From positions 11,882,867-11,946,866 of the forward strand of contig NC_081387.1 of NCBI RefSeq assembly GCF_030684315.1: a stretch of 64,000 bases of DNA. The letters are read 5' to 3'. The position numbers were made by a program, and so were the translations under genes. Source of the stretch: Stegostoma tigrinum (lineage: Eukaryota). Every line of letters starts with the position of its first letter. The first letter of the stretch is position 1. Under the pieces are notes generated by a model. It was not told where the DNA came from and searched no databases. It saw only the letters and a program-made list of their open reading frames with translations. Shown here one piece after another: positions 1-64,000 of this stretch.

Positions 1-1085
1 AATTTTGGTTTCCTCAAATCACCTCCAAATACCTTTTATCTTAAAACTATAGTCATTTATTGCTAACCCTTCAAATAAAGAGTACAGTTGCTTTCATTTT
101 ACCCTGTCCATGCGCCTCATAATTTTTTACACATCAATAATGTCCTTGCCTAGCCTTCGCGGCTGTATCGACAACAACCCAAGCTTATCCAGCCTCACTT
201 CATAGCCAAATCATTCCACCTGAGACAACGTCTTAGTTATCAACATTCACCTTTGCATCTTTTCCAGTCCAATGACACCTTTTCTTTAGTGATGCAGAAC
301 GAAACTGGTCTAAAATATCCTCACTGTTTTCATATCCTATGCTACGAGTGATAAAGTCCAGGGCCCCGATGTTTTTTCAACTACTAATATCCTATCACCT
401 TCAGGGATCTGTGGACAAGCACCCTAGGATCCCTTTCTTCACCCCATCTTCTCGGTGCCCTGCAATCCGTTGCATACCGGTTGGCATTTTATTTCTCTGA
501 ACTGCATCAGCTCACCTTTATCAAGATTAAATTCCATCTAACATAAAGCTATCCGTATAACCAATCTTTTTATACATTACTGTAAACTAGGATGTTCTTC
601 CTCACTGTCGACCATGTGGTCAATCTTTGTGTCATCCAAAAACTTATTTATCAGATGTTGCCCACCCTCACACTCTTTCTTCTATGTGTAAATCATTTGT
701 AAATATCAGAAGCAATATAGGACTCAGCCATGACGTCTTGGCACACAACTGGGCACAGGCCTCCAATCAAACAAGCAAATTTCCTCCACCACCTTTTATC
801 TCCTAGCACGAAGCCAACTTGGGATCCACCTTGCCAAGTTACCCTGGATCCCATGTGGCTTTTTTTTTCAATCAGTCTTCCTTGGGGAACCTCTGCTGAA
901 ATCCATACAATCGAATCATCTATAAAAATCCTCATGTACACACCTGGTCACTTCCTCGAAAATTGTTAGGCATGGCTTCACTCTGATGAAGCCATGGTGA
1001 CTATCCATAATCAGACCTTGCCTCTTCAAATGGAAATTACATTTCTCCTTCAGAATTCTATTCAATAGATTTGTTACCACTGGTA
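1..1085 (-). mobile_element. Degenerate CR1-type LINE fragment
   Basis: Reverse complement resembles the CR1 ORF2 C-terminus (FNxDKxExMxF-like) and 3' region; no intact frame. Confidence 0.7.
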
Positions 1086-1314
1086 TGACAGTCGGGTGTG
1101 GGTGTTTGAGAGGCTGTTACGGAGTGAGTTCCAGAATTTTGACCCAACATCATATACAATTTATACTATGCCCTCACTTCGATTGGTATCATTCTATGCC
1201 AATATTCAACTTTGTCCAAGAGTCTCCATACCCTGATCAACATCTTCAATTAGTACAATAGTTTCCTTACAAACAATGACTTTACCTTTGGGATAGCTCG
1301 CATAGTTCATTAAA

Positions 1315-1530
1315 AACCGAAAGAACTGAGGATGTTGTAAATCAGGAACAAAAACAGAAGTTTCTGGAAAAGCTCAGCAGGTCTCGCAGCATCTGTGAAG
1401 AAAATATCCGAGTTAACATTTCGGGTACGGTTCTCAGAAAAGGTCACTGGACCCGAAATGTTAACTCTGACTTCTTTTCTTTACAGATGTTGCCAGACCA
1501 GCTCAGCTTTTCCAGCAACTTCTGCTTTTC
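1315..1530. mobile_element. Fold-back Penelope-terminus-derived element
   Basis: Inverted arms ctggaaaagctcagcaggtct / agaccagctcagcttttccag around a decayed hammerhead-like centre; absent from duplicate copy 2. Confidence 0.7.
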
Positions 1531-2079
1531 TCGCACAGCTCATCATCTTTAGAATCATTTCAATCTTGTTCCAAATCATTGTCTTTTTATCACATGAAAG
1601 AAGTTAGATGGCCTGGTGGCTCCGTGGTTAATACCGCCGTCTGAGCGAACACGTGTCTGCGTGGATTTCCTCCCCCAGTCGAAAGATCTATAGCTTCGGG
1701 CGATTGGCTGCACTAAATTGTTTTTAGTGTCCAGAGATGCGCTGGCTAGGTAGATTAACATGGAAAATGCAGGGTTCTGAGGTAGATTGGGACGCTCTTC
1801 TGTAAGTCAGTGTGCGTTCGTTGGGCCAAAGGGCTCGCTTCGACACTGAAGAGATTCGATAAATGAAGTGCCCCTTTTGTTTTTATTACGTTCGTTTGAA
1901 AAACAAGCAATTCCCACATGTTCTACAAACCGGGTTTAAAACCTAATATTTAACTCGACATCTTCTTCTTCTTCAAGCTATTTTATGATCTTACAACCAT
2001 GTAATAATTTACGCCTTCTTAAAGTTTACGAAACAACACACAATAACACCGTATGCAGTAACAGTAATTGTATCTTAGG

Positions 2080-2225
2080 AAAGGTAAATGCTATCCTTAC
2101 CTAGTCTGGCCTACATGTGACTCCAGTCCCACAGCAATGTGGTTGACTCTCAACTGTCCTCTGGGCAATTAGGGATGGGCAATAAATGCTGCCTGGTCAG
2201 TGATGACCTCATCCCGTGAATGAAT
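2080..2225 (+). mobile_element. Deu-type (SacSINE1-like) SINE fragment; related copies at ~24090-24440 (+), ~28215-28495 (-), ~35045-35210 (-)
   Basis: Shared core tctggcctacatgtgactccag...gggcaattagggatgggcaataaatgct; family name is from recall. Confidence 0.65.
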
Positions 2226-5200
2226 AAGGAAAAAAGTTTCCTAGTACTCAGACAGTTAGCGCCTAACTTCCGAATCTGTGGTCCGTAGATTCTAATGCAT
2301 GGAAGTCAAAGCAAAATCTCTTTCTTGGTCATGTTTTTATTGGCATTGCACAGCTAACAAAGTTACCACGGCTTGTTTCTGCTGGCCTAGCCATTGAATG
2401 CTGAAGTTATGTGTAGAACCAACTCAGCGTCTCATTTGTGAGCAGCAAAATGAACAGCCTAGCGTCCTCTGCCCTCAGGGGCTTTTTGGCATGCATTGAT
2501 TGCGTTCCAACCGTTGTACTGGGAGACCTGAGTTCAGGTCCCACTTCCTTCAGCGGTGTGTATTAATATCTCTGAGCTGGTTAATTGGAAAATTCCTGAG
2601 TCCTGATCTGCCGTCATTTATTGTTTCTTCAAGCAACCCTTGTAACAACTGCATGTTTTTAGACGTAAAATAGTTTTTAAAAACAAAACAAAAACTATTA
2701 GAAATCATTTTGACTTATTCAAATGAAACATTTCATTGTTCTTGTCATTTAATCGCACTATAAGCTGATTCCAAGAAAGTATGCCTACAACGATGTCCAG
2801 TCAATAAATTAAAATATTTCTCATCTTCAGGATAATAGTTGACTTAGTAATTAGGTCTGTTTTCATACTTGCCAAAAATTCCTGAACATTAGGCTGTCAA
2901 TTTTTGAATGAAAACGCTGACTAAGAACAATTTGCAGAGGAAACAGAAAAGAAGACGAACATACTGAGTGAATATATCGAAAACATGAATATATATTTAT
3001 GCATTCTTCGATTTATTTGTATGCCATTTGTTAACCATTTTTGTCCACTTGGTATATTTTGTAACGTATTCTATTTCTGTTCAACCAGGGAAATGGAGAA
3101 GATAAAGTCCAATGTTGCACACTGGACTTTAAAAAAATGGAACGAACAATCTTAGAGAAAGACAAGGTGGTATACAATTTGTTGAAAGATTTATATTCAT
3201 GTTATTTACCTTGATATCACCGAATTATATATGACATTACGCAATTTGGAAGCATTTCATTCAAACGTTCAATATTGTGGTCTGTCTGTATCCACCTATC
3301 CTTCATAATATTAATATTAATATTAGAAATCACACTGAAAAATTCATCAGAATAATTACGTGGAATGCTCAAAACTGTTATTGTCCCTTAATATATTCTG
3401 ATGGCTCCAAAACACTGAATTAACCATGATGTAATTTAACGTTGGTCGATGAATGTGGTTATGTTATAAAACATGGAGATCAAGTTCACTGATGAATTAA
3501 TTAGAGTAAGCAAGTGCATCGTTCCTGGTAGCTGGTTAATTACAAGTTATCTATTTTCACGTTTGAATTCTAAACACTCGCTGCTAAAAAATTACTCTAA
3601 ACCAGTTGAACAGAAAACATGGCAATGTACCACGGATTCTTCAATATATGAAAAGCAAACTGAAGTGTAGCTGGAGAAACACACAAGAGAAATATTGTTG
3701 AATTAATAATCGAGTATTATTGAAATAATAATGTAATACTAATTATGTTCATATTTTACTTTCCTCAAACAGACAGGTGCAGAGGACAATTTACAATATT
3801 GATCATTAAAATTAAATGAAAAGAATGAAAACCAGTACGTCTGAAGATAAGAACAAGAGAAGATTACGTTGGATTTGGGAAATTATGTCACAAACTTGAA
3901 GTTGCTCAATAGTTTTATCTCCAAAATGATTGCATATTTTAAAGAAGTGAAATTCAGCATATCTATCCATCTATCTGTGTATCTATCCATCTGTCTATCG
4001 TACGAGCAATATAAGCCAATTAGCCCCTCGAGCTTGCACTGACAGAATAGGCGAAGGTTGATCATCCATTACCAAAACCCCTCATTATCCCCATCCCCTT
4101 TAATATCTCTAGAGAATAGAAATCTATCAAACTCTGCCTTGAACTAACTTAATGACTGAGGTTTCAGAGCCCTCTGAAGCATAGAATTTTGCAAATTCAT
4201 CACCTCCCAGTGAAGAAAATTCTTCTGTACACTGTTCTAGATCACTTGACCTTTATTCTAAGACTGTGACCCTCGGTTCTAGACCCCGTGGCTAGGATGA
4301 CCGTGCTTTTTTTTCCATTTATTATAGTGCTTGAATAATTTCATATGTTTCAATAAGTTTGACTCTCATTCTTCTAAACTCCCGAGAATAAAGGCTCAGT
4401 CTCCTCCTTAGTCATCATAGGAAAGTACCAACATCAGTTGGTCAGTTTAGTGAGTATTTTTTGCTTTCCCTCCAGGACAGGTCTGTCCATCCACATAATA
4501 GGGGATGATATACACATACAATGCTCCTGAGGCAGTCTCATCAGTGTTATAAATAACTGAAGTTCAGTTTCTTTGCTCCTGTGCTTAATCTCTTCTTGCG
4601 ATAAAGGGTTATATATCTTTTGACTTCTGAGTCTTTTGGTCCTGCATGTGCAGGTTAACTTTCAAGGAGTAATGGACAAGGGCACCGAGATTACAGTTTT
4701 AATGAGTCGTACATGCTGACATTTTTATTTTAAATTGTTTACCTGAAGGTATAATCAATTCACTTGTAGTAATGATTCTTATTCAGTACAGAAAACTGGT
4801 CGTTGCTTTCGACCAATATGGGTCAGAAAATTCATAACACTGGGGACGTTGAGATCATTTAGAAGTCTTTAAGTTTTGTGATGATTCCGGGAATAGCAAG
4901 GCTGTATTTCCAGGGTGCTACGCCAGCAAGCAGCGACAACTCCATCAGATTTGGCAGACAAAGCTAGGTTGGGGGGTGGGCTTTGGGGTACAATCAGATC
5001 GAGGTTGCATGTTGAAAGAAGTATGTCAGAATTCCAGCAGCTTAACTACCAGCCAGTGCCTGAGTATGTGCATTTTACACCTCCCCGGAATGGCACCAGT
5101 GAATGGTGTTGGCAGGACCACATTGGATACCTTGAACCCCGCTCATCACCCCACTGGCAATTTTTCCCTCAACAAAGACACACAGCAAGAGTCATCACGG

Positions 5201-5666
5201 AAGACAATAAGACAACCCAAGAAGGCCCAGGAGAAGTAATTGGTGCAGGTATTATCCTTTCTCAGGCCGATAGTGCTTAATATAGAGTAAATATGTGGGA
5301 ATTTGGGAAATGTTTGCAAGACGTTAATAAGGAATAATTTTGCTAATAAAGTTGTATAGAACTGCAAACTAAGCTATGTGTCCCTCTGTCCACCTCACAG
5401 ACGAACGTACAAGGGTAAAGTGCTTTTAATACATAAACTGGTCCAAGTGCCCGAAGTACAGATAACAAGATGAACACATTTTTGACTAGATACTATGGCT
5501 CACTTTATTCATAGAGTTGCTCAAGATGATTTAATAAGTAACACCAATACTAGAGTAATTGAATTAGGAACTCAAGGCAGAATGATTGGCAGAAGAAGGT
5601 TAATTGGTGGGCACTTAATCTTCTGTCATTGAATATAATATGGTCGAACAAGTGGTAGAACCAACC

Positions 5667-7090
5667 TCAATTGGAACGGCATGAAAACAAAGTGGTGAGG
5701 AGGCAATGTTCAACCATTACGCTGTTGACAGCACTGCTGATTAAGAGTAGATGGATTGAACAACTCTTGGTTAGGTTAGATTTGTCCTGTGTATTTTTTT
5801 TTCTAAATACAGAGCATGCAACAGCAATTGTTGGAGGCATGTCAATATTCTCGTTGGGCTGGGGCAGCTCAGCTAGGAGTGTGGCTAATCCCGCGTCATA
5901 AATCTTCAGTGCTATTGCCGAAAAGTTGTCAAAGCCCACATCCTTTGAAGTATCCATTGCTTGCATCCGTTTCTTGATGTCACATTGAGTCAATCAAAAG
6001 GCTGGAGACAGTGAGTTGCGATGCTCCTTAACTTCTGAAGGAAGCTACGATGAATCATCCCCTTTGCATTTCAGTTTGAAGATGGTCACAAATACTTGAC
6101 GCATTTTTTCTATCCATTTTGTGAGAAGTGGGCATTGCTGGCTGGCCAGCATTTCTCAATAATCCCTGTTACCCTTGAGAAGGTGGTGGTGAGCTGCCTT
6201 CTTCAACTGGTGCAGGTTGACCCACAATGCCATACAGTAGGGAATTCCAGGATTTTAACCCAGTCACAGTGGAGGTATAGAGGTATCTTTCCAAGTCTTA
6301 TCTCTTACATCAACGTGTTGGGCTTGCCCATTATTGAGGATGGAAATATTTTTGAAGCCTCCTTCCCTTGTGAATTTTGTGTTCCAATGTTCGCGATTGA
6401 TTGTAGCAGAAAGACACATCTTAGGTCTGATCCCTTCGTTGTTCAGTCACTCAGCTCTGTCTATCACTTCTTTCTTGTGCTGTCTGCTGTAGAAGTAATC
6501 ATGTTTTGTAGCTTCAAGGGATTGGTATCTCATTTTAGCCATCCCTGCTTCTATCCAGATATCTACTCCTGAATTCTTCATTTGAATCACGACTGATCCC
6601 TGATGTTTTGGTAATGATAGAGAAGTTGATATTCCAGGCCAGGAGGGGCACATTGTGTTCGATTACAATTTTGCTGCGGGTGATGGTCTGTAGGGCCTCA
6701 GAGAAGCTGAGTCCTAAGTTGTTTGATCTGATCGATGTCTGTTACATTGAGCACGGCAATAGTACCAAACAGAATGATGTGTGCGCTCAGTGTGAAGTTG
6801 AGAATTTTGGTTCGAATAAGGACCATGAGGTCATCACTTCGACATCTATTGACATGGACAGATACACCTTGAACAGGCAGGTTAGTGAAGATGAGGTCAG
6901 GAACGTCTCCACTCCGTTTCCTTTGTTCCCTCACCATCTGCTACAGACTCAGTTAACAAACATGCCCTTTCGGACTCGATCAGCTTGGTCAATAGTGTTG
7001 CTGTCGAGCCGATCTTGGTCATTTACTTCGAAGGCCGCGGCCAGACAGTACATTTTGTGCTCCTGACATCCTGAGAACTTCCTACAAGCG
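5667..7090 (-). mobile_element. Decayed LINE ORF2 (endonuclease to RT region)
   Basis: ORF 5667-5993 resembles the LINE KAxGPDNIP...LA.L...KKQDKSNPxNYRPISLL region; many stops and frameshifts. Confidence 0.75.
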
Positions 7091-7329
7091 GTAATCAACA
7101 TTGATATTCGTCAGCAAAAGGAGTGAGCAACGAAGATGTCAGCAGATTTCATTCTCCGTGTTTCCAATTACAGCCACCATTGTACTCGATGGTTTGCGGA
7201 TTAATGGGCGAGTCAATGAGAAGATCTCCTATGGAAACTTCATCCCGGCTGTCTGCCTCTGAACAGCCACCTCTGCTGGTCTGTCTGCCGTTAGAGCAGA
7301 GCCGCACTAAAACAGGAAATGCGAGAAGC

Positions 7330-7706
7330 ACACAAACGGGCCGGATGGTTTCTTTTGCGGAATCAGTTGCTCCTGCTTCAGGGAGTCGATCTGAAATGTT
7401 AAACAAACTGCTTCTCCCTCCCAGCTGCCAAAGCCATCCGGCCTCGGAACTTCGCGTAAACTCCGTCCAGGGCGGACTTCGGGACACACCACTACGCAGA
7501 GCGGCCGAGCGGAGGCTTTCGGTTCGGTCTCCATCGGGAGGACTTCAACCGGGATCTTGAGTTCATGTCGCACTACAGGTGACCCTACAACACTACACAC
7601 TCTCACATAGACTCATCCCTCACAAACACATACTCTCAGGTGGCACACAGACTCTCGCAAGCACGCACATACATACTCATACAAACACACACTCCGCACG
7701 CGCGCG

Positions 7707-7737
<31 letters not shown>

Positions 7738-7850
7738 AGTCATAAGCACACGAATATGGACATATATTCTATTTTGTTCAGAAAGCACACAATTTGTAGA
7801 CAATGTGGCATTTTATAAATCTCTACTTTGGAAATAAAACAAGTCTGATT
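7330..7850 (+). mobile_element. Penelope-like element 3' end (GIY-YIG C-terminus plus CA-rich tail); paralog at ~32230-33320
   Basis: HPASELRVNSVQGGLRDT...RRAAER here, and EDGLNRDLAFMSHY in the paralog. Confidence 0.75.
7695..7738. repeat. (CG)n(CA)n alternating purine-pyrimidine microsatellite
   Basis: cgcacgcgcgcgcgcgcgcgcacacacaca... seen directly. Confidence 0.95.
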
Positions 7851-8179
7851 CATTTCGCTTATTTATTTAACCCATTTAACTCCGTCAGAAAGACCTTTAG
7901 ATGGTGCTGTTTCCGCACTGAGCCTCGGCACCAGCTGCCCCGAGCTTTAGTGCGTCCCACAGCACGTGGCTCTGTACTTTGGTATGTGCCGGTCTTCAAC
8001 ACTCCGTCGTGGTCAACTAGAATCGCGGTGCCACTTCCCTGATTTCTGCTTCATGTCCTGCAGCCTCTACCTGCTGTTCATAAAACTTCCCAGTCAGTAC
8101 CAACTCGCGTTTTCTCCAGGTTTCTGCTGTTTTTATTATATTACCATCTATACCACCTGCCTGTTACAACTGCCTGCTT

Positions 8180-8560
8180 GTGTCTCCCTTCCTCACAGTA
8201 CCTTCTCTTCTGCACACTATCTTCCCTACTTCACCCCACCTTCTCTCACTCACCTTGCCTTCTCCCCTTCTCTCCTGCACCAAACTTCTCTCCCTCACCT
8301 CACCTTCTCTCCCTCACCTTATCTTGTCTACTTCACACTACCTTCTCTCCCACATCTTATCTTGTCTCCTTCACCCGATCTTCTCTCCCTCACCTTACTT
8401 TCTCTCCCTCAGCTTACCTCCTCTCCCTCAACTCACCTTCTTTCCCTCACTATACCTTCCCTCCTTCACCTCGCCTTTTCTCCCTCACCCTACCTTCTCG
8501 CTCTCATCCTAACATTTATCCCTCACCCTACGTTCTCTCTGTCACCCTACATTCCCTCAT
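8180..8560 (+). repeat. Pyrimidine-rich minisatellite (~15/30-bp period, ccttctctccctcac)
   Basis: Repeated unit visible; it explains the S/P/L/H-rich ORFs in all three frames. Confidence 0.9.
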
Positions 8561-8754
8561 GGTCTCCTCGAGCTCTCTTGCTCGTCGAGCTCCAGGGATC
8601 AAGGCCCTAGCACTGCTCCTCCCGTCTCCTGGCTGCCATGAACTCAGGCTTTCAGATTTGGACTGGGGCCTAGCAGTACCTGTACAGCCTACATATGGCC
8701 CTTTCGCCTTATCTCCTGTTACTGCAGCAGTGGGAGTTCATACAGCTCCCCCCC

Positions 8755-9050
8755 TACACCCAGCTCAGTGTTTGTGTAAACTGCAGTAATTTTATAGCAA
8801 CTCCCCGAGTCCTGTGTTATATAAGCCTCAGCAATTTTATAACAACTTCCCAGAGCCCAGTGTTGAAATAACACCCGGTAAGTTTATAATAACTCCCCAG
8901 CCCACTGTATATGTAGCTCCCAGTAAGATTATGACAGCTCCTCCAGCCCAGTGTTTATAAAATCCCCAGTAGGTTTATTACTCCCCAGCGCAGTGTTTCA
9001 ATAACACCCAGTGAGTTTATAACAACCCCAGCCCAGTGTTTATACAAACT
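8755..9050 (+). repeat. ~40-bp minisatellite (ccagcccagtgtttata...cccagtaa...ttataacaactcc)
   Basis: About seven degenerate tandem units visible. Confidence 0.85.
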
Positions 9051-9079
9051 CCAGAATCTCTATAAATTTATAAATTACT

Positions 9080-9870
9080 CACCTCTCCACTTCACTTCCT
9101 CTGGTAGCTCATTCCATGCACACGTCATCCACTGCATGAAAAAGTTGCTCCTCACGTCTCTTTTAAATCTTTATTCTGCCATCTTAAACCTATGCCCTCT
9201 ATATTTGCATTTGTCTACCCTGGGGAAAAGACCTGGACACCCTGTACATTCCCCTCATAGTTTTATAAGCTTCTCTGAGGTCAACCCTCAACTTTCGACG
9301 CTCCAGGGAAAATAGACCCAGTCTATTCAGCCTCTGCCTAGAGGTTAAAATCTCCAACCCTGGCAACATCATTCTAAATCTCCTCTCAACTCTTTCATGT
9401 TTAACCACATCTCTCCGATCGCAGGGAGACCAGAATTGAATGCAGTATTCTGAAAGTGGCCGAGCCAATGTCCTATACAGCTGCAACGTGACATCCCAAC
9501 TCCTATGCTCAATGCACTGACCAATGAAGGCAAGCGTACCAAACGCCTTCTGCAGCACCCTGTCTACCAGCAACTTCACTTTCAAGGAATTATGCACCCG
9601 CACCCCAAAGTCTCTTTGTTCAGCAACACTCCCTGGGCCCTACTATTAATCGTGTATGTCCTGCCCTGGTTTGCCCTACCAAAATGCATCACCTCACATT
9701 CATCTAAATTCAAATCCAACTGCAGTTCCTGAGCCCATCTAATCAATCTCCCCTTGTACACAGAGATAATCTTCTTTACTGTCCACTGCACCACCAATTT
9801 TGGTGTCATCCGTAAACTTATGAACCATACTTCCTACATTTACAGCCAAGCATTGATATAAATGACGAAA
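9080..9870 (-). mobile_element. CR1 LINE 3' fragment
   Basis: LYRTLARPLSEYCIQFWSP...RLNRLGLFSLERRKLR and LDECEVMHFGRAN are CR1 ORF2 C-terminal motifs. Confidence 0.92.
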
Positions 9871-11042
9871 AGCCATGACCTGAATGAATAGTGGGTTAGA
9901 ATCATCAGGTTGGATGGACCACTCCTGTTATTATGTTATGATACGACCACTGTGGCTGTGCTGACAGCTGGAGTGCACGTCTTCCCTAATGCTGTCAAAA
10001 CAGAGGCTGCAGTCACATTCAGCTCCACAGGCCCAAACAGATGGATCATCCTGCTCCTTCACTGGAGTCGACCCTGTACTGCAATTAAGAGCTGTTTGAA
10101 GCAACAGCCCAAAAACCAGCAAAATGTTGGCATTGATACACTGAAAACTTCTGCTTTTAGCCACACTATCCCCATAATCTTTTTTGCCAACTGTACACAA
10201 AAATTTAACTTCTAAAGACATTGAATTGCTGATCTTATCCAAATCAAATACCACCATCTGCCAGAGTGGGACTCAGACCTGCACCTCAGAACATCTCTTG
10301 ATCTGGGGGTATTCCCATTGCCTCCCCCATACGCCACACTCTATAATCCATTACATCCCTACTCTGTTGCAAATGCACAAAACTATCTGCCAAAAGAATC
10401 ATGAAGACTGCTACAAACACACCACTCGGCAGTGAGTTCCATACCCGCAGCACTACATGGAAAACAAGCGCTTTCCCGCTCCTTTGATGCTGCTTGGCCT
10501 GCTGTGTTCATCCATCTCTGCACCTTGTTATCTGTCCAGTATCTGCAGTCCCTGCTATCCCAAAAATTCTGTATTCTTTCCCATGCAACAATTGTAAATG
10601 TTTCATCTAGACTTATCAAAAAATCAGAATTTTTTTTTAAACCCACTCTTTCAAATTCCTTCCAAAAGTTAAAGATCCCCATTTGTTGTCTTCAACATTC
10701 CAGAGGATAAAGTCCCAAGCATGGCATCACTTCCTGTCTGGAGCAGCTGCTCAATCTTAACCAATGATATAGGTGGAATGTTGGCTCAGTGCCATCTGAC
10801 AGCGCGGGAACTCAGGTTCAGTTCCACCTTAGACTTGATTTTTGTAAGGTGCATTCAGTAGTGAAATTGGTGTCCAATCTCGACGTTCCTCCTTTTCCAG
10901 CTGAGTATGAAGCTAGTGGATTTGCACAAAAAAAACTGACCAACAGCGATGAACACAACTTGCAGCACAGTTACAGAGAACGGCAGAAAACGCCTGCACC
11001 AAAAAAACATTACGTAACTACTGTCTCATTCAAAAATCACAA

Positions 11043-11183
11043 CCCCACTACCACAAATTTTGCAGTCGAGTATCCCGCATTTGGGGACATCGCAGGCGTC
11101 AGCACACCCGAAGTGCAATGGGCTAGCCTCGTCCTGGGAGAACCACCTTGTTGATCATAGTATCTCCCCTGCCAGGTAAGTAG
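11043..11183 (-). ncRNA. RNU1: U1 snRNA variant or pseudogene lacking stem-loop 4
   Basis: Minus strand reads CTACTTACCTGGCAGGGGAGATACTATGATCAACAAGGTGGTTCTCCCAGG...ATTGCAC...AAATTTGTGGTAGTGGGG. The 5' splice-site guide, U1A loop and Sm site are present; homology stops at GGGG. Confidence 0.95.
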
Positions 11184-11247
11184 GCTCTTACGACTCACAC
11201 GCTCACATCCCACAACACCCGCTACCTCTCACACTCACATTCACTTC

Positions 11248-11418
11248 GTTTTCTAACATCGGAAAGTCACCTAATGAAGCTTCCCTGCCTTAGCCCCAGC
11301 CCAATTCCTCCAATAGATCACAGCGCATCTCCAAATCCCATGTTTTACTGGAATAATACACAAGATGGATGATGCGTTCCTTATTTGCATATATCCCTGA
11401 AAAGGAAACGCTCCGCCC
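11248..11418 (-). promoter_or_regulatory. snRNA-type promoter: PSE-like element plus DSE (octamer, GC box)
   Basis: Octamer ATGCAAAT at 11383-11390 (about -200), GGGCGG at 11413-11418, PSE-like CTTTCCGATGTTAGAAAAC at 11248-11266. Confidence 0.6.
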
Positions 11419-12371
11419 TCTACTGCCTTCACGCTGCCTCCTGATTCGTGGAGAGAGATTTCCCCAGACCCGCTGCAAGTTCGAACTTCACTGTTTTCAA
11501 AACACTTTTCACAATTTGATGTGAACGCGAATAAAAGCAACTTCCAAACTTGCCTCGTGAAACCTGAAGCTTTTATTTTTGTGAACAAGTTAACACTTTG
11601 TTTACCTTTAGCTCTGCAAATGTCTCTTCAATTTGATACATGACTTCGCCGGAAATGTTATTCAAGATTAAGGGGTGCCAGGGAGAAGTGAATATTTCTC
11701 AACAAGATTTGGATGAGACATTAAACTGAGATAACCACCTCCTCTGGCTGCACGCTCCAGGCACTGATCACCCTCTGTGTCCAAAAAAAGGGCCTGTGAT
11801 TAAGATTTAAATAACGTTGGTTGTGTGTCTGATTTACTTATTCACATTAACAATGAGACATGGTTCACCATGAGACCTCGTCTATTATCGTCGAATCTCA
11901 AGATGGATACATATGTGCCCAACTCTACAAAAGCCGTCTTACCCTTTAAATTCCTGAGTAACATTACACTTCTTAAATGCCCTCAGACTGGTTTACAATC
12001 TACTTTTTGTAGTTTTATTTCAAAAATGTACTTTATTCATTAAAAAGAAAATGTGCATACACATTGTCACAAGTACAGTTTGATTCTACACAGTATCTTA
12101 TCAAGCAAACAAGTCCTTACAAAGGGTAATATCCAAAACATTGACTGATCCTTTCCTCCAGATGATGCCTGGCCTGCTGTATTCTTCCAGTGTCTTGTTT
12201 GTCTAAGTTGGATTCCAGCATCTGCAGTTTTTTTAATCTTAACCAAATAAAATGTTTGAGTTTGACTCAATCCCAACAAACCAAAGATATCTCTTACACA
12301 CACAAGTTGAAATTTACATTTTCCTCAGGCGACAGGGGTTGCCATGGGTACCTACATGGACCCTAGTTATG

Positions 12372-12947
12372 TGAGGCTGGATGAACACAGCAGGCCAAGC
12401 AGCATCTCAGGAGCACAAAAGCTGACGTTTCGGGCCTAGAACCTTCATCAGAGAGGGGGATGGGGAGAGGGTTCTGGAATAAATAGGGAGAGAGGGGGAG
12501 GCGGACCGAAGATGGAGAGAAAAGAAGATAGGTGGAGAGAGTATAGGTGGGGAGGTAGGGAGGGGATAGGTCAGTCCAGGGAAGACGGACAGGTCAAGGA
12601 GGTGGGATGAGGTTAGTAGGTAGATGGGGGTGCGGCTTGGGGTGGGAGGAAGGGATGGGTGAGAGGAAGAACAGGTTAGGGTTAGCAACTCATATTCCGC
12701 TTGGGACCCCTGCAGCCTAATGGTATCAATGTGGACTTCACCAGCTTCAAAATCTCCCCTTCCCCCACCACATCCCCCTCTCTCCCTATTTATTCCAGAA
12801 CCCTCACCCCATCCCCCTCTCTGATGAAGGGTCTAGGCCCGAAACGGCAGCTTTTGTGCTCCTGAGATGCTGCTTGGCCTGCTGTGTTCATCCAGCCTCA
12901 CATTTTATTATCTTGGACTCTCCAGCATCTGCAGTTCCCATTATCTC
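12372..12947. mobile_element. Inverted Penelope-terminus insert with 15-bp TSD
   Basis: TSD tggaccctagttatg at 12357-12371 and 12948-12962; inverted pLTR-like arms. Confidence 0.9.
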
Positions 12948-12994
12948 TGGACCCTAGTTATGCCTGTCTTTTCATGGGGTACATGGAACATTCA

Positions 12995-13298
12995 CAGAAT
13001 CTTAAAATCCCTACAGTGTGGAAACAGGCCCTTTGGCCCAACACGTCCACACCGAACCTCACAGCTTCCCAGCCAGACCCAACCCCCGAGAACCCACCTC
13101 ATCTACACATTCCTATAGGCAACATAGCATGGCCAATCCACCTAACCCACACATCTTTGGACCGTGGTGGAAACCGGAGCAAACCTATGCAGACACAGGG
13201 AGAATGTGCAAACTCCACACAGTCACCTGCGGCTGGAATTCAATCTGGGTCCTTTGCGCTGTGAGGCAGCAGGGCTAACCACTGGGCCACCGTGCTCC
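12995..13298 (-). mobile_element. HE1/V-SINE-type tRNA-derived SINE
   Basis: Reverse complement begins ggggagcacggtggcccagtggttagccctgctgcctcacagc; core ggagtttgcacattctccc...ggattggccatgcta. Confidence 0.85.
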
Positions 13299-15669
13299 CC
13301 CAGATGGTTCTGTGAGTCTATGATTCTATCTCTGGCTCCTCCCCTCCCTTCCTCGACATTTCTGTTTGCGTTTCTAGGGATAGATTGGCCACTAGTATCG
13401 ATTACAAACCGACTGACTCCCACACCTACCCAGGCTATACATCCTCAAACCCTGCTTCCTGGAAAGACTCCACCCTATCCTCACAGTTCCACCACCTCTG
13501 TCGCACATGTTCAGGTGAGGCCAACTTCAACAAGGGAGCCTCTGAAATGTCCACCTTCTTCCTCAACCGCTGGAGGATTCTGGAGGAGGATTCCCCACCT
13601 CTGTTGTCAACAGAGCCCTCAACTAGGTCCAACACATCTCCCCCACTTCTGCCCGCACCTCTTCTATTCCCTCCAATAACAGCGATAGGATTCCCCTTAA
13701 CCTTACCTACCATCCCACCAGCATCCACATCCACAAGATCATCAGACATTTCCAACACCTCCAATGAGATGCCACCAACAGACGCATATTCCCCTCCCGC
13801 TTCTGCCTTCTGCATGGACCGTTCCCTCCGGGACACCCTGGTCCACACTTTCTTCACCCCTGCCACCTCCCCATAGCCCTACGGCACCTTCCCCTGTAAC
13901 TAACAAAGGTGGAGCACCTGCTCATTTACCTCCTCCCTCCCCTGTATCCAAGGGCCCTACCAGGTGAAGCACTATTTCATCTGTAATTCCCAGAATCTGG
14001 TCTTCTGCATTCGCTGCTCACAATGTGGACTCCTTTACACTGTGGAAACAAAATGTACGCTTGACGACCGCTTCTCAGAACATCTACATTCTGCTCGCAA
14101 AAAAGACCCTGAACTACCTGTTGCCTATCACTTTAAAGCACCATCCTGCTCGCTGACCAACATCTCTGTCTCTGGCTTGCTGATGTGTTCCACCGAAGCT
14201 GAGTACAAGCTGGAGGACAACACTTCATTTTCCACTTGAGGATCTCACAGCCCTCTGGACTCAATATTGAGTTCAATAATTTTTGGGCCTAAACTCCCTG
14301 ATGTCCCAGCGCGCCCCCCCCCCCCCCCACCCCACACACCGGGCGTTGTTACCACACAGCTTGCCACTACACACACCCTGTTGTTAGGCACTAACAGTCC
14401 CCATTAAGCTACCTTTCACCTTAAAATGATGCCCTCTCATCATTGATCCTTCAAATGAGAACAGTTGTTTCCTATCCATCTTGTTGATGCCCCTCATAAT
14501 CTCATACATTTCAGTCAGGTCCCCCTTCAGCCCTCTCCACTCCAAAAAAGAAGTGATGACATAACCAACATCGATTGACTGGATGACTGTGAAAGTGACC
14601 ACTGAAAGATGGAATAATTGAAGAGCAAACCAATGTGAATATTAAATTGATCATGAATCATCATGAGTCCTGTACCATACTTATGACCTTGCTGGTTCAT
14701 TTAGCAGCTAAATTTTGAAATTAAGTTTCCTAAAAATTAAACAGAACTGGTTCATGTCAGCACACAGGTAGAAATTTCACCACAACTCGTCAGAACGTAG
14801 TCTTGTTGTGGGAGAGTAGTTGCAACTTTCTGTGTCAAATTGGCCCAATTGAACTGACAACCTATCATTGACTCCACCTGCTTCTCCCAGGCAGTGGCCA
14901 CAGCGTTGTAAAATCACACATTATGTATGACCTGCACACATTTCAATATCTACCATTGGTAATCATGGCAAAAACATCAAAATGAAGTGGCATTTATGTG
15001 CTAAACCCAATATTCAGTCATCACTAAATTTTGATGCGTTCTCGGTCCCAATATGTAACTGATGAATTTTGTCCTCATTGTAATCAGCGGCCACGAATAT
15101 CAGAACTTTGCTATACCGGGTGTCCAGTTCTCAGGGCGAGTATTTTGCAGGTGGCAAGTTGAAAGCTCGTCCCATTAACATGTCAATGCATCAATTGTTG
15201 TAAGTGATTGAATGTGATTGGCTTTTCACATAACTGAAGTATTGCGGAGGTGAGAGACATACGGTAGGGAAGAAAACAACGAAAATGCCGGAGAAATGCT
15301 CCAGGTTTTACAGCTTCTGTGCATAGAGAAACAGAGTCAACCTTCACGTCCATTGTAACTGTGCTTCAGAAATGAAAACCACTGGAAAGTATTGAATGGA
15401 TGAATGATTTATTTAATGTCACTTGCATTTAACAGTGAGTAATATTGCAAAGTACAGTGAAAAGCTTCAACTGTTGCCACAAACTGGTACCATTTTGAAA
15501 AATTCAAGCATAAACAAGATATAAGGATAGTGAAAGAAAATAGATCAATAATAATAAGAAAGATAAGGTGATATGTTTTATGCTCTGGCCAAAATGAACA
15601 AAAATATAACATGCTTACAGAACAGTGTCAGGATAAATGATTTCATGGAATATGAACAAAATCATATAA

Positions 15670-16590
15670 TGATGCTATCACAGTATGATCACATACTTTG
15701 CAGATGACACTAAGATTGGTGGAGTAGCAGATAGTGAAGGGGACTGTCGGAGAATGTAGCAGAATATAGATAGCTAGGAAAGTTGGGTGGGGAAATGGCA
15801 GATGGAGGTCAATCCAGCCAAATGTGAGGTGATTCATTTTGGAAGATCCAATTCAAGAACGAACTATACGGTAAATGGAAAAGCCCTGGGGAAAAATTGA
15901 TGCACAGAGAGATCTAGGTGTTCAGGTCCACTGTACTCTGAAGGTGGCAATGCAGGTCGATAGAGTGGTCAAGAAGGCATATGGCAAGCTTTCCTTCATC
16001 GGATGGGGTATTGAGTACAAGAGGTCATGTTGCAGTTGTATAGGACTTGGTTCAACCACATTTGGAATGCTGTGTACAATTCTGTTCGACACATGACCAA
16101 AAAGATGGGAATGCTTTGGAAAGCATGCAGAGGAGATTCACCAGAAAGTTGCCTGGTACGGAGGTCACTAGCTATGAAGAGACGTTGAGTAGATTAGGGT
16201 ATTTACATTACAAAGACGAAGGTTGAGGGGGAACCTGATTGACGTCTATAAAATCACGGCAGGTATAGACGGGATGGATAGCAAGAAGCTTTTTCCCAGA
16301 GTGGGGGACTCAATTACTAGGGAGTCATGATTTCAAAGTGAGAGGGGAAAAGTTTAAGGGAGATATGCGTGGAAAGTTCTTTACGCAGAGGGTGGTGGGT
16401 GCCTGGAATGTGTTGCCAGCAGAGGTGATAAAAGCGGGCATGATAGCTTCATTTAAGATGTATCTAGACAGGTACATGAATGAGCAGGGAGCAGAGGGAT
16501 ACAAATCCTTGCAAAATAAGCAACAGGTTTCAATAGAGGATCTGGATCAGCACAGGCTTGGGGGGCCAAGAGCGCTGTTCCTGTGCTGTA
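15670..16590 (+). mobile_element. CR1 LINE 3' fragment
   Basis: FADDTKIGG; QRDLGVQVH..LKVAMQVDRVVKKAYG; FFTQRVVGAWN. Confidence 0.92.
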
Positions 16591-16929
16591 ATTTTCTTTG
16601 TTCTTTGTTCTATGACCAAAATCAATTGAGAGGGAAACAGTAGGATACAAGACAAAGCTAACCAACAATATAAAATTAGGAGAGCCTGAAGAAGGGTCAC
16701 TGGATCTGAAACATTAATTGATTTCACTCAATGGATGCTGCCTGACCAGCTGAGTTTTCCCAACAGCTTCTGTTCTCATGCATGATTTCCAGCTTCACAG
16801 TTCTTATGGTGTTCAGTTGTTGAATGTGCATTTAGATGTCAACTGTCTCTATATATATCTAAAGAAGCAACAAGTTAAGAAAATGAGCACAGTATCGAGA
16901 GCAAATGAGGGCACAGCATTGATATTCGA

Positions 16930-17760
16930 AAATAAGGAAATGGCAAATTAATTGAACATGGCGGGAGGAACTCGGGAAAATAGCAAACACCAGCATAGTG
17001 TGGAAATTCTTGGAGTTGTATTTTGATATAAGCTCGGGTCCTGAAGAACTTCATTCTAGTGTTCTTAAAAAAATTTAGACTGAGACCATGGTGCATTGTT
17101 TTTAATTTTCCAAAACTCACTTGATTCCAGAGCTGTCCTATTAGTTTGGATGGTAGTGAATATACTTTCTTTATGATGTAGAGGGTGTGGGTGGGGACAT
17201 TGGTGAAGGGGAAAGTACGAAACTATAGTCTGATTACTTTATCATCTGTCGTCGAGGAAATGTTTGATGTTCTTTTGAAAAAAACTTACAGTAGAGAAGA
17301 CAAACAGAATGGCAGCTTTTTTTTCAAAGGGAATGGTATTTAATTATAGGGAGGTTTTGAAAGAACTACATAGGTCATTATTCAGATCACTTCTTGAATA
17401 CTGTGTATACCTTTGGTCCACTTATCTAGGAAAGGATGTCCAAGTGTTGGAGGCAGTACAGCAAAGATTCACTAGATTGGTCACTACTATGGAAGAACTG
17501 TCTTATCAGATGGAGATTGCATCTGTTGGGTCTGTACTCATTGCATGCTAAAACAATGCTTGGCAACCTTATTAAAACATACAAGTTTTATTGAGGTCTT
17601 GACAGGGTAGAATCATAGAATTGTTGCCCCTTGTGACAGTGTATATTCCCGAAGGCGTAATTACGGAGTTATGTGATAAAGGAATGGAATTGAAGTTGAG
17701 GATTATCAGATAACCCGTAATCTCATTGGCTTGATGGAGCAAGTGACCGATTTCTTCTCT
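16930..17760 (+). mobile_element. Degenerate CR1 fragments
   Basis: SLFRSLLEYCVYLWSTYLGKDVQVLEAVQQRFTRL. Confidence 0.75.
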
Positions 17761-19044
17761 TATGTTTTATGGTCTTATGTCATGTTACATAAAATTATGA
17801 ATGACCATTGCAAGGACGTTTTTTTCAGGAGGCTGTGAACTGGGTAGATATTTGAACCAATAACTTCAATGTTTGGTTATCATGGTTTACCTATTCCCCA
17901 CAAATCTTTCAATTTGTGTAGATTTTGCAATGCCAATTGTCAGGGATTTTCAGCAGATAATTTAAACAAGCCATAATGCTGAATGAATTTCAGTCTGGAT
18001 ACTTAAAGACAAATGCCTAGAATCAGTGATGGTTAAATGTTTTGCTAACTGATCTCAGAACTTGGTGATACTGGTTGGGATCTGATTTGTTTTCTGTTAT
18101 CTATCTGGAGATGGAATGAATTGCATTCACATTATACTCACAAGGGAGAGATTATCTTAAAATCTTTCTCTACTCTTCACATATATTAAAACATCCAATT
18201 TATTTGTAAATACCTTCAGTTAATTATTGAAAGGACTGAAAGTTTAGTGAACTACACCTGTCTCAAACATGTGCCGTGACCAGGAACATACAGCTTGTTT
18301 TTTTTTTAATTCTGAAGATTCTTTTTGCACATTATGTTAGGTCTCATATATTGTGAAGGTCAATAGCTGCACCTGTGTTATGGAAACATAGCAGTTTGCA
18401 GTTGAGTATGATTTTTGCAGGTGGGATGCACAATTGACAACTCTCAAGCATATCCTGTCTGGTTGAAAGTAAGCTATAAATATCTCCACAAACATAAACC
18501 CTTGTCTGATGCTGACCTGCACATCTCTGCAGCCTTACAAGATTTTTCACACTAAAATCACTCCGCAAAACTGAACAAACATCATGTGACTAAATGTCAC
18601 CTCCTGTGGCTAATCATCATACTTTCTTTTGTCAAGCTTTTGAACACTTAATTTACAATAAAGTTGCTGTATATATATAATATATATATAAAGTTGTTAA
18701 CGTCTAAAATGACAAGAACATACTTTTTCAACATTATTTCTTCAGATGTCTTTCCACATGGCTGCAGTAAATCTTAAGATATATGAAACAGAAGAAGTTA
18801 AAGAAAACTTAAAACATTCTTGCACAAAAAACATTAAGAAGGACCACTTCCTGCAGATGCTCAAATCTGAAATATTTGTACTGATTCCTTAAAGCGAGAA
18901 CAATGCATTGATGTGCTTGCAAAAGTGGAAAAAGAAGGGAAGCATCTTGTTTCCCACATTGCTTTTCCTGTTTGTTTTTCTCCCCTTAATCAATTTTGAC
19001 CCTAATCCTACTTAACCTCATTTGGGAAAACATGCTTTAAGACA

Positions 19045-19333
19045 TAGACTCATAGAAATCTACAGCACAAAAGACCCTCCAGCTCATTGAGTCTGAACTG
19101 AACAAAAACATCCATCTAACTTTTCTAATCCTATTTTCCAGAATTTGGTCCACAGCTTTGCACACCTTTGCATTGCAAATGTAGATCTAAATACTTCCAA
19201 ATGTAAGGAGGGTTTCTGCTTGCACCATCTGCCAGTGAATTCCACTTTCTCACCACCTTCTGGGTGAACATAAATTTCCTCACATTATCTCTGAATCTCC
19301 TGCCCTTTACATTATACACATATATGTGTGCAT

Positions 19334-19381
<48 letters not shown>

Positions 19382-20410
19382 GTGTATATAAGTAAAAACA
19401 CATGTCAGCCATGCACCTTCTGCCATATCATCCAGTGTCCTACAATGTCAGGAAAACAACCATGGTTTGTCTAACCTCTCTTCAGAAGTAAAATTCACCA
19501 GGCCAGGCAACATCCAAGTACATCTATTTTCTACTCACTCCAGTATAACCACTTTCCTCCTATAATATGGATTCCAGACCTGCAAATAACACTCAAGCTG
19601 TGCCTTTCAACACAACTTCCTTGCTCTTAAACTCGGTACTTTGGCTTATAAATGAAAGCATTCCATCGCCTTGTAAGTCACTTTAGCTACCTGACTCACT
19701 ACATTAAGGGATCAATGTGCATGCACACCAATGTACTTCTTGATACTTTACTTACCAACAGTCTACCATTGTTTATGTGATCCCACGTCCTGTTTGTCCT
19801 ACCCGAGTGCATCAGCTCACACATATCTCGATTGAATTTAATTTTCCACTGATTAGTCCACCTGAGCATAATCCTGTAATCTAAGGCTGTCCTCTTCAAT
19901 ATTTAATAGCCCCATAAATTTTTGTATGATCCATAAACTTACTGGCCAACCCTCCAACATTCAAGTCTAAATGTTTATATGTACCACAAACAGTAAGGGC
20001 CACAAAACCTATCATTGCAGAACCACACTTGAGACGGATTTCCAATCACAAGAAAACAGTCAACCATCACCATCTGCTTCCTGCCTCTCAGCCAATTCCA
20101 GATCCAATTTGCCAAATTTTCTTGGATTCCATGTGCTCCTCGCTATCAGTCACTCATGCGGGATCTTATCAAAAGCCTTGTGGAAGCCCAAGTAGATTAT
20201 GTGAAATGTATTTTCCTCATCTGCACACCTCTCCAACTCTTGGAAAAATTCAATCTAGTTCGCCATGCACGACTTTCCCTTCACAAAATCATGTTGACTG
20301 TTCTTGATTAATCCACGACTCCCCAAAAGCAGATTAAATTTGCCTCTCACAGTTTCTTCCAATAGCTTCCCCATCACTGAGGTGAGGCCGAGACCACTAG
20401 CATGCAGTTT
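19045..20410 (-). mobile_element. CR1 LINE fragment with internal (CA)n at ~19336-19378
   Basis: LTSVMGKLLE, SQHDFVKGKSC, KFNRDMCELMH, FTQKVVRKWNSL. Confidence 0.88.
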
Positions 20411-21040
20411 ACTGGTTTGTCCCAGTTGGATGGTGGATGTAACATAATGTTTGAAGCCCAGTGACAATGGGTTTGTGACGCTGGAACAAAAGAGACGAGC
20501 GTTCCATGTTCCGTGTCAGAAGATTCCCTGGCACCCATGGACAATACCAGAGGCAGGTCTCCTCGATTTTCTATTCTTTATTCAGAATTGACAGTAGCAG
20601 CATGTTCTCCTGATCTTTGGAAGATTCGTCTGGACGCAATTTCCGTACTCATACCTGGGTGGAAGATTAATTTCTAGTCTCACGACCTGAATACTCTTTG
20701 ATAAGTCATTATTTCGGATTTGTTGTTAATATGAAGCAAATGCGTTGCAAACACTCGAAGCTCTGAGGTCCCACTTGTGCACATTATTGCATGATTGTCA
20801 TCACTGATTTCCTTTCAATCTATACTTCACGAAACTGTCAGAGACGAATGTATGAAAACCTCAAACCAGTGGAAACAAGACAAGCTGAACCCTCGTTGCA
20901 CCAAGCGGAGCACAAAGAAGCTTTGAGCAATATTTTCCATTGTGTCACATGCTGTCGGTGTCTTTAAGAGTTGTAATGCTCTCTCACCAGTACCGTGATC
21001 AATCTGTATTCAATACCATTCCATTCGCAGAGCGGCAAGA

Positions 21041-21083
21041 ATGGGTTCCGGCGCTGCGTTCTATATTCTTAGTTTTGGCTTTG
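21041..21083 (+). CDS. NCR3/NKp30-like gene A, exon 1 (signal peptide MGSGAAFYILSFGF)
   Basis: ATG at 21041, 14 codons plus G, then GTAAGA donor (phase 1). Joins in frame to the V exon, giving the signal peptide MGSGAAFYILSFGFAVTA|ENIKV. Confidence 0.75.
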
Positions 21084-21773
21084 GTAAGAAGTCTAATTAA
21101 TGCACTTACTGGAATTATATGGAAAGCCAGGCAAACGTTGAAATGTATGAGGCTTGTATTTGCTGAGGCATGGAACATGTCATATTAGCAATTTATCACT
21201 GTCAATTTAATTTCTGTCAATTACGTGCAGTTGACATTGAAATTACGGGATTTCAAGGGCAGTGATTACTATTTTATATGAATTGAAAGATTTTAATATC
21301 CTTGTAATTGGTGCGCCTTCAAAATATACGACTGTAACATCAACTAAATCATCACGTGGTGAAAACATGAACTGTTGTTTTCGTTTTGCAATGGAAGGAT
21401 CGCACAGTATACCATATAGTTTTGAAATTCATGATCCAATGTTCGATAAAACTGGATAACCTCAAAGATTATATATCTCCGAAAGTGAATTAGCTCAATG
21501 GCGCGATTATCCTCCATCATCTTCGTCAATGTAATTTCATCTTATTTATAAATCTATCACAAAACGATAAAGTCGTTGAATCAAATTTCCCATAGTGGGA
21601 AAGCTAATCACTTCATTTTGGTGTGTGAATGTCTGCACAAACTTTAGACAAATACACGTGACTGTTCCGTCGTTTGAATTCCAATAATTGATTTTAGCGA
21701 GAATATTTCATGCAGACCCCACAACGTCGCACGTGTCTTACTTCAGAGTGAAACGTTGCTTGTTCTTTTACAG

Positions 21774-22112
21774 CAGTGACTGCTGAGAACATCAAAGTTC
21801 TTCAAAGCCCGGCATTTGTTAAGGTAACCGAGGGGGCGACGGCCGTTATGCACTGTGCTTACGAAGGATCTAGTGGGCCGAGTGTCTTCAGATGGTTCAG
21901 GGAAGATACAAATGGAACCGAACTTGGTAACAGCACAGCACAGTACAGAGGCCGGGTCACTGGGCCAATCAGGGAAAAAATCGACGGAAGGACGGGCGCC
22001 TGGATTCAACTGGTTAATGTGACATTGAGCGATGAGGCGACCTATTATTGCAAAGTGGAATTTGTCTCAAGCGGTGAACATTATGGACCAGGAACGACAC
22101 TTTTTGTTACAG
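21774..22112 (+). CDS. NCR3/NKp30-like gene A, exon 2: germline-joined VJ-type Ig domain
   Basis: Acceptor ttcttttacag, donor G|GTGAG, 339 nt, phase 1-1. Has B-strand Cys (MHC), C-strand Trp (FRWFR), GTELGNSTAQYRGRV (human NKp30 has GKEVRNGTPEFRGRL), DEATYYC and the J-like YGPGTTLFV. Confidence 0.93.
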
Positions 22113-24855
22113 GTGAGCCTGCATCACGCTGCTACTTTGAACGATGAAGTAGTCTCATTGAGGTGCCTTTAGTTCACACACCCTCTCAGAAGTCAATCTT
22201 ACACTAGCAAAGGTCCTACAGACACAACTTCGCAAATTAAGGCATTAGAAAACCAGATATTACAAACTCTGAGATTGTACTTATTTATCCCACCATATTT
22301 CTTGAATGTAGTCTACAGTCACACAACTCGAATAATTATTTTGATTCTATCTTCGACATAGAGGCTACAAGGAACATTGCACCAACAGCTGTAGATTAGG
22401 AAGTGGGAAAGAGAGATGTTTTTGAAGTTACAATCACCAGGGAAGCGAGCTGTCACGGCGCCAGATCCTGCTCGAGCTCTCATGCCTTCTTGGAAGAAAT
22501 GGCCACTTATCCCATAGATACATTGGTGCTAACTTTCCAAAGTTCGCCGGATTCTGGGAAGTTTTGAACGGGCACGAATGTGACAAATCGAATCAAGAGG
22601 GAGGGAAGCAGAAATTCCCAAGTTATAAGCAGGTACACTAGTCACATGTCGCTAGAAATCGATCAGCAAGCTGAGATTTAGTTGATAATGGAGGAAATCT
22701 GAAAGTCGTTAGGAAGTAAGAGTGGCGTTTTAGAAAGGTAATCATGATCAACAGTTTACCAGAGTGCTATGGATGTACTGCACTTGGACTTCCAAAAGAC
22801 ATTTTGCAAGGTATCATGTTCTTTCGGAAAATCTGTCAGGGGCACGGATAGACATTAGATGTGTGGCTGGGAGAAAGTGGAGAATACGTGTGCATAATTT
22901 CGTTTTGTTTGCTAAGCTGTGATGACTGGCATCCTACAAATGTCTGTTCTGGGGCCTATCTTTTTGCAAAGTATGTCAATGACATGATTGAGCCGACCAA
23001 AAGCAGACGACTATGCTGACAGATTACTCAGAAATCTGGCAGATGGAGTTCAATGAGGGGGAAAAGTGAATACAACAGCCTTCGCCTGACCTAAATGGCA
23101 AACAAATGTAGGATACAGAGTTGGAAATAAACCTAGCGCAAGAATCACATGAGTTCGCGTGCAGGACAGAAAGCAACGAAAACAGAGATGGTTAAAGAAA
23201 GTCAGTAGTCTGGCAGTATCTGCGAGAAAGAATCAGAGTTAACATTTCGAGTCCACTGACCCTTCTTCAGAAATTAATTCAGTTGACTAATGCAATGCCA
23301 TCTTTTAATGCGATAAGTTCGATAATAAAAGTTAGTACGTTAGGTAGCAGGTGTGGTGGTGGGGTCACATCATTAATACTGTATAAACGCTCCTTCCAAT
23401 TGCAGTTTAAAATAACTGAAAACCCCGGAAGTACACCACATAACTAACATGCCAACAGCATGCGGGGAAATATAAAAGTGTCTCGCCTTCAGGTTTAATC
23501 TGAGGTCAGAAGATATGCAGATTTTAAACGACCTGATTCGATTCTTCCACGGTATCAATCCTGTCAGCTTCATGAATTTAGCATTTGATTGCATGCTGAA
23601 GTGATCCAATACCCAAGCTTTCTGACCATTCCAGCCAAGCCCTTCCTTGAGGAGTGCGTGCGCTGTGCAGGAATAAATGGTCGCCGGTGTCTGTTTTAAA
23701 CAGATTTCACTGCGCCGAATGTGTGCCTGTCAAATGTTCGCTTGACCAATCCTTTGAAAATTGACAACATCGCCAAACGGCGCCAAGACCAGCTCTGTTA
23801 AGGTCAATGGAAGAAATGGAGAGTCACCGTGGTCCGTTTGTCCCTGACCAGTTCTGTGTAAATTCACTGAACAACGAGAGCGTGACATCGGTATGGACCC
23901 CACCCCGTCCGAAATATTTCTCTTCCGTATCAGAGTGGTTTTGAGCGACTCCCTTTTGGTTTATAGAAAACTAATCGTTTAAAGGCTACGGTTGAGAGTC
24001 AAAGGTTGGATTAAGGAAACACGTTTCTTGAAGCAAAATGGAATCTGAGAATATTAATTTAAATTAACTTGCACGGCGGGAAATGGGAGAGGAGGGGCGA
24101 TGGTCTCATGGTAGTATCAATAGACTGTTAATTCAGAGAATCAGCTAAAGTTCTGAGGACCCGGTTTTAAATCCTGCAATGGCAGTTGGTGGAATTTGAG
24201 TTCAATATAGAATTAAGGATCTAAGGTTTTGTTATCAATCATGAATCCATTGTTGATTGTTGGAAAAACCCATCTAGTCAGCTAATTTCCTTTAAGGAAG
24301 GAAATCTGCCATCCTGACCAGATCTGGCCGACAAGTGACTCCAGGCCCCACAGCACGTGGTGCACTCTTAACTGTCCTCTGGGCAATTAGGGATGGGCAA
24401 TAAATACTGGTCTAGCGAGACACGTACATATCCTGCGAGTGATTTGTTTTAATGCATTCTGTTCGCTGGAATACTGCCCAGTAATCCGCCCGTACTAACT
24501 AGCAACGCAGTCAGTTTAGGAGAATTCAAAACTAAAGGGTGAAACTTTCAGGTGAGAGGAGAAAGACTTAAAAGGGACCTGAGGGACAACGTTTTCACAC
24601 AGTTGGGACGTGGAATTGCTGACAGAGGGAGTAGCAGGTTACAGTAACAATATTTAAAAGACATTTGGACAGGTACATGAATAGGAAAGGTTTAGAGGGA
24701 TAAGGGCCAAATGCAAATTAGACGGTCTCGTTTAATTTGGGAAAGTTGCTTGACACGGACGAGTTGTACCAAAGGGTCTATTACCGTGCAGTCTGGCTCT
24801 ATGAGAGTAGGCTAGGGCAAAAAGAAGATCAATGACATCTGTTTCCTTCCGGCAG

Positions 24856-24987
24856 CGAGGAGCAGAAATCACACATCGATCATTGCCAAGGGTAGACGGA
24901 CAGCCCTGGTTGTAACAACAGTGGGATTTCTACTGACCGCCCTCTCAGTGATAACTATTGTCATCTCATGCCGGGACGAAGCGAAAG
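24856..24987 (+). CDS. NCR3-like gene A, exon 3: stalk plus transmembrane
   Basis: Acceptor tttccttccggcag, donor AAG|GTGCAC, 132 nt, phase 1-1. Translates (A)RSRNHTSIIAKGRRTALVVTTVGFLLTALSVITIVISCRDEAK. Confidence 0.8.
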
Positions 24988-25832
24988 GTGCACATTGCTT
25001 CATTGTATAATTTCAATCGTTCCACACCTTCCACGTTGCTTGTCATGTCGCGGAACATTCTCATGTATCGGTGCTCGGACTGGATGTTAAGTTAACAAAA
25101 GGGAATGCCCAGCTCTCCGACGTTGGACTCAACAACAATTACACATTGGGAACGTAAAGAGACCGTTTTCCTAATCTTCAGGAAGGTTCTTTTTTTAATC
25201 GATGGCAAAGTTTAAAACCTGAAATGCGCTCAGTATTTCAGAAAGGAAAGAGAAGTTGGGGGAAACACAGAAACGTAGCAAGTGGAAGTAGGAGCAGGCG
25301 ACTCATCATCGCGGTGCATCGGTAAATGCGATTCTGGTTGATTCCCTATGCCAGCGCCTCACTCACGCTCTTTCCCTACCCACTATTTGAAGATTATTGT
25401 TCCCCTCAATTTCAGTCCCATAGGTCCTACTCTGTAAACTGAGACTGAAACCTTTTTTCCAGGCACCACTCTGAAAAAAAAAGTTCTTTTTCTCACAGTT
25501 TTGGGTACCATTTCGAATAGTTAACTCTATCAACAACGAAAAATATCTCTGACTACTCGCCACAATACAGCTACATGTTTCCGTCCCTACTGACTTAATG
25601 GTACCCGTATCCTGCGTCTCACGGCAATTTCGTAACTCAACATTCCAATCGCATCAACTCTCCAGCCCAACTTGCCAAACGTTTTACGATTTATCTGTTA
25701 CTACAAGAACAAAACTACGACATGTGCGAATAGAATCCATTGTTTTAGAACACTACTTATGTTTTACTGAGATAGCACGGTGTGAAGCTGGATGAACACA
25801 GCAGGCCAAGCAGCATCGGAGGAGCAGGAAAG

Positions 25833-25866
25833 CTTGACGTTTCGGGTCGGGACCCATCTTCAGAAG
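25833..25866 (-). ncRNA. Minimal hammerhead-ribozyme motif in a PLE terminus
   Basis: CTT-CTGAAGA-T-GGGTC-CC-GACCC-GAAA-C-GTC-AAG: CUGANGA, stem II, GAAA, GUC triplet, stem I CTT/AAG. Confidence 0.7.
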
Positions 25867-26128
25867 AAAAACTGAATGCAAATATCGCCCAAAGGTTTAC
25901 TTTGCTTCCCCTTCTCATCCTGAAAAAGTCCAATTACCTCTAACATATCTATATCGCATTCGGACTTTATATTGCGTGATGATACGCGTATTTAATAGAC
26001 AAGATTAGTCACAAATTGGGAGTGGGGGGGAGTATATGGCGTAGGCGAGATTGGAAATATTGAGCTGCGATTTCAAGTCATTTACATTTCTGATGTTTTT
26101 TTTTCTCCTCCCTACACATCGTATTTAG

Positions 26129-26175
26129 AAATTTCACAGACGATCATTGAGCAGAATTGCGGATCGGGTATATAG
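26129..26175 (+). CDS. NCR3-like gene A, probable last coding exon (short tail EISQTIIEQNCGSGI*)
   Basis: Long pyrimidine tract ending ...gtatttag. Phase-1 entry gives a short Tyr-free tail ending in TAG at 26173-26175. Exon choice is inferred without transcript data. Confidence 0.5.
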
Positions 26176-26495
26176 CACCCCAGAATAATTGAGCTTTTTT
26201 GCCTCTCTTCCGCACTGTGATACCTGTTGGCTAATTGCTGATGTGTATAACCGGCAAAACCAAAATGATTCCTCATATATTGGCTTGAGTGTTCATCGAT
26301 TTAATAGCAGGGAGCAGATGTAAAACCCACCAGTAAGCAAATATTAACTACAAACTCAACTGGTGATTGAAATGCAAGACAGTTCTGAACTTCATACCTC
26401 ATTTTAATATTCCTCCACATTATATTTCTCGCGAATCATTCATTGGATGGTCCAGACTAGCATTTATTGCCCACCCGTAGTTGCCCTTGGGCAGT

Positions 26496-26962
26496 TGGTG
26501 GTGAGCTACAGTCTGGACCTTCTGCAGTTATCGGGGTAGAGTCAGAACCATACGCCCGAGAGGAGGTGTTTGGAACCCAACAAGACTCCGTTGTCAAAAA
26601 CAGCTCTAAATCCACACAAGTTCCACTCTCCAGCACTTGGCTCATGAATGTCATGACATTTCAAGTGCTTATCTAAACACTTTCTGATTTAATTGTACAC
26701 ATACCCTGCGTCTCACAGCAACTTTGTAACTCAATATTCCAATCACATCAACTCTCCACCCCAACTTGGCAAACGCTTTATGATTAATCTACAAGAATAA
26801 AACTACAACATCTATGAATAGAATCCATATGTTTGGACTTGTGTGGATTTGGAGTAGTTTTTGACAGTGGAGTCCTGTTGGTTTCCAAAGACCTCCTCTC
26901 TACCGAATGGTTCTGACTCTACCCTGATTACTGCAGCAGTTCCAGACTGTAGCTCACCACCA
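26496..26962. repeat. 126-bp inverted repeat (26496-26621 / 26837-26962)
   Basis: tggtggtgagctacagtctgga...aaatccacacaagt and its reverse complement 215 nt downstream. Confidence 0.9.
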
Positions 26963-27039
26963 TCTGCTCAACAGGTTTCCTGCCTCAACTACCCCGCCAG
27001 GTAGTGCACCCCAGATTTCTAACATCCCCAGGGTGAAGT

Positions 27040-30000
27040 TTGTTTTCCTCAACTCACACTAAATTCTTTTTACCTTAAAATTACAACCCTTTATAGCTAA
27101 CCCTTCAAATAAAGAGAACAGTTACTTTCTACCTATACTGTTCATGTGTCTGATCATTTTTTATTCATCAATTATGTCCTCTCTTAGCCTTTGTTGATGT
27201 GCTGAAAACAACCTAAGCTTATCCAGCCTCCATTCATAGCCAAACCACTCCACTTCAGGCAACATCTTCGTGACTCTCCTCTGCATACCCTCCAACACAT
27301 TGACATCCTTCCTTTAGTGACACAGAACTGTAACAGGTTCAACATATCTTCTCAGCTTTTATAATCTATGCCACGACTGATAAAGACTAAAGTCCCTTAT
27401 GTTTTCAGAACTATTACAAACCTATCACCTTCAGGGATCTGTAGACAAACGCTCTAAGATCCCTCAATTCACCTGAACTTCCTAGTGTCCTGCCATTCCT
27501 TACATACTGTTTGTCTTTTTATTTCCCTGAACGGCACCAGCTCACATTTATGACGGTTAAATTCCATCTGACAGCAATCTACCCATATGACCAATCTTTC
27601 TATATCCTCCTGTAAACTAGGACATTCTTCCTCACTGTTGACCACCTGGTTAACCTTTGTGTTGTCTGTAAACTTATATATCATCCGTCCCCACCCTCAC
27701 ACATTGTCTTCCATATCATTTGTGTATATCACAAGCAACAAAGAGCTAAGCAATCACCTCTTTGGTACACTACTGAACGCAGGCCTCCAATCATACAAGC
27801 AGATTTCCAGTATGGCCTTATATCCCCATACAGCAAGCCAATTTTGGATCCGCCTTGTCAAGTTACCCTGGATCCCATGGGGCTACGTTTTTTTTATCAG
27901 TCTTTCCTGTGGAACCTTGCCAAAGGCCTTGCTGAAATCCATACAATTGCCACCAACCATACTATCCTCATGTATACACCTGGTCACCTCCTCGAAAATT
28001 CCTATCGATTTTTTAGGCATGTCCTCCCTCTAAAATCCATGATGACAATCCCAAATCAAACTTTGCCTCTCCAAATGGAAATTAAGTTCCTCCTTCAGAT
28101 TTTATTCAGTCAGCTCCTTGCCACTGATGTTTGAGTGGTAAGAGGCGGTTACAGAGTAAATTCCTGGAATTTGACCCAGCATCATGCATAATTAACATAA
28201 TTCCCTCACTTTTAATCATTCACACATAAGGGGCATTGCTGGCTAGGCAGCATTTTTTTCCCAGGGGGCAGTTAAGAGTCAACCACATTGCTGTGGGTCA
28301 GGACTCAAATGTAGGGATGGTGTTAGTGAACCAGGTAAGGTTTTTACCCCAACAATCGGCAAGAGATTCATTGACGAGATTAATTCCAGATATTTATTGA
28401 ATTCAAATGCCACCATTGAAGCCAAGTCCCCAGAATGTTAATTGGGTTTCTGGATTAACAGTCCAGTGATAATACTTCCAGGCTATCACCTCCCCATTAG
28501 TATCACCCTGTGCCAATATTCAACTCTGCCAAAAAGTCTCAATAACCTGATCAACATCTTCAATTGATAAAATGGTTCCTTACGAAACGTGTCTTTACCA
28601 TTGAGATAGCTCGCATTGTTCATTATCTTCTGAATCATTTCAATCTTGTTGCAAATCACTGTCTTTTCATCACATGCAGTAAGTTGGGTTGTGTGGTGGC
28701 TCAGTGGTTAGTATTGCCGCCTCACAAAACATGTGTCTGCGTGGATTTCTTCCCGCAGTCCAGAAATGTGCATGTTAGCAGGATTGGCCATGCTAAATTG
28801 CCCATGGTGCCCAGGGACGTGCAGGCTAGGTGGATTAGCATGGTAAATGCAGGGTTACAGGAATAGAGTGGGATGTTCTTCCGGAAATCGGTGTGCACTT
28901 GATGGGCCAAATGACCTGCTTCCACGCTGTCGAGATCCTACGAATGAATTGCACCTTTTGTTTTTATTACGCTCATTTGAAAAGCAAGCAATTCCCTTAT
29001 GTTCTACAATCCGGAAGTAAGCCCTAATATTTACCTGGATTTTTTTTTCTTCAAGCTACTTTATGATCTAAAAAAACCCATGCAATAAATTACATCTTTT
29101 TAAAATTTAGGGAGCAACGTACAGTTACACTATCTACCCTAACACTAACTATAGTTTCCGAGGACTCAGACAGTGACCGCCCAACTTCGGATTCTGTGGT
29201 CGATAGAGTGCTACAAGATTCTAACTAAGTTAATACATTTCACGTCTTCAGGATTGTAACTTAGTTTAGTTAATAGTACTGTTATCGTGCTTGTCAGCAA
29301 TTCCTCAACTGTAGGGTATTGATTCTTGACTGAAAACGCTGACTGAGAACAATTTGCAGAGGAAACAGAAAAGAGATGCACCTACTCTGTGAATATTTCG
29401 AAAGTATGAATATGTATTAATATCTCATGGTTCTTCAGTCTATCCATCTAAGCTTCATAACATTAATGCTAACGTTATAAATCACTCCGAAAAATTCATC
29501 GGAATCATTACATGGAATGTTCAAAACTGTTATCGTTCCTTAATATGTTATGATGATTCTAAGACACCGAATTACTAAACTACTCATGACATATTCTTCA
29601 ATTTAGTTGTATCCACGTTGTTAACCATTTTTGTTCACTTGGTATTTTTTTTTTAAAAATGGAGCCAACATCCAAAGAGAAAGACAAGTTGGCATGCAAT
29701 TTGTTGAAAGATTTATATTAATTTCAATTACCTTGATATCACTGAATTATGTATGAACATAAGCAAATGGAGAAATTTAATTCAAAGTTTGTGTGGTCCT
29801 CCGTCTAACTTCATAACTCTAATGCTAACAGTATAACTGGCCAGCATTTTGCGCCCATTCCAGTTACCCTTGAGAAGGTGGTGATGAGCTGCCTTCTTGA
29901 ACTGCTGCAGCCCACCAGTCCATTGACTCACAATGCCACCAGGGAGGGAATTCCGGTTTTTGACCGAGTGAAGTGAAGGGAGGGGGATATATTTCAAAGC

Positions 30001-32960
30001 CATTATCTTTTACATCAATGTGTTGGGCTTGCCCACGGTTGAGGATGGAAACATTTTTGAAGCCTCCTTCCCTTGTGGGTTATTTGTGTTCCAATGCTCA
30101 TGATTGGATGTAGCAGAACAGCAGATCATTTGTCTGATCCCTTTGTTGTTCAGTCACTCAGCTCTGCCTATCCATTCTTTATAGTGCTGTCATGAAAGTA
30201 AGCATGTTTAGTAGCTTCAGCGGATTGACACCTCATTTTAGCTGTACCTGCTTCTGATCGAGGCATCTACTCTTGCATTCCTCATTGAATCAGGACTGAT
30301 CCCTGATGTTTTGGTAATGCTAAAGAAGTTGATATTCCAGGCCGTGAGGGGCACAATGCATTTGAAAACAATTTTGCTGCGGGTGATGGTCTGTAGGGCC
30401 TCAGAGAAGCTGAGTCCTGAGTTGTTTGATCTGATCGATGTCTATTACATTTAGGACGGCAATAGTACCAAACAAAATGATGTGTGCGCTCAGTGTGAAG
30501 TTGAGACTTTAGTTCGAATAAGGACCATGAGGCCATCACTTCGACATCTATTGACATGTGCAGATGCACCTTGAACAGGCAGGCTAGAGAAAATGAGGTC
30601 AGGAATGTCTTCACTCCATTTCCTCTGTTCCCTCACCACCTGCTACAGACTCAGTGAACAAACGTGCCCTTTCAGACTCCATCAGCTTGGTCAATAGTGT
30701 TAGTGATAATGGGAACTGCAGATGCTGGAGAATCCGAGATAACAAAGTGTGAAGCTGGATGAACACAGCAGGCCAAGCAGCATCTCAGGAGCACAAAAGC
30801 TGATGTTTCGGGCCGAGACCCTTCATCAGAGAGGGGGATGGGGAGGGGGTTATGGAATAAATAGGGAGAGGGGGGGAGGCGGACCAAAGATGGAGAGAAA
30901 AGAAGATTCGTGGAGAGGAGAGTATAGGTGGGGAGGTAGGGAGGGGACAGGTCAGTTCAGGGAAGACGGACAGCTCAAGGAGGCGGGATGAGGTTAGTAA
31001 GTAGGAATGGAGGTGCGGCTTGAGGTGGGAGGAAGGGATGGGTGAGAGGGAAAACAGGTTAGGGAAGCGGAGACAGGCTGGGCTGGTTTTGGGATGCAGT
31101 GGGGGGAGGGGACGAGCCTGCCTGGTTTTGTGATGCAGTGGGGGGAGGGGAAGAACTGGGCTGGTTTTGGGACGCAGTGGGGGAAGGGGAGATTTTGAAG
31201 CTTGTAAAGTCCACATTGATACCATTGGGCTGCAGGGTTCCCAAGTGGAATATGAGTTGCTGTTCCTGCAACTTTCGGGTGGCATCATTGTGGCACTGCA
31301 GGAGGCCCATGATGGACATGTCGTCTGAGGAATGGGAGGGGGAGTTAAAATGGTTCGCGACTGGGAGGGTCACCTGCACATCTGCCAATGTGGTATACTA
31401 TATTCATTGTACCCGGTGTGGCTTCCTCTACAATGGGGAAACCATGTGGAGGCTTGGGGACCGCTTTGCAGAAAACCTCCGCCTCCGCCCACTGCATCAC
31501 AAAAACAGCCAGGCTCGTCCCCTCCCCCCAACTGCGTCCCAAAACCAGCCCAGCCTGTCTCTGCCTCCCTAACGTGTTCTTCCTCTCACCCATACCTTCC
31601 TCTCACCTCAACCCGCACCTCCGTTTCCTACCTCCTACCTCATCCCGCCTCCTTGACCTGTCCGTCTTCCCTGGACTGACCTATCCCGCCCCCCACCTCC
31701 CCACCTACACTCTCGTCTCCACCTATCTTCTTTTCTCTCCATCTTCAGTCCGCCTCCCCCTCTCTACCTATTTATTCCAGAACCCCCTCCCCATCCCCCT
31801 CTCTGATGTCTAGGCCCGAAACATCAGCTTTTGTGCTCCAGATGCTACTTGGCCTGCTGTGTTCATCCAGCTTCACACTTGGTCAATAGTGTTGCTGTCG
31901 AGCCAATCCTAGTCATTCACTTCGAAAGCCGCGACCACAGAGTGCATTTTGTGCTCCTGACATCTTTAGAACTTCCTACAAGTGGTATTCAGCATTGATG
32001 AGTATCGATTAGTCAGCCAAGGGAGCGAGCAACGAAGTTGTCAGCAGATTTCATTCTCCACATTTCCAAATACAACCACTATTGTACTGGATGGTTTGCG
32101 AATTTATGGGGGAGTCAATGAGAAGATCTCCTGTGGAAACTTCATCCCGGCTCTATGCCTCTGAACAACCACTTCTGTTGGTCTGTCTGCCGTTAGGGTA
32201 GAACCTCATCAAGAGAGGAAATGCCAGAAGCGCACAAACGTGCCGGATGATTTCTTTATCAGCATCAGCTGCTTCAGGGCGTCTACCTGAACTGTTAAAC
32301 AAACTGATTCTCCCTCCCAGTGGGGGAACACTTCAGCCGTTAAAGCCATTCGCCCTTAGAACTTCGCATAAAAGTCCTCCCAGGCCCACTTCGGAATAAC
32401 CAACAATGCAGAGTCGCCGAGCAGAGGCTGATAGCCATGTTCGGTTCTCATGAGGATGGCCTCAACCGGGATCTTGCGTTCATGTCTCACTACAGGCGAC
32501 CCCGCCGCACGATACAATATCACTCACAGTCTCACACAAACACTCTCTCACACGCTGGCATACGCACACAAATACACTCAAACACACAAACTCACATGGG
32601 CACTCTGTCTCACACACACACACTCTCCCTCACACTCAATTGGTACACACTCTCAGTCAAGCACACACACACGCAGACACACACACACTTTCTCCCTCAC
32701 ACTCAATTGGTACACACTCTCAGTCAAGCACACACACACGCAGACACACACAGACACACACACACACTTTCTCCCTCGCACGCGCATAAAGGTACGCACA
32801 CAAATATATGAATCTGTGGGGTGAATTTGCAGATTTGTAATAGCAGATGTTTTCTATTTTGTTCAAAAAGAGCACAATTTGTAGACCGTCAATGTGGCAT
32901 TTTATAAATCGGATTTATATAAATCGCATTTTATAAATGGAAATAAATCAAGTCTGATTT
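27040..32960 (+). repeat. Segmental duplication, copy 2 (immediately downstream of gene A)
   Basis: Same order of unique and repeat blocks as 5-7850. Lacks about 3300-6120 of copy 1 and carries its own SINE and PLE insertions. Confidence 0.9.
30702..31877. mobile_element. Inverted Penelope insert (GIY-YIG 3' ends in opposite orientations) with 16-bp TSD
   Basis: TSD cttggtcaatagtgtt at 30686-30701 and 31878-31893; the empty site is seen in copy 1 (~6984-6999). TCTSANVVYYIHCTRCGFLYNGET on +, VANHFNSPSHS...LGTLQPNGINVDF on -. Confidence 0.93.
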
Positions 32961-34186
32961 CAAAGGGATACACAACCCGATTCTAAACAACGCCTCACAG
33001 CTAAAACGCATTGTCTGACCTGGGATATCACCTCTGCTGCACTGAGGGAATTGCTAAAACCTTTAGTGATCTTGGGCAGTGACTTGAAAGAAATACGGAA
33101 ATTTGCATATTTATCCTCTCTGACTGATTAAAAATTGAAGAGCCATTTTTCTGTTTTTTTTTTCAACATCCCATCAGTTCTAGGACACTTTGTTCTTTAA
33201 TTATAAATTCTGTGTCCGATGCCACCTGTCTCACCGACACCTAAGGAGTGAGATTCCGAAAGCTTGTGTCTTCAAATAAACCTGTTGGACTATAACCTGA
33301 TGTCGTGTGATTTTTTTTTTGACCTTGTCTTTTCCGTTGATACAAATCCAACCTGTACACTGTTCTCAGCGTTTCCTGTTTTGTTTCCGGTTTTCAGCAT
33401 TTGTGTTTTAAGAGCATATAAACAGGCAAATGGAACATATGAACTGGAAGCTAATGGAGGCCACTGGGGCCCTCCAGTCCTGCACCACCATGCATTTGAT
33501 TACTTCAAATTCTCAGCTATCCCTGATGACCTTCCACCCACGTGCTAATCATAAATCTTTCTGCCTCCGCCTTGAAAGACGTTCAGATTCTCCGCCTCCG
33601 CCATCTTTCAAGGAAGATACTTCGAGACACCAAATAAACCCTACAAGACAATAAAAAAACTCATCTCCATCTTAAACGGTGAGCCTTCTTTTAAAAAAAC
33701 GCACGATGATACATCATGCTTCGTTCTATCACAAGCAGCAACATTGTCTCTAAATCCACCCTATATATATTCATTTCAATCAAACTATCGCTTACACTTC
33801 TAAACCCCAGCGGACATAAACCACGCTTGCCCTATGTTTCCTCATGATACAATCTGCTGATTCCAGACGAGAAAGCATTTTCTGAATGGCTTCAATGCAT
33901 TTACATTGTTCTTTAAATAGGGTCCACCGTTATCCAAGAAAGATTTCACCAGTGTCCTGCAGAAATTATTACTTTTAAATTCGATTCCTATGACAATAAA
34001 CAACAACATTAAATTTGCTTTCCAATTCGTTGCTGCGCCTGTATACTTAATTTCGTTCGATTCATGCACTGGGATACGCAACCCACTCGATAACTCGGAA
34101 TGCACCGTGCGTAATCGAAAACAATACATTCCAGCCATGAGGAAAGAGTAAAAATAAATGTTCAATGTTAGGCAGTCAAGCCAGAT

Positions 34187-35723
34187 CAACACATTGCAAT
34201 GGCAGAAAATGATGTGGATCAGGCCAATTAACTACACATTTTAGGGTAAGGAGAAAACCGATTTGGAATAAATATCGTGGAGTTTTAGGAATAAATTTAA
34301 TACCAGAAAGTCAGGAATGCACTCTTGGTCAGACGAGAAAGTATTAAGCAATTTCTTCCATTGCATCACATCTTGGGTCACGGCTGTTTTCACACAGAAG
34401 ATGAGCGGTCATTTTCTCCGCACACTTTCATGTTCAACTCGAATGCACAAGACAGAAATAGATCTGAGTATAAATATTTGGGCAACGATTCTGCCTTCTG
34501 GTAACAACGTTCTCAATGCGTTTTATTTATCTGATTATGTCCGAATAGATTGTCCATTGTTCGCTGTTAGCAGGACCCCATGCAAAATAACCATTGGGAA
34601 TTTCATTCATTTTGTAACGCAGCATTTAAAATTCCAGACGGCCCTTGCTGTCCATGCAAGCTAATGCGTTTATCTGATTCCCATCGCTATTGTGTTTAAA
34701 TTCGGATTTCGGCACCGCTACAGCACGCTCTCGCTTTCCTTTGCAGCAAGCAATAAGAAGAAGGTCAATCACTGAAGGAGCCAAGAGCATTTTTGTGCAG
34801 CTCACTACATAGTCAAATGTTACAAGTATTCTTCAAAAGTATTGTGGAGGGTTTGCTTATCATGATCATACCTAGTGAAAAAACTGTTCTTTGTATAATT
34901 TCAGAATCTAGTGGTAAGATGCAAATTGCCTCTCTGGCCTAGGCATCATAAGCATGTATGGAATACATGATCCAGTATCTCTAATTCACAGCATTATGCA
35001 ACAGTAACACAATATTTCATATAACTACATGTTTTTATTTTTCTTTATTCATTCACGGGATGAGGGAATCCTGGATAGACAGCATTTATTACCCATCCCT
35101 AATTGCCCAGAGGGCAGTGGAGAGTCAAACACACTACTGTGGGTCTGGAGTCACATGTAGCTGTGCCAGGTAAGGATGGCAGTTTCCTTCCCTAAAGGAC
35201 ACTAGTGAACAAGGGATTGATATATTTCTTCATTTGTTTCCAACTACTTTTAAATATTTATGACTTAAATTATCATTTCAAGTTAGATATAGTAGGTATT
35301 GAATGAAAATTAAACCTATCTCGGTAGTAAAATTGCCATCGTACAGTGACCACTTGTAAAGTAGGTAACTGGATTATAGCACAAACAATTAATCTATATT
35401 TACACTACTAACTATGTGAAATGTGGAAATAACATGGTCCCACTTGTATGCTTTATGCTCACTTTTGTTTCGATCATTTATACATTGACGTGGAGATTTT
35501 ATGCTGTTAGAAACACACGGAAGTGGTTATGCTCCAATTCATCGCATGTGCCAGTTAATCCAAAGTTGGTTAGAAGCAACACATTGCAATGGCAGAAAAT
35601 GATGTGGATCAGGCCAATTAACTACACATTTTAGGGTAGGGAGAAAACCGATTTGGAATAAATATCGTGGAGTTTTAGGAATAAATTTAATACCAGAAAG
35701 TCAGGAATGCACTCTTGGTCAGA
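34187..35723 (+). repeat. 147-bp direct repeat (34187-34333 / 35577-35723), one mismatch
   Basis: caacacattgcaatggcag...gcactcttggtcaga occurs twice. Confidence 0.95.
34862..34913 (+). pseudogene. Candidate decayed leader exon of NCR3-like gene B
   Basis: ATG plus 52 nt ending in phase 1 at GTAAGA, the same length and phase as the gene C leader. The peptide MIIPSEKTVLCIISESS is only weakly hydrophobic. Confidence 0.35.
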
Positions 35724-36680
35724 AGGAGAGAATTTGGCTGGTCATCTTTCAACACAAACTTGTCACAAGTGAAATGTTTTCTTTATGTCAATGGACCAGG
35801 CCAAGCGTCCTGGTACTCTACACCCAAACATCTTCTTATTTTAAAATTAAGTGCTATTCTGGATGTGATTCAATTGGTCAAACCACCAGATTTGAAGGAA
35901 AATACACTTCAATCATACACTATAGCTAAAATACAACAAAAGATAGAAGGAATTGGAATAACCTAACTCAGTTGGAAAACTTAACAGAATAACAGATCAT
36001 TTAACTAATAAACAGCAACTTCAAAAATAGTAACATCCCACAAACATATCCTTGGCAAATGGCAAATTCAGTATAACAGATTACCTCACATGCAAGTCTA
36101 GCAGCAGTAAGGAAAATATGAAGAGAATACTCTGAGATAGAGAGAGTAGCGGGGAAAGATGTACTGCAGCTTTCATCCAGGCCCAAGACCCTAGCAACTG
36201 CAAATGAAAAAACCAGAACTAAAAACCCTGATTCTGTGGGAGCTTGTTCCACTCAGTCAGGCTGCTTCTATTGTTCTTACTTTAAATAAAACTCAAGGCC
36301 TCATCAACAGTTCACTTTACTGAATCTAACTGGACAGGTCTGTGCCGCTGTCCTAAAGCCTCGCTTCAAAATGACAAAAAAAGGGACAAAATGCATTTTT
36401 AAAGCCACAGTATCATTACAAGTTAAAGGTAGCTAATACGTCACAAAACAAAGGCAAATACCACAATTAATTGCAGATTACTTGAGGAAATAAGACACAT
36501 GCTATTTGTTCATCTGGAGTAGATAAATACTTTTATTTTATTTTCTCGTGGTTTGTCATCCATGCTGTCCAGCCCAGAATTTTTTGCTCATCTTAATTGT
36601 ATTTCAGAAGCTGGCCATAACCAACTTTCTGGGAAAAGCTGCACTTCATGGGATGCAATTGCAATCATAGCGACCTCTAG

Positions 36681-37012
36681 AAGGAAGTTCAGTATTTTGG
36701 GACATCCAACGGTGAAAGAACAGTGACGTGGTTTGATGTGAAGATGCTGTGTTGCTGAAAATTGAACCTGCAACTGGTGTTGTTATTCTGTTCTGGTAGC
36801 GATCGTCTTGAAGGTGCTGTTGAAAGAGGTGCCCTGATTGGATGCACTGCATTTTGCAAATAGGGCACACAATATGGTGGACAGGTATGTTAGAAATGCA
36901 TTGTTAAAAATTACTGGCACCAAAATAAGTGATTCTGAAATCTATTATTGTGAAATAGAGTACACGACTTATGGAACAAAGTATGGGTCAAGAGCAAATC
37001 TTATCATGAGAA
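36681..37012 (+). pseudogene. NCR3-like gene B, disrupted VJ-type Ig exon
   Basis: After cctctag the 5' half reads GSSVFWDIQR*KNSDVV*CEDAVLLKIEPATGVVILFW*R (stops, B-strand Cys missing). After a frameshift the 3' half reads ALLKITGTKISDSEIYYCEIEYTTYGTKYGSRANLIMR (DxxxYYC and a decayed GxG). Weak donor gtgttt. Confidence 0.8.
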
Positions 37013-37639
37013 GTGTTTTTCTTTTAATCTAGGCTAACAAACAATTCCTAGCTGAATCATAAAAACATGCAACTTGGAACAAGGTGTTTTTTCATCAATG
37101 GAATTTTAGAATTTTAAAGACTCAAAGCTGCTTCTTATGCCATGACGTTCAACGCAGGCTAACCTGAAAGTACAAGAAAGAATGACAAAGGACGGGTTAA
37201 TTTAAGCAACAGTTGGTTGGCTGATTAAAAGTTTGAAGAATAATAGTTAATAGTTTGTACAGGAGCAAGTAGGACTAAGGGCAGCAAGCAGATTTACATT
37301 TTTGCATTCGATGCAAATTAGATTAGGGCACCTCGTAGTGGAAATTCATCATTGAAGATATTACAAATAGGGTTACTAGATGGAGGGCCTTTATATTCAA
37401 TATCTGGTATTCAGATCCATTACATTACATTACAATTAGCTATCAGACACTGATTAGAACTAGCGTTCAGTTCAAAACTATCAGATTCATGCCACTTTCA
37501 TCGTTCACTTTCAATAGAGGAAATATCCAAAGCTGATGAGCAGAACTACTTGCAAAATGGGAAAATGAGAGGAAGAATTGAACAAGAATGGCAGCCAAGA
37601 TTGAATGTGAAACTAAAGCAACAATCGTTGGGAAATTGC

Positions 37640-38320
37640 CCAGTAGTGTAACATATACACAGGATGGTTAAAAGGCAGTTAGCATGCTTGCCATCATACT
37701 TCAGTCCTTTGAGTGTAGGAGTTGGGAAGTCGTGTTGGGGTTGTTCAGGATTTTGGTGAGACTCTTCTGGAGCACTGTATCCAGTCTGATCGTTCTGTAT
37801 AGGGGCAGACATTGTTAAGCAAGATAGGGTTCAGAAGAGATTTACCAAGATGATGCCGGGTTTGGAAGGTTTGAGTTATAAGGAAAATTTGGATATATTT
37901 GGACTTCTTTAGCTGAGAATAGGAGGTTGAGATTTGATGTTGTAGAGTTTCATGAAATCATGTAGGGTAAAGATAGTGTTAACAGTAGGTGTATTTTCCC
38001 CAGGATTGATGACCTCATGACCTGGGGACATATTTTTAAGATGAGAGATGAGAAACTTTAAAGAAGCGACATGGGACAGAGTTTTTTTTTTACCCATTGA
38101 GGATATTCACGTGTGGAATGAACTTCCTGAAGGTGTGATAGATGTGAGCATAGTTACAACATTTAAAATGCATTTAGATATGTACATGAATATGAAGTGT
38201 TTGGATGGATATGGGCCAGGAGCGGGCAAGTGGGATTAACTTAGTTTGGGACAATAGCAGAGATGGGCTCATTGGATAGAAGGGTCTGTTACTGTGCTGT
38301 TTAACTCTATGACTCTATAT
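37640..38320 (+). mobile_element. CR1 LINE 3' fragment
   Basis: agggttcagaagagatttacc..., VWNELPEGVI...FKMHLDMYMN...GYGPGAGKWD, tatgactc tail. Confidence 0.85.
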
Positions 38321-38339
38321 GCCTTCTTATTCAGTTTAT

Positions 38340-39550
38340 ACACCTACCATGCTATCTTAAGGGACAGTTGTGCATGCACATCAAGGTCCCTCTCATCCTC
38401 GATGCTAACCAGAGACTACCATTCATCAGACATTCCTTGATTTGATTGTCCTGCCCAAGTGCATCACGTTTTCTTTGAACGTCATTTGCCACTGATCAGC
38501 CTGATTGATGAACCCACTTATATTTTCTATATCTGACTCTATCCTCCTCACTGTTTTCCACTCCCAGCAATTACTCGTATGATCCTTTCCAAGCTCATTC
38601 AAAACCATCTATATAAATCACAAACAGCAAGTATCCTAACACTAACCACTGAGGAATCTGACTGGGCACAAACATGCAGTTGGGTTCCATGCTCTATTGG
38701 CCTCCCATGTGGGATCTCATCAAAAGTATTGCCCTCTTCTACACAAAAATTCAGTTAGCTTTGTCAGACATGACCTCACCTTAACAAAACCGTGCTGATT
38801 GTTCTTGATTATTCCCTACCTCTCCAAATGCAAGCTAATATTGCCCGAGATAACAAAGTGTAGAGCTGGGTGAACACAGCAGGCCAAGCAGCATCAGAGG
38901 AGCAGGAAGGCTGACGTTTCGGGCCTAGACCCTCCTTCAGAAATATTGCCGCTTGGAATTGGTTCCCATGTTTTTCCCATCAGTGAGATAAGTCTGGACG
39001 GCCTTTGTCGCATGTAGTTTCCTGGCTTATCCTTTACTCCATTCTTGAATAATGGTACCACATGAGCTGCCCTCCAAAAGCGCTCCATTGGCCAGCAAAG
39101 ACATAAAATTCTTTTTCAAGCATTTCTGCTATTTCCTCCCTTACCTCACTCAACAATCCACGATACATTTTATCCGGCTGTGGAGGTTTATCTACTTTTA
39201 ATCCAGGCAGATCATCAAAGCCTTGTGTGGGTCTGTGCTGGTATCTTTAACTGTGTCATTTACCTTCCCTCTGATGTCTCGGCCTATATCATCCCTCTTA
39301 CTAGTAAACACGGATCTAAAATATTCATTTAAAACCCGACCTGCATCGTCTGGTTCCATGCCCAAATTACCACTGCGGTCCTTGATGAACCTTACTGCTT
39401 TCTTCATTATCTTTTTACCCTGAGAGTACCTGTAAACAATTGATAGGTTCCTTTATTTTATCTGCTAGTTATTTTTCATGTCCCGTTTTAGCTCTCCTCA
39501 GCTACATCTTATGTTAACTCTCACATATTCTGTACTCTTCTGAGGTTTCT
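38340..39550 (-). mobile_element. Degenerate CR1 LINE with an inserted PLE terminus (~38847-38945)
   Basis: WRAAHVVPLFKNGVKDKPGNY; RVLNEYFRSVFT. Confidence 0.8.
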
Positions 39551-40176
39551 GCTGTTTTGAAACTTATCAAGAAACAAATGAGACACAGAAAAAATATGAC
39601 TTGCTAGCAACGTCTGTGAACTAAAATAAAACGAGTCTTATTGACATGGTGAAAGAAATAGACTAACCACTATGTTTACATGAACGAGCCTGAAAAAACT
39701 CAATTCTTCTCGTCTAATGGAGTAGTTATTTTCAGTAGGAAAACGGTACAGTCTCTGCATGACACGATTTTCACAAGATCTAAAGTGCAAGTATTAAACG
39801 AGTCATTTCTGTTTTTCGTCTTCTTTTAGAGAACTGCTACATCTTGTCAGGAAATCCCCCAAAGTAGGGGCTTCAGTTTAATGGTTTAATATTAAGGAAA
39901 CACATGCACATTGTTTATCTACAACAGGAAAATCCCACAGGACAAAATGTTTCGGTTGTGATGCATGCCAACAACAGTTAATGTTGCAATATGTGAATTA
40001 ACACTGAAAACTTATAGTTCAATAAAGTTTTAAGCCAATTTTCATTTCCATATAAATGCATTTCATATTCACTGATCACAGAGTGAATGGAGCACGACCA
40101 CTATAAAGAACAGAATGATAATATTGGGATATAATTTCCTTTCATTTGTTTTAATCCTCCATGCACATTCCTTCAG

Positions 40177-40281
40177 AACAAGCCTATACCACAAGGACCC
40201 TTTTGACCATCATTGCAGTGAAAATAGTTGGATTGATCCTCACAGTGATTTTCTTCAACCAATGCAACTGCCCCATCAAAG
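40177..40281 (+). pseudogene. NCR3-like gene B transmembrane exon (still open; Lys in mid-TM)
   Basis: Acceptor cattccttcag, donor AAG|GTATTA, 105 nt, phase 1-1. Translates EQAYTTRTLLTIIAVKIVGLILTVIFFNQCNCPIK. Confidence 0.65.
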
Positions 40282-43200
40282 GTATTAACACTGAAATGAA
40301 AGAACCCGAATTCAACATTCACCTTTACACAGGGGAGCTCATGGACTGATGCCACTATCATCACACTAGTCCCTGTGCCCCGGGTGATATTCTGTGGAAC
40401 TAGGTCCCAATCCTATCGCGACAGATGGTGAAGTTCGAATTCTGTTTTAAAAAGTCTAGAATTAAGAGTCGACCGATGACCACAGTCATAGCTCTTATCC
40501 GGATCAGACTTACACGTGACTCTAGGATCACAGTATCGTGTTTGACTCGTGAACTCCCCTTTCAGCAGTAAGTGTTGACTCAGCCAGCAACATCCACATC
40601 CTGTAAATGAATTTAATCAGAACAAAGGTAATCATAAAATCACATTCAGAATGCACACTTCACAAGACGGAAATCGACTTTCAGACATGTTTGTCCTTTT
40701 CAGAATGAAATTCAAGTTATATTTAAACTTTAATTTATTATTTCTTTCTCCCTCCCATTTCAACGTCAATTCATTGGAGGTCTCACCTCCAAAGCTGCGG
40801 TTAGTTAATAAAAGGTCTCCTTACAAATATTCATTTTAATTCCTTGTGTTTCCTTTCTATTTTTATTTCGGGTGCACAGCCAAAATGTGAAGAAATTATT
40901 TTCACTCGTGGGTGAACAATCCTTAAGGTAAAATTTGCTTCATCTTAGTTTTTAGTACTAAAGTGGCCTGTTTTTGCTTTGTTGTGCTGAGAGCTTTATT
41001 TCATTTAATTTGCCTCTTTATTCTGTTTTCTCCATTAGTAAAGGCTTAAAAAAAAATTGCTTCGTTATGCTTGGACCTGAGACAGATTTGAGGGAGACGG
41101 AGTTTCTGAATTTCACTTCCTCCGTTTTCATTGTGTACAGCTGTGAGATTCTCGGGAAAGTTTTATTTTGTGTCTATATTTGGTTTAATCATATGTCTTA
41201 GAATATAAGACCATAATACTAGGAGTGGAGGTAATGCCATTCGGCCCATCGCATCCACTCCTCCATTTAATCATGGCTGATGGGCATTTCAACTCCACTT
41301 CCCTGCACTCTCCCTGTAGCCCTTAATTCCTTGTGAGATCAAGAAAATATGTAGAAAATTAGCCAGTCCAGCCTTTTCTAAAGATCGTTGTTAACAGTGC
41401 CCTAAATCCAGCGAACTATCTCGGTTCAGTAACAATCAAAGCCCTTTCCAAATGGAATGTGTCTCAGTTTTGTACCTTCCAACTCTGTTCTCTGAATTAA
41501 CGATGTTTTAAAGGAAGGTAATGTTTCAGATTTTCATTGGCCTTTGCATAAAGAAGTGCTTTTTGGCAATTTCACTGATTTCTGTGACCATAATTTCCAG
41601 ATTACTGTTCTCAGATGCCAATCTGAAGTCTCCTAGTAAAGGATTTATTTTGCCGTATATGAGATCAGATTCTTCAATCGCTTCGATAACACAATTAGAT
41701 GAGTAGTTACTCAAGAGAAAGAGTGCCTAAACTAGAAAACCCGTTCCCATAACATAACCTAACTTTCTAGTATCATTCCACGATAACTGTGGTGTGGCAC
41801 CTCCATGGTCACCATATCCTTGCTGGCTGTGCTGCGCAGAATAGAGGTGAACCCAGAGCTCCATAAGGCGTCGAGTTTATGTTCGAGTTTCTGGGTTAGC
41901 AAGTGAAATAACCACGTCCTGACTCAGAAACAAAATGCCTTGAACTCGACCACTGTGATCAGGTTAATGAAGAACTAGAACTTTATAAATGTTTAATAGT
42001 AATCAATCTCAAGATTTTTTTGTGTGGTCTGTCAACTGAACCATTGCAGTTTGATCAATCAGATCGAGTGCTAATGAAATATTCTAATGAATGATCTAAT
42101 GTGCATTATTTTATTGCATTTTGAACGGGAGGATGTGAGGAACTACAGAGTTGTAAACCTTTGGGGGTCCACCGAATCAACATTTGGAAGAACTCCAATC
42201 AAACATTTTCACCCAATGTAAATGAAGACGTTTCTGACAAACTCTGAATTTAATACTAATACAAAGCTGTATCAGAAATAATTGGAACTGCAGATGCTGG
42301 AGAGTCCGAGATAACAAAGTGTAGAGCTGGATGAACACAGCAGGCCGAGCAGCATCACAGGAGCAGGAAGGCTGACGTTTCGGGCCTAAACCAGTGAAGG
42401 TCTTGATACACTGCACCATTAGTGTCATAGTGGTAAGAACTGTGCCCAGCCAAAGGTTTTTCTCAGGAAAAGGCTATTTACATGCACACTGCACCACGGA
42501 GTCCCAGTTGAAGAACATAAACATGCGGAAGAATTACTTCAATTAGTCCCAGAGTGGGAAATAGTCATCTCATTAAATACTCAGAACTAATCGCAGGGGG
42601 AATGGATGTGTCTCACTCATGTTTTCCATCAGTCTAGGGGGAAAGGGAGAGCGTCCCATTTCTCCCCAAAAGAGGAAAAAATACACTTTCTGGATTATAG
42701 CACAGCCACCGTCAGATGTGGAAAAAAAAGTTCATCTGCGCATTGCAATAATCAGAGAAGACAGGAGAGTACTTGATCCATTCATGTGAGCAAAGTATAA
42801 ACAGTTGAGACTTCATGCAGTAGCGTTCAGAAAAAATGAGAAGTGGCCTCGTTGAAATATGTAAGATTGTTAAAGGTCTCAGCAGGAAAAGTGCTAAAAG
42901 AAATGAAAGCAGCAATTGCTGGAGAAACTCAGCAAGTCTGGCAGCCTCTGTGGAGTTAAGGTTTTGAGTCCTGTGGTCCTTTTCTATTCAGATTCGAATC
43001 ATTCGTAATTCTTTGCTTTATTTAAATGCTGAGAGGGCATTTCTCCTGGTGGGAGGCTGCAGAACCGCAGGACGCAGTCTCACAATAAAGAAGGGCGAGC
43101 TTAAGATTAGGACAAGATATCTCTTCTGTCAAGGGTGGCGAGTCTTTGCAGTTCCTTGCCTCAGAGAGCTGTAGGGCGTGGCGGGGTGGAGGGGGGAGTG

Positions 43201-43778
43201 GGGTGCAAAGCCATTGTGTATTCTTAAGGCTGAGACCGATAGGTTCTTGGTCAGTTGGGGAATCATGGGTTATGTGGAGAAGGCACGAAAGTGGGTGTGA
43301 GGAGAACCAGACCTGCAGTAATCGTATGGAATGGTGGAGCACTAAAGTTTGTGGATATATTCTGTCAGTTAGAACTAGGCAGTAACTGAATATGCAAGGA
43401 TAGGTCGTGATCGTGACTGTATTTCTTTTAAACACAGCAACCATAGATAGAAAGAAAAAAGGCCTGGGAAATGACGTCTATTAGGAAATAGTCATTGCAG
43501 CGTGTTGGATTGAGACACTTGTAACAATTAAACAAAACTGGGGCAAATAAGTCAAAGTGTTATTCATGAGGGTCCGGAAACATATAACTTATAGAACATA
43601 GAACATAGAACATAGAACAGTACAGCACAGAACAGGCCCTTCAGCCCACAATGTTGTGCCGACCATTAATCCTCACATATCTCAGAGAAATGGACAAGGA
43701 TTGCATTACATGATATCATTCAAAATTAACAAGTATTTATGCATTAACTGTTATGAGAAAGACGGTTCTGTAAATAAT

Positions 43779-43925
43779 TGACGTCAAAGGGAATCTATCA
43801 GGGTCTAATGGGCGGGCGGTGACATCGGTGAGTGTCCATCACCCTCAAGGGCCAATCACCAATTGATCACACATCCTTTGATCAAATTAAGCTTTCGCTT
43901 CTCGTCAAATAGTCCAATCAGAATA
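43779..43925 (+). promoter_or_regulatory. Promoter-like motif cluster (CRE, GC box, three CCAAT)
   Basis: TGACGTCA at 43779, GGGCGGGCGG at 43810, CCAAT at 43852, 43859 and 43914. Confidence 0.4.
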
Positions 43926-45049
43926 AAATCATTAACGTGCAGTCGATTTTGACCTCAAAGTAGTTACTAAACAGCAATTTTCAGTGTTTAAAACACAATC
44001 TGCGAACTTGAAACTAAAGTTTGCACAACCAGCAGCCTAATGAGAGATGGAAGACATCAGAAGTGTCGTGGAGAGACATGAGACCCAATGTTGCCTTATA
44101 TAGTCTAAACTGAACGGAAAGTCAATGACTGCAGTACACCCATACAGACTTTTCTCTGTTTTGGTAAATACTACTTTAAAAATTAACCTTTCTGAATCTC
44201 ATGTTACTTGAATAGTTAAAATTTCAAACGTATAAATAGGTATTGGGTTTTAGTTTTCAGTTAAAACCAGAAGTTACCTCTCCTTGCACATTTTCCCTTG
44301 TAAGAGGTACGTTTTTTGCATGTTCGTTACACAGTCACTCTTTTATTTGTCATCCTGATTCAACCGAAATTGAGCATTTCGTGAAATTCAAATATTAAAG
44401 CAATCCAAGGATTTACATGCTAGCTGAAAGAAATTGTTCTCATGAGAAACCTATAAGATAAAAGTATGAGGAAATGCAATTGAAATGAACCAGTCATATC
44501 TTCGAGTTTGGCCTGCCATGAAATCGAGAAGTGCTGAAAATTTATCACACTTCACTTCCCCACAAGTCCTCCATATCCTTTGATTCTCTGAGAAATTAAT
44601 AAAATCTAACGATGCCTTCAACTGTTATGGACGATGAAGAATTCATAAATATCTGGGATAGGAAAGTTTTCAATATTCTGAAGTCTCTGAACAAAGAAAT
44701 TTTCCACCTCTCAATCCTAAGTGACCCTGCATATTCTGAGAGTATACACACATGTTATGCCAGACAGGAGAAATTACCACTCACTGTTTATCTTAACAAG
44801 CCCTTTCAGTGTCTTCCTTATTATTGGGATCACCTCTTATGCCTTGAAAGTCTAGAATTTTCAGAAGTTGGTAAATCTGTTATAATAGCAAACATTCTGC
44901 ACAAAAACTTCAGTGCCATAAACCTTCACTTTCGAAAGGTAAACAGAAATTGCTGGGCCCAGTGGCCCTTCTTCAGAACTGATTGTAGCATGGAAGTGGT
45001 TGGGATATGTACTGAACATGGAATGGGAGGAAGAGGGAAGAGCAAAGGA

Positions 45050-45930
45050 TAAATTGAGATGGAGTCCAGAGAAAGAGAGCAACATTTGGGCAAACAAATG
45101 GGTGGTGGTCATCACGAGGGAATCAATGGCTGCTAATGGGGACCAATAGGAGCTGACAATGGCTTGACTGCGGTGGCCGTCCATGTGGTGTGTGAGGGTT
45201 GGGGTGACGATATGGGAGAAGGTGTTCTGGTCCTAAAGTTGATTAACCCGGCATCGAGTCTGGAAGGTCACAGGGTCCCAAGCGGAAGATGAGGTACTGT
45301 TCTTCCAGTTTGTGCAGAGCTATGCTGGAGTATTTCAGCATGCTGGAGACAGAGATGCTGACCAGGAAGTTTGGTAGATGCTTTGAAGTAGTCAACATGA
45401 ATCTCAGATAACAAAGTGTGGGGCTGCATGAACACAGCAGGCCAAGCAGCATCTCAGGAGCACAAAAGCTGACGTTTCGGACATCAGCTTTTGTGCTCCT
45501 GAGATGCTGCTTGGCCTGCTGTGTTCATCCAGCCACACACTTTGTTATCTTGGATTCTCCAGCATCTGCAGTTCCCATTATCTCTAACATGAAGCTCAGG
45601 GTCATTTTTGTGGGCGGAAATTAGGTGCTCTGCAAAGTGATAGCCAAGTCTGAGTCTTGTCCGGCCAATGTAGAGACCATGTTGTGAACAGTGAATACAG
45701 TAAGACTCGAATGAGTGATGTGCACCTAAATCCCTGCTTCATCAGGAAGGCATATCTGCTGCCTTGGATATTGAGAAAGGAAAAATTGAATGGGTAGGTG
45801 TTGCACATTCTGCGATTGTACTGGAACGTGCCATGGAGGTGTGGGACGAGGATATCCTGGAGGGAATGCCCCTGCCACAGTCTGACAAGGGAGGGGTGGG
45901 GAATATGTGGTGGCTTCGGGTGGAGGTGGC
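45050..45930 (-). mobile_element. Decayed Penelope-like element with a younger fold-back insert (45408-45585, 14-bp TSD)
   Basis: KLEEQYLIFRLG GIY-YIG C-terminus; TSD aacatgaa(t/g)ctcag at 45394-45407 and 45586-45599. Confidence 0.85.
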
Positions 45931-46038
45931 AGAAATAGCAGCTTACGATCCTTAATGTTAGGGTTCTGTATCTTGAAATGGTCAATGCTGTATTTTGTTG
46001 CTATATTCAAAAAAAAAATCACAAACCCAATTCGTGTA

Positions 46039-47100
46039 TTTTTACTGGCCTGACTCATAACTCAGTTCAGGAAAAATAATTTATGTCTCACTGACTCCTG
46101 CTGAGCTCACTGGAAAGAAGAATATGTCATTGAAGGAATCCCAACAGACCGGAAACAGGCCCTTTGCCCAACCAGTCCACACCGACCCTCACATCCAGGC
46201 CCATCCCCCTAATCTACTCATCCCTGGACACTATACCGTGAACAGTCCACCTAACCTTCAGGCCTCTGGGCTGTGGGAGGAAACCGGAGCACCCTGGAGA
46301 TACCCAACCAGACACGGTGAGAATGTGTAAACTCTACACAGACGGTCGCCCAAGGGTGGGATCAAAATGGGGTCCCTGGCGCTATGGGGCAGCAGTGCTA
46401 ACCGACGAGCACTTTATTTCTCCCTGTGCCGCCACTTTATTTCTCTCTGTGGAGATCACGCTGGAGAGGGAGGTCGTCTATCTCCTTAAACTCCAAGAGA
46501 CAGCAACCTTTTGCGAGTTGCTGCACCATACCGACTGCAGTGACTGAAAGACTCGTGTCATCTTCTAAGAAGACCATGGGGGTCCACAACCGGAGTCCAC
46601 TTCGAAAGAATGAATAAGATGCATGCAGCCACTGGGGGAGCCAACGAGCGAATTCCATCCGATGGTGGTTATGCGGGGCGTTTAAGGCAACAGAAAAAGA
46701 CAACCATTGTAGGGAAAGATAAATTTGCAATAGGCATATTTGGTGGAGAAGGATTTTTCACAAGGCCTGAATGCTCAATATTATAGTGTCTCCTCGTAGA
46801 AGAAATATTCACCAAAATAAAATGCAAAAGGATGATTATTACCTCGCTTATAATCATACTCGTAGCAAATCAATTTCACTATTTTACTGGCCTGACTCAT
46901 AACTCAGTTCAGAAAAAATGATTTATGTCTCACTGACTCCTGCTGAGCTCACTGGAAAGAAGAATATGTCACTGAAGGAATCCCAACAGAGCGGAAATAG
47001 GCCTTTTGGCCCAACCAGTCCACACCGACCCTCACACCCAGGCCCATCCCCCTCATCTACTCATCCCTGGACACTATACCGTGACCAGTCCACCTAACCT
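46039..47100 (+). repeat. ~220-bp direct repeat (46039-46257 / 46881-47100)
   Basis: ttttactggcctgactcataactcagttcag...ccacctaacct occurs twice. Confidence 0.92.
46140..46405 (-). mobile_element. HE1-type SINE
   Basis: ctgtgggaggaaaccggagcacc...gcagcagtgctaacc is the reverse complement of the HE1 core and head. Confidence 0.8.
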
Positions 47101-49181
47101 ACTCTACACTAGTCTACACAATTGAGACGTCCGTGCCCAGTTGACAATGCCTGATTCTTTCAAAAACACACGTAGCGCTGTTACAGTTCTGAATTGGAGC
47201 TAACTGTCAGAAGCAAGTAAGCATTTTATGCTTTCAATGATTTCAATATTATAATACTGATGAGCAAGATTTTCACCAAATCACCGCAGAAACTCAAAGC
47301 AAATATGAGAAGCCTGAATAATGGAGTGCGATCTAATCTCAAGGAATGTAGAAGCAGGGAAGCAAAAATGTAAATTCGGAAAGGTAAATGGGAAAATAGA
47401 AAATAGATCAGTACATCATGTTTCATTTTGCCCGAGGCTGCTTCGTAGGATTGCCGTGGGGACCACAGTTTGATTTTCGGACCTTACGTTTTGGTTTTCA
47501 GCAGTATCCTTTCCATTTTCACCAATTACAGTGATGCAGTCAAATAGGTAAATTGTCTTGCACATTTGTATTGACGTATGAGGTGATTTGCTCCGTCGGA
47601 ACATGAATCGCAGGAATTCGGCAATATTTTCGATAATCAAGACCACTCTGTTAGAACTAATGCAACACATGGCACAAGGGAAAATAAATGAATTTTGCAA
47701 TGTTATTCTATTGAAAGACGAAACATTCGGCGTACTTTAGGTATCAAAATTAAAACAAAAAGACTCGCGCGCAGTTATACAAAGAACAATCAGGAGAGAC
47801 ATTTAGATTTGCTCTTTGATGAGTCACATGTAATCAGTTGTATATTTGTTGCTAAAACAGTCACTGCATCTCAAATAAATCACAACGTGACTGTCGTTCT
47901 GAGAAAAGATAACACAGAAGCTAGACTTTCATGAAATACAGTGATAACACGGTGTAGAGCTGAATGAACACGGCAGGCCAAGCAGCATCAGAGGAGCAGG
48001 AAAGCTGACGTTTCGGGTCGAGACCCTTCTTCAAAGCGATGCCTCTTTTACGAAATACAGTTCAGTCTTGAGCTGCTGAAGTGACACAATATCAGGTTCC
48101 AATAGAATTCATTATTCCTTTCTCAGGAGGCTTAGGAGTGACTCCCCTCCCCCTTGCAGCTGCTCAATGTGGATCAAGTAAAAACTGTGTTTGAGTTATG
48201 TTTTGTGCTTAAGCATGCTTTCAAGTATGTATTTCGGTCATATTTGACTTTAGAGGTTCAAAAGAACGTACAAGGCCTTGTTAGGTCCATGTGCATCTGT
48301 TATTGTGGCGCTGTTCTTCAACCGTGTACTTTCTTTCGCTGCCGCATAATGCAGCCAGATATATCTGACCGTCTGGAGATACGTGCTGGATGGTTGTTCA
48401 TAACAGAAGTGCTTAACATAGCTTCGACAACTCCAGGGTCGCGATTCCGAAGATGCTGTGTAATTTCAATCCATTATAAAATTTCATTTGGTTGAGCAAA
48501 TATGACTGTTCACAAAACCGAAACATCGAATTACCCTACTTCTTAAAAAAGGGTCAAACAGATCACTGGAATTTGCTCTTTGCCGTTCAAAACAAGCCCA
48601 GTTGGCAACAGAAGTTAGTTCTTGGCGGATATTGTCCCGTGAGCTGAATCGCGTTGCTCTTTTCAACAAAAGGGAAGAGTCACACGCACTGGAGAAAAAC
48701 ACTGGTGTCCAGAAAATAATCATACATCGGGGGTTTATTAGGTGGCGGACTTCAGGTGGAAGAGAAACACTTTGGAGAAATATGAAACGTTCGCTCCTCC
48801 TTTGAAATCCTCAACCGGGGGAGGGGGGGCACTCAAATATGAGCGGCTGTTCTGGCGCTGAGAAACGTTTGAAGTCGGGTGAAAGCGGAGGATGGGTGTG
48901 CGCTTGGACGGGGACTGTGGTTGGGGGCTGACGTATGGCTCAGCGGCTGTTCGAGAAGCTTACGCCTGGACGAATTCAGGCTCCAGATCCAGGGCCCGCC
49001 CCGTCATTGCGGCTCCTCTTGGCTGGAAAACCAGCGCAGCAAGCCCCTGCTCAAAAGAGTCAATAACAGATTAACCAGACCTTCAAATACCACGCAGAAA
49101 ATCCTCTATTCACTGCGTCACGGCGTGATAGCACACCGGTTTGGAATAAAAGCGGCTCACAGTAAATAGTGGTACTCTTAC

Positions 49182-49287
49182 CTTTTCCGATGCAAGTAGA
49201 CTGCGCCGAACACACCGCCGACACCCAGTGAAGTCAGCAATACCACACGAACACACCACAATATCTGCACGTCGCTCATGTTGTCTC
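49182..49287 (-). CDS. NCR3: NCR3-like gene C, stalk plus TM exon with intramembrane Arg
   Basis: Acceptor ctctaactccatag, donor AG|GTAAGA. Translates (R)DNMSDVQILWCVRVVLLTSLGVGGVFGAVYLHRK, with Arg placed as in NKp30 VLLLRAG. The cytoplasmic exon was not resolved. Confidence 0.88.
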
Positions 49288-50551
49288 CTATGGAGTTAGA
49301 GAATCACTTTATAATCTGTAAACCGCTACCTGACTCGAGGCCAAGAAACTAAAAGCACCTTCAGGGGGAGATGTAGCCTCCACCGCTGAGGTGGCAACAG
49401 ACAGGGCAGATCCTTTAGTCATTTCCGTCCTCCCTCAATCAATCACCGGTAAGGCACCAGAATCTACCTTCTGATCGCCAAGATTTGATTCATGATGCCG
49501 GTTGCCCCTTTGCTCAATGCTTCCTCTCCTATCTCATCCAGCTCGCCTGGAAAATGGCTCTCCTTGAAAGTTTGAAGATAGTGCAGTGTTTTTGTTTTGG
49601 TCGTTGGTGACGTTTTCTCGGTAATGTCTGCGCTGTGGTTTAATAGCCATCCCCCTAGTTATCCCGGATACGGCGATTCTGAGCCGTCTTCTTGAAGATG
49701 TGGGCTCAATGGGCTGAGTGGCCTGCTTCTGCAGCGTGGGGATTCTACGGTTCTAAGGAAGCAAGAGCCGGGGTCTTTGCGCTGCAGGCCCACTAACAGT
49801 GCTGTTAGGAAGGAAATGCCGGGGTTTTCACCCAGATGCAGCAAGAGCGCTTTAGCTCCAAGTCAGGGTGGTATGTTGGTAGGGTGGTGGGTGGGGTGGG
49901 GGCGGGCGGGATCTTGCAGATGCCCCTGGATCTGGGACCCTTTGAAAGCAGCGTCACCTCACTTGGCTGGTCGCGTGGTTTGCAATGCAGCGACCCATGT
50001 GTGAGCTCAATCCACCCTCAGGCTGATGTTACCATGAAGGTCTCTCCCCTCTCATGAGATGCTGTGACCTCTATGTTTAACCCGTAATCAATCATGTCTC
50101 TTTAATGAGCGATCAGCCCTATTGACTTCGTCATTCTCGAGGTCGCGGGTGTGGACGGAGGATTTGTGATTTGCTGCAGTGTCCCTTGTAGGTGGTAGGC
50201 ACGGCTGTCACTCCGAGATCTCAGATATTGCAGCTCCGCTGGATTTTCAAAAATCGCATCAGGGCTTCTGCGAAGAATCACTGGTAGCTGGGCTGAAGGA
50301 GCTTCACTTGCCGATCACCTCCCTGGCATCCCGATGGTTGTCATTTCGAATGTAATCCGAGTATCGGGCGTGACGCTTAATGAGTGGTAGAAGCAACAAT
50401 CTTTTTTGAAATCCCGCCAGGGCCTATATTTTAATATGTCCAGCAATGATAAAAAGTAAATTGGAAGACCAGACGGTAACATCGGGGTTAAAAAAAAAAC
50501 TTTTAGCCATTTAAACTATCCATGAAACAACCCAGGGCAATTTGCTAAGGT

Positions 50552-50768
50552 AATAAAATGTGAGGCTGGATGAACACAGCAGGCCAAGCAGCATCTCAGG
50601 AGCACAAAAGCTGACGTTTCGGGCCTAGACCCCTCTCTGATGAAGGGTCTAGGCCCGAAACGTCAGCTTTTGTGCTCCTGAGATGCTGCTTGGCCTGCTG
50701 TGTTCATCCAGCCTCACATTTTATTATCTTGGAATCTCCAGCATCTGCAGTTCCCATTATCTCTGATA
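50552..50768. mobile_element. Penelope-terminus fold-back insert: 82-bp perfect stem, 14-bp TSD
   Basis: Arms 50551-50632 and 50645-50726, 12-nt loop; TSD caatttgctaaggt at 50538-50551 and 50769-50782. Confidence 0.95.
50635..50666 (+). ncRNA. Minimal hammerhead-ribozyme motif in a PLE terminus
   Basis: CT-CTGATGA-A-GGGTCTAGGCCC-GAAA-C-GTC-AG. Confidence 0.7.
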
Positions 50769-50886
50769 CAATTTGCTAAGGTTTGGGCTCAAAGGGCGTA
50801 CATAATCACTACTAACGGGCGAGGAGCGGTTGGCTAATACCGCAGGAGCAGCTTCTTATGACATTAATACCGATAAATAAACTTAC

Positions 50887-51225
50887 TCATCACAATCAGT
50901 GTGGTCCCTGTTCCATAAGCTTCTCCCATCCCCATGATCACTACTTTGCAGATATAGAACCCGGCGTCCTCTGGTTTCAGATCGATGATTCTAATCGAGG
51001 CGTCTCTCCTCTCCGTGAAGTCCGCTTGACTCGCCGCAAACACCCGGCCTCGGAACTCCGCTGTGCTGTTGGAGACTTCATTCCCCCGCTTGTTTCCCCG
51101 GTGCCACGTGTAGCTGCCGATGCCGCTGGGTCCCTGATACGTACAGTTCAGGGGCGCTGTCTCCCTGGACGCTTTCTTGAGTGTTCCCGGGCTCTGAACT
51201 ACTACGATATTTCCAACAGAAACTT
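50887..51225 (-). CDS. NCR3: NCR3/NKp30-like gene C, intact VJ-type Ig exon (absent from the ORF track)
   Basis: Acceptor cgcttacag, donor A|GTAAGT, 339 nt open: VSVGNIVVVQSPGTLKKASRETAPLNCTYQGPSGIGSYTWHRGNKRGNEVSNSTAEFRGRVFAASQADFTERRDASIRIIDLKPEDAGFYICKVVIMGMGEAYGTGTTLIVM. Matches NKp30 hallmarks IGSVTW, GKEVRNGTPEFRGR, YVCRVEVLGLGVGTGNGTRLVV. Confidence 0.95.
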
Positions 51226-51949
51226 CTGTAAGCGGATGAAGTAAATAAGGTGCAGAGTGAGACGCATGCTTCGTGAAAATTATTGCCTACTGCAACAAGC
51301 AGGAGCGCTCATGTCTTACCGAATAATCATTTTAAAATTAACCATGTCATTCTGAAAGAATGGGATGCATGCATTGCTAATCTTCCAAATCCAAGGTCTG
51401 TTCTCAACAGCAATTTAATCGGCCGCTGTATACTTGAAAGTACTATCGACAGCATACAGCTGCTTTGGTCAGTTGATGTTCAAGCATAATACTCGAAAAA
51501 ACGTTAACAAGTCGACTGTGGCAAGCCCATGCGATTCAGGCTATAAACAGCCAAACGTCTATTGCATCAGTACCCATCCGAAGTTTTAATTGCAATTGAA
51601 GTAGTCCCACCATCAATATTAATTGCATGCGCTCTCCCTTATTTCTATCATTTGGAAACTCATCGTCTTCGTTGTTTGGTACAGTAGCTTCTTGCTTTCA
51701 AATTGCCTATTGATCGATCTTACTGCACTCCATGGTTTGTCCCCCTCTCAACAAACAGAGAGAATTTCAACTCTGCCATTTATAAAAATGTTTGCCATGC
51801 CCCTTTCCCCAAGCAGCCCTCCACCCCCCCAAAAAAACACAAACAGACCCTGTTTACACCGAAGTTCAGACATGAAACAAAAAGCCAAAGTATGGCGGAT
51901 GTTGGAAATCAGGAACTGCTGGAAAATCTCAGCGGGTCTGGTAGCACCT

Positions 51950-52272
51950 CATAGAGTCATCACAGGCCCCTACAGTGTGGAAGCAGGCTGTTCTGCCCAT
52001 CGAGTCCACAAAGATCCTACGAAGAGCATCCCACCCAGACCGATCCCACTACCCTACATTTCTCATGGCTAATCCAACTAACCTGGACCGCATGGGCAAT
52101 TTAGCATTTCCAATCCATCTACCCGCCACATCTTCGGACTAGGAGGAAACCTGAGCACCCGCAGAAATCCATGCAGACACGAGGCAAATGTGCAGACTCG
52201 AGCCAGACAATCATCCGAGGGCGGAATCAAACCTCGGTGCTCGAGCTGCGAGACAGCAGCGCGACCACCGAT
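51950..52272 (-). mobile_element. HE1-type SINE inside a palindromic PLE-derived element
   Basis: gggcaatttagcat...ggaggaaacctgagcaccc; the host element resumes at acatctgtggagagaaag. Confidence 0.8.
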
Positions 52273-53192
52273 CCAAAATGCCAGACATCTGTGGAGAGAA
52301 AGCAGAGTGAACGTGTCAAGTATAATGACACATGTTCTGAAGAAGAGTCACTGGACCCGAAGCATTAAATCTGCTTTCTATCCACAGATGCTGCCAGACT
52401 TGTTGAATGTTGCCAGGAATTTCTGACTTTAAGTCAAACGTGGATATTTTACTTACTTGTTCACCGGGAGACCTAGTCGTTGCTCGACTTCGGTATTTTC
52501 CAGGCCAAATATATTGGCAAAAGTTATCCCTTGCTGTGGAAATTGGCCTGATCCGTATGTTTTGAAGCTTAGCACAGTGTGTTAACAACATCATGGCTCC
52601 ACTATCTAATAATCCGTTTCTTTTTCCTTCACTGTTCTGGTAAATACTTTGCCTGTCGGCTATTAACTTATCAATAACTAAGAATTAAGGAGAATGTAGG
52701 AAGTGTAGTTTAGAATAGTTGCTATCTGTGTTACTCCATTGGGTGTTTTTCCTTTACGGTCAGTTGCAAAGAATAGAACGCTAGTTTGATAGTTCCAGGT
52801 TGGTTGTTCAATGATTATTGAACGCGTGTATATATTTCCCATTATCCATTATCAAGTTCCGTACCGAATGAATCATTTCAAAATCTGGCAAACGGGTCAC
52901 TCAGAAGAATTATTATTTTAACAGATACCGCCCTATTGATGCATCCGGATTCCACCACAAACATCAAGGGTGTTTGAGTTTGACAACAGAGCACCACAAG
53001 AGTAACACTCTGCCTTCCTGATTCAAGTCTGATAAGACTTCCTCGGAACTGAAGAAGTCACTTCAGTCCTGAAACATTGACTCAATTTCTCCTTCCACAG
53101 ATGCTGTCAGCCCTGCTGAGCTTCGGAAGCACTTTATCATTTTTTTCCCGCCAGACGCAGTTTATGGCACAGAAGTCGAATAATAAATTTAC

Positions 53193-53524
53193 TTGTCACG
53201 ACCAGTGTGGTCCCAGTTCCATGGGCTTCACTCATCCCCACAAGAGCTAATTTGCAGACATAGAACCCGGTGTCCTCCGGTTTCAGATCAATCATTATGT
53301 TGGACGCGTCTCTCCTGTCCCTGAAATCCCCTTGGCCCGCCGCCAACACGCGGCCTCGGAACTCCGCTGTGTTGTTGGAGACTTCATCCCCCCGCTTGTT
53401 CCCCCGGTACTACCTGTCGCAGCAAATGCCCCTGGGTCCCTGATGCCCAGGCGCGCTGTCTGACCCGGCGTTTGGGTGAGAGAGACCGGGCTCTGAATAG
53501 CTGCGGTATTTCCAACAGCGACTG
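53193..53524 (-). pseudogene. Dead tandem duplicate of the gene C V exon
   Basis: 332 nt = 339 minus 7. The 7-nt deletion removes the B-strand Cys codon and shifts frame. The conserved Trp codon is TAG (53410-53412). The 3' half is still EVSNNTAEFRGRV...EDTGFYVCKLALVGMSEAHGTGTTLVVT. AG and GT ends are retained. Confidence 0.92.
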
Positions 53525-54327
53525 CTTAAGTGTACGACGTAAGCAAGTTACAGAGCAAGGTGAGATGCATCTTCCACGAACATTATTTTACAAAGCAATG
53601 CTTTCAAGACTAACCCTGTCATACTGAAAGAATGGGAAGCATGCAGCGCTAATCTTCCAAATCCAAGGGATGTTGTTCAAAACAGCAAGTTAATAAGCTG
53701 CTGCGTATGAGAAGAACATGGGCTTCAATGCGGTGCTATAAACAGCATGCAACTGCTGTGGTCAGTTGGTGCATTCGAGCATAATACTTGAAATAATCTA
53801 ATTTAAAAAGTGGACTTTGGCAAGCAAATAAGGCCCAAGCCATTTACACGCAAACCTTTGTTACTAAAGTTCCCAACCTACCTTCTAATTGTATTTTAAG
53901 TAGTCCCGCTATTAATGTCTATTGTTCATCCCACGCAATAGCGCATGTTTCTATTAATTAAAACGCATCGCCTTTGTTTTCGCTGCCACAGTTTCTTATT
54001 TTAAAAATTATCTTTTGACCGGTCCTATTGCTCTTCAAGGCTTTATCATAACAAAACGACAGAACTTTACCTCTGCCACTTGTGAGTAAATGGTTGTCAT
54101 GTCCCATTATACCATCACCTCCATTCCGCCGCAGAAATATTCGCACCCTGATTATTCTAAAACTCAAATATCAATCAAAAATCCGAAGAACTGCGGGTGC
54201 TGGAAGACTGAAACAAAATCAGAAATTGCTGGATAACCTGAGCGGGTCTGATAGCATCCGTGTGGAGACGTAGAGTTAGCGTTTCGGGTGCAGTGGCACG
54301 TGTTCTGATGAAAGATCATGCTACCCA

Positions 54328-54625
54328 GGGCGGCACGGTGGCTCAGTGGTTAGCAATGCAGCCTCACAGCGCTACGGATCCAGGTTTGATTCCAGCCTCG
54401 GGTAACTAGCTGTGTGCAGTTTTGCACGTTGCCTGTGTAGGTTTCCTCCGGTTCCCTACCACAGTCCCAAGATGTGCAGGCTCGATGGATCGGCCATGCT
54501 GAATTGTCCGTAGTGTTCAGGGGTGTGTGGGTTATAGGGCGATGGGACTGGGTGGGATGCTCCAAGGGGCGGTGTGGACTTGCTGGGCCGAGGGGCCTGT
54601 TTCCACACTTCAGGGAATCTAATCT
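54328..54625 (+). mobile_element. Near full-length HE1-type SINE
   Basis: tRNA-like head gggcggcacggtggctcagtggttagca (A box), ggtttgattcc (B box), core ggatcggccatgctgaattg; short direct repeat ctaccc on both sides. Confidence 0.9.
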
Positions 54626-55289
54626 ACCCGAAGTATTACCTACTTTCTCTACACAGATGCTGCCAGACCTACTGAAGCTTTCCAGGAATTTCTGGTTTTG
54701 AGTCAAGTTTGCGATGTGTTTATTTGTTCACCAGAAGAGTTGATCGTTGCTCGATTTTGCTCTTTTCCAGCCCAACTACAATGACAAATTAGTCCCTTGC
54801 TGTCGGAAATGACTGCTTGCTTCGCATCTTAGTACAATGTGTTGACACCGTCGTGGCTCCAATCTCTAATAATCCGTTTAATTTTTCCTTCATTGATCTG
54901 TTAGATTCGTTGCACATTGTCAATTATCTTTTCAACAACCAAGACTTAAGAAGAATGCAAAAAATGCGACTTAGGCATTGTTCCTATCTGTATTGCTTCA
55001 CAGTATGCTTCGTCTGTAGGGTCATTTGACAAAAGAATAGAGTACAGGCGGTTTCAGGCTGATAGTTAGCAATTATTCGGCTGTACAACTTTGACATCGG
55101 CATATTCCTCTATGGAATGAATCATTTCAAAATCTGGAAGAATGCCGACTGGGTAAAGTACATTTTAACACTTACTTATGTATCGAAGTTCCATCATCAG
55201 CACCAAGGGTGCTTGACTTTTGCACGTGAAAGTAGATAGTAAAGCACTACAGGTGCAATATGCTACATTTCTGAATAGAGACCCGATAT

Positions 55290-55592
55290 AACCTCGGCTA
55301 TACTCTCTTCCACCCTCTTCTGTCGGGCAGACAACGTAAGTTTGGATACTCGTACGAATAGATCCAAGAACAACTTCTTCCCGGCTGTTATTAAGCATCT
55401 AAATGAGCCTCTCCAGTTTTAAATTTAATATTCATGGTGCTCTCTGTGCACCTTCTCTGCAGCTGTAACATTGTACTCCTCGCTCTGTTCGCTTATCCCA
55501 ACGCACTTGTATGTTACGATCTGCTTGTGCGGCACGTAAAATAAAAACTTGTACTGTACCTAGGTACGTGACAATAATAAATCAAATCAAAC
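55290..55592 (+). mobile_element. LINE 3' end (Rex/Babar-like) with (atcaa)n tail
   Basis: aagaacaacttcttccc.gctgtta... and gtgacaataataaatcaaatcaaa; clade assignment is from recall. Confidence 0.6.
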
Positions 55593-55804
55593 TGAAACAT
55601 GATTTCTGCGGAACAGAAGTAGAGTCACTTCAGCTTTGAAACATTGACTCTCTCTTTTCACAGGAGCTGTCAGTCCTGCTGAGTTTCTGATTTTTACTTC
55701 TGGGTTCCAAAAGCAGTAGTGTTTTTCTTTAATGCTACATTTCTGCGCTGGGTATCTACGATCTACTGTGTGAATAAATAACTTCGCTTTAAACGCTTCC
55801 TTAC

Positions 55805-55856
55805 CTGTGATCATTGTCATTATCCAGATTGTCCTAGCAACGTAGCCAGAGCTCAT
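55805..55856 (-). CDS. NCR3: NCR3-like gene C, exon 1 (leader MSSGYVARTIWIMTMIT)
   Basis: Kozak-like gacaccATG, 17 codons plus G, donor GTAAGG (phase 1), upstream of both minus-strand V exons. Confidence 0.75.
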
Positions 55857-58800
55857 GGTGTCAGCGCCGTTCTGAGCAGGAGGCAGGCTTAGCCACAGAG
55901 CTGCAAGACAAACGATAACCGAACTGCACTCATAGAGATGCATGTGGACGCAATGGAAAGCATTACGCAACATCCTGAGAACTGCAAGCATCTACTTTAA
56001 TTTCTTCCATTATTTGTGCGGCTGTTTCAGGTATAAGCTGTGATCTGGAAGGAATTTCAGTTGTTATTTGCTTCCCTTCAGCTCATCAGGGCAGTTGAGA
56101 TTTGGTAAACGGCAGAGTTGTTTCAAACTCTTTTGGAGATATATTGGGATTAGGTCTCACTTCTAGATGCCACGCAAATTACCGACCAACCCGTTCAAGA
56201 ACGCAATGCAGAATCCGCGAAAGGATGAAACAGGCAAGTGTGTCGGATACAGAAGTAAATTAAATCTTTTGAGTTTTCAGGAGCTGAGAGTTGTTCGCTA
56301 CCGCCATTTCACAATACTGGAGAAATAGCTACACGTTTTATTTCGCGACACCACTAAGCTTCAAAGTGATTCTCTTCGTCCCACTGGCAAGTTGCAGATT
56401 TTAAACAAAAGAGAAACTTGCAAAAAGTCATACAGTTTTGTATTCATGTATCTGTTCGGTTGAAAATTATAGACAGTGCAATGTTACTCGGTTCATTACA
56501 AGAACAATAAATGCCCAACAAATGTTTTCAATGTTTTTGTTTTGGGATGTAAAGGAACCGCCAACTGCTCGATCCAAGTCGGTGTACATATTATCAACAG
56601 ATCGATTACAGCTGGAAAACAGAAAGAATGACGATGGCATTTTTTTTAAACTAACGCGATGCATCAATGGACTCCATTTCTGAGGTCAGACTTTGACACG
56701 GATCGAGGCTAACAACAGGAAGCTGTTCCTTTTTAAATGGGTTAGTTAGAGTTGGGTAGTAATTGTAATACGTTTCGCTTATGTGGTGCTCGGTCAGTAC
56801 TCAAGGACGTAAAGTAATTCAAAACTCTCGAACACAATTGATTGAGTCAAACCCTTCCCGAGGATAAAATAAACCCAGTACGTAACGTCACTTTGGCTCT
56901 AAACAGCACATTTTTACAATTCAAATACAAATTGTTAGAGTACGGCAGTCGCTGTGCAGCAATTAAATCAATTGGCTTTGTTGTTTCACAGCAAATTTTG
57001 GGTGGCATTTCTCCAAGATGCCCATATTTTCAAAAGCTATTTTCATGATGTGTGAGCTGGTAATGACACCATTTATTGTTTATCCCTATTTTCCCTTGAA
57101 CTGAGTGTCTTGCTCGGCCGTTTCAGCATCTGGCTCAGAGTCGGCCACATTGCTGCGTGTCTCGAGTCACGTGTAGGTCAGGGCAGCCAGAGGATTTCGT
57201 ATCAATAATGGGTACCGTACTGAGACTAATTGCATACTCCACGTGCCTGAATTGAATTAAAATTCCACTGGCCGTGGTGATCAGATTTGACCACTTTATC
57301 CCAGCGCGTTAGCCAATTCGTCCAGTGACATTACCACCACGCCAGCATTTCACTTTATTAACAGTTGATAGTCGGGGAAATTCTGAGCAGGAGGCCCGTG
57401 ATAAATGCAATTCGGCGAAAACATTAACTGCCCGAAATTGCACATTAATGTTCGGAGCAAGTTTTGCAAAGTCCGTGACCACGTGCTACCCTAAAACAGC
57501 GTACGATTTTTTTCACATCCCACCATTTTCTCCCTATGTCTGTTCTATTTCACTGTTGCCTACAGCAAAGACCCTAGCTATGGAAGAATGTAGGCGCCAA
57601 AAAATTAGCAGGGAAATGCCTAACGCATGGAATAGAAAGGTGATAAAACTTTCCCGCTCTTAGCGGAGGTATAAACAAGTTAATAACGCTACCTTCAGAA
57701 TCTAAAGCCAATGATCCGCATTTAAGAATCGCCAGTTGAAAAGATTTAACAGTAGTTAAGGGTTTGAAATCTTGTTGCACAAGCAATAGTTATCATCAGT
57801 TTCACTTGCTCACAACGAAAAGATGTGTTGCGGAAAGGGCAACATCACGCTTGCTTAACCCCGAAGACATAGTTGCTTCATTCTATAGTCTTCGGTTTAT
57901 GCAGGGGTCATTAATCGTCACGCTCCGCATTGTTAAGTGCGAACTGGGTGGCCGAAAGCCGGAAGTTGAAGAAATGGAGAGGGTCGAGGTCAGGTTTATC
58001 ACAGTGCAGAATAAAAAGCCCCAGAAAACTGACGAGATGTTTAGCAGCTATAGCGAAATGTAGGAAGGAGAAACAGAGTTGACATGTCTTCGTTCCCCCG
58101 AGCACGAATTATGGGCTGATTCCAATCTGTGGAAATCCTGCTCTCCGAGAAACAGGATGAACTCAATCGAGGCCAATATACGTTGCTCTGTTGCTGTCGG
58201 AAGCGATCGACCGTTTGTGCAGCAGAGGATTTTTAAAAAATTCTCAATATATTTTTTGTCGTCGACCAGTTGCTCTTAACACTAAACCCTATTTGCAGAA
58301 GGAAAACTAAAAAGCAATGGAGAACTACGAGATAATGACACATATTGAAGTCATTTGGCTAACGTTAAAGGAATATCTAAATTAGATAATGGACTGGAAA
58401 ATTTGACACCTTTAATTCAGAGCAACAGTCAAGCGACTCATTTCCATCATGCCTAATCATTGGGTTATTTCGAAAGCATCGATTGTGGTTTGCACTGTGC
58501 GAACACAGATGTTGCGGTTTCAACGCGCACTTTGCTGATCTGTGTAATTTTATATTTTTGACTCGGCAAATAGTATATTTGCTATGTGAGGTTAGATCAC
58601 GTGGTCCCTTGTCCGGTTTACGGGCGATGAACGAACGTCGTTTGTGCTTAATTTTACAGTAGTTTAAAAGTATTAGTGAATGAGTTATTACAGTAAATAA
58701 CTGTTTTAATTGCGGAAGAGCTAACAGAGCGAAGAGAACCAAAACCATTTTATTCTAGAGGATATGAAAATTCCTGAGAAGGGAGAATGATGCTGCTGAA

Positions 58801-59870
58801 CTAGGGAATAGAGTTCACCAAATCGAGGGATAGACACAGTGGGGTCTGATTACTCCAAAGGTGTGAACGGGGTTCTGCCCAGTATTCCGTTCCTGATAGA
58901 GCAGAAGTATCTTTCTTGATTGATTAACTTCATGATATAGTTATTACGAACATTTCAGTAGTTCTGTGGCCGCTGGCTTCAATACGGTTACACATGCTTC
59001 TGGAATATATATGTGCGCGACCAAGCAAATATTCAGCCTATAAGCTTACTGAATAAAATCTGTGCTTTTACAACACTTGCGAAAGCAACAGCACCGGAGC
59101 TGTACTAACTTGCTGTCAAGCCACAAATTCCACTTGACAATTCTTGTCAGGGCTGATGTGAAAACTTGTGAAATCAGGGTTGGGTTAAATACGAACACTT
59201 AAGGATAAACGCTCACTTGGTGAGGCAACGGCTGTAGAACAAGGCCATTCAGTTAATTACGCCCAACTGAACTGGAAGGCATGAAAGTGGAAACTTTTTT
59301 GCAAGAGCTGGGGGAGGTGAGATTTGAGGCAAGGACAAGACTCAAAAGAAGCCTCAAAAGAAATGGCCAAACGGCCACTTATGTCTTGGAACTTGTAACA
59401 CCTTTGAAGTAATCGGATTACTGTTGACTTCCAAACTCACAACTGCTTGGCCAGCTTTGTGTTTGGGGCTTGTCAACGTAGTGGACTAGCATATGCGGTA
59501 AAGTAGATGCATCTTGGTGGATCTTATTTGAATACTATTGCTTTTGCATGCTGTTTCCAAAGTGGTCCAAAACCAGTTTATTCAAAATGCATATTTTCGT
59601 ATTTCAGTTTATACGCTGCATGGCTTGACATCTGTGTCCCTCTCTCTGGAATTGATACAAAAATCAGATAGCTGAAACTTTCTGTTTGTTCCTCTCTACT
59701 CAAAGGGACTGCCCAGATATGCTAAGTATCCTCTATTCTGGAACATCATCATTTGGGAAAATGCATTGCACTAATTGTAAAATAATTCACTGGTATCTAC
59801 TTGGATAGAATTTGACATCGCTCCCACGTTGGAATTGGGAAATGTGTTAACGAGCCTCTCTGCTGAGTAG

Positions 59871-60020
59871 TGATAATGGGAACTGCAGATGCGGGAGAAT
59901 CCAAGATATTAAAATGTGAGGCTGGATGAACACAGCAGGCCCAGCAGCATCTCAGGAGCACAGGAGTGCTCCTGAGATGCTGCTGGGCCTGCTGTGTTCA
60001 TCCAGCCTCACATTTTATTA
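59871..60020. mobile_element. Penelope-terminus fold-back insert with 14-bp TSD
   Basis: TSD tctctgctgagtag at 59857-59870 and 60021-60034; about 50-bp inverted arms around a 4-nt loop. Confidence 0.93.
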
Positions 60021-60329
60021 TCTCTGCTGAGTAGCCCGGTTGTGATTTTCAGGTTACAGCCCTTCATCCTAGACTGTCCATCATTGAACAAAGAACGACT
60101 TCTCCATATATTCTATTAATAGCCTTAAACGCAAAGCTAAGAATCACTATTACATCACACCTTAACTGCAGCTATTGCAGGGAACGCTATATTAATGAGT
60201 TCCCTTAAAATTTAACACGCTTTTCCCAAACTTAATTCATATTTTCCCCGGTGTAGGGGAAATATTATTTCACACAATGTGGAGCTGGAGGAACACAGCA
60301 GGCCAGGCAGCATCAGAGGAGCAGGAAAG

Positions 60330-60361
60330 TTGACGTTTCGGGTCGGGACCCTTCTTCAGAA
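60330..60361 (-). ncRNA. Minimal hammerhead-ribozyme motif in a PLE terminus
   Basis: TT-CTGAAGA-A-GGGTCCCGACCC-GAAA-C-GTC-AA. Confidence 0.7.
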
Positions 60362-61299
60362 ATAGGCCGTATTTCAGTATTTCAGATGTTTTCCGAACAC
60401 GACCTACATCAGTACCCTTTATTTCGTGAGGGGACTCATTACCCTTGATTTCTTTATTCAAACAGATCTGAAAATATCACCTAACCAGCTCAACGATTTA
60501 GCTAAACAATGGGTTTTATGTCACATATTAATTACTCTCTTGAACGCCATGTAAGCTGCATCGATAGACATTCTCTGGTCCCCTAATTCATTTACTTCCT
60601 CAAAAAAGGATCAACTATTTTGCGAGATATGACTCAATCTTTACGAATCCACGTCGATGTGTTATAGAAACCAAAATGATCTGAGTGCTGTCATCCTGTC
60701 CATCAACACATATTGCAATAATTCGACGTTTCTCCATAACTACGCCAGGTAATTTTCTACTGGAATGATAAAAAAAATCTGACAGCAATTCCACCAGTCG
60801 ACCCTTACTACTGTGAGGGGCACCTATTTCCTAAACGTTATCAGTGGTCTCTCGCCATACTGTGTTTCGTAGAATGAATTTCTATGGGATATTATGAATA
60901 ACGGCTCAAATGAATAACACAGTGTAGTCCTCTTCGACATACCTAGAATTGCTGTGCTAAAAGTGTAGGGACCTGTGTAATGCATGCATTTGTAATAACC
61001 TCGATAGGGGTTGAAACCCCTGGCTGTAACTTACACTCCCAGGCAAACGTTACTCACCGGCAGGATATGCTAAAATGTTTCGTTTTAAACCAGCCTCACG
61101 TACCATGAGAAGATATCCTCTTATGTACTCGTTGGCTCATGACAAACGTTGTGCTTTTGGCCCTCACTACCTAATGTTGTGCAATCGCTCCAGCTCATTT
61201 TCCCGTAACTGATTTACATCGACGAGAACTCACCAGGGTGGGGGGAAGCCCTTTATTCCAGAGAAAATCGGCATTGAGAAACATCCTCTTCATGAATGT

Positions 61300-62640
61300 G
61301 ATCTGCAGTCATAGAGTCGTAAAGCACGGAAATAGGCACATGGTACAAACATTCCACGCTGAACATAATCCCAAACGAAGCCCTTTTAAGCTAAATCCGC
61401 AAAAGGTAAGAGCAGACCGAGGTCATTTGGCCCTTCTCTCCCATTCAGTTACATTACATGATAATTCTGAACTCCACCTTCCTGCCATTACCCCATACCC
61501 TTGATTCCAGTACTGATGAAAATAGGTCAATCTCATCTTTGAATATATTTAGCTAAAATTCCCAGTCGTAAAGAATTCCATATTCACCACTATCCCGGAA
61601 AAGAAATTCTTCCCATCATTGTCTGAAATTGCGTTCTTTATTCTGGATTATGCCTATTTGATCCTCGGCATTCCCACAAAGGAAAATGTTCTCTCAATAT
61701 GTATTCTGTCAAGTGCATTAAAGATCTTATATGCTTCAATAAGCTCGTCTCTTACTCTTCAAAACACCAATGTGTATCTATCCAACCTCTCCTCATTGTA
61801 AAATAAATCCACGTCTGATATCAAACTTGTGAACCATCTTTGGACTGCCTTCAAAGCCAATGCATCCTTCTTTCGAAGGAAACCAAACTGTAGACAGTAA
61901 TCTAAGTAAAGTCTATTTGGCCACGTGTTGTTTTAGCAAAATTTTCCGAATTTTATATACAATTCCCCTTGATATTAAGGCCAACATTATATTTTTCTTT
62001 CGTGTTATGAGCTGAACTTATACTCTGGTATTTAAATGATTTATACGTGAAGACAATGAAATCCTCTGTGCTGCAGTTTTCGACGTTCCTCTCCATTAAA
62101 ATAATATTCAGCTCTCTATTTCTGCCAAAATGCGCAACGTTTTATCTTTCCATACTATGTCCATCTGCTAAAATTTTCACACTTAACCTGTCGATATTCT
62201 GCTGTAGATTACTTCTCTCATCTTCAGTTATTGCTGTTCCATCTGTTTTTGTGTCATCTTCAAACTTGATGATAGTACATTCACTTCAACTCATTCAGCT
62301 CACTAATATGTATCAATGGTCCCTTTATTTAGGGTGCCTCCACTTGGTACAAGTTGCCAAGTTGAAAATGACCCCCTTGCCCAAATTGTATGTTTTGTTT
62401 TATTCATTAGCTAACCCTCTAGTCATGCAAATATACCACCAAAATATGACAAGGATTTATCTGAATAAGTACTCTTATGTGTCATATCTTGACAAGAGCC
62501 TTTATTACATATTACCTCTACTGTTTATCAATAATTTACCCTGCGTCTTACGTCCTTAAGAGATTCTAGTAGATTTATCAGGTATGATTTCGTCTTTATT
62601 AACTCATGCTGACTCTACTTGATTATATGTTATATTTCTG
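61300..62640 (-). mobile_element. Highly degenerate CR1 LINE
   Basis: Same architecture as the other minus-strand CR1 copies (tttgtgtcatcttcaaac is the reverse complement of the FxDDTK region). Confidence 0.7.
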
Positions 62641-63094
62641 TATGCTCTGCAATTACATCATTTCTAAGAGATTCAGTTATATTATTCAAAATAACAGATG
62701 TTAAAGTCTATCAGTATAGGTTTCTTTGTCTCCCTTGCTTTTTGACTATATCTAATGCTCCATAATGAAATTAAATGGACTATTGAGGAGAAATCACTTC
62801 CGTTCAGAGAGGCTTTTTGGGTTTGGTAAAAAGAACCAGGCCCTGTATATGTTCTTTCACCACCCACCCACCCCTCCCCGAATCACCTGTTTAATGGCTC
62901 TACGAGCTTTGTAGAACTGACCTGAAGCTGACCTCATGCTGCACTGACATTCTTGCAACAAAGTCAGAAGAGTTCTTATGAATACATCTCACATTTTTAC
63001 TGGCTTGACAGAGTAAATATGAACGTTACAGCTTTCCAGTCCTCTGGCATTTTTACACCATCAATTTAGCACACGCCTTCATTGCTCAGACTTT

Positions 63095-63675
63095 TCAGTG
63101 TAGGAGCTGGGAGTTTGATGAGTTTGTACAGGACATTGGTGAGGCCTCTTCTGGAATACTGTGTTCGGTTCCGATTGCCCAGTTCTATGAAGGATATTAG
63201 AAAGTTGGAAAGGGTTCAGAAAAGATTTACAAGGGTGTTGCCAGGTATGAAAGGTTTGAGTTATAAAGAATGGCTGGATAGGCTGAGGCTTTTTTTGATG
63301 GAGTAGAGGAGATTGAGAAGTGACTTTATAGAAGTTTATAAAATCATGAGAGGTATGGAGAGGATTAATGGTAGTTTTCTTTTCCCTCGGATGTAAATTT
63401 CAAGATGGGGGAACATCTTAAGGTAAGAGGAGGTATAGATGACATGAGGGACTTTTTTTATGCAGAGGGTGATTTGCATGCAGAGTGAGCATCCTGAGGA
63501 AGTGCTGGGTATGGACAGAATTACAATGTTTAAAAGACATTTGGATGAGTTCATGAATAAGAAAGGCTTGGAGGGATATGGGCCAAGAGCAAGACAAGTT
63601 TAGTTTGCTATTTTGTTTGGCATGGATAGCTTGGTCTGAAGAGTCTATTTCTGCACTGTAGGGCTCTATGACTAA
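63095..63675 (+). mobile_element. CR1 LINE 3' fragment
   Basis: LYRTLVRPLLEYCVRF...KLERVQKRFTRVLPGMKGLSY. Confidence 0.9.
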
Positions 63676-64000
63676 GGGTTCTTGGAATGACAACTATCAG
63701 CTCATACATTATCTCGTGCAGCTACTTAAATATTCAAGGGTGTGAGCCACCAAATTACGTGTTCTTTCACATTTAGCCCTACCTGTTTCCCAGTTACTTT
63801 TGTGTCGTGTGAGTACAGTGTTAATATCTCACTTTCTCCCTATTTTCCCCTTGATTGTTTGGTCATTTTGAAATGCCACACCATGAATACCGATACAAAG
63901 TATTTATTCAACTCATCTGCCATTTCCTGATCACACTTTATTATTTTCCCAGTCTCGTTCTTTCAGGAACCTGTTTGATTTGGCCCGTAGGTTCCTTTTT

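Follow-up and report, generated by a model that had tools for sequence, protein, structure and literature searches.

The window analysed here is a 64,000-nucleotide stretch of DNA from Stegostoma tigrinum. Its minus strand contains a leader exon, a broken V exon (pseudo-V), an open V exon and an arginine-bearing transmembrane (TM) exon, in the order given in a preliminary description, all coordinates of which agree with the sequence:

55805..55856, minus strand: leader exon (split leader), 52 nt, phase 1, followed by GT
53193..53524, minus strand: pseudo-V (VJ-type) exon, 332 nt, with AG and GT ends, a tandem AAG-CAG acceptor and a weak donor
50887..51225, minus strand: open V (VJ-type, germline-joined) exon, 339 nt, with both Cys, Trp and the J motif present
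49182..49287, minus strand: exon for a short stalk and a TM segment with Arg, 106 nt, predicted to be of the activating type by the arginine-adaptor rule (excerpt of PMC6514059)
47416..47647, minus strand: tentative candidate cytoplasmic exon, with an AG acceptor and an open frame of 76 codons to the stop

The leader, V and TM exons share one open frame, and the donors of the leader and TM exons are strong (U1 duplexes of -11.5 and -9.5 kcal, the duplex energy being a crude measure of donor strength). Pseudo-V and V are separated by an intron of 1967 nt. The locus is a multi-gene cluster, like the NCR3/NKp30 family, and a further decayed V is located at 36853-37008 in the window. Linkage to the MHC, binding of B7H6 and signalling through ITAM adaptors are further marks of the NCR3/NKp30 family; no MHC gene was recognised within the 64-kb window.

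Family and relatives of the gene

By sequence comparison, the gene is a member of the NCR3/NKp30 family, an assignment that for the open V rests on proteins found through a search with pseudo-V. The V exon encodes a V-set domain (Pfam score of 45 bits, cut-off 26) and contains a J-like motif in the same non-rearranging exon. Nurse shark NCR3 (QTT61898.1) matches V at 76% and pseudo-V at 70%, the four best of 59 PDB matches are NCR3 with human NKp30 on top, and in the tree the V of the gene falls among the V domains of shark NCR3. The gene has in common with NCR3/NKp30 the single-exon germline-joined VJ domain, the split leader and the short stalk; human NKp30, as described in the excerpt of PMC6514059, also has an Arg in its TM segment, together with one V and a tail varied by splicing. 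The shark gene differs in having two V exons, one of which is dead. Its TM and tail match none of the four closest sequenced TM-bearing shark relatives, which have uncharged TM segments and, for the most part, Tyr motifs in the tail. No homologue of either the TM or the tail exon was found among the 158 proteins compared.

Of the 158 proteins compared, 115 have a domain that scores at least 70 bits, and 20 of these 115 contain two to five domains; the multi-V ones are database gene models, with three isoforms of a single gene and a likely fusion of two genes among the 20. Models with several V include those from Mobula (5 and 2 V), Heterodontus (3), Scyliorhinus (2) and C. plagiosum (2), and from the amphibians Bombina (3) and Lissotriton (2). 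The multi-V models XP_043533794.1, XP_067865773.1, XP_038671255.1, XP_062903898.1 and XP_053577099.1 of sharks, rays and amphibians resemble the present locus in their tandem VJ exons behind one leader, and differ from it in that all copies are open, belong to other subfamilies and are predicted. The Heterodontus gene keeps all three V in all three annotated isoforms, and in C. plagiosum the relative of the neighbouring gene has a V tandem of its own (99/95 support). No protein with two V and a TM segment of exactly this subfamily was found (six matches). The Chiloscyllium punctatum model GCC38509.1, which is without TM, has an intact V behind a matching leader, the last eight residues of which are identical to those of the leader exon described here. 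It shares five sites with pseudo-V alone and two with V alone. Since the tree leaves pseudo-V, V and their relatives ungrouped (AU p of 0.07-0.39 for six groupings), it does not establish the C. punctatum V as an orthologue. A dead V exon in shark NCR3 was not found in the literature searched; Kinlein et al. 2021, on shark NCR3, or its supplements may already describe such loci or loci with several V.

Tandem duplication and lesions of pseudo-V

The two V exons lie within a tandem duplication, and the first copy contains the lesions:

53182..55690, minus strand: copy 1, most of intron 1 and pseudo-V, from self-BLAST, with intron blocks 66-78% identical to copy 2
50876..53127, minus strand: copy 2, intron 2 and V, from self-BLAST and comparison of intron blocks
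54339..54615, unstranded: interspersed repeat of high copy number in intron 1; its copy in intron 2 lies in the opposite orientation
51968..52275, unstranded: inverted copy of the intron 1 repeat in intron 2, 64% identical; the pair flanks pseudo-V
53446..53447, minus strand: site of a 7-nt deletion, with loss of the first Cys codon and a shift of the frame
53295..53297, minus strand: TAA in the shifted frame of leader plus pseudo-V, 102 nt before the exon end
53408..53416, minus strand: cryptic donor CAG/GTAGTA overlapping the nonsense codon TAG (53412-53410), U1 duplex of -7.8 kcal

The duplicated unit had been described as only V plus intron, and it indeed spans nearly the whole first intron plus V (55690-53182 against 53127-50876). 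The copies are 69% identical across 1120 nt, besides further intron blocks, and the junction is located some 50 nt downstream of pseudo-V and some 80-110 nt downstream of the leader. Judged by a synonymous and intron divergence of about 0.3-0.35 (dS 0.35; intron blocks 0.31 and 0.35), the tandem duplication is old. The dN/dS ratio of 0.58 between pseudo-V and V (95% bootstrap 0.36-0.98) suggests that both copies were once under constraint. Both exons were ancestrally 339 nt long and of phase 1-1, so their joint inclusion preserved the frame. The duplex predicted for the inverted repeat pair has an energy of -317 kcal, compared with -175 +/- 8 kcal in 40 shuffles.

Pseudo-V proved to be an Ig exon of full length that is disabled by its lesions, whereas the rest of the gene is open. 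The TAA reached after the deletion had been placed about 100 nt before the junction, in agreement with the measured 102 nt, and a second lesion converts TGG to TAG (Trp to stop) in the old frame at 53412-53410. Contigs of genomic reads from three of four runs covered the deletion, the stop and the acceptor of pseudo-V without difference, and the fourth run had no cover over the lesions. The four runs are from one sample, possibly the source of the assembly, and behave as genomic DNA, with no exon joints among the 15 entries listed out of 396; they are silent on expression. The acceptor of pseudo-V is weaker than that of V and the AG and GT ends are kept, as first described: CAG changed to AAG, and, the acceptor being a tandem AAG-CAG, a CAG is still present 3 nt further on. 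The donor is also weak (CAA/GTAAAT, U1 duplex of -1.8 kcal vs -5.1 kcal for the V exon), with the G at +5 changed to A and no G at -1. Use of the cryptic donor at 53414/53413 is predicted to yield an in-frame mini-exon of 111 nt (53524-53414); the homologous site in V reaches only -1.5 kcal. A search of the window for a sequence that could have produced the cluster of changes near 53432-53408 by template switching found none. The proposal that the dead copy must be skipped holds only for the full-length exon, since the cryptic donor would allow the in-frame 111-nt piece to be included.

The absence of a second leader between the V exons, also noted before, was borne out by three kinds of scan. 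Promoter and leader DNA compared with the V-V intron gave only two chance words of 12-15 nt (E 0.19), eight leader peptides found no convincing match there, and the four ATG..GT candidates in this intron have donors of -5.3 to -5.8 kcal, compared with -11.5 kcal for the real leader. Remnants of a stalk, TM or tail like those of inhibitory-type relatives were likewise absent between the V exons.

The second V, previously called intact, has an open frame, both Cys, Trp and the J motif, but contains two unusual substitutions. An Arg (51166-51164) occupies a position that is Gly in 136 of 143 domains, and a Pro (51154-51152), found in 0 of 143 domains, is located in strand B three residues before the first Cys. 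Of 68 columns that do not vary among four relatives, 8 are changed in V and 12 in pseudo-V. The first residue of V behind the leader is Glu, in contrast to the small or hydrophobic residues at this position in the four relatives examined, and this lowers the hydrophobicity of the signal (1.59 vs 1.90-2.25), as would be expected of a former inner domain.

Origin and fate of the two V exons

We give about an even chance to the reading that the locus is the relic of a two-V receptor, the outer V of which is broken and likely skipped, leaving a predicted single-V activating receptor. This origin was among those first suggested, and it is supported by the multi-V models (20 of 115), the 339-nt exons of phase 1-1 and the dN/dS ratio of 0.58. 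An old tandem duplication of intron 1 and V likely produced a two-domain receptor, in which both V exons, equal in length and phase, would once have been spliced in together. The outer, leader-proximal V may have lost its function later. Pseudo-V is probably now ignored, owing to the drift of its acceptor from CAG to AAG and of its donor, with A in place of G at +5 and no G at -1; the inverted repeat pair perhaps helps to loop it out. Rare full-length inclusion would be cleared by NMD as noise and not as control. The product of leader, V and TM may pair with CD3-zeta or FcR-gamma.

The broken copy is probably just skipped, as in human KIR2D, which would make the locus a case of ordinary gene-family decay and not a new control device. 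The domains of KIR are of the C2 type. Pseudoexon 3 of lineage III KIR2D has the same setting of leader, dead membrane-distal Ig exon, working Ig exon or exons and TM. However, the families are unrelated, skipping is demonstrated by cDNA for KIR and predicted for the shark gene, and the dead shark exon is a recent-looking tandem copy of its neighbour. According to the excerpt of PMC2194033, the dead D0 exon is absent from KIR2D mRNA, and the ancestor of the gene was a receptor that had an additional domain. In macaque KIR1D, exon 3 bears a 5-bp deletion and is skipped constitutively although its splice sites are intact (excerpt of PMC6288254).

A less likely reading is that the entire gene is on its way to becoming a pseudogene, with both V decaying, the second still in frame, and no need for anything to be skipped or regulated. 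The leader, V and TM still form one open frame with both Cys, Trp, the J motif and the TM Arg, and the leader and TM donors are still strong, which argues against a dying gene. Nevertheless, the two rare changes in the surviving V, Arg for the prevalent Gly and a Pro seen in no other domain, mean that the whole gene may be decaying, and the 8 changes at invariant columns (12 in pseudo-V), the weaker signal peptide with V and the other decayed V nearby at 36853-37008 are consistent with this. In addition, NCR3 is a pseudogene in most mice, according to the excerpt of PMC6514059.

An origin by deletion is improbable. It would have fused two tandem single-V genes from just past the first V to just past the second leader, in which case pseudo-V would be what is left of a gene of its own, and there would never have been a two-V receptor. 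Such a deletion yields the same junction. Furthermore, no sites unite pseudo-V and V against the four relatives, and pseudo-V groups weakly with nurse shark V (73/76), the gene of which has a different, uncharged TM and a Tyr-bearing tail, both absent from the window. However, a clade of pseudo-V and V is not rejected (AU p 0.33), a leader or TM remnant is absent between the V exons, and V tandems arise repeatedly in the NCR3/NKp30 family.

We consider it highly improbable that the nonsense change that killed the V exon also strengthened a donor, so that the 111-nt in-frame mini-exon now serves as an extension of the leader. The mini-exon would restore the ancestral end of the signal peptide, raising the hydrophobicity of the signal from 1.59 to 2.25, and add a spacer of 37 residues before V; leader, 111 nt, V and TM together are open. 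The donor CAG/GTAGTA (-7.8 kcal) is the best of 16 GT sites in pseudo-V, where the true donor has -1.8 kcal, and exceeds the homologous site in V (-1.5 kcal). However, it was noticed after the fact, and in 5000 random windows of 230 nt an in-frame donor this strong occurs in 6% and any such site in 15%. Use of the mini-exon also needs the weakened acceptor of pseudo-V, and the 5' part of pseudo-V shows no excess of conservation, with 74% and 70% over codons 1-28.

Equally doubtful is a relic of mutually exclusive V choice (leader-V1-TM or leader-V2-TM) in a Dscam-like, non-rearranging VJ receptor. The single leader, the two homologous exons of the same phase and the inverted repeat pair around the first V exon speak for it, and Dscam-type systems likewise have tandem homologous Ig exons in the excerpts that describe them. 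Nevertheless, two 339-nt exons keep the frame and their intron is 1967 nt long, so neither NMD nor steric exclusion applies. V suits the leader less well than pseudo-V does, the Heterodontus isoforms all retain three V, and the RNA structure at the locus consists of repeat-derived inverted pairs only, with no docking or selector pattern. The earlier idea of V diversification by splicing found no positive evidence, the splice sites having drifted and the C. punctatum V being intact behind a matching leader.

The least probable reading is a regulated poison exon tuning expression, the 332-nt inclusion being kept by selection to cut expression through NMD; the idea had been put forward earlier and found no support. 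Its AG and GT survive, a second CAG acceptor remains, and full inclusion places a stop codon 102 nt upstream of the next junction, further than the required 50-55 nt before the last junction, but any frameshifted relic would pass this test of stop position. The maintained splice sites and the conserved exon or flanks that define poison exons are not seen in pseudo-V: both splice ends have drifted from consensus (acceptor CAG to AAG, donor -1.8 kcal), and the flanking introns have diverged as far as synonymous sites in a comparison between the two copies only. Furthermore, the strongest donor inside pseudo-V gives an in-frame product, C. punctatum has an intact related V with a matching leader in front of it, and the frameshifted macaque exon is constitutively skipped despite its intact splice sites (excerpt of PMC6288254). 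Poison exons such as BRD2 exon 3b also bear a stop in the excerpts describing them; at the shark locus, unlike in these and Dscam-type systems, neither an exclusion mechanism nor conserved flanks were found.

Annotators should be aware that wrong gene models are easily built at this locus. A new mechanism would be at hand only if RNA revealed the mini-exon or regulated inclusion. If the locus is the relic of a two-V receptor, it would be a small convergent case, in which a shark NKp30 paralogue has lost its outer Ig domain as primate KIR2D did. The number of V domains seems to vary among NKp30 relatives in cartilaginous fish and amphibians, and the human receptor has one.

Exon layout and the broken proximal V exon

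The gene lies on the minus strand, and its two-V layout with a broken proximal exon is a real feature of the locus. All four exons of the preliminary description were verified in the sequence:

55856-55805, minus strand: leader exon, 52 nt
53524-53193, minus strand: pseudo-V exon, broken, 332 nt
51225-50887, minus strand: V exon, open, 339 nt
49287-49182, minus strand: stalk and transmembrane (TM) exon, 106 nt

A single open frame runs across the leader, V and TM exons. Reading from the leader into pseudo-V leads to TAA at 53297-53295, 102 nt short of the exon end, which agrees with the stop previously placed about 100 nt before the junction. Pseudo-V contains a 7-nt deletion at 53447/53446, by which the first cysteine was lost, and a TGG to TAG change at 53412-53410. 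Contigs from three of four genomic runs, all of one sample, matched the lesion sites without difference, and those of two runs spanned the 3' end of pseudo-V into intron 2; three repeat gaps had no bridging contig among the pieces listed. The contigs argue against an assembly error at the lesions, though they are not independent support. Single-base differences between the window and the contigs, at 51828, 54931, 55016 and 55995, are likely heterozygous. A copy of the leader or promoter was looked for between the two V exons and not found, consistent with the single leader described before.

Family membership and gene cluster

Of 201 candidates, the 3' part of pseudo-V retrieved a single protein, NCR3 of the nurse shark (QTT61898.1). 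Identity to this protein is 76% for V and 70% for pseudo-V, compared with 62% between the two exons themselves. Four NCR3 chains topped the 59 PDB sequences found with a profile built from five relatives plus the 3' part of pseudo-V. NCR3 is described as a VJ gene that does not rearrange and is linked to the MHC (PMC12227049, PMC10751288), and human NKp30 as having one IgV domain and a TM arginine that pairs with CD3-zeta or FcR-gamma (PMC6514059). The TM exon of the present gene carries an arginine of this kind. The gene sits within an NCR3-like cluster:

21773-22111, plus strand: single open V exon of a second NCR3-like gene
24855-24986, plus strand: uncharged TM exon of the second gene
36853-37008, plus strand: decayed V remnant, a 3' half with the second cysteine and a J-like motif, stops upstream
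3083-3187 and 3782-3838: tail-like exon remnants resembling inhibitory-type tails

The relative closest to the second gene within Chiloscyllium plagiosum, XP_043533794.1, has two tandem V domains, a tandem of its own (tree support 99/95), and an arginine-bearing TM. A family domain of at least 70 bits was present in 115 of 158 collected proteins, and 20 of the 115 had two to five, a count that takes in three isoforms of a single gene and a model that is likely a fusion of two genes. The named multi-V relatives are all database gene models; P0010-P0016 and P0022, NCR3-like models from rays, sharks and amphibians with two to five V, are labelled pIgR-like, turtle-like, SIRP-like or uncharacterized. 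The window also contains a large, old segmental duplication (1-7742 versus 27036-32638, blocks 74-85% identical) and recent direct local duplications (34187-34333/35577-35723, 99% identical; 46040-46257/46882-47100, 95%).

Duplication of V and the state of the surviving copy

The duplicated unit comprises V plus nearly all of intron 1 (55690-53182 versus 53127-50876). Beyond pseudo-V, the match to the flank of V continues for about 50 nt; from there the sequence resembles intron 1, starting from a point about 80-110 nt downstream of the leader. The leader therefore narrowly escaped copying. Both V exons were originally 339 nt long with phase 1-1, so that a leader-V1-V2-TM chain would be in frame. 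Over 108 codons, V and pseudo-V differ by dS 0.35 and dN 0.20 (ratio 0.58, bootstrap 0.36-0.98), and the two longest intron blocks diverge by 0.31 and 0.35. Judged from these comparisons, the event is old, and for much of the time since then the V copies were apparently under constraint. Both units carry one and the same interspersed repeat at the homologous place (54209-54705, 51906-52430), flanked by short inverted arms and facing opposite ways, which suggests a local inversion in one unit.

We favour, with about even confidence, the reading that this NKp30 paralogue once had two V domains and that the exon of the outer one decayed into pseudo-V, which is likely skipped in the mRNA. The main rival, clearly less probable, is that the whole gene may be decaying. 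V retains both cysteines, the tryptophan and the J motif. In favour of decay, V has an arginine where 136 of 143 aligned domains have glycine, and a proline that is matched in none of the 143 and falls in strand B by the general V-set layout; the set takes in isoform duplicates and some distant domains. Contigs of all four runs confirmed both residues. V also starts with glutamate after the leader, which makes the signal less hydrophobic than in four relatives (1.59 versus 1.90-2.08).

An origin by fusion through deletion is an unlikely alternative to duplication. The 15-row tree rejects none of six groupings of pseudo-V, V and their relatives (p 0.07-0.39). In C. punctatum, model GCC38509.1 joins a matching leader end to an intact V and lacks a TM. 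Its V shares five sites with pseudo-V alone, two with V alone and five with the inhibitory paralogue of its own species; no site in this comparison links pseudo-V to V. Among the Chiloscyllium proteins P0002, P0003 and P0004, five residues unite this leader-linked V with the inhibitory-type V of the genus and set them apart from the V domains of the window and the nurse shark, which hints that paired receptors have exchanged sequence by gene conversion.

Splicing of pseudo-V

The pseudo-V acceptor has changed from CAG to AAG, with 11 of 17 pyrimidines versus 13 for V, bearing out its reported weakness. A second CAG follows, and annotated isoforms of relatives differ by one alanine at this position, which fits a tandem acceptor. 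Pairing with the U1 motif, a crude measure of donor strength, gave -1.8 kcal for pseudo-V (CAA/GTAAAT), -5.1 for V, -9.5 for TM and -11.5 for the leader. An inverted repeat pair, 64% identical, on either side of pseudo-V (-317 kcal versus -175 ± 8 in 40 shuffles) might aid its loop-out; the repeat is very high-copy, so chance placement is likely. The V-TM intron holds a near-perfect inverted repeat of 185 nt (50547-50730, 96%) that consists of a common repeat.

The cryptic donor CAG/GTAGTA at 53414 (-7.8) is the best among 16 GT sites in pseudo-V and was strengthened by the nonsense change. Its use is predicted to yield an in-frame 111-nt exon from the 5' part of pseudo-V. Since 6% of random windows have an in-frame donor of such strength, this mini-exon is only a lead, and an improbable one. 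Exclusive choice between the V exons is equally improbable. The least probable role is that of a poison exon. Full-length inclusion would lead to the stop, as proposed, but the candidate in-frame donor weakens the case for inclusion being necessarily poisonous. The rivals named here and above are not fully exclusive.

Comparable exons are described for KIR genes. Every lineage III KIR2D gene has a pseudoexon of the lost D0 domain, absent from the mRNA (PMC2194033), and macaque KIR1D exon 3, which has lost 5 bp but keeps its splice sites, is skipped constitutively (PMC6288254). NCR3 is an NK receptor family unrelated to KIR, and the shark locus appears to share the outcome of the KIR2D pseudoexon, the loss of an outer Ig domain exon.
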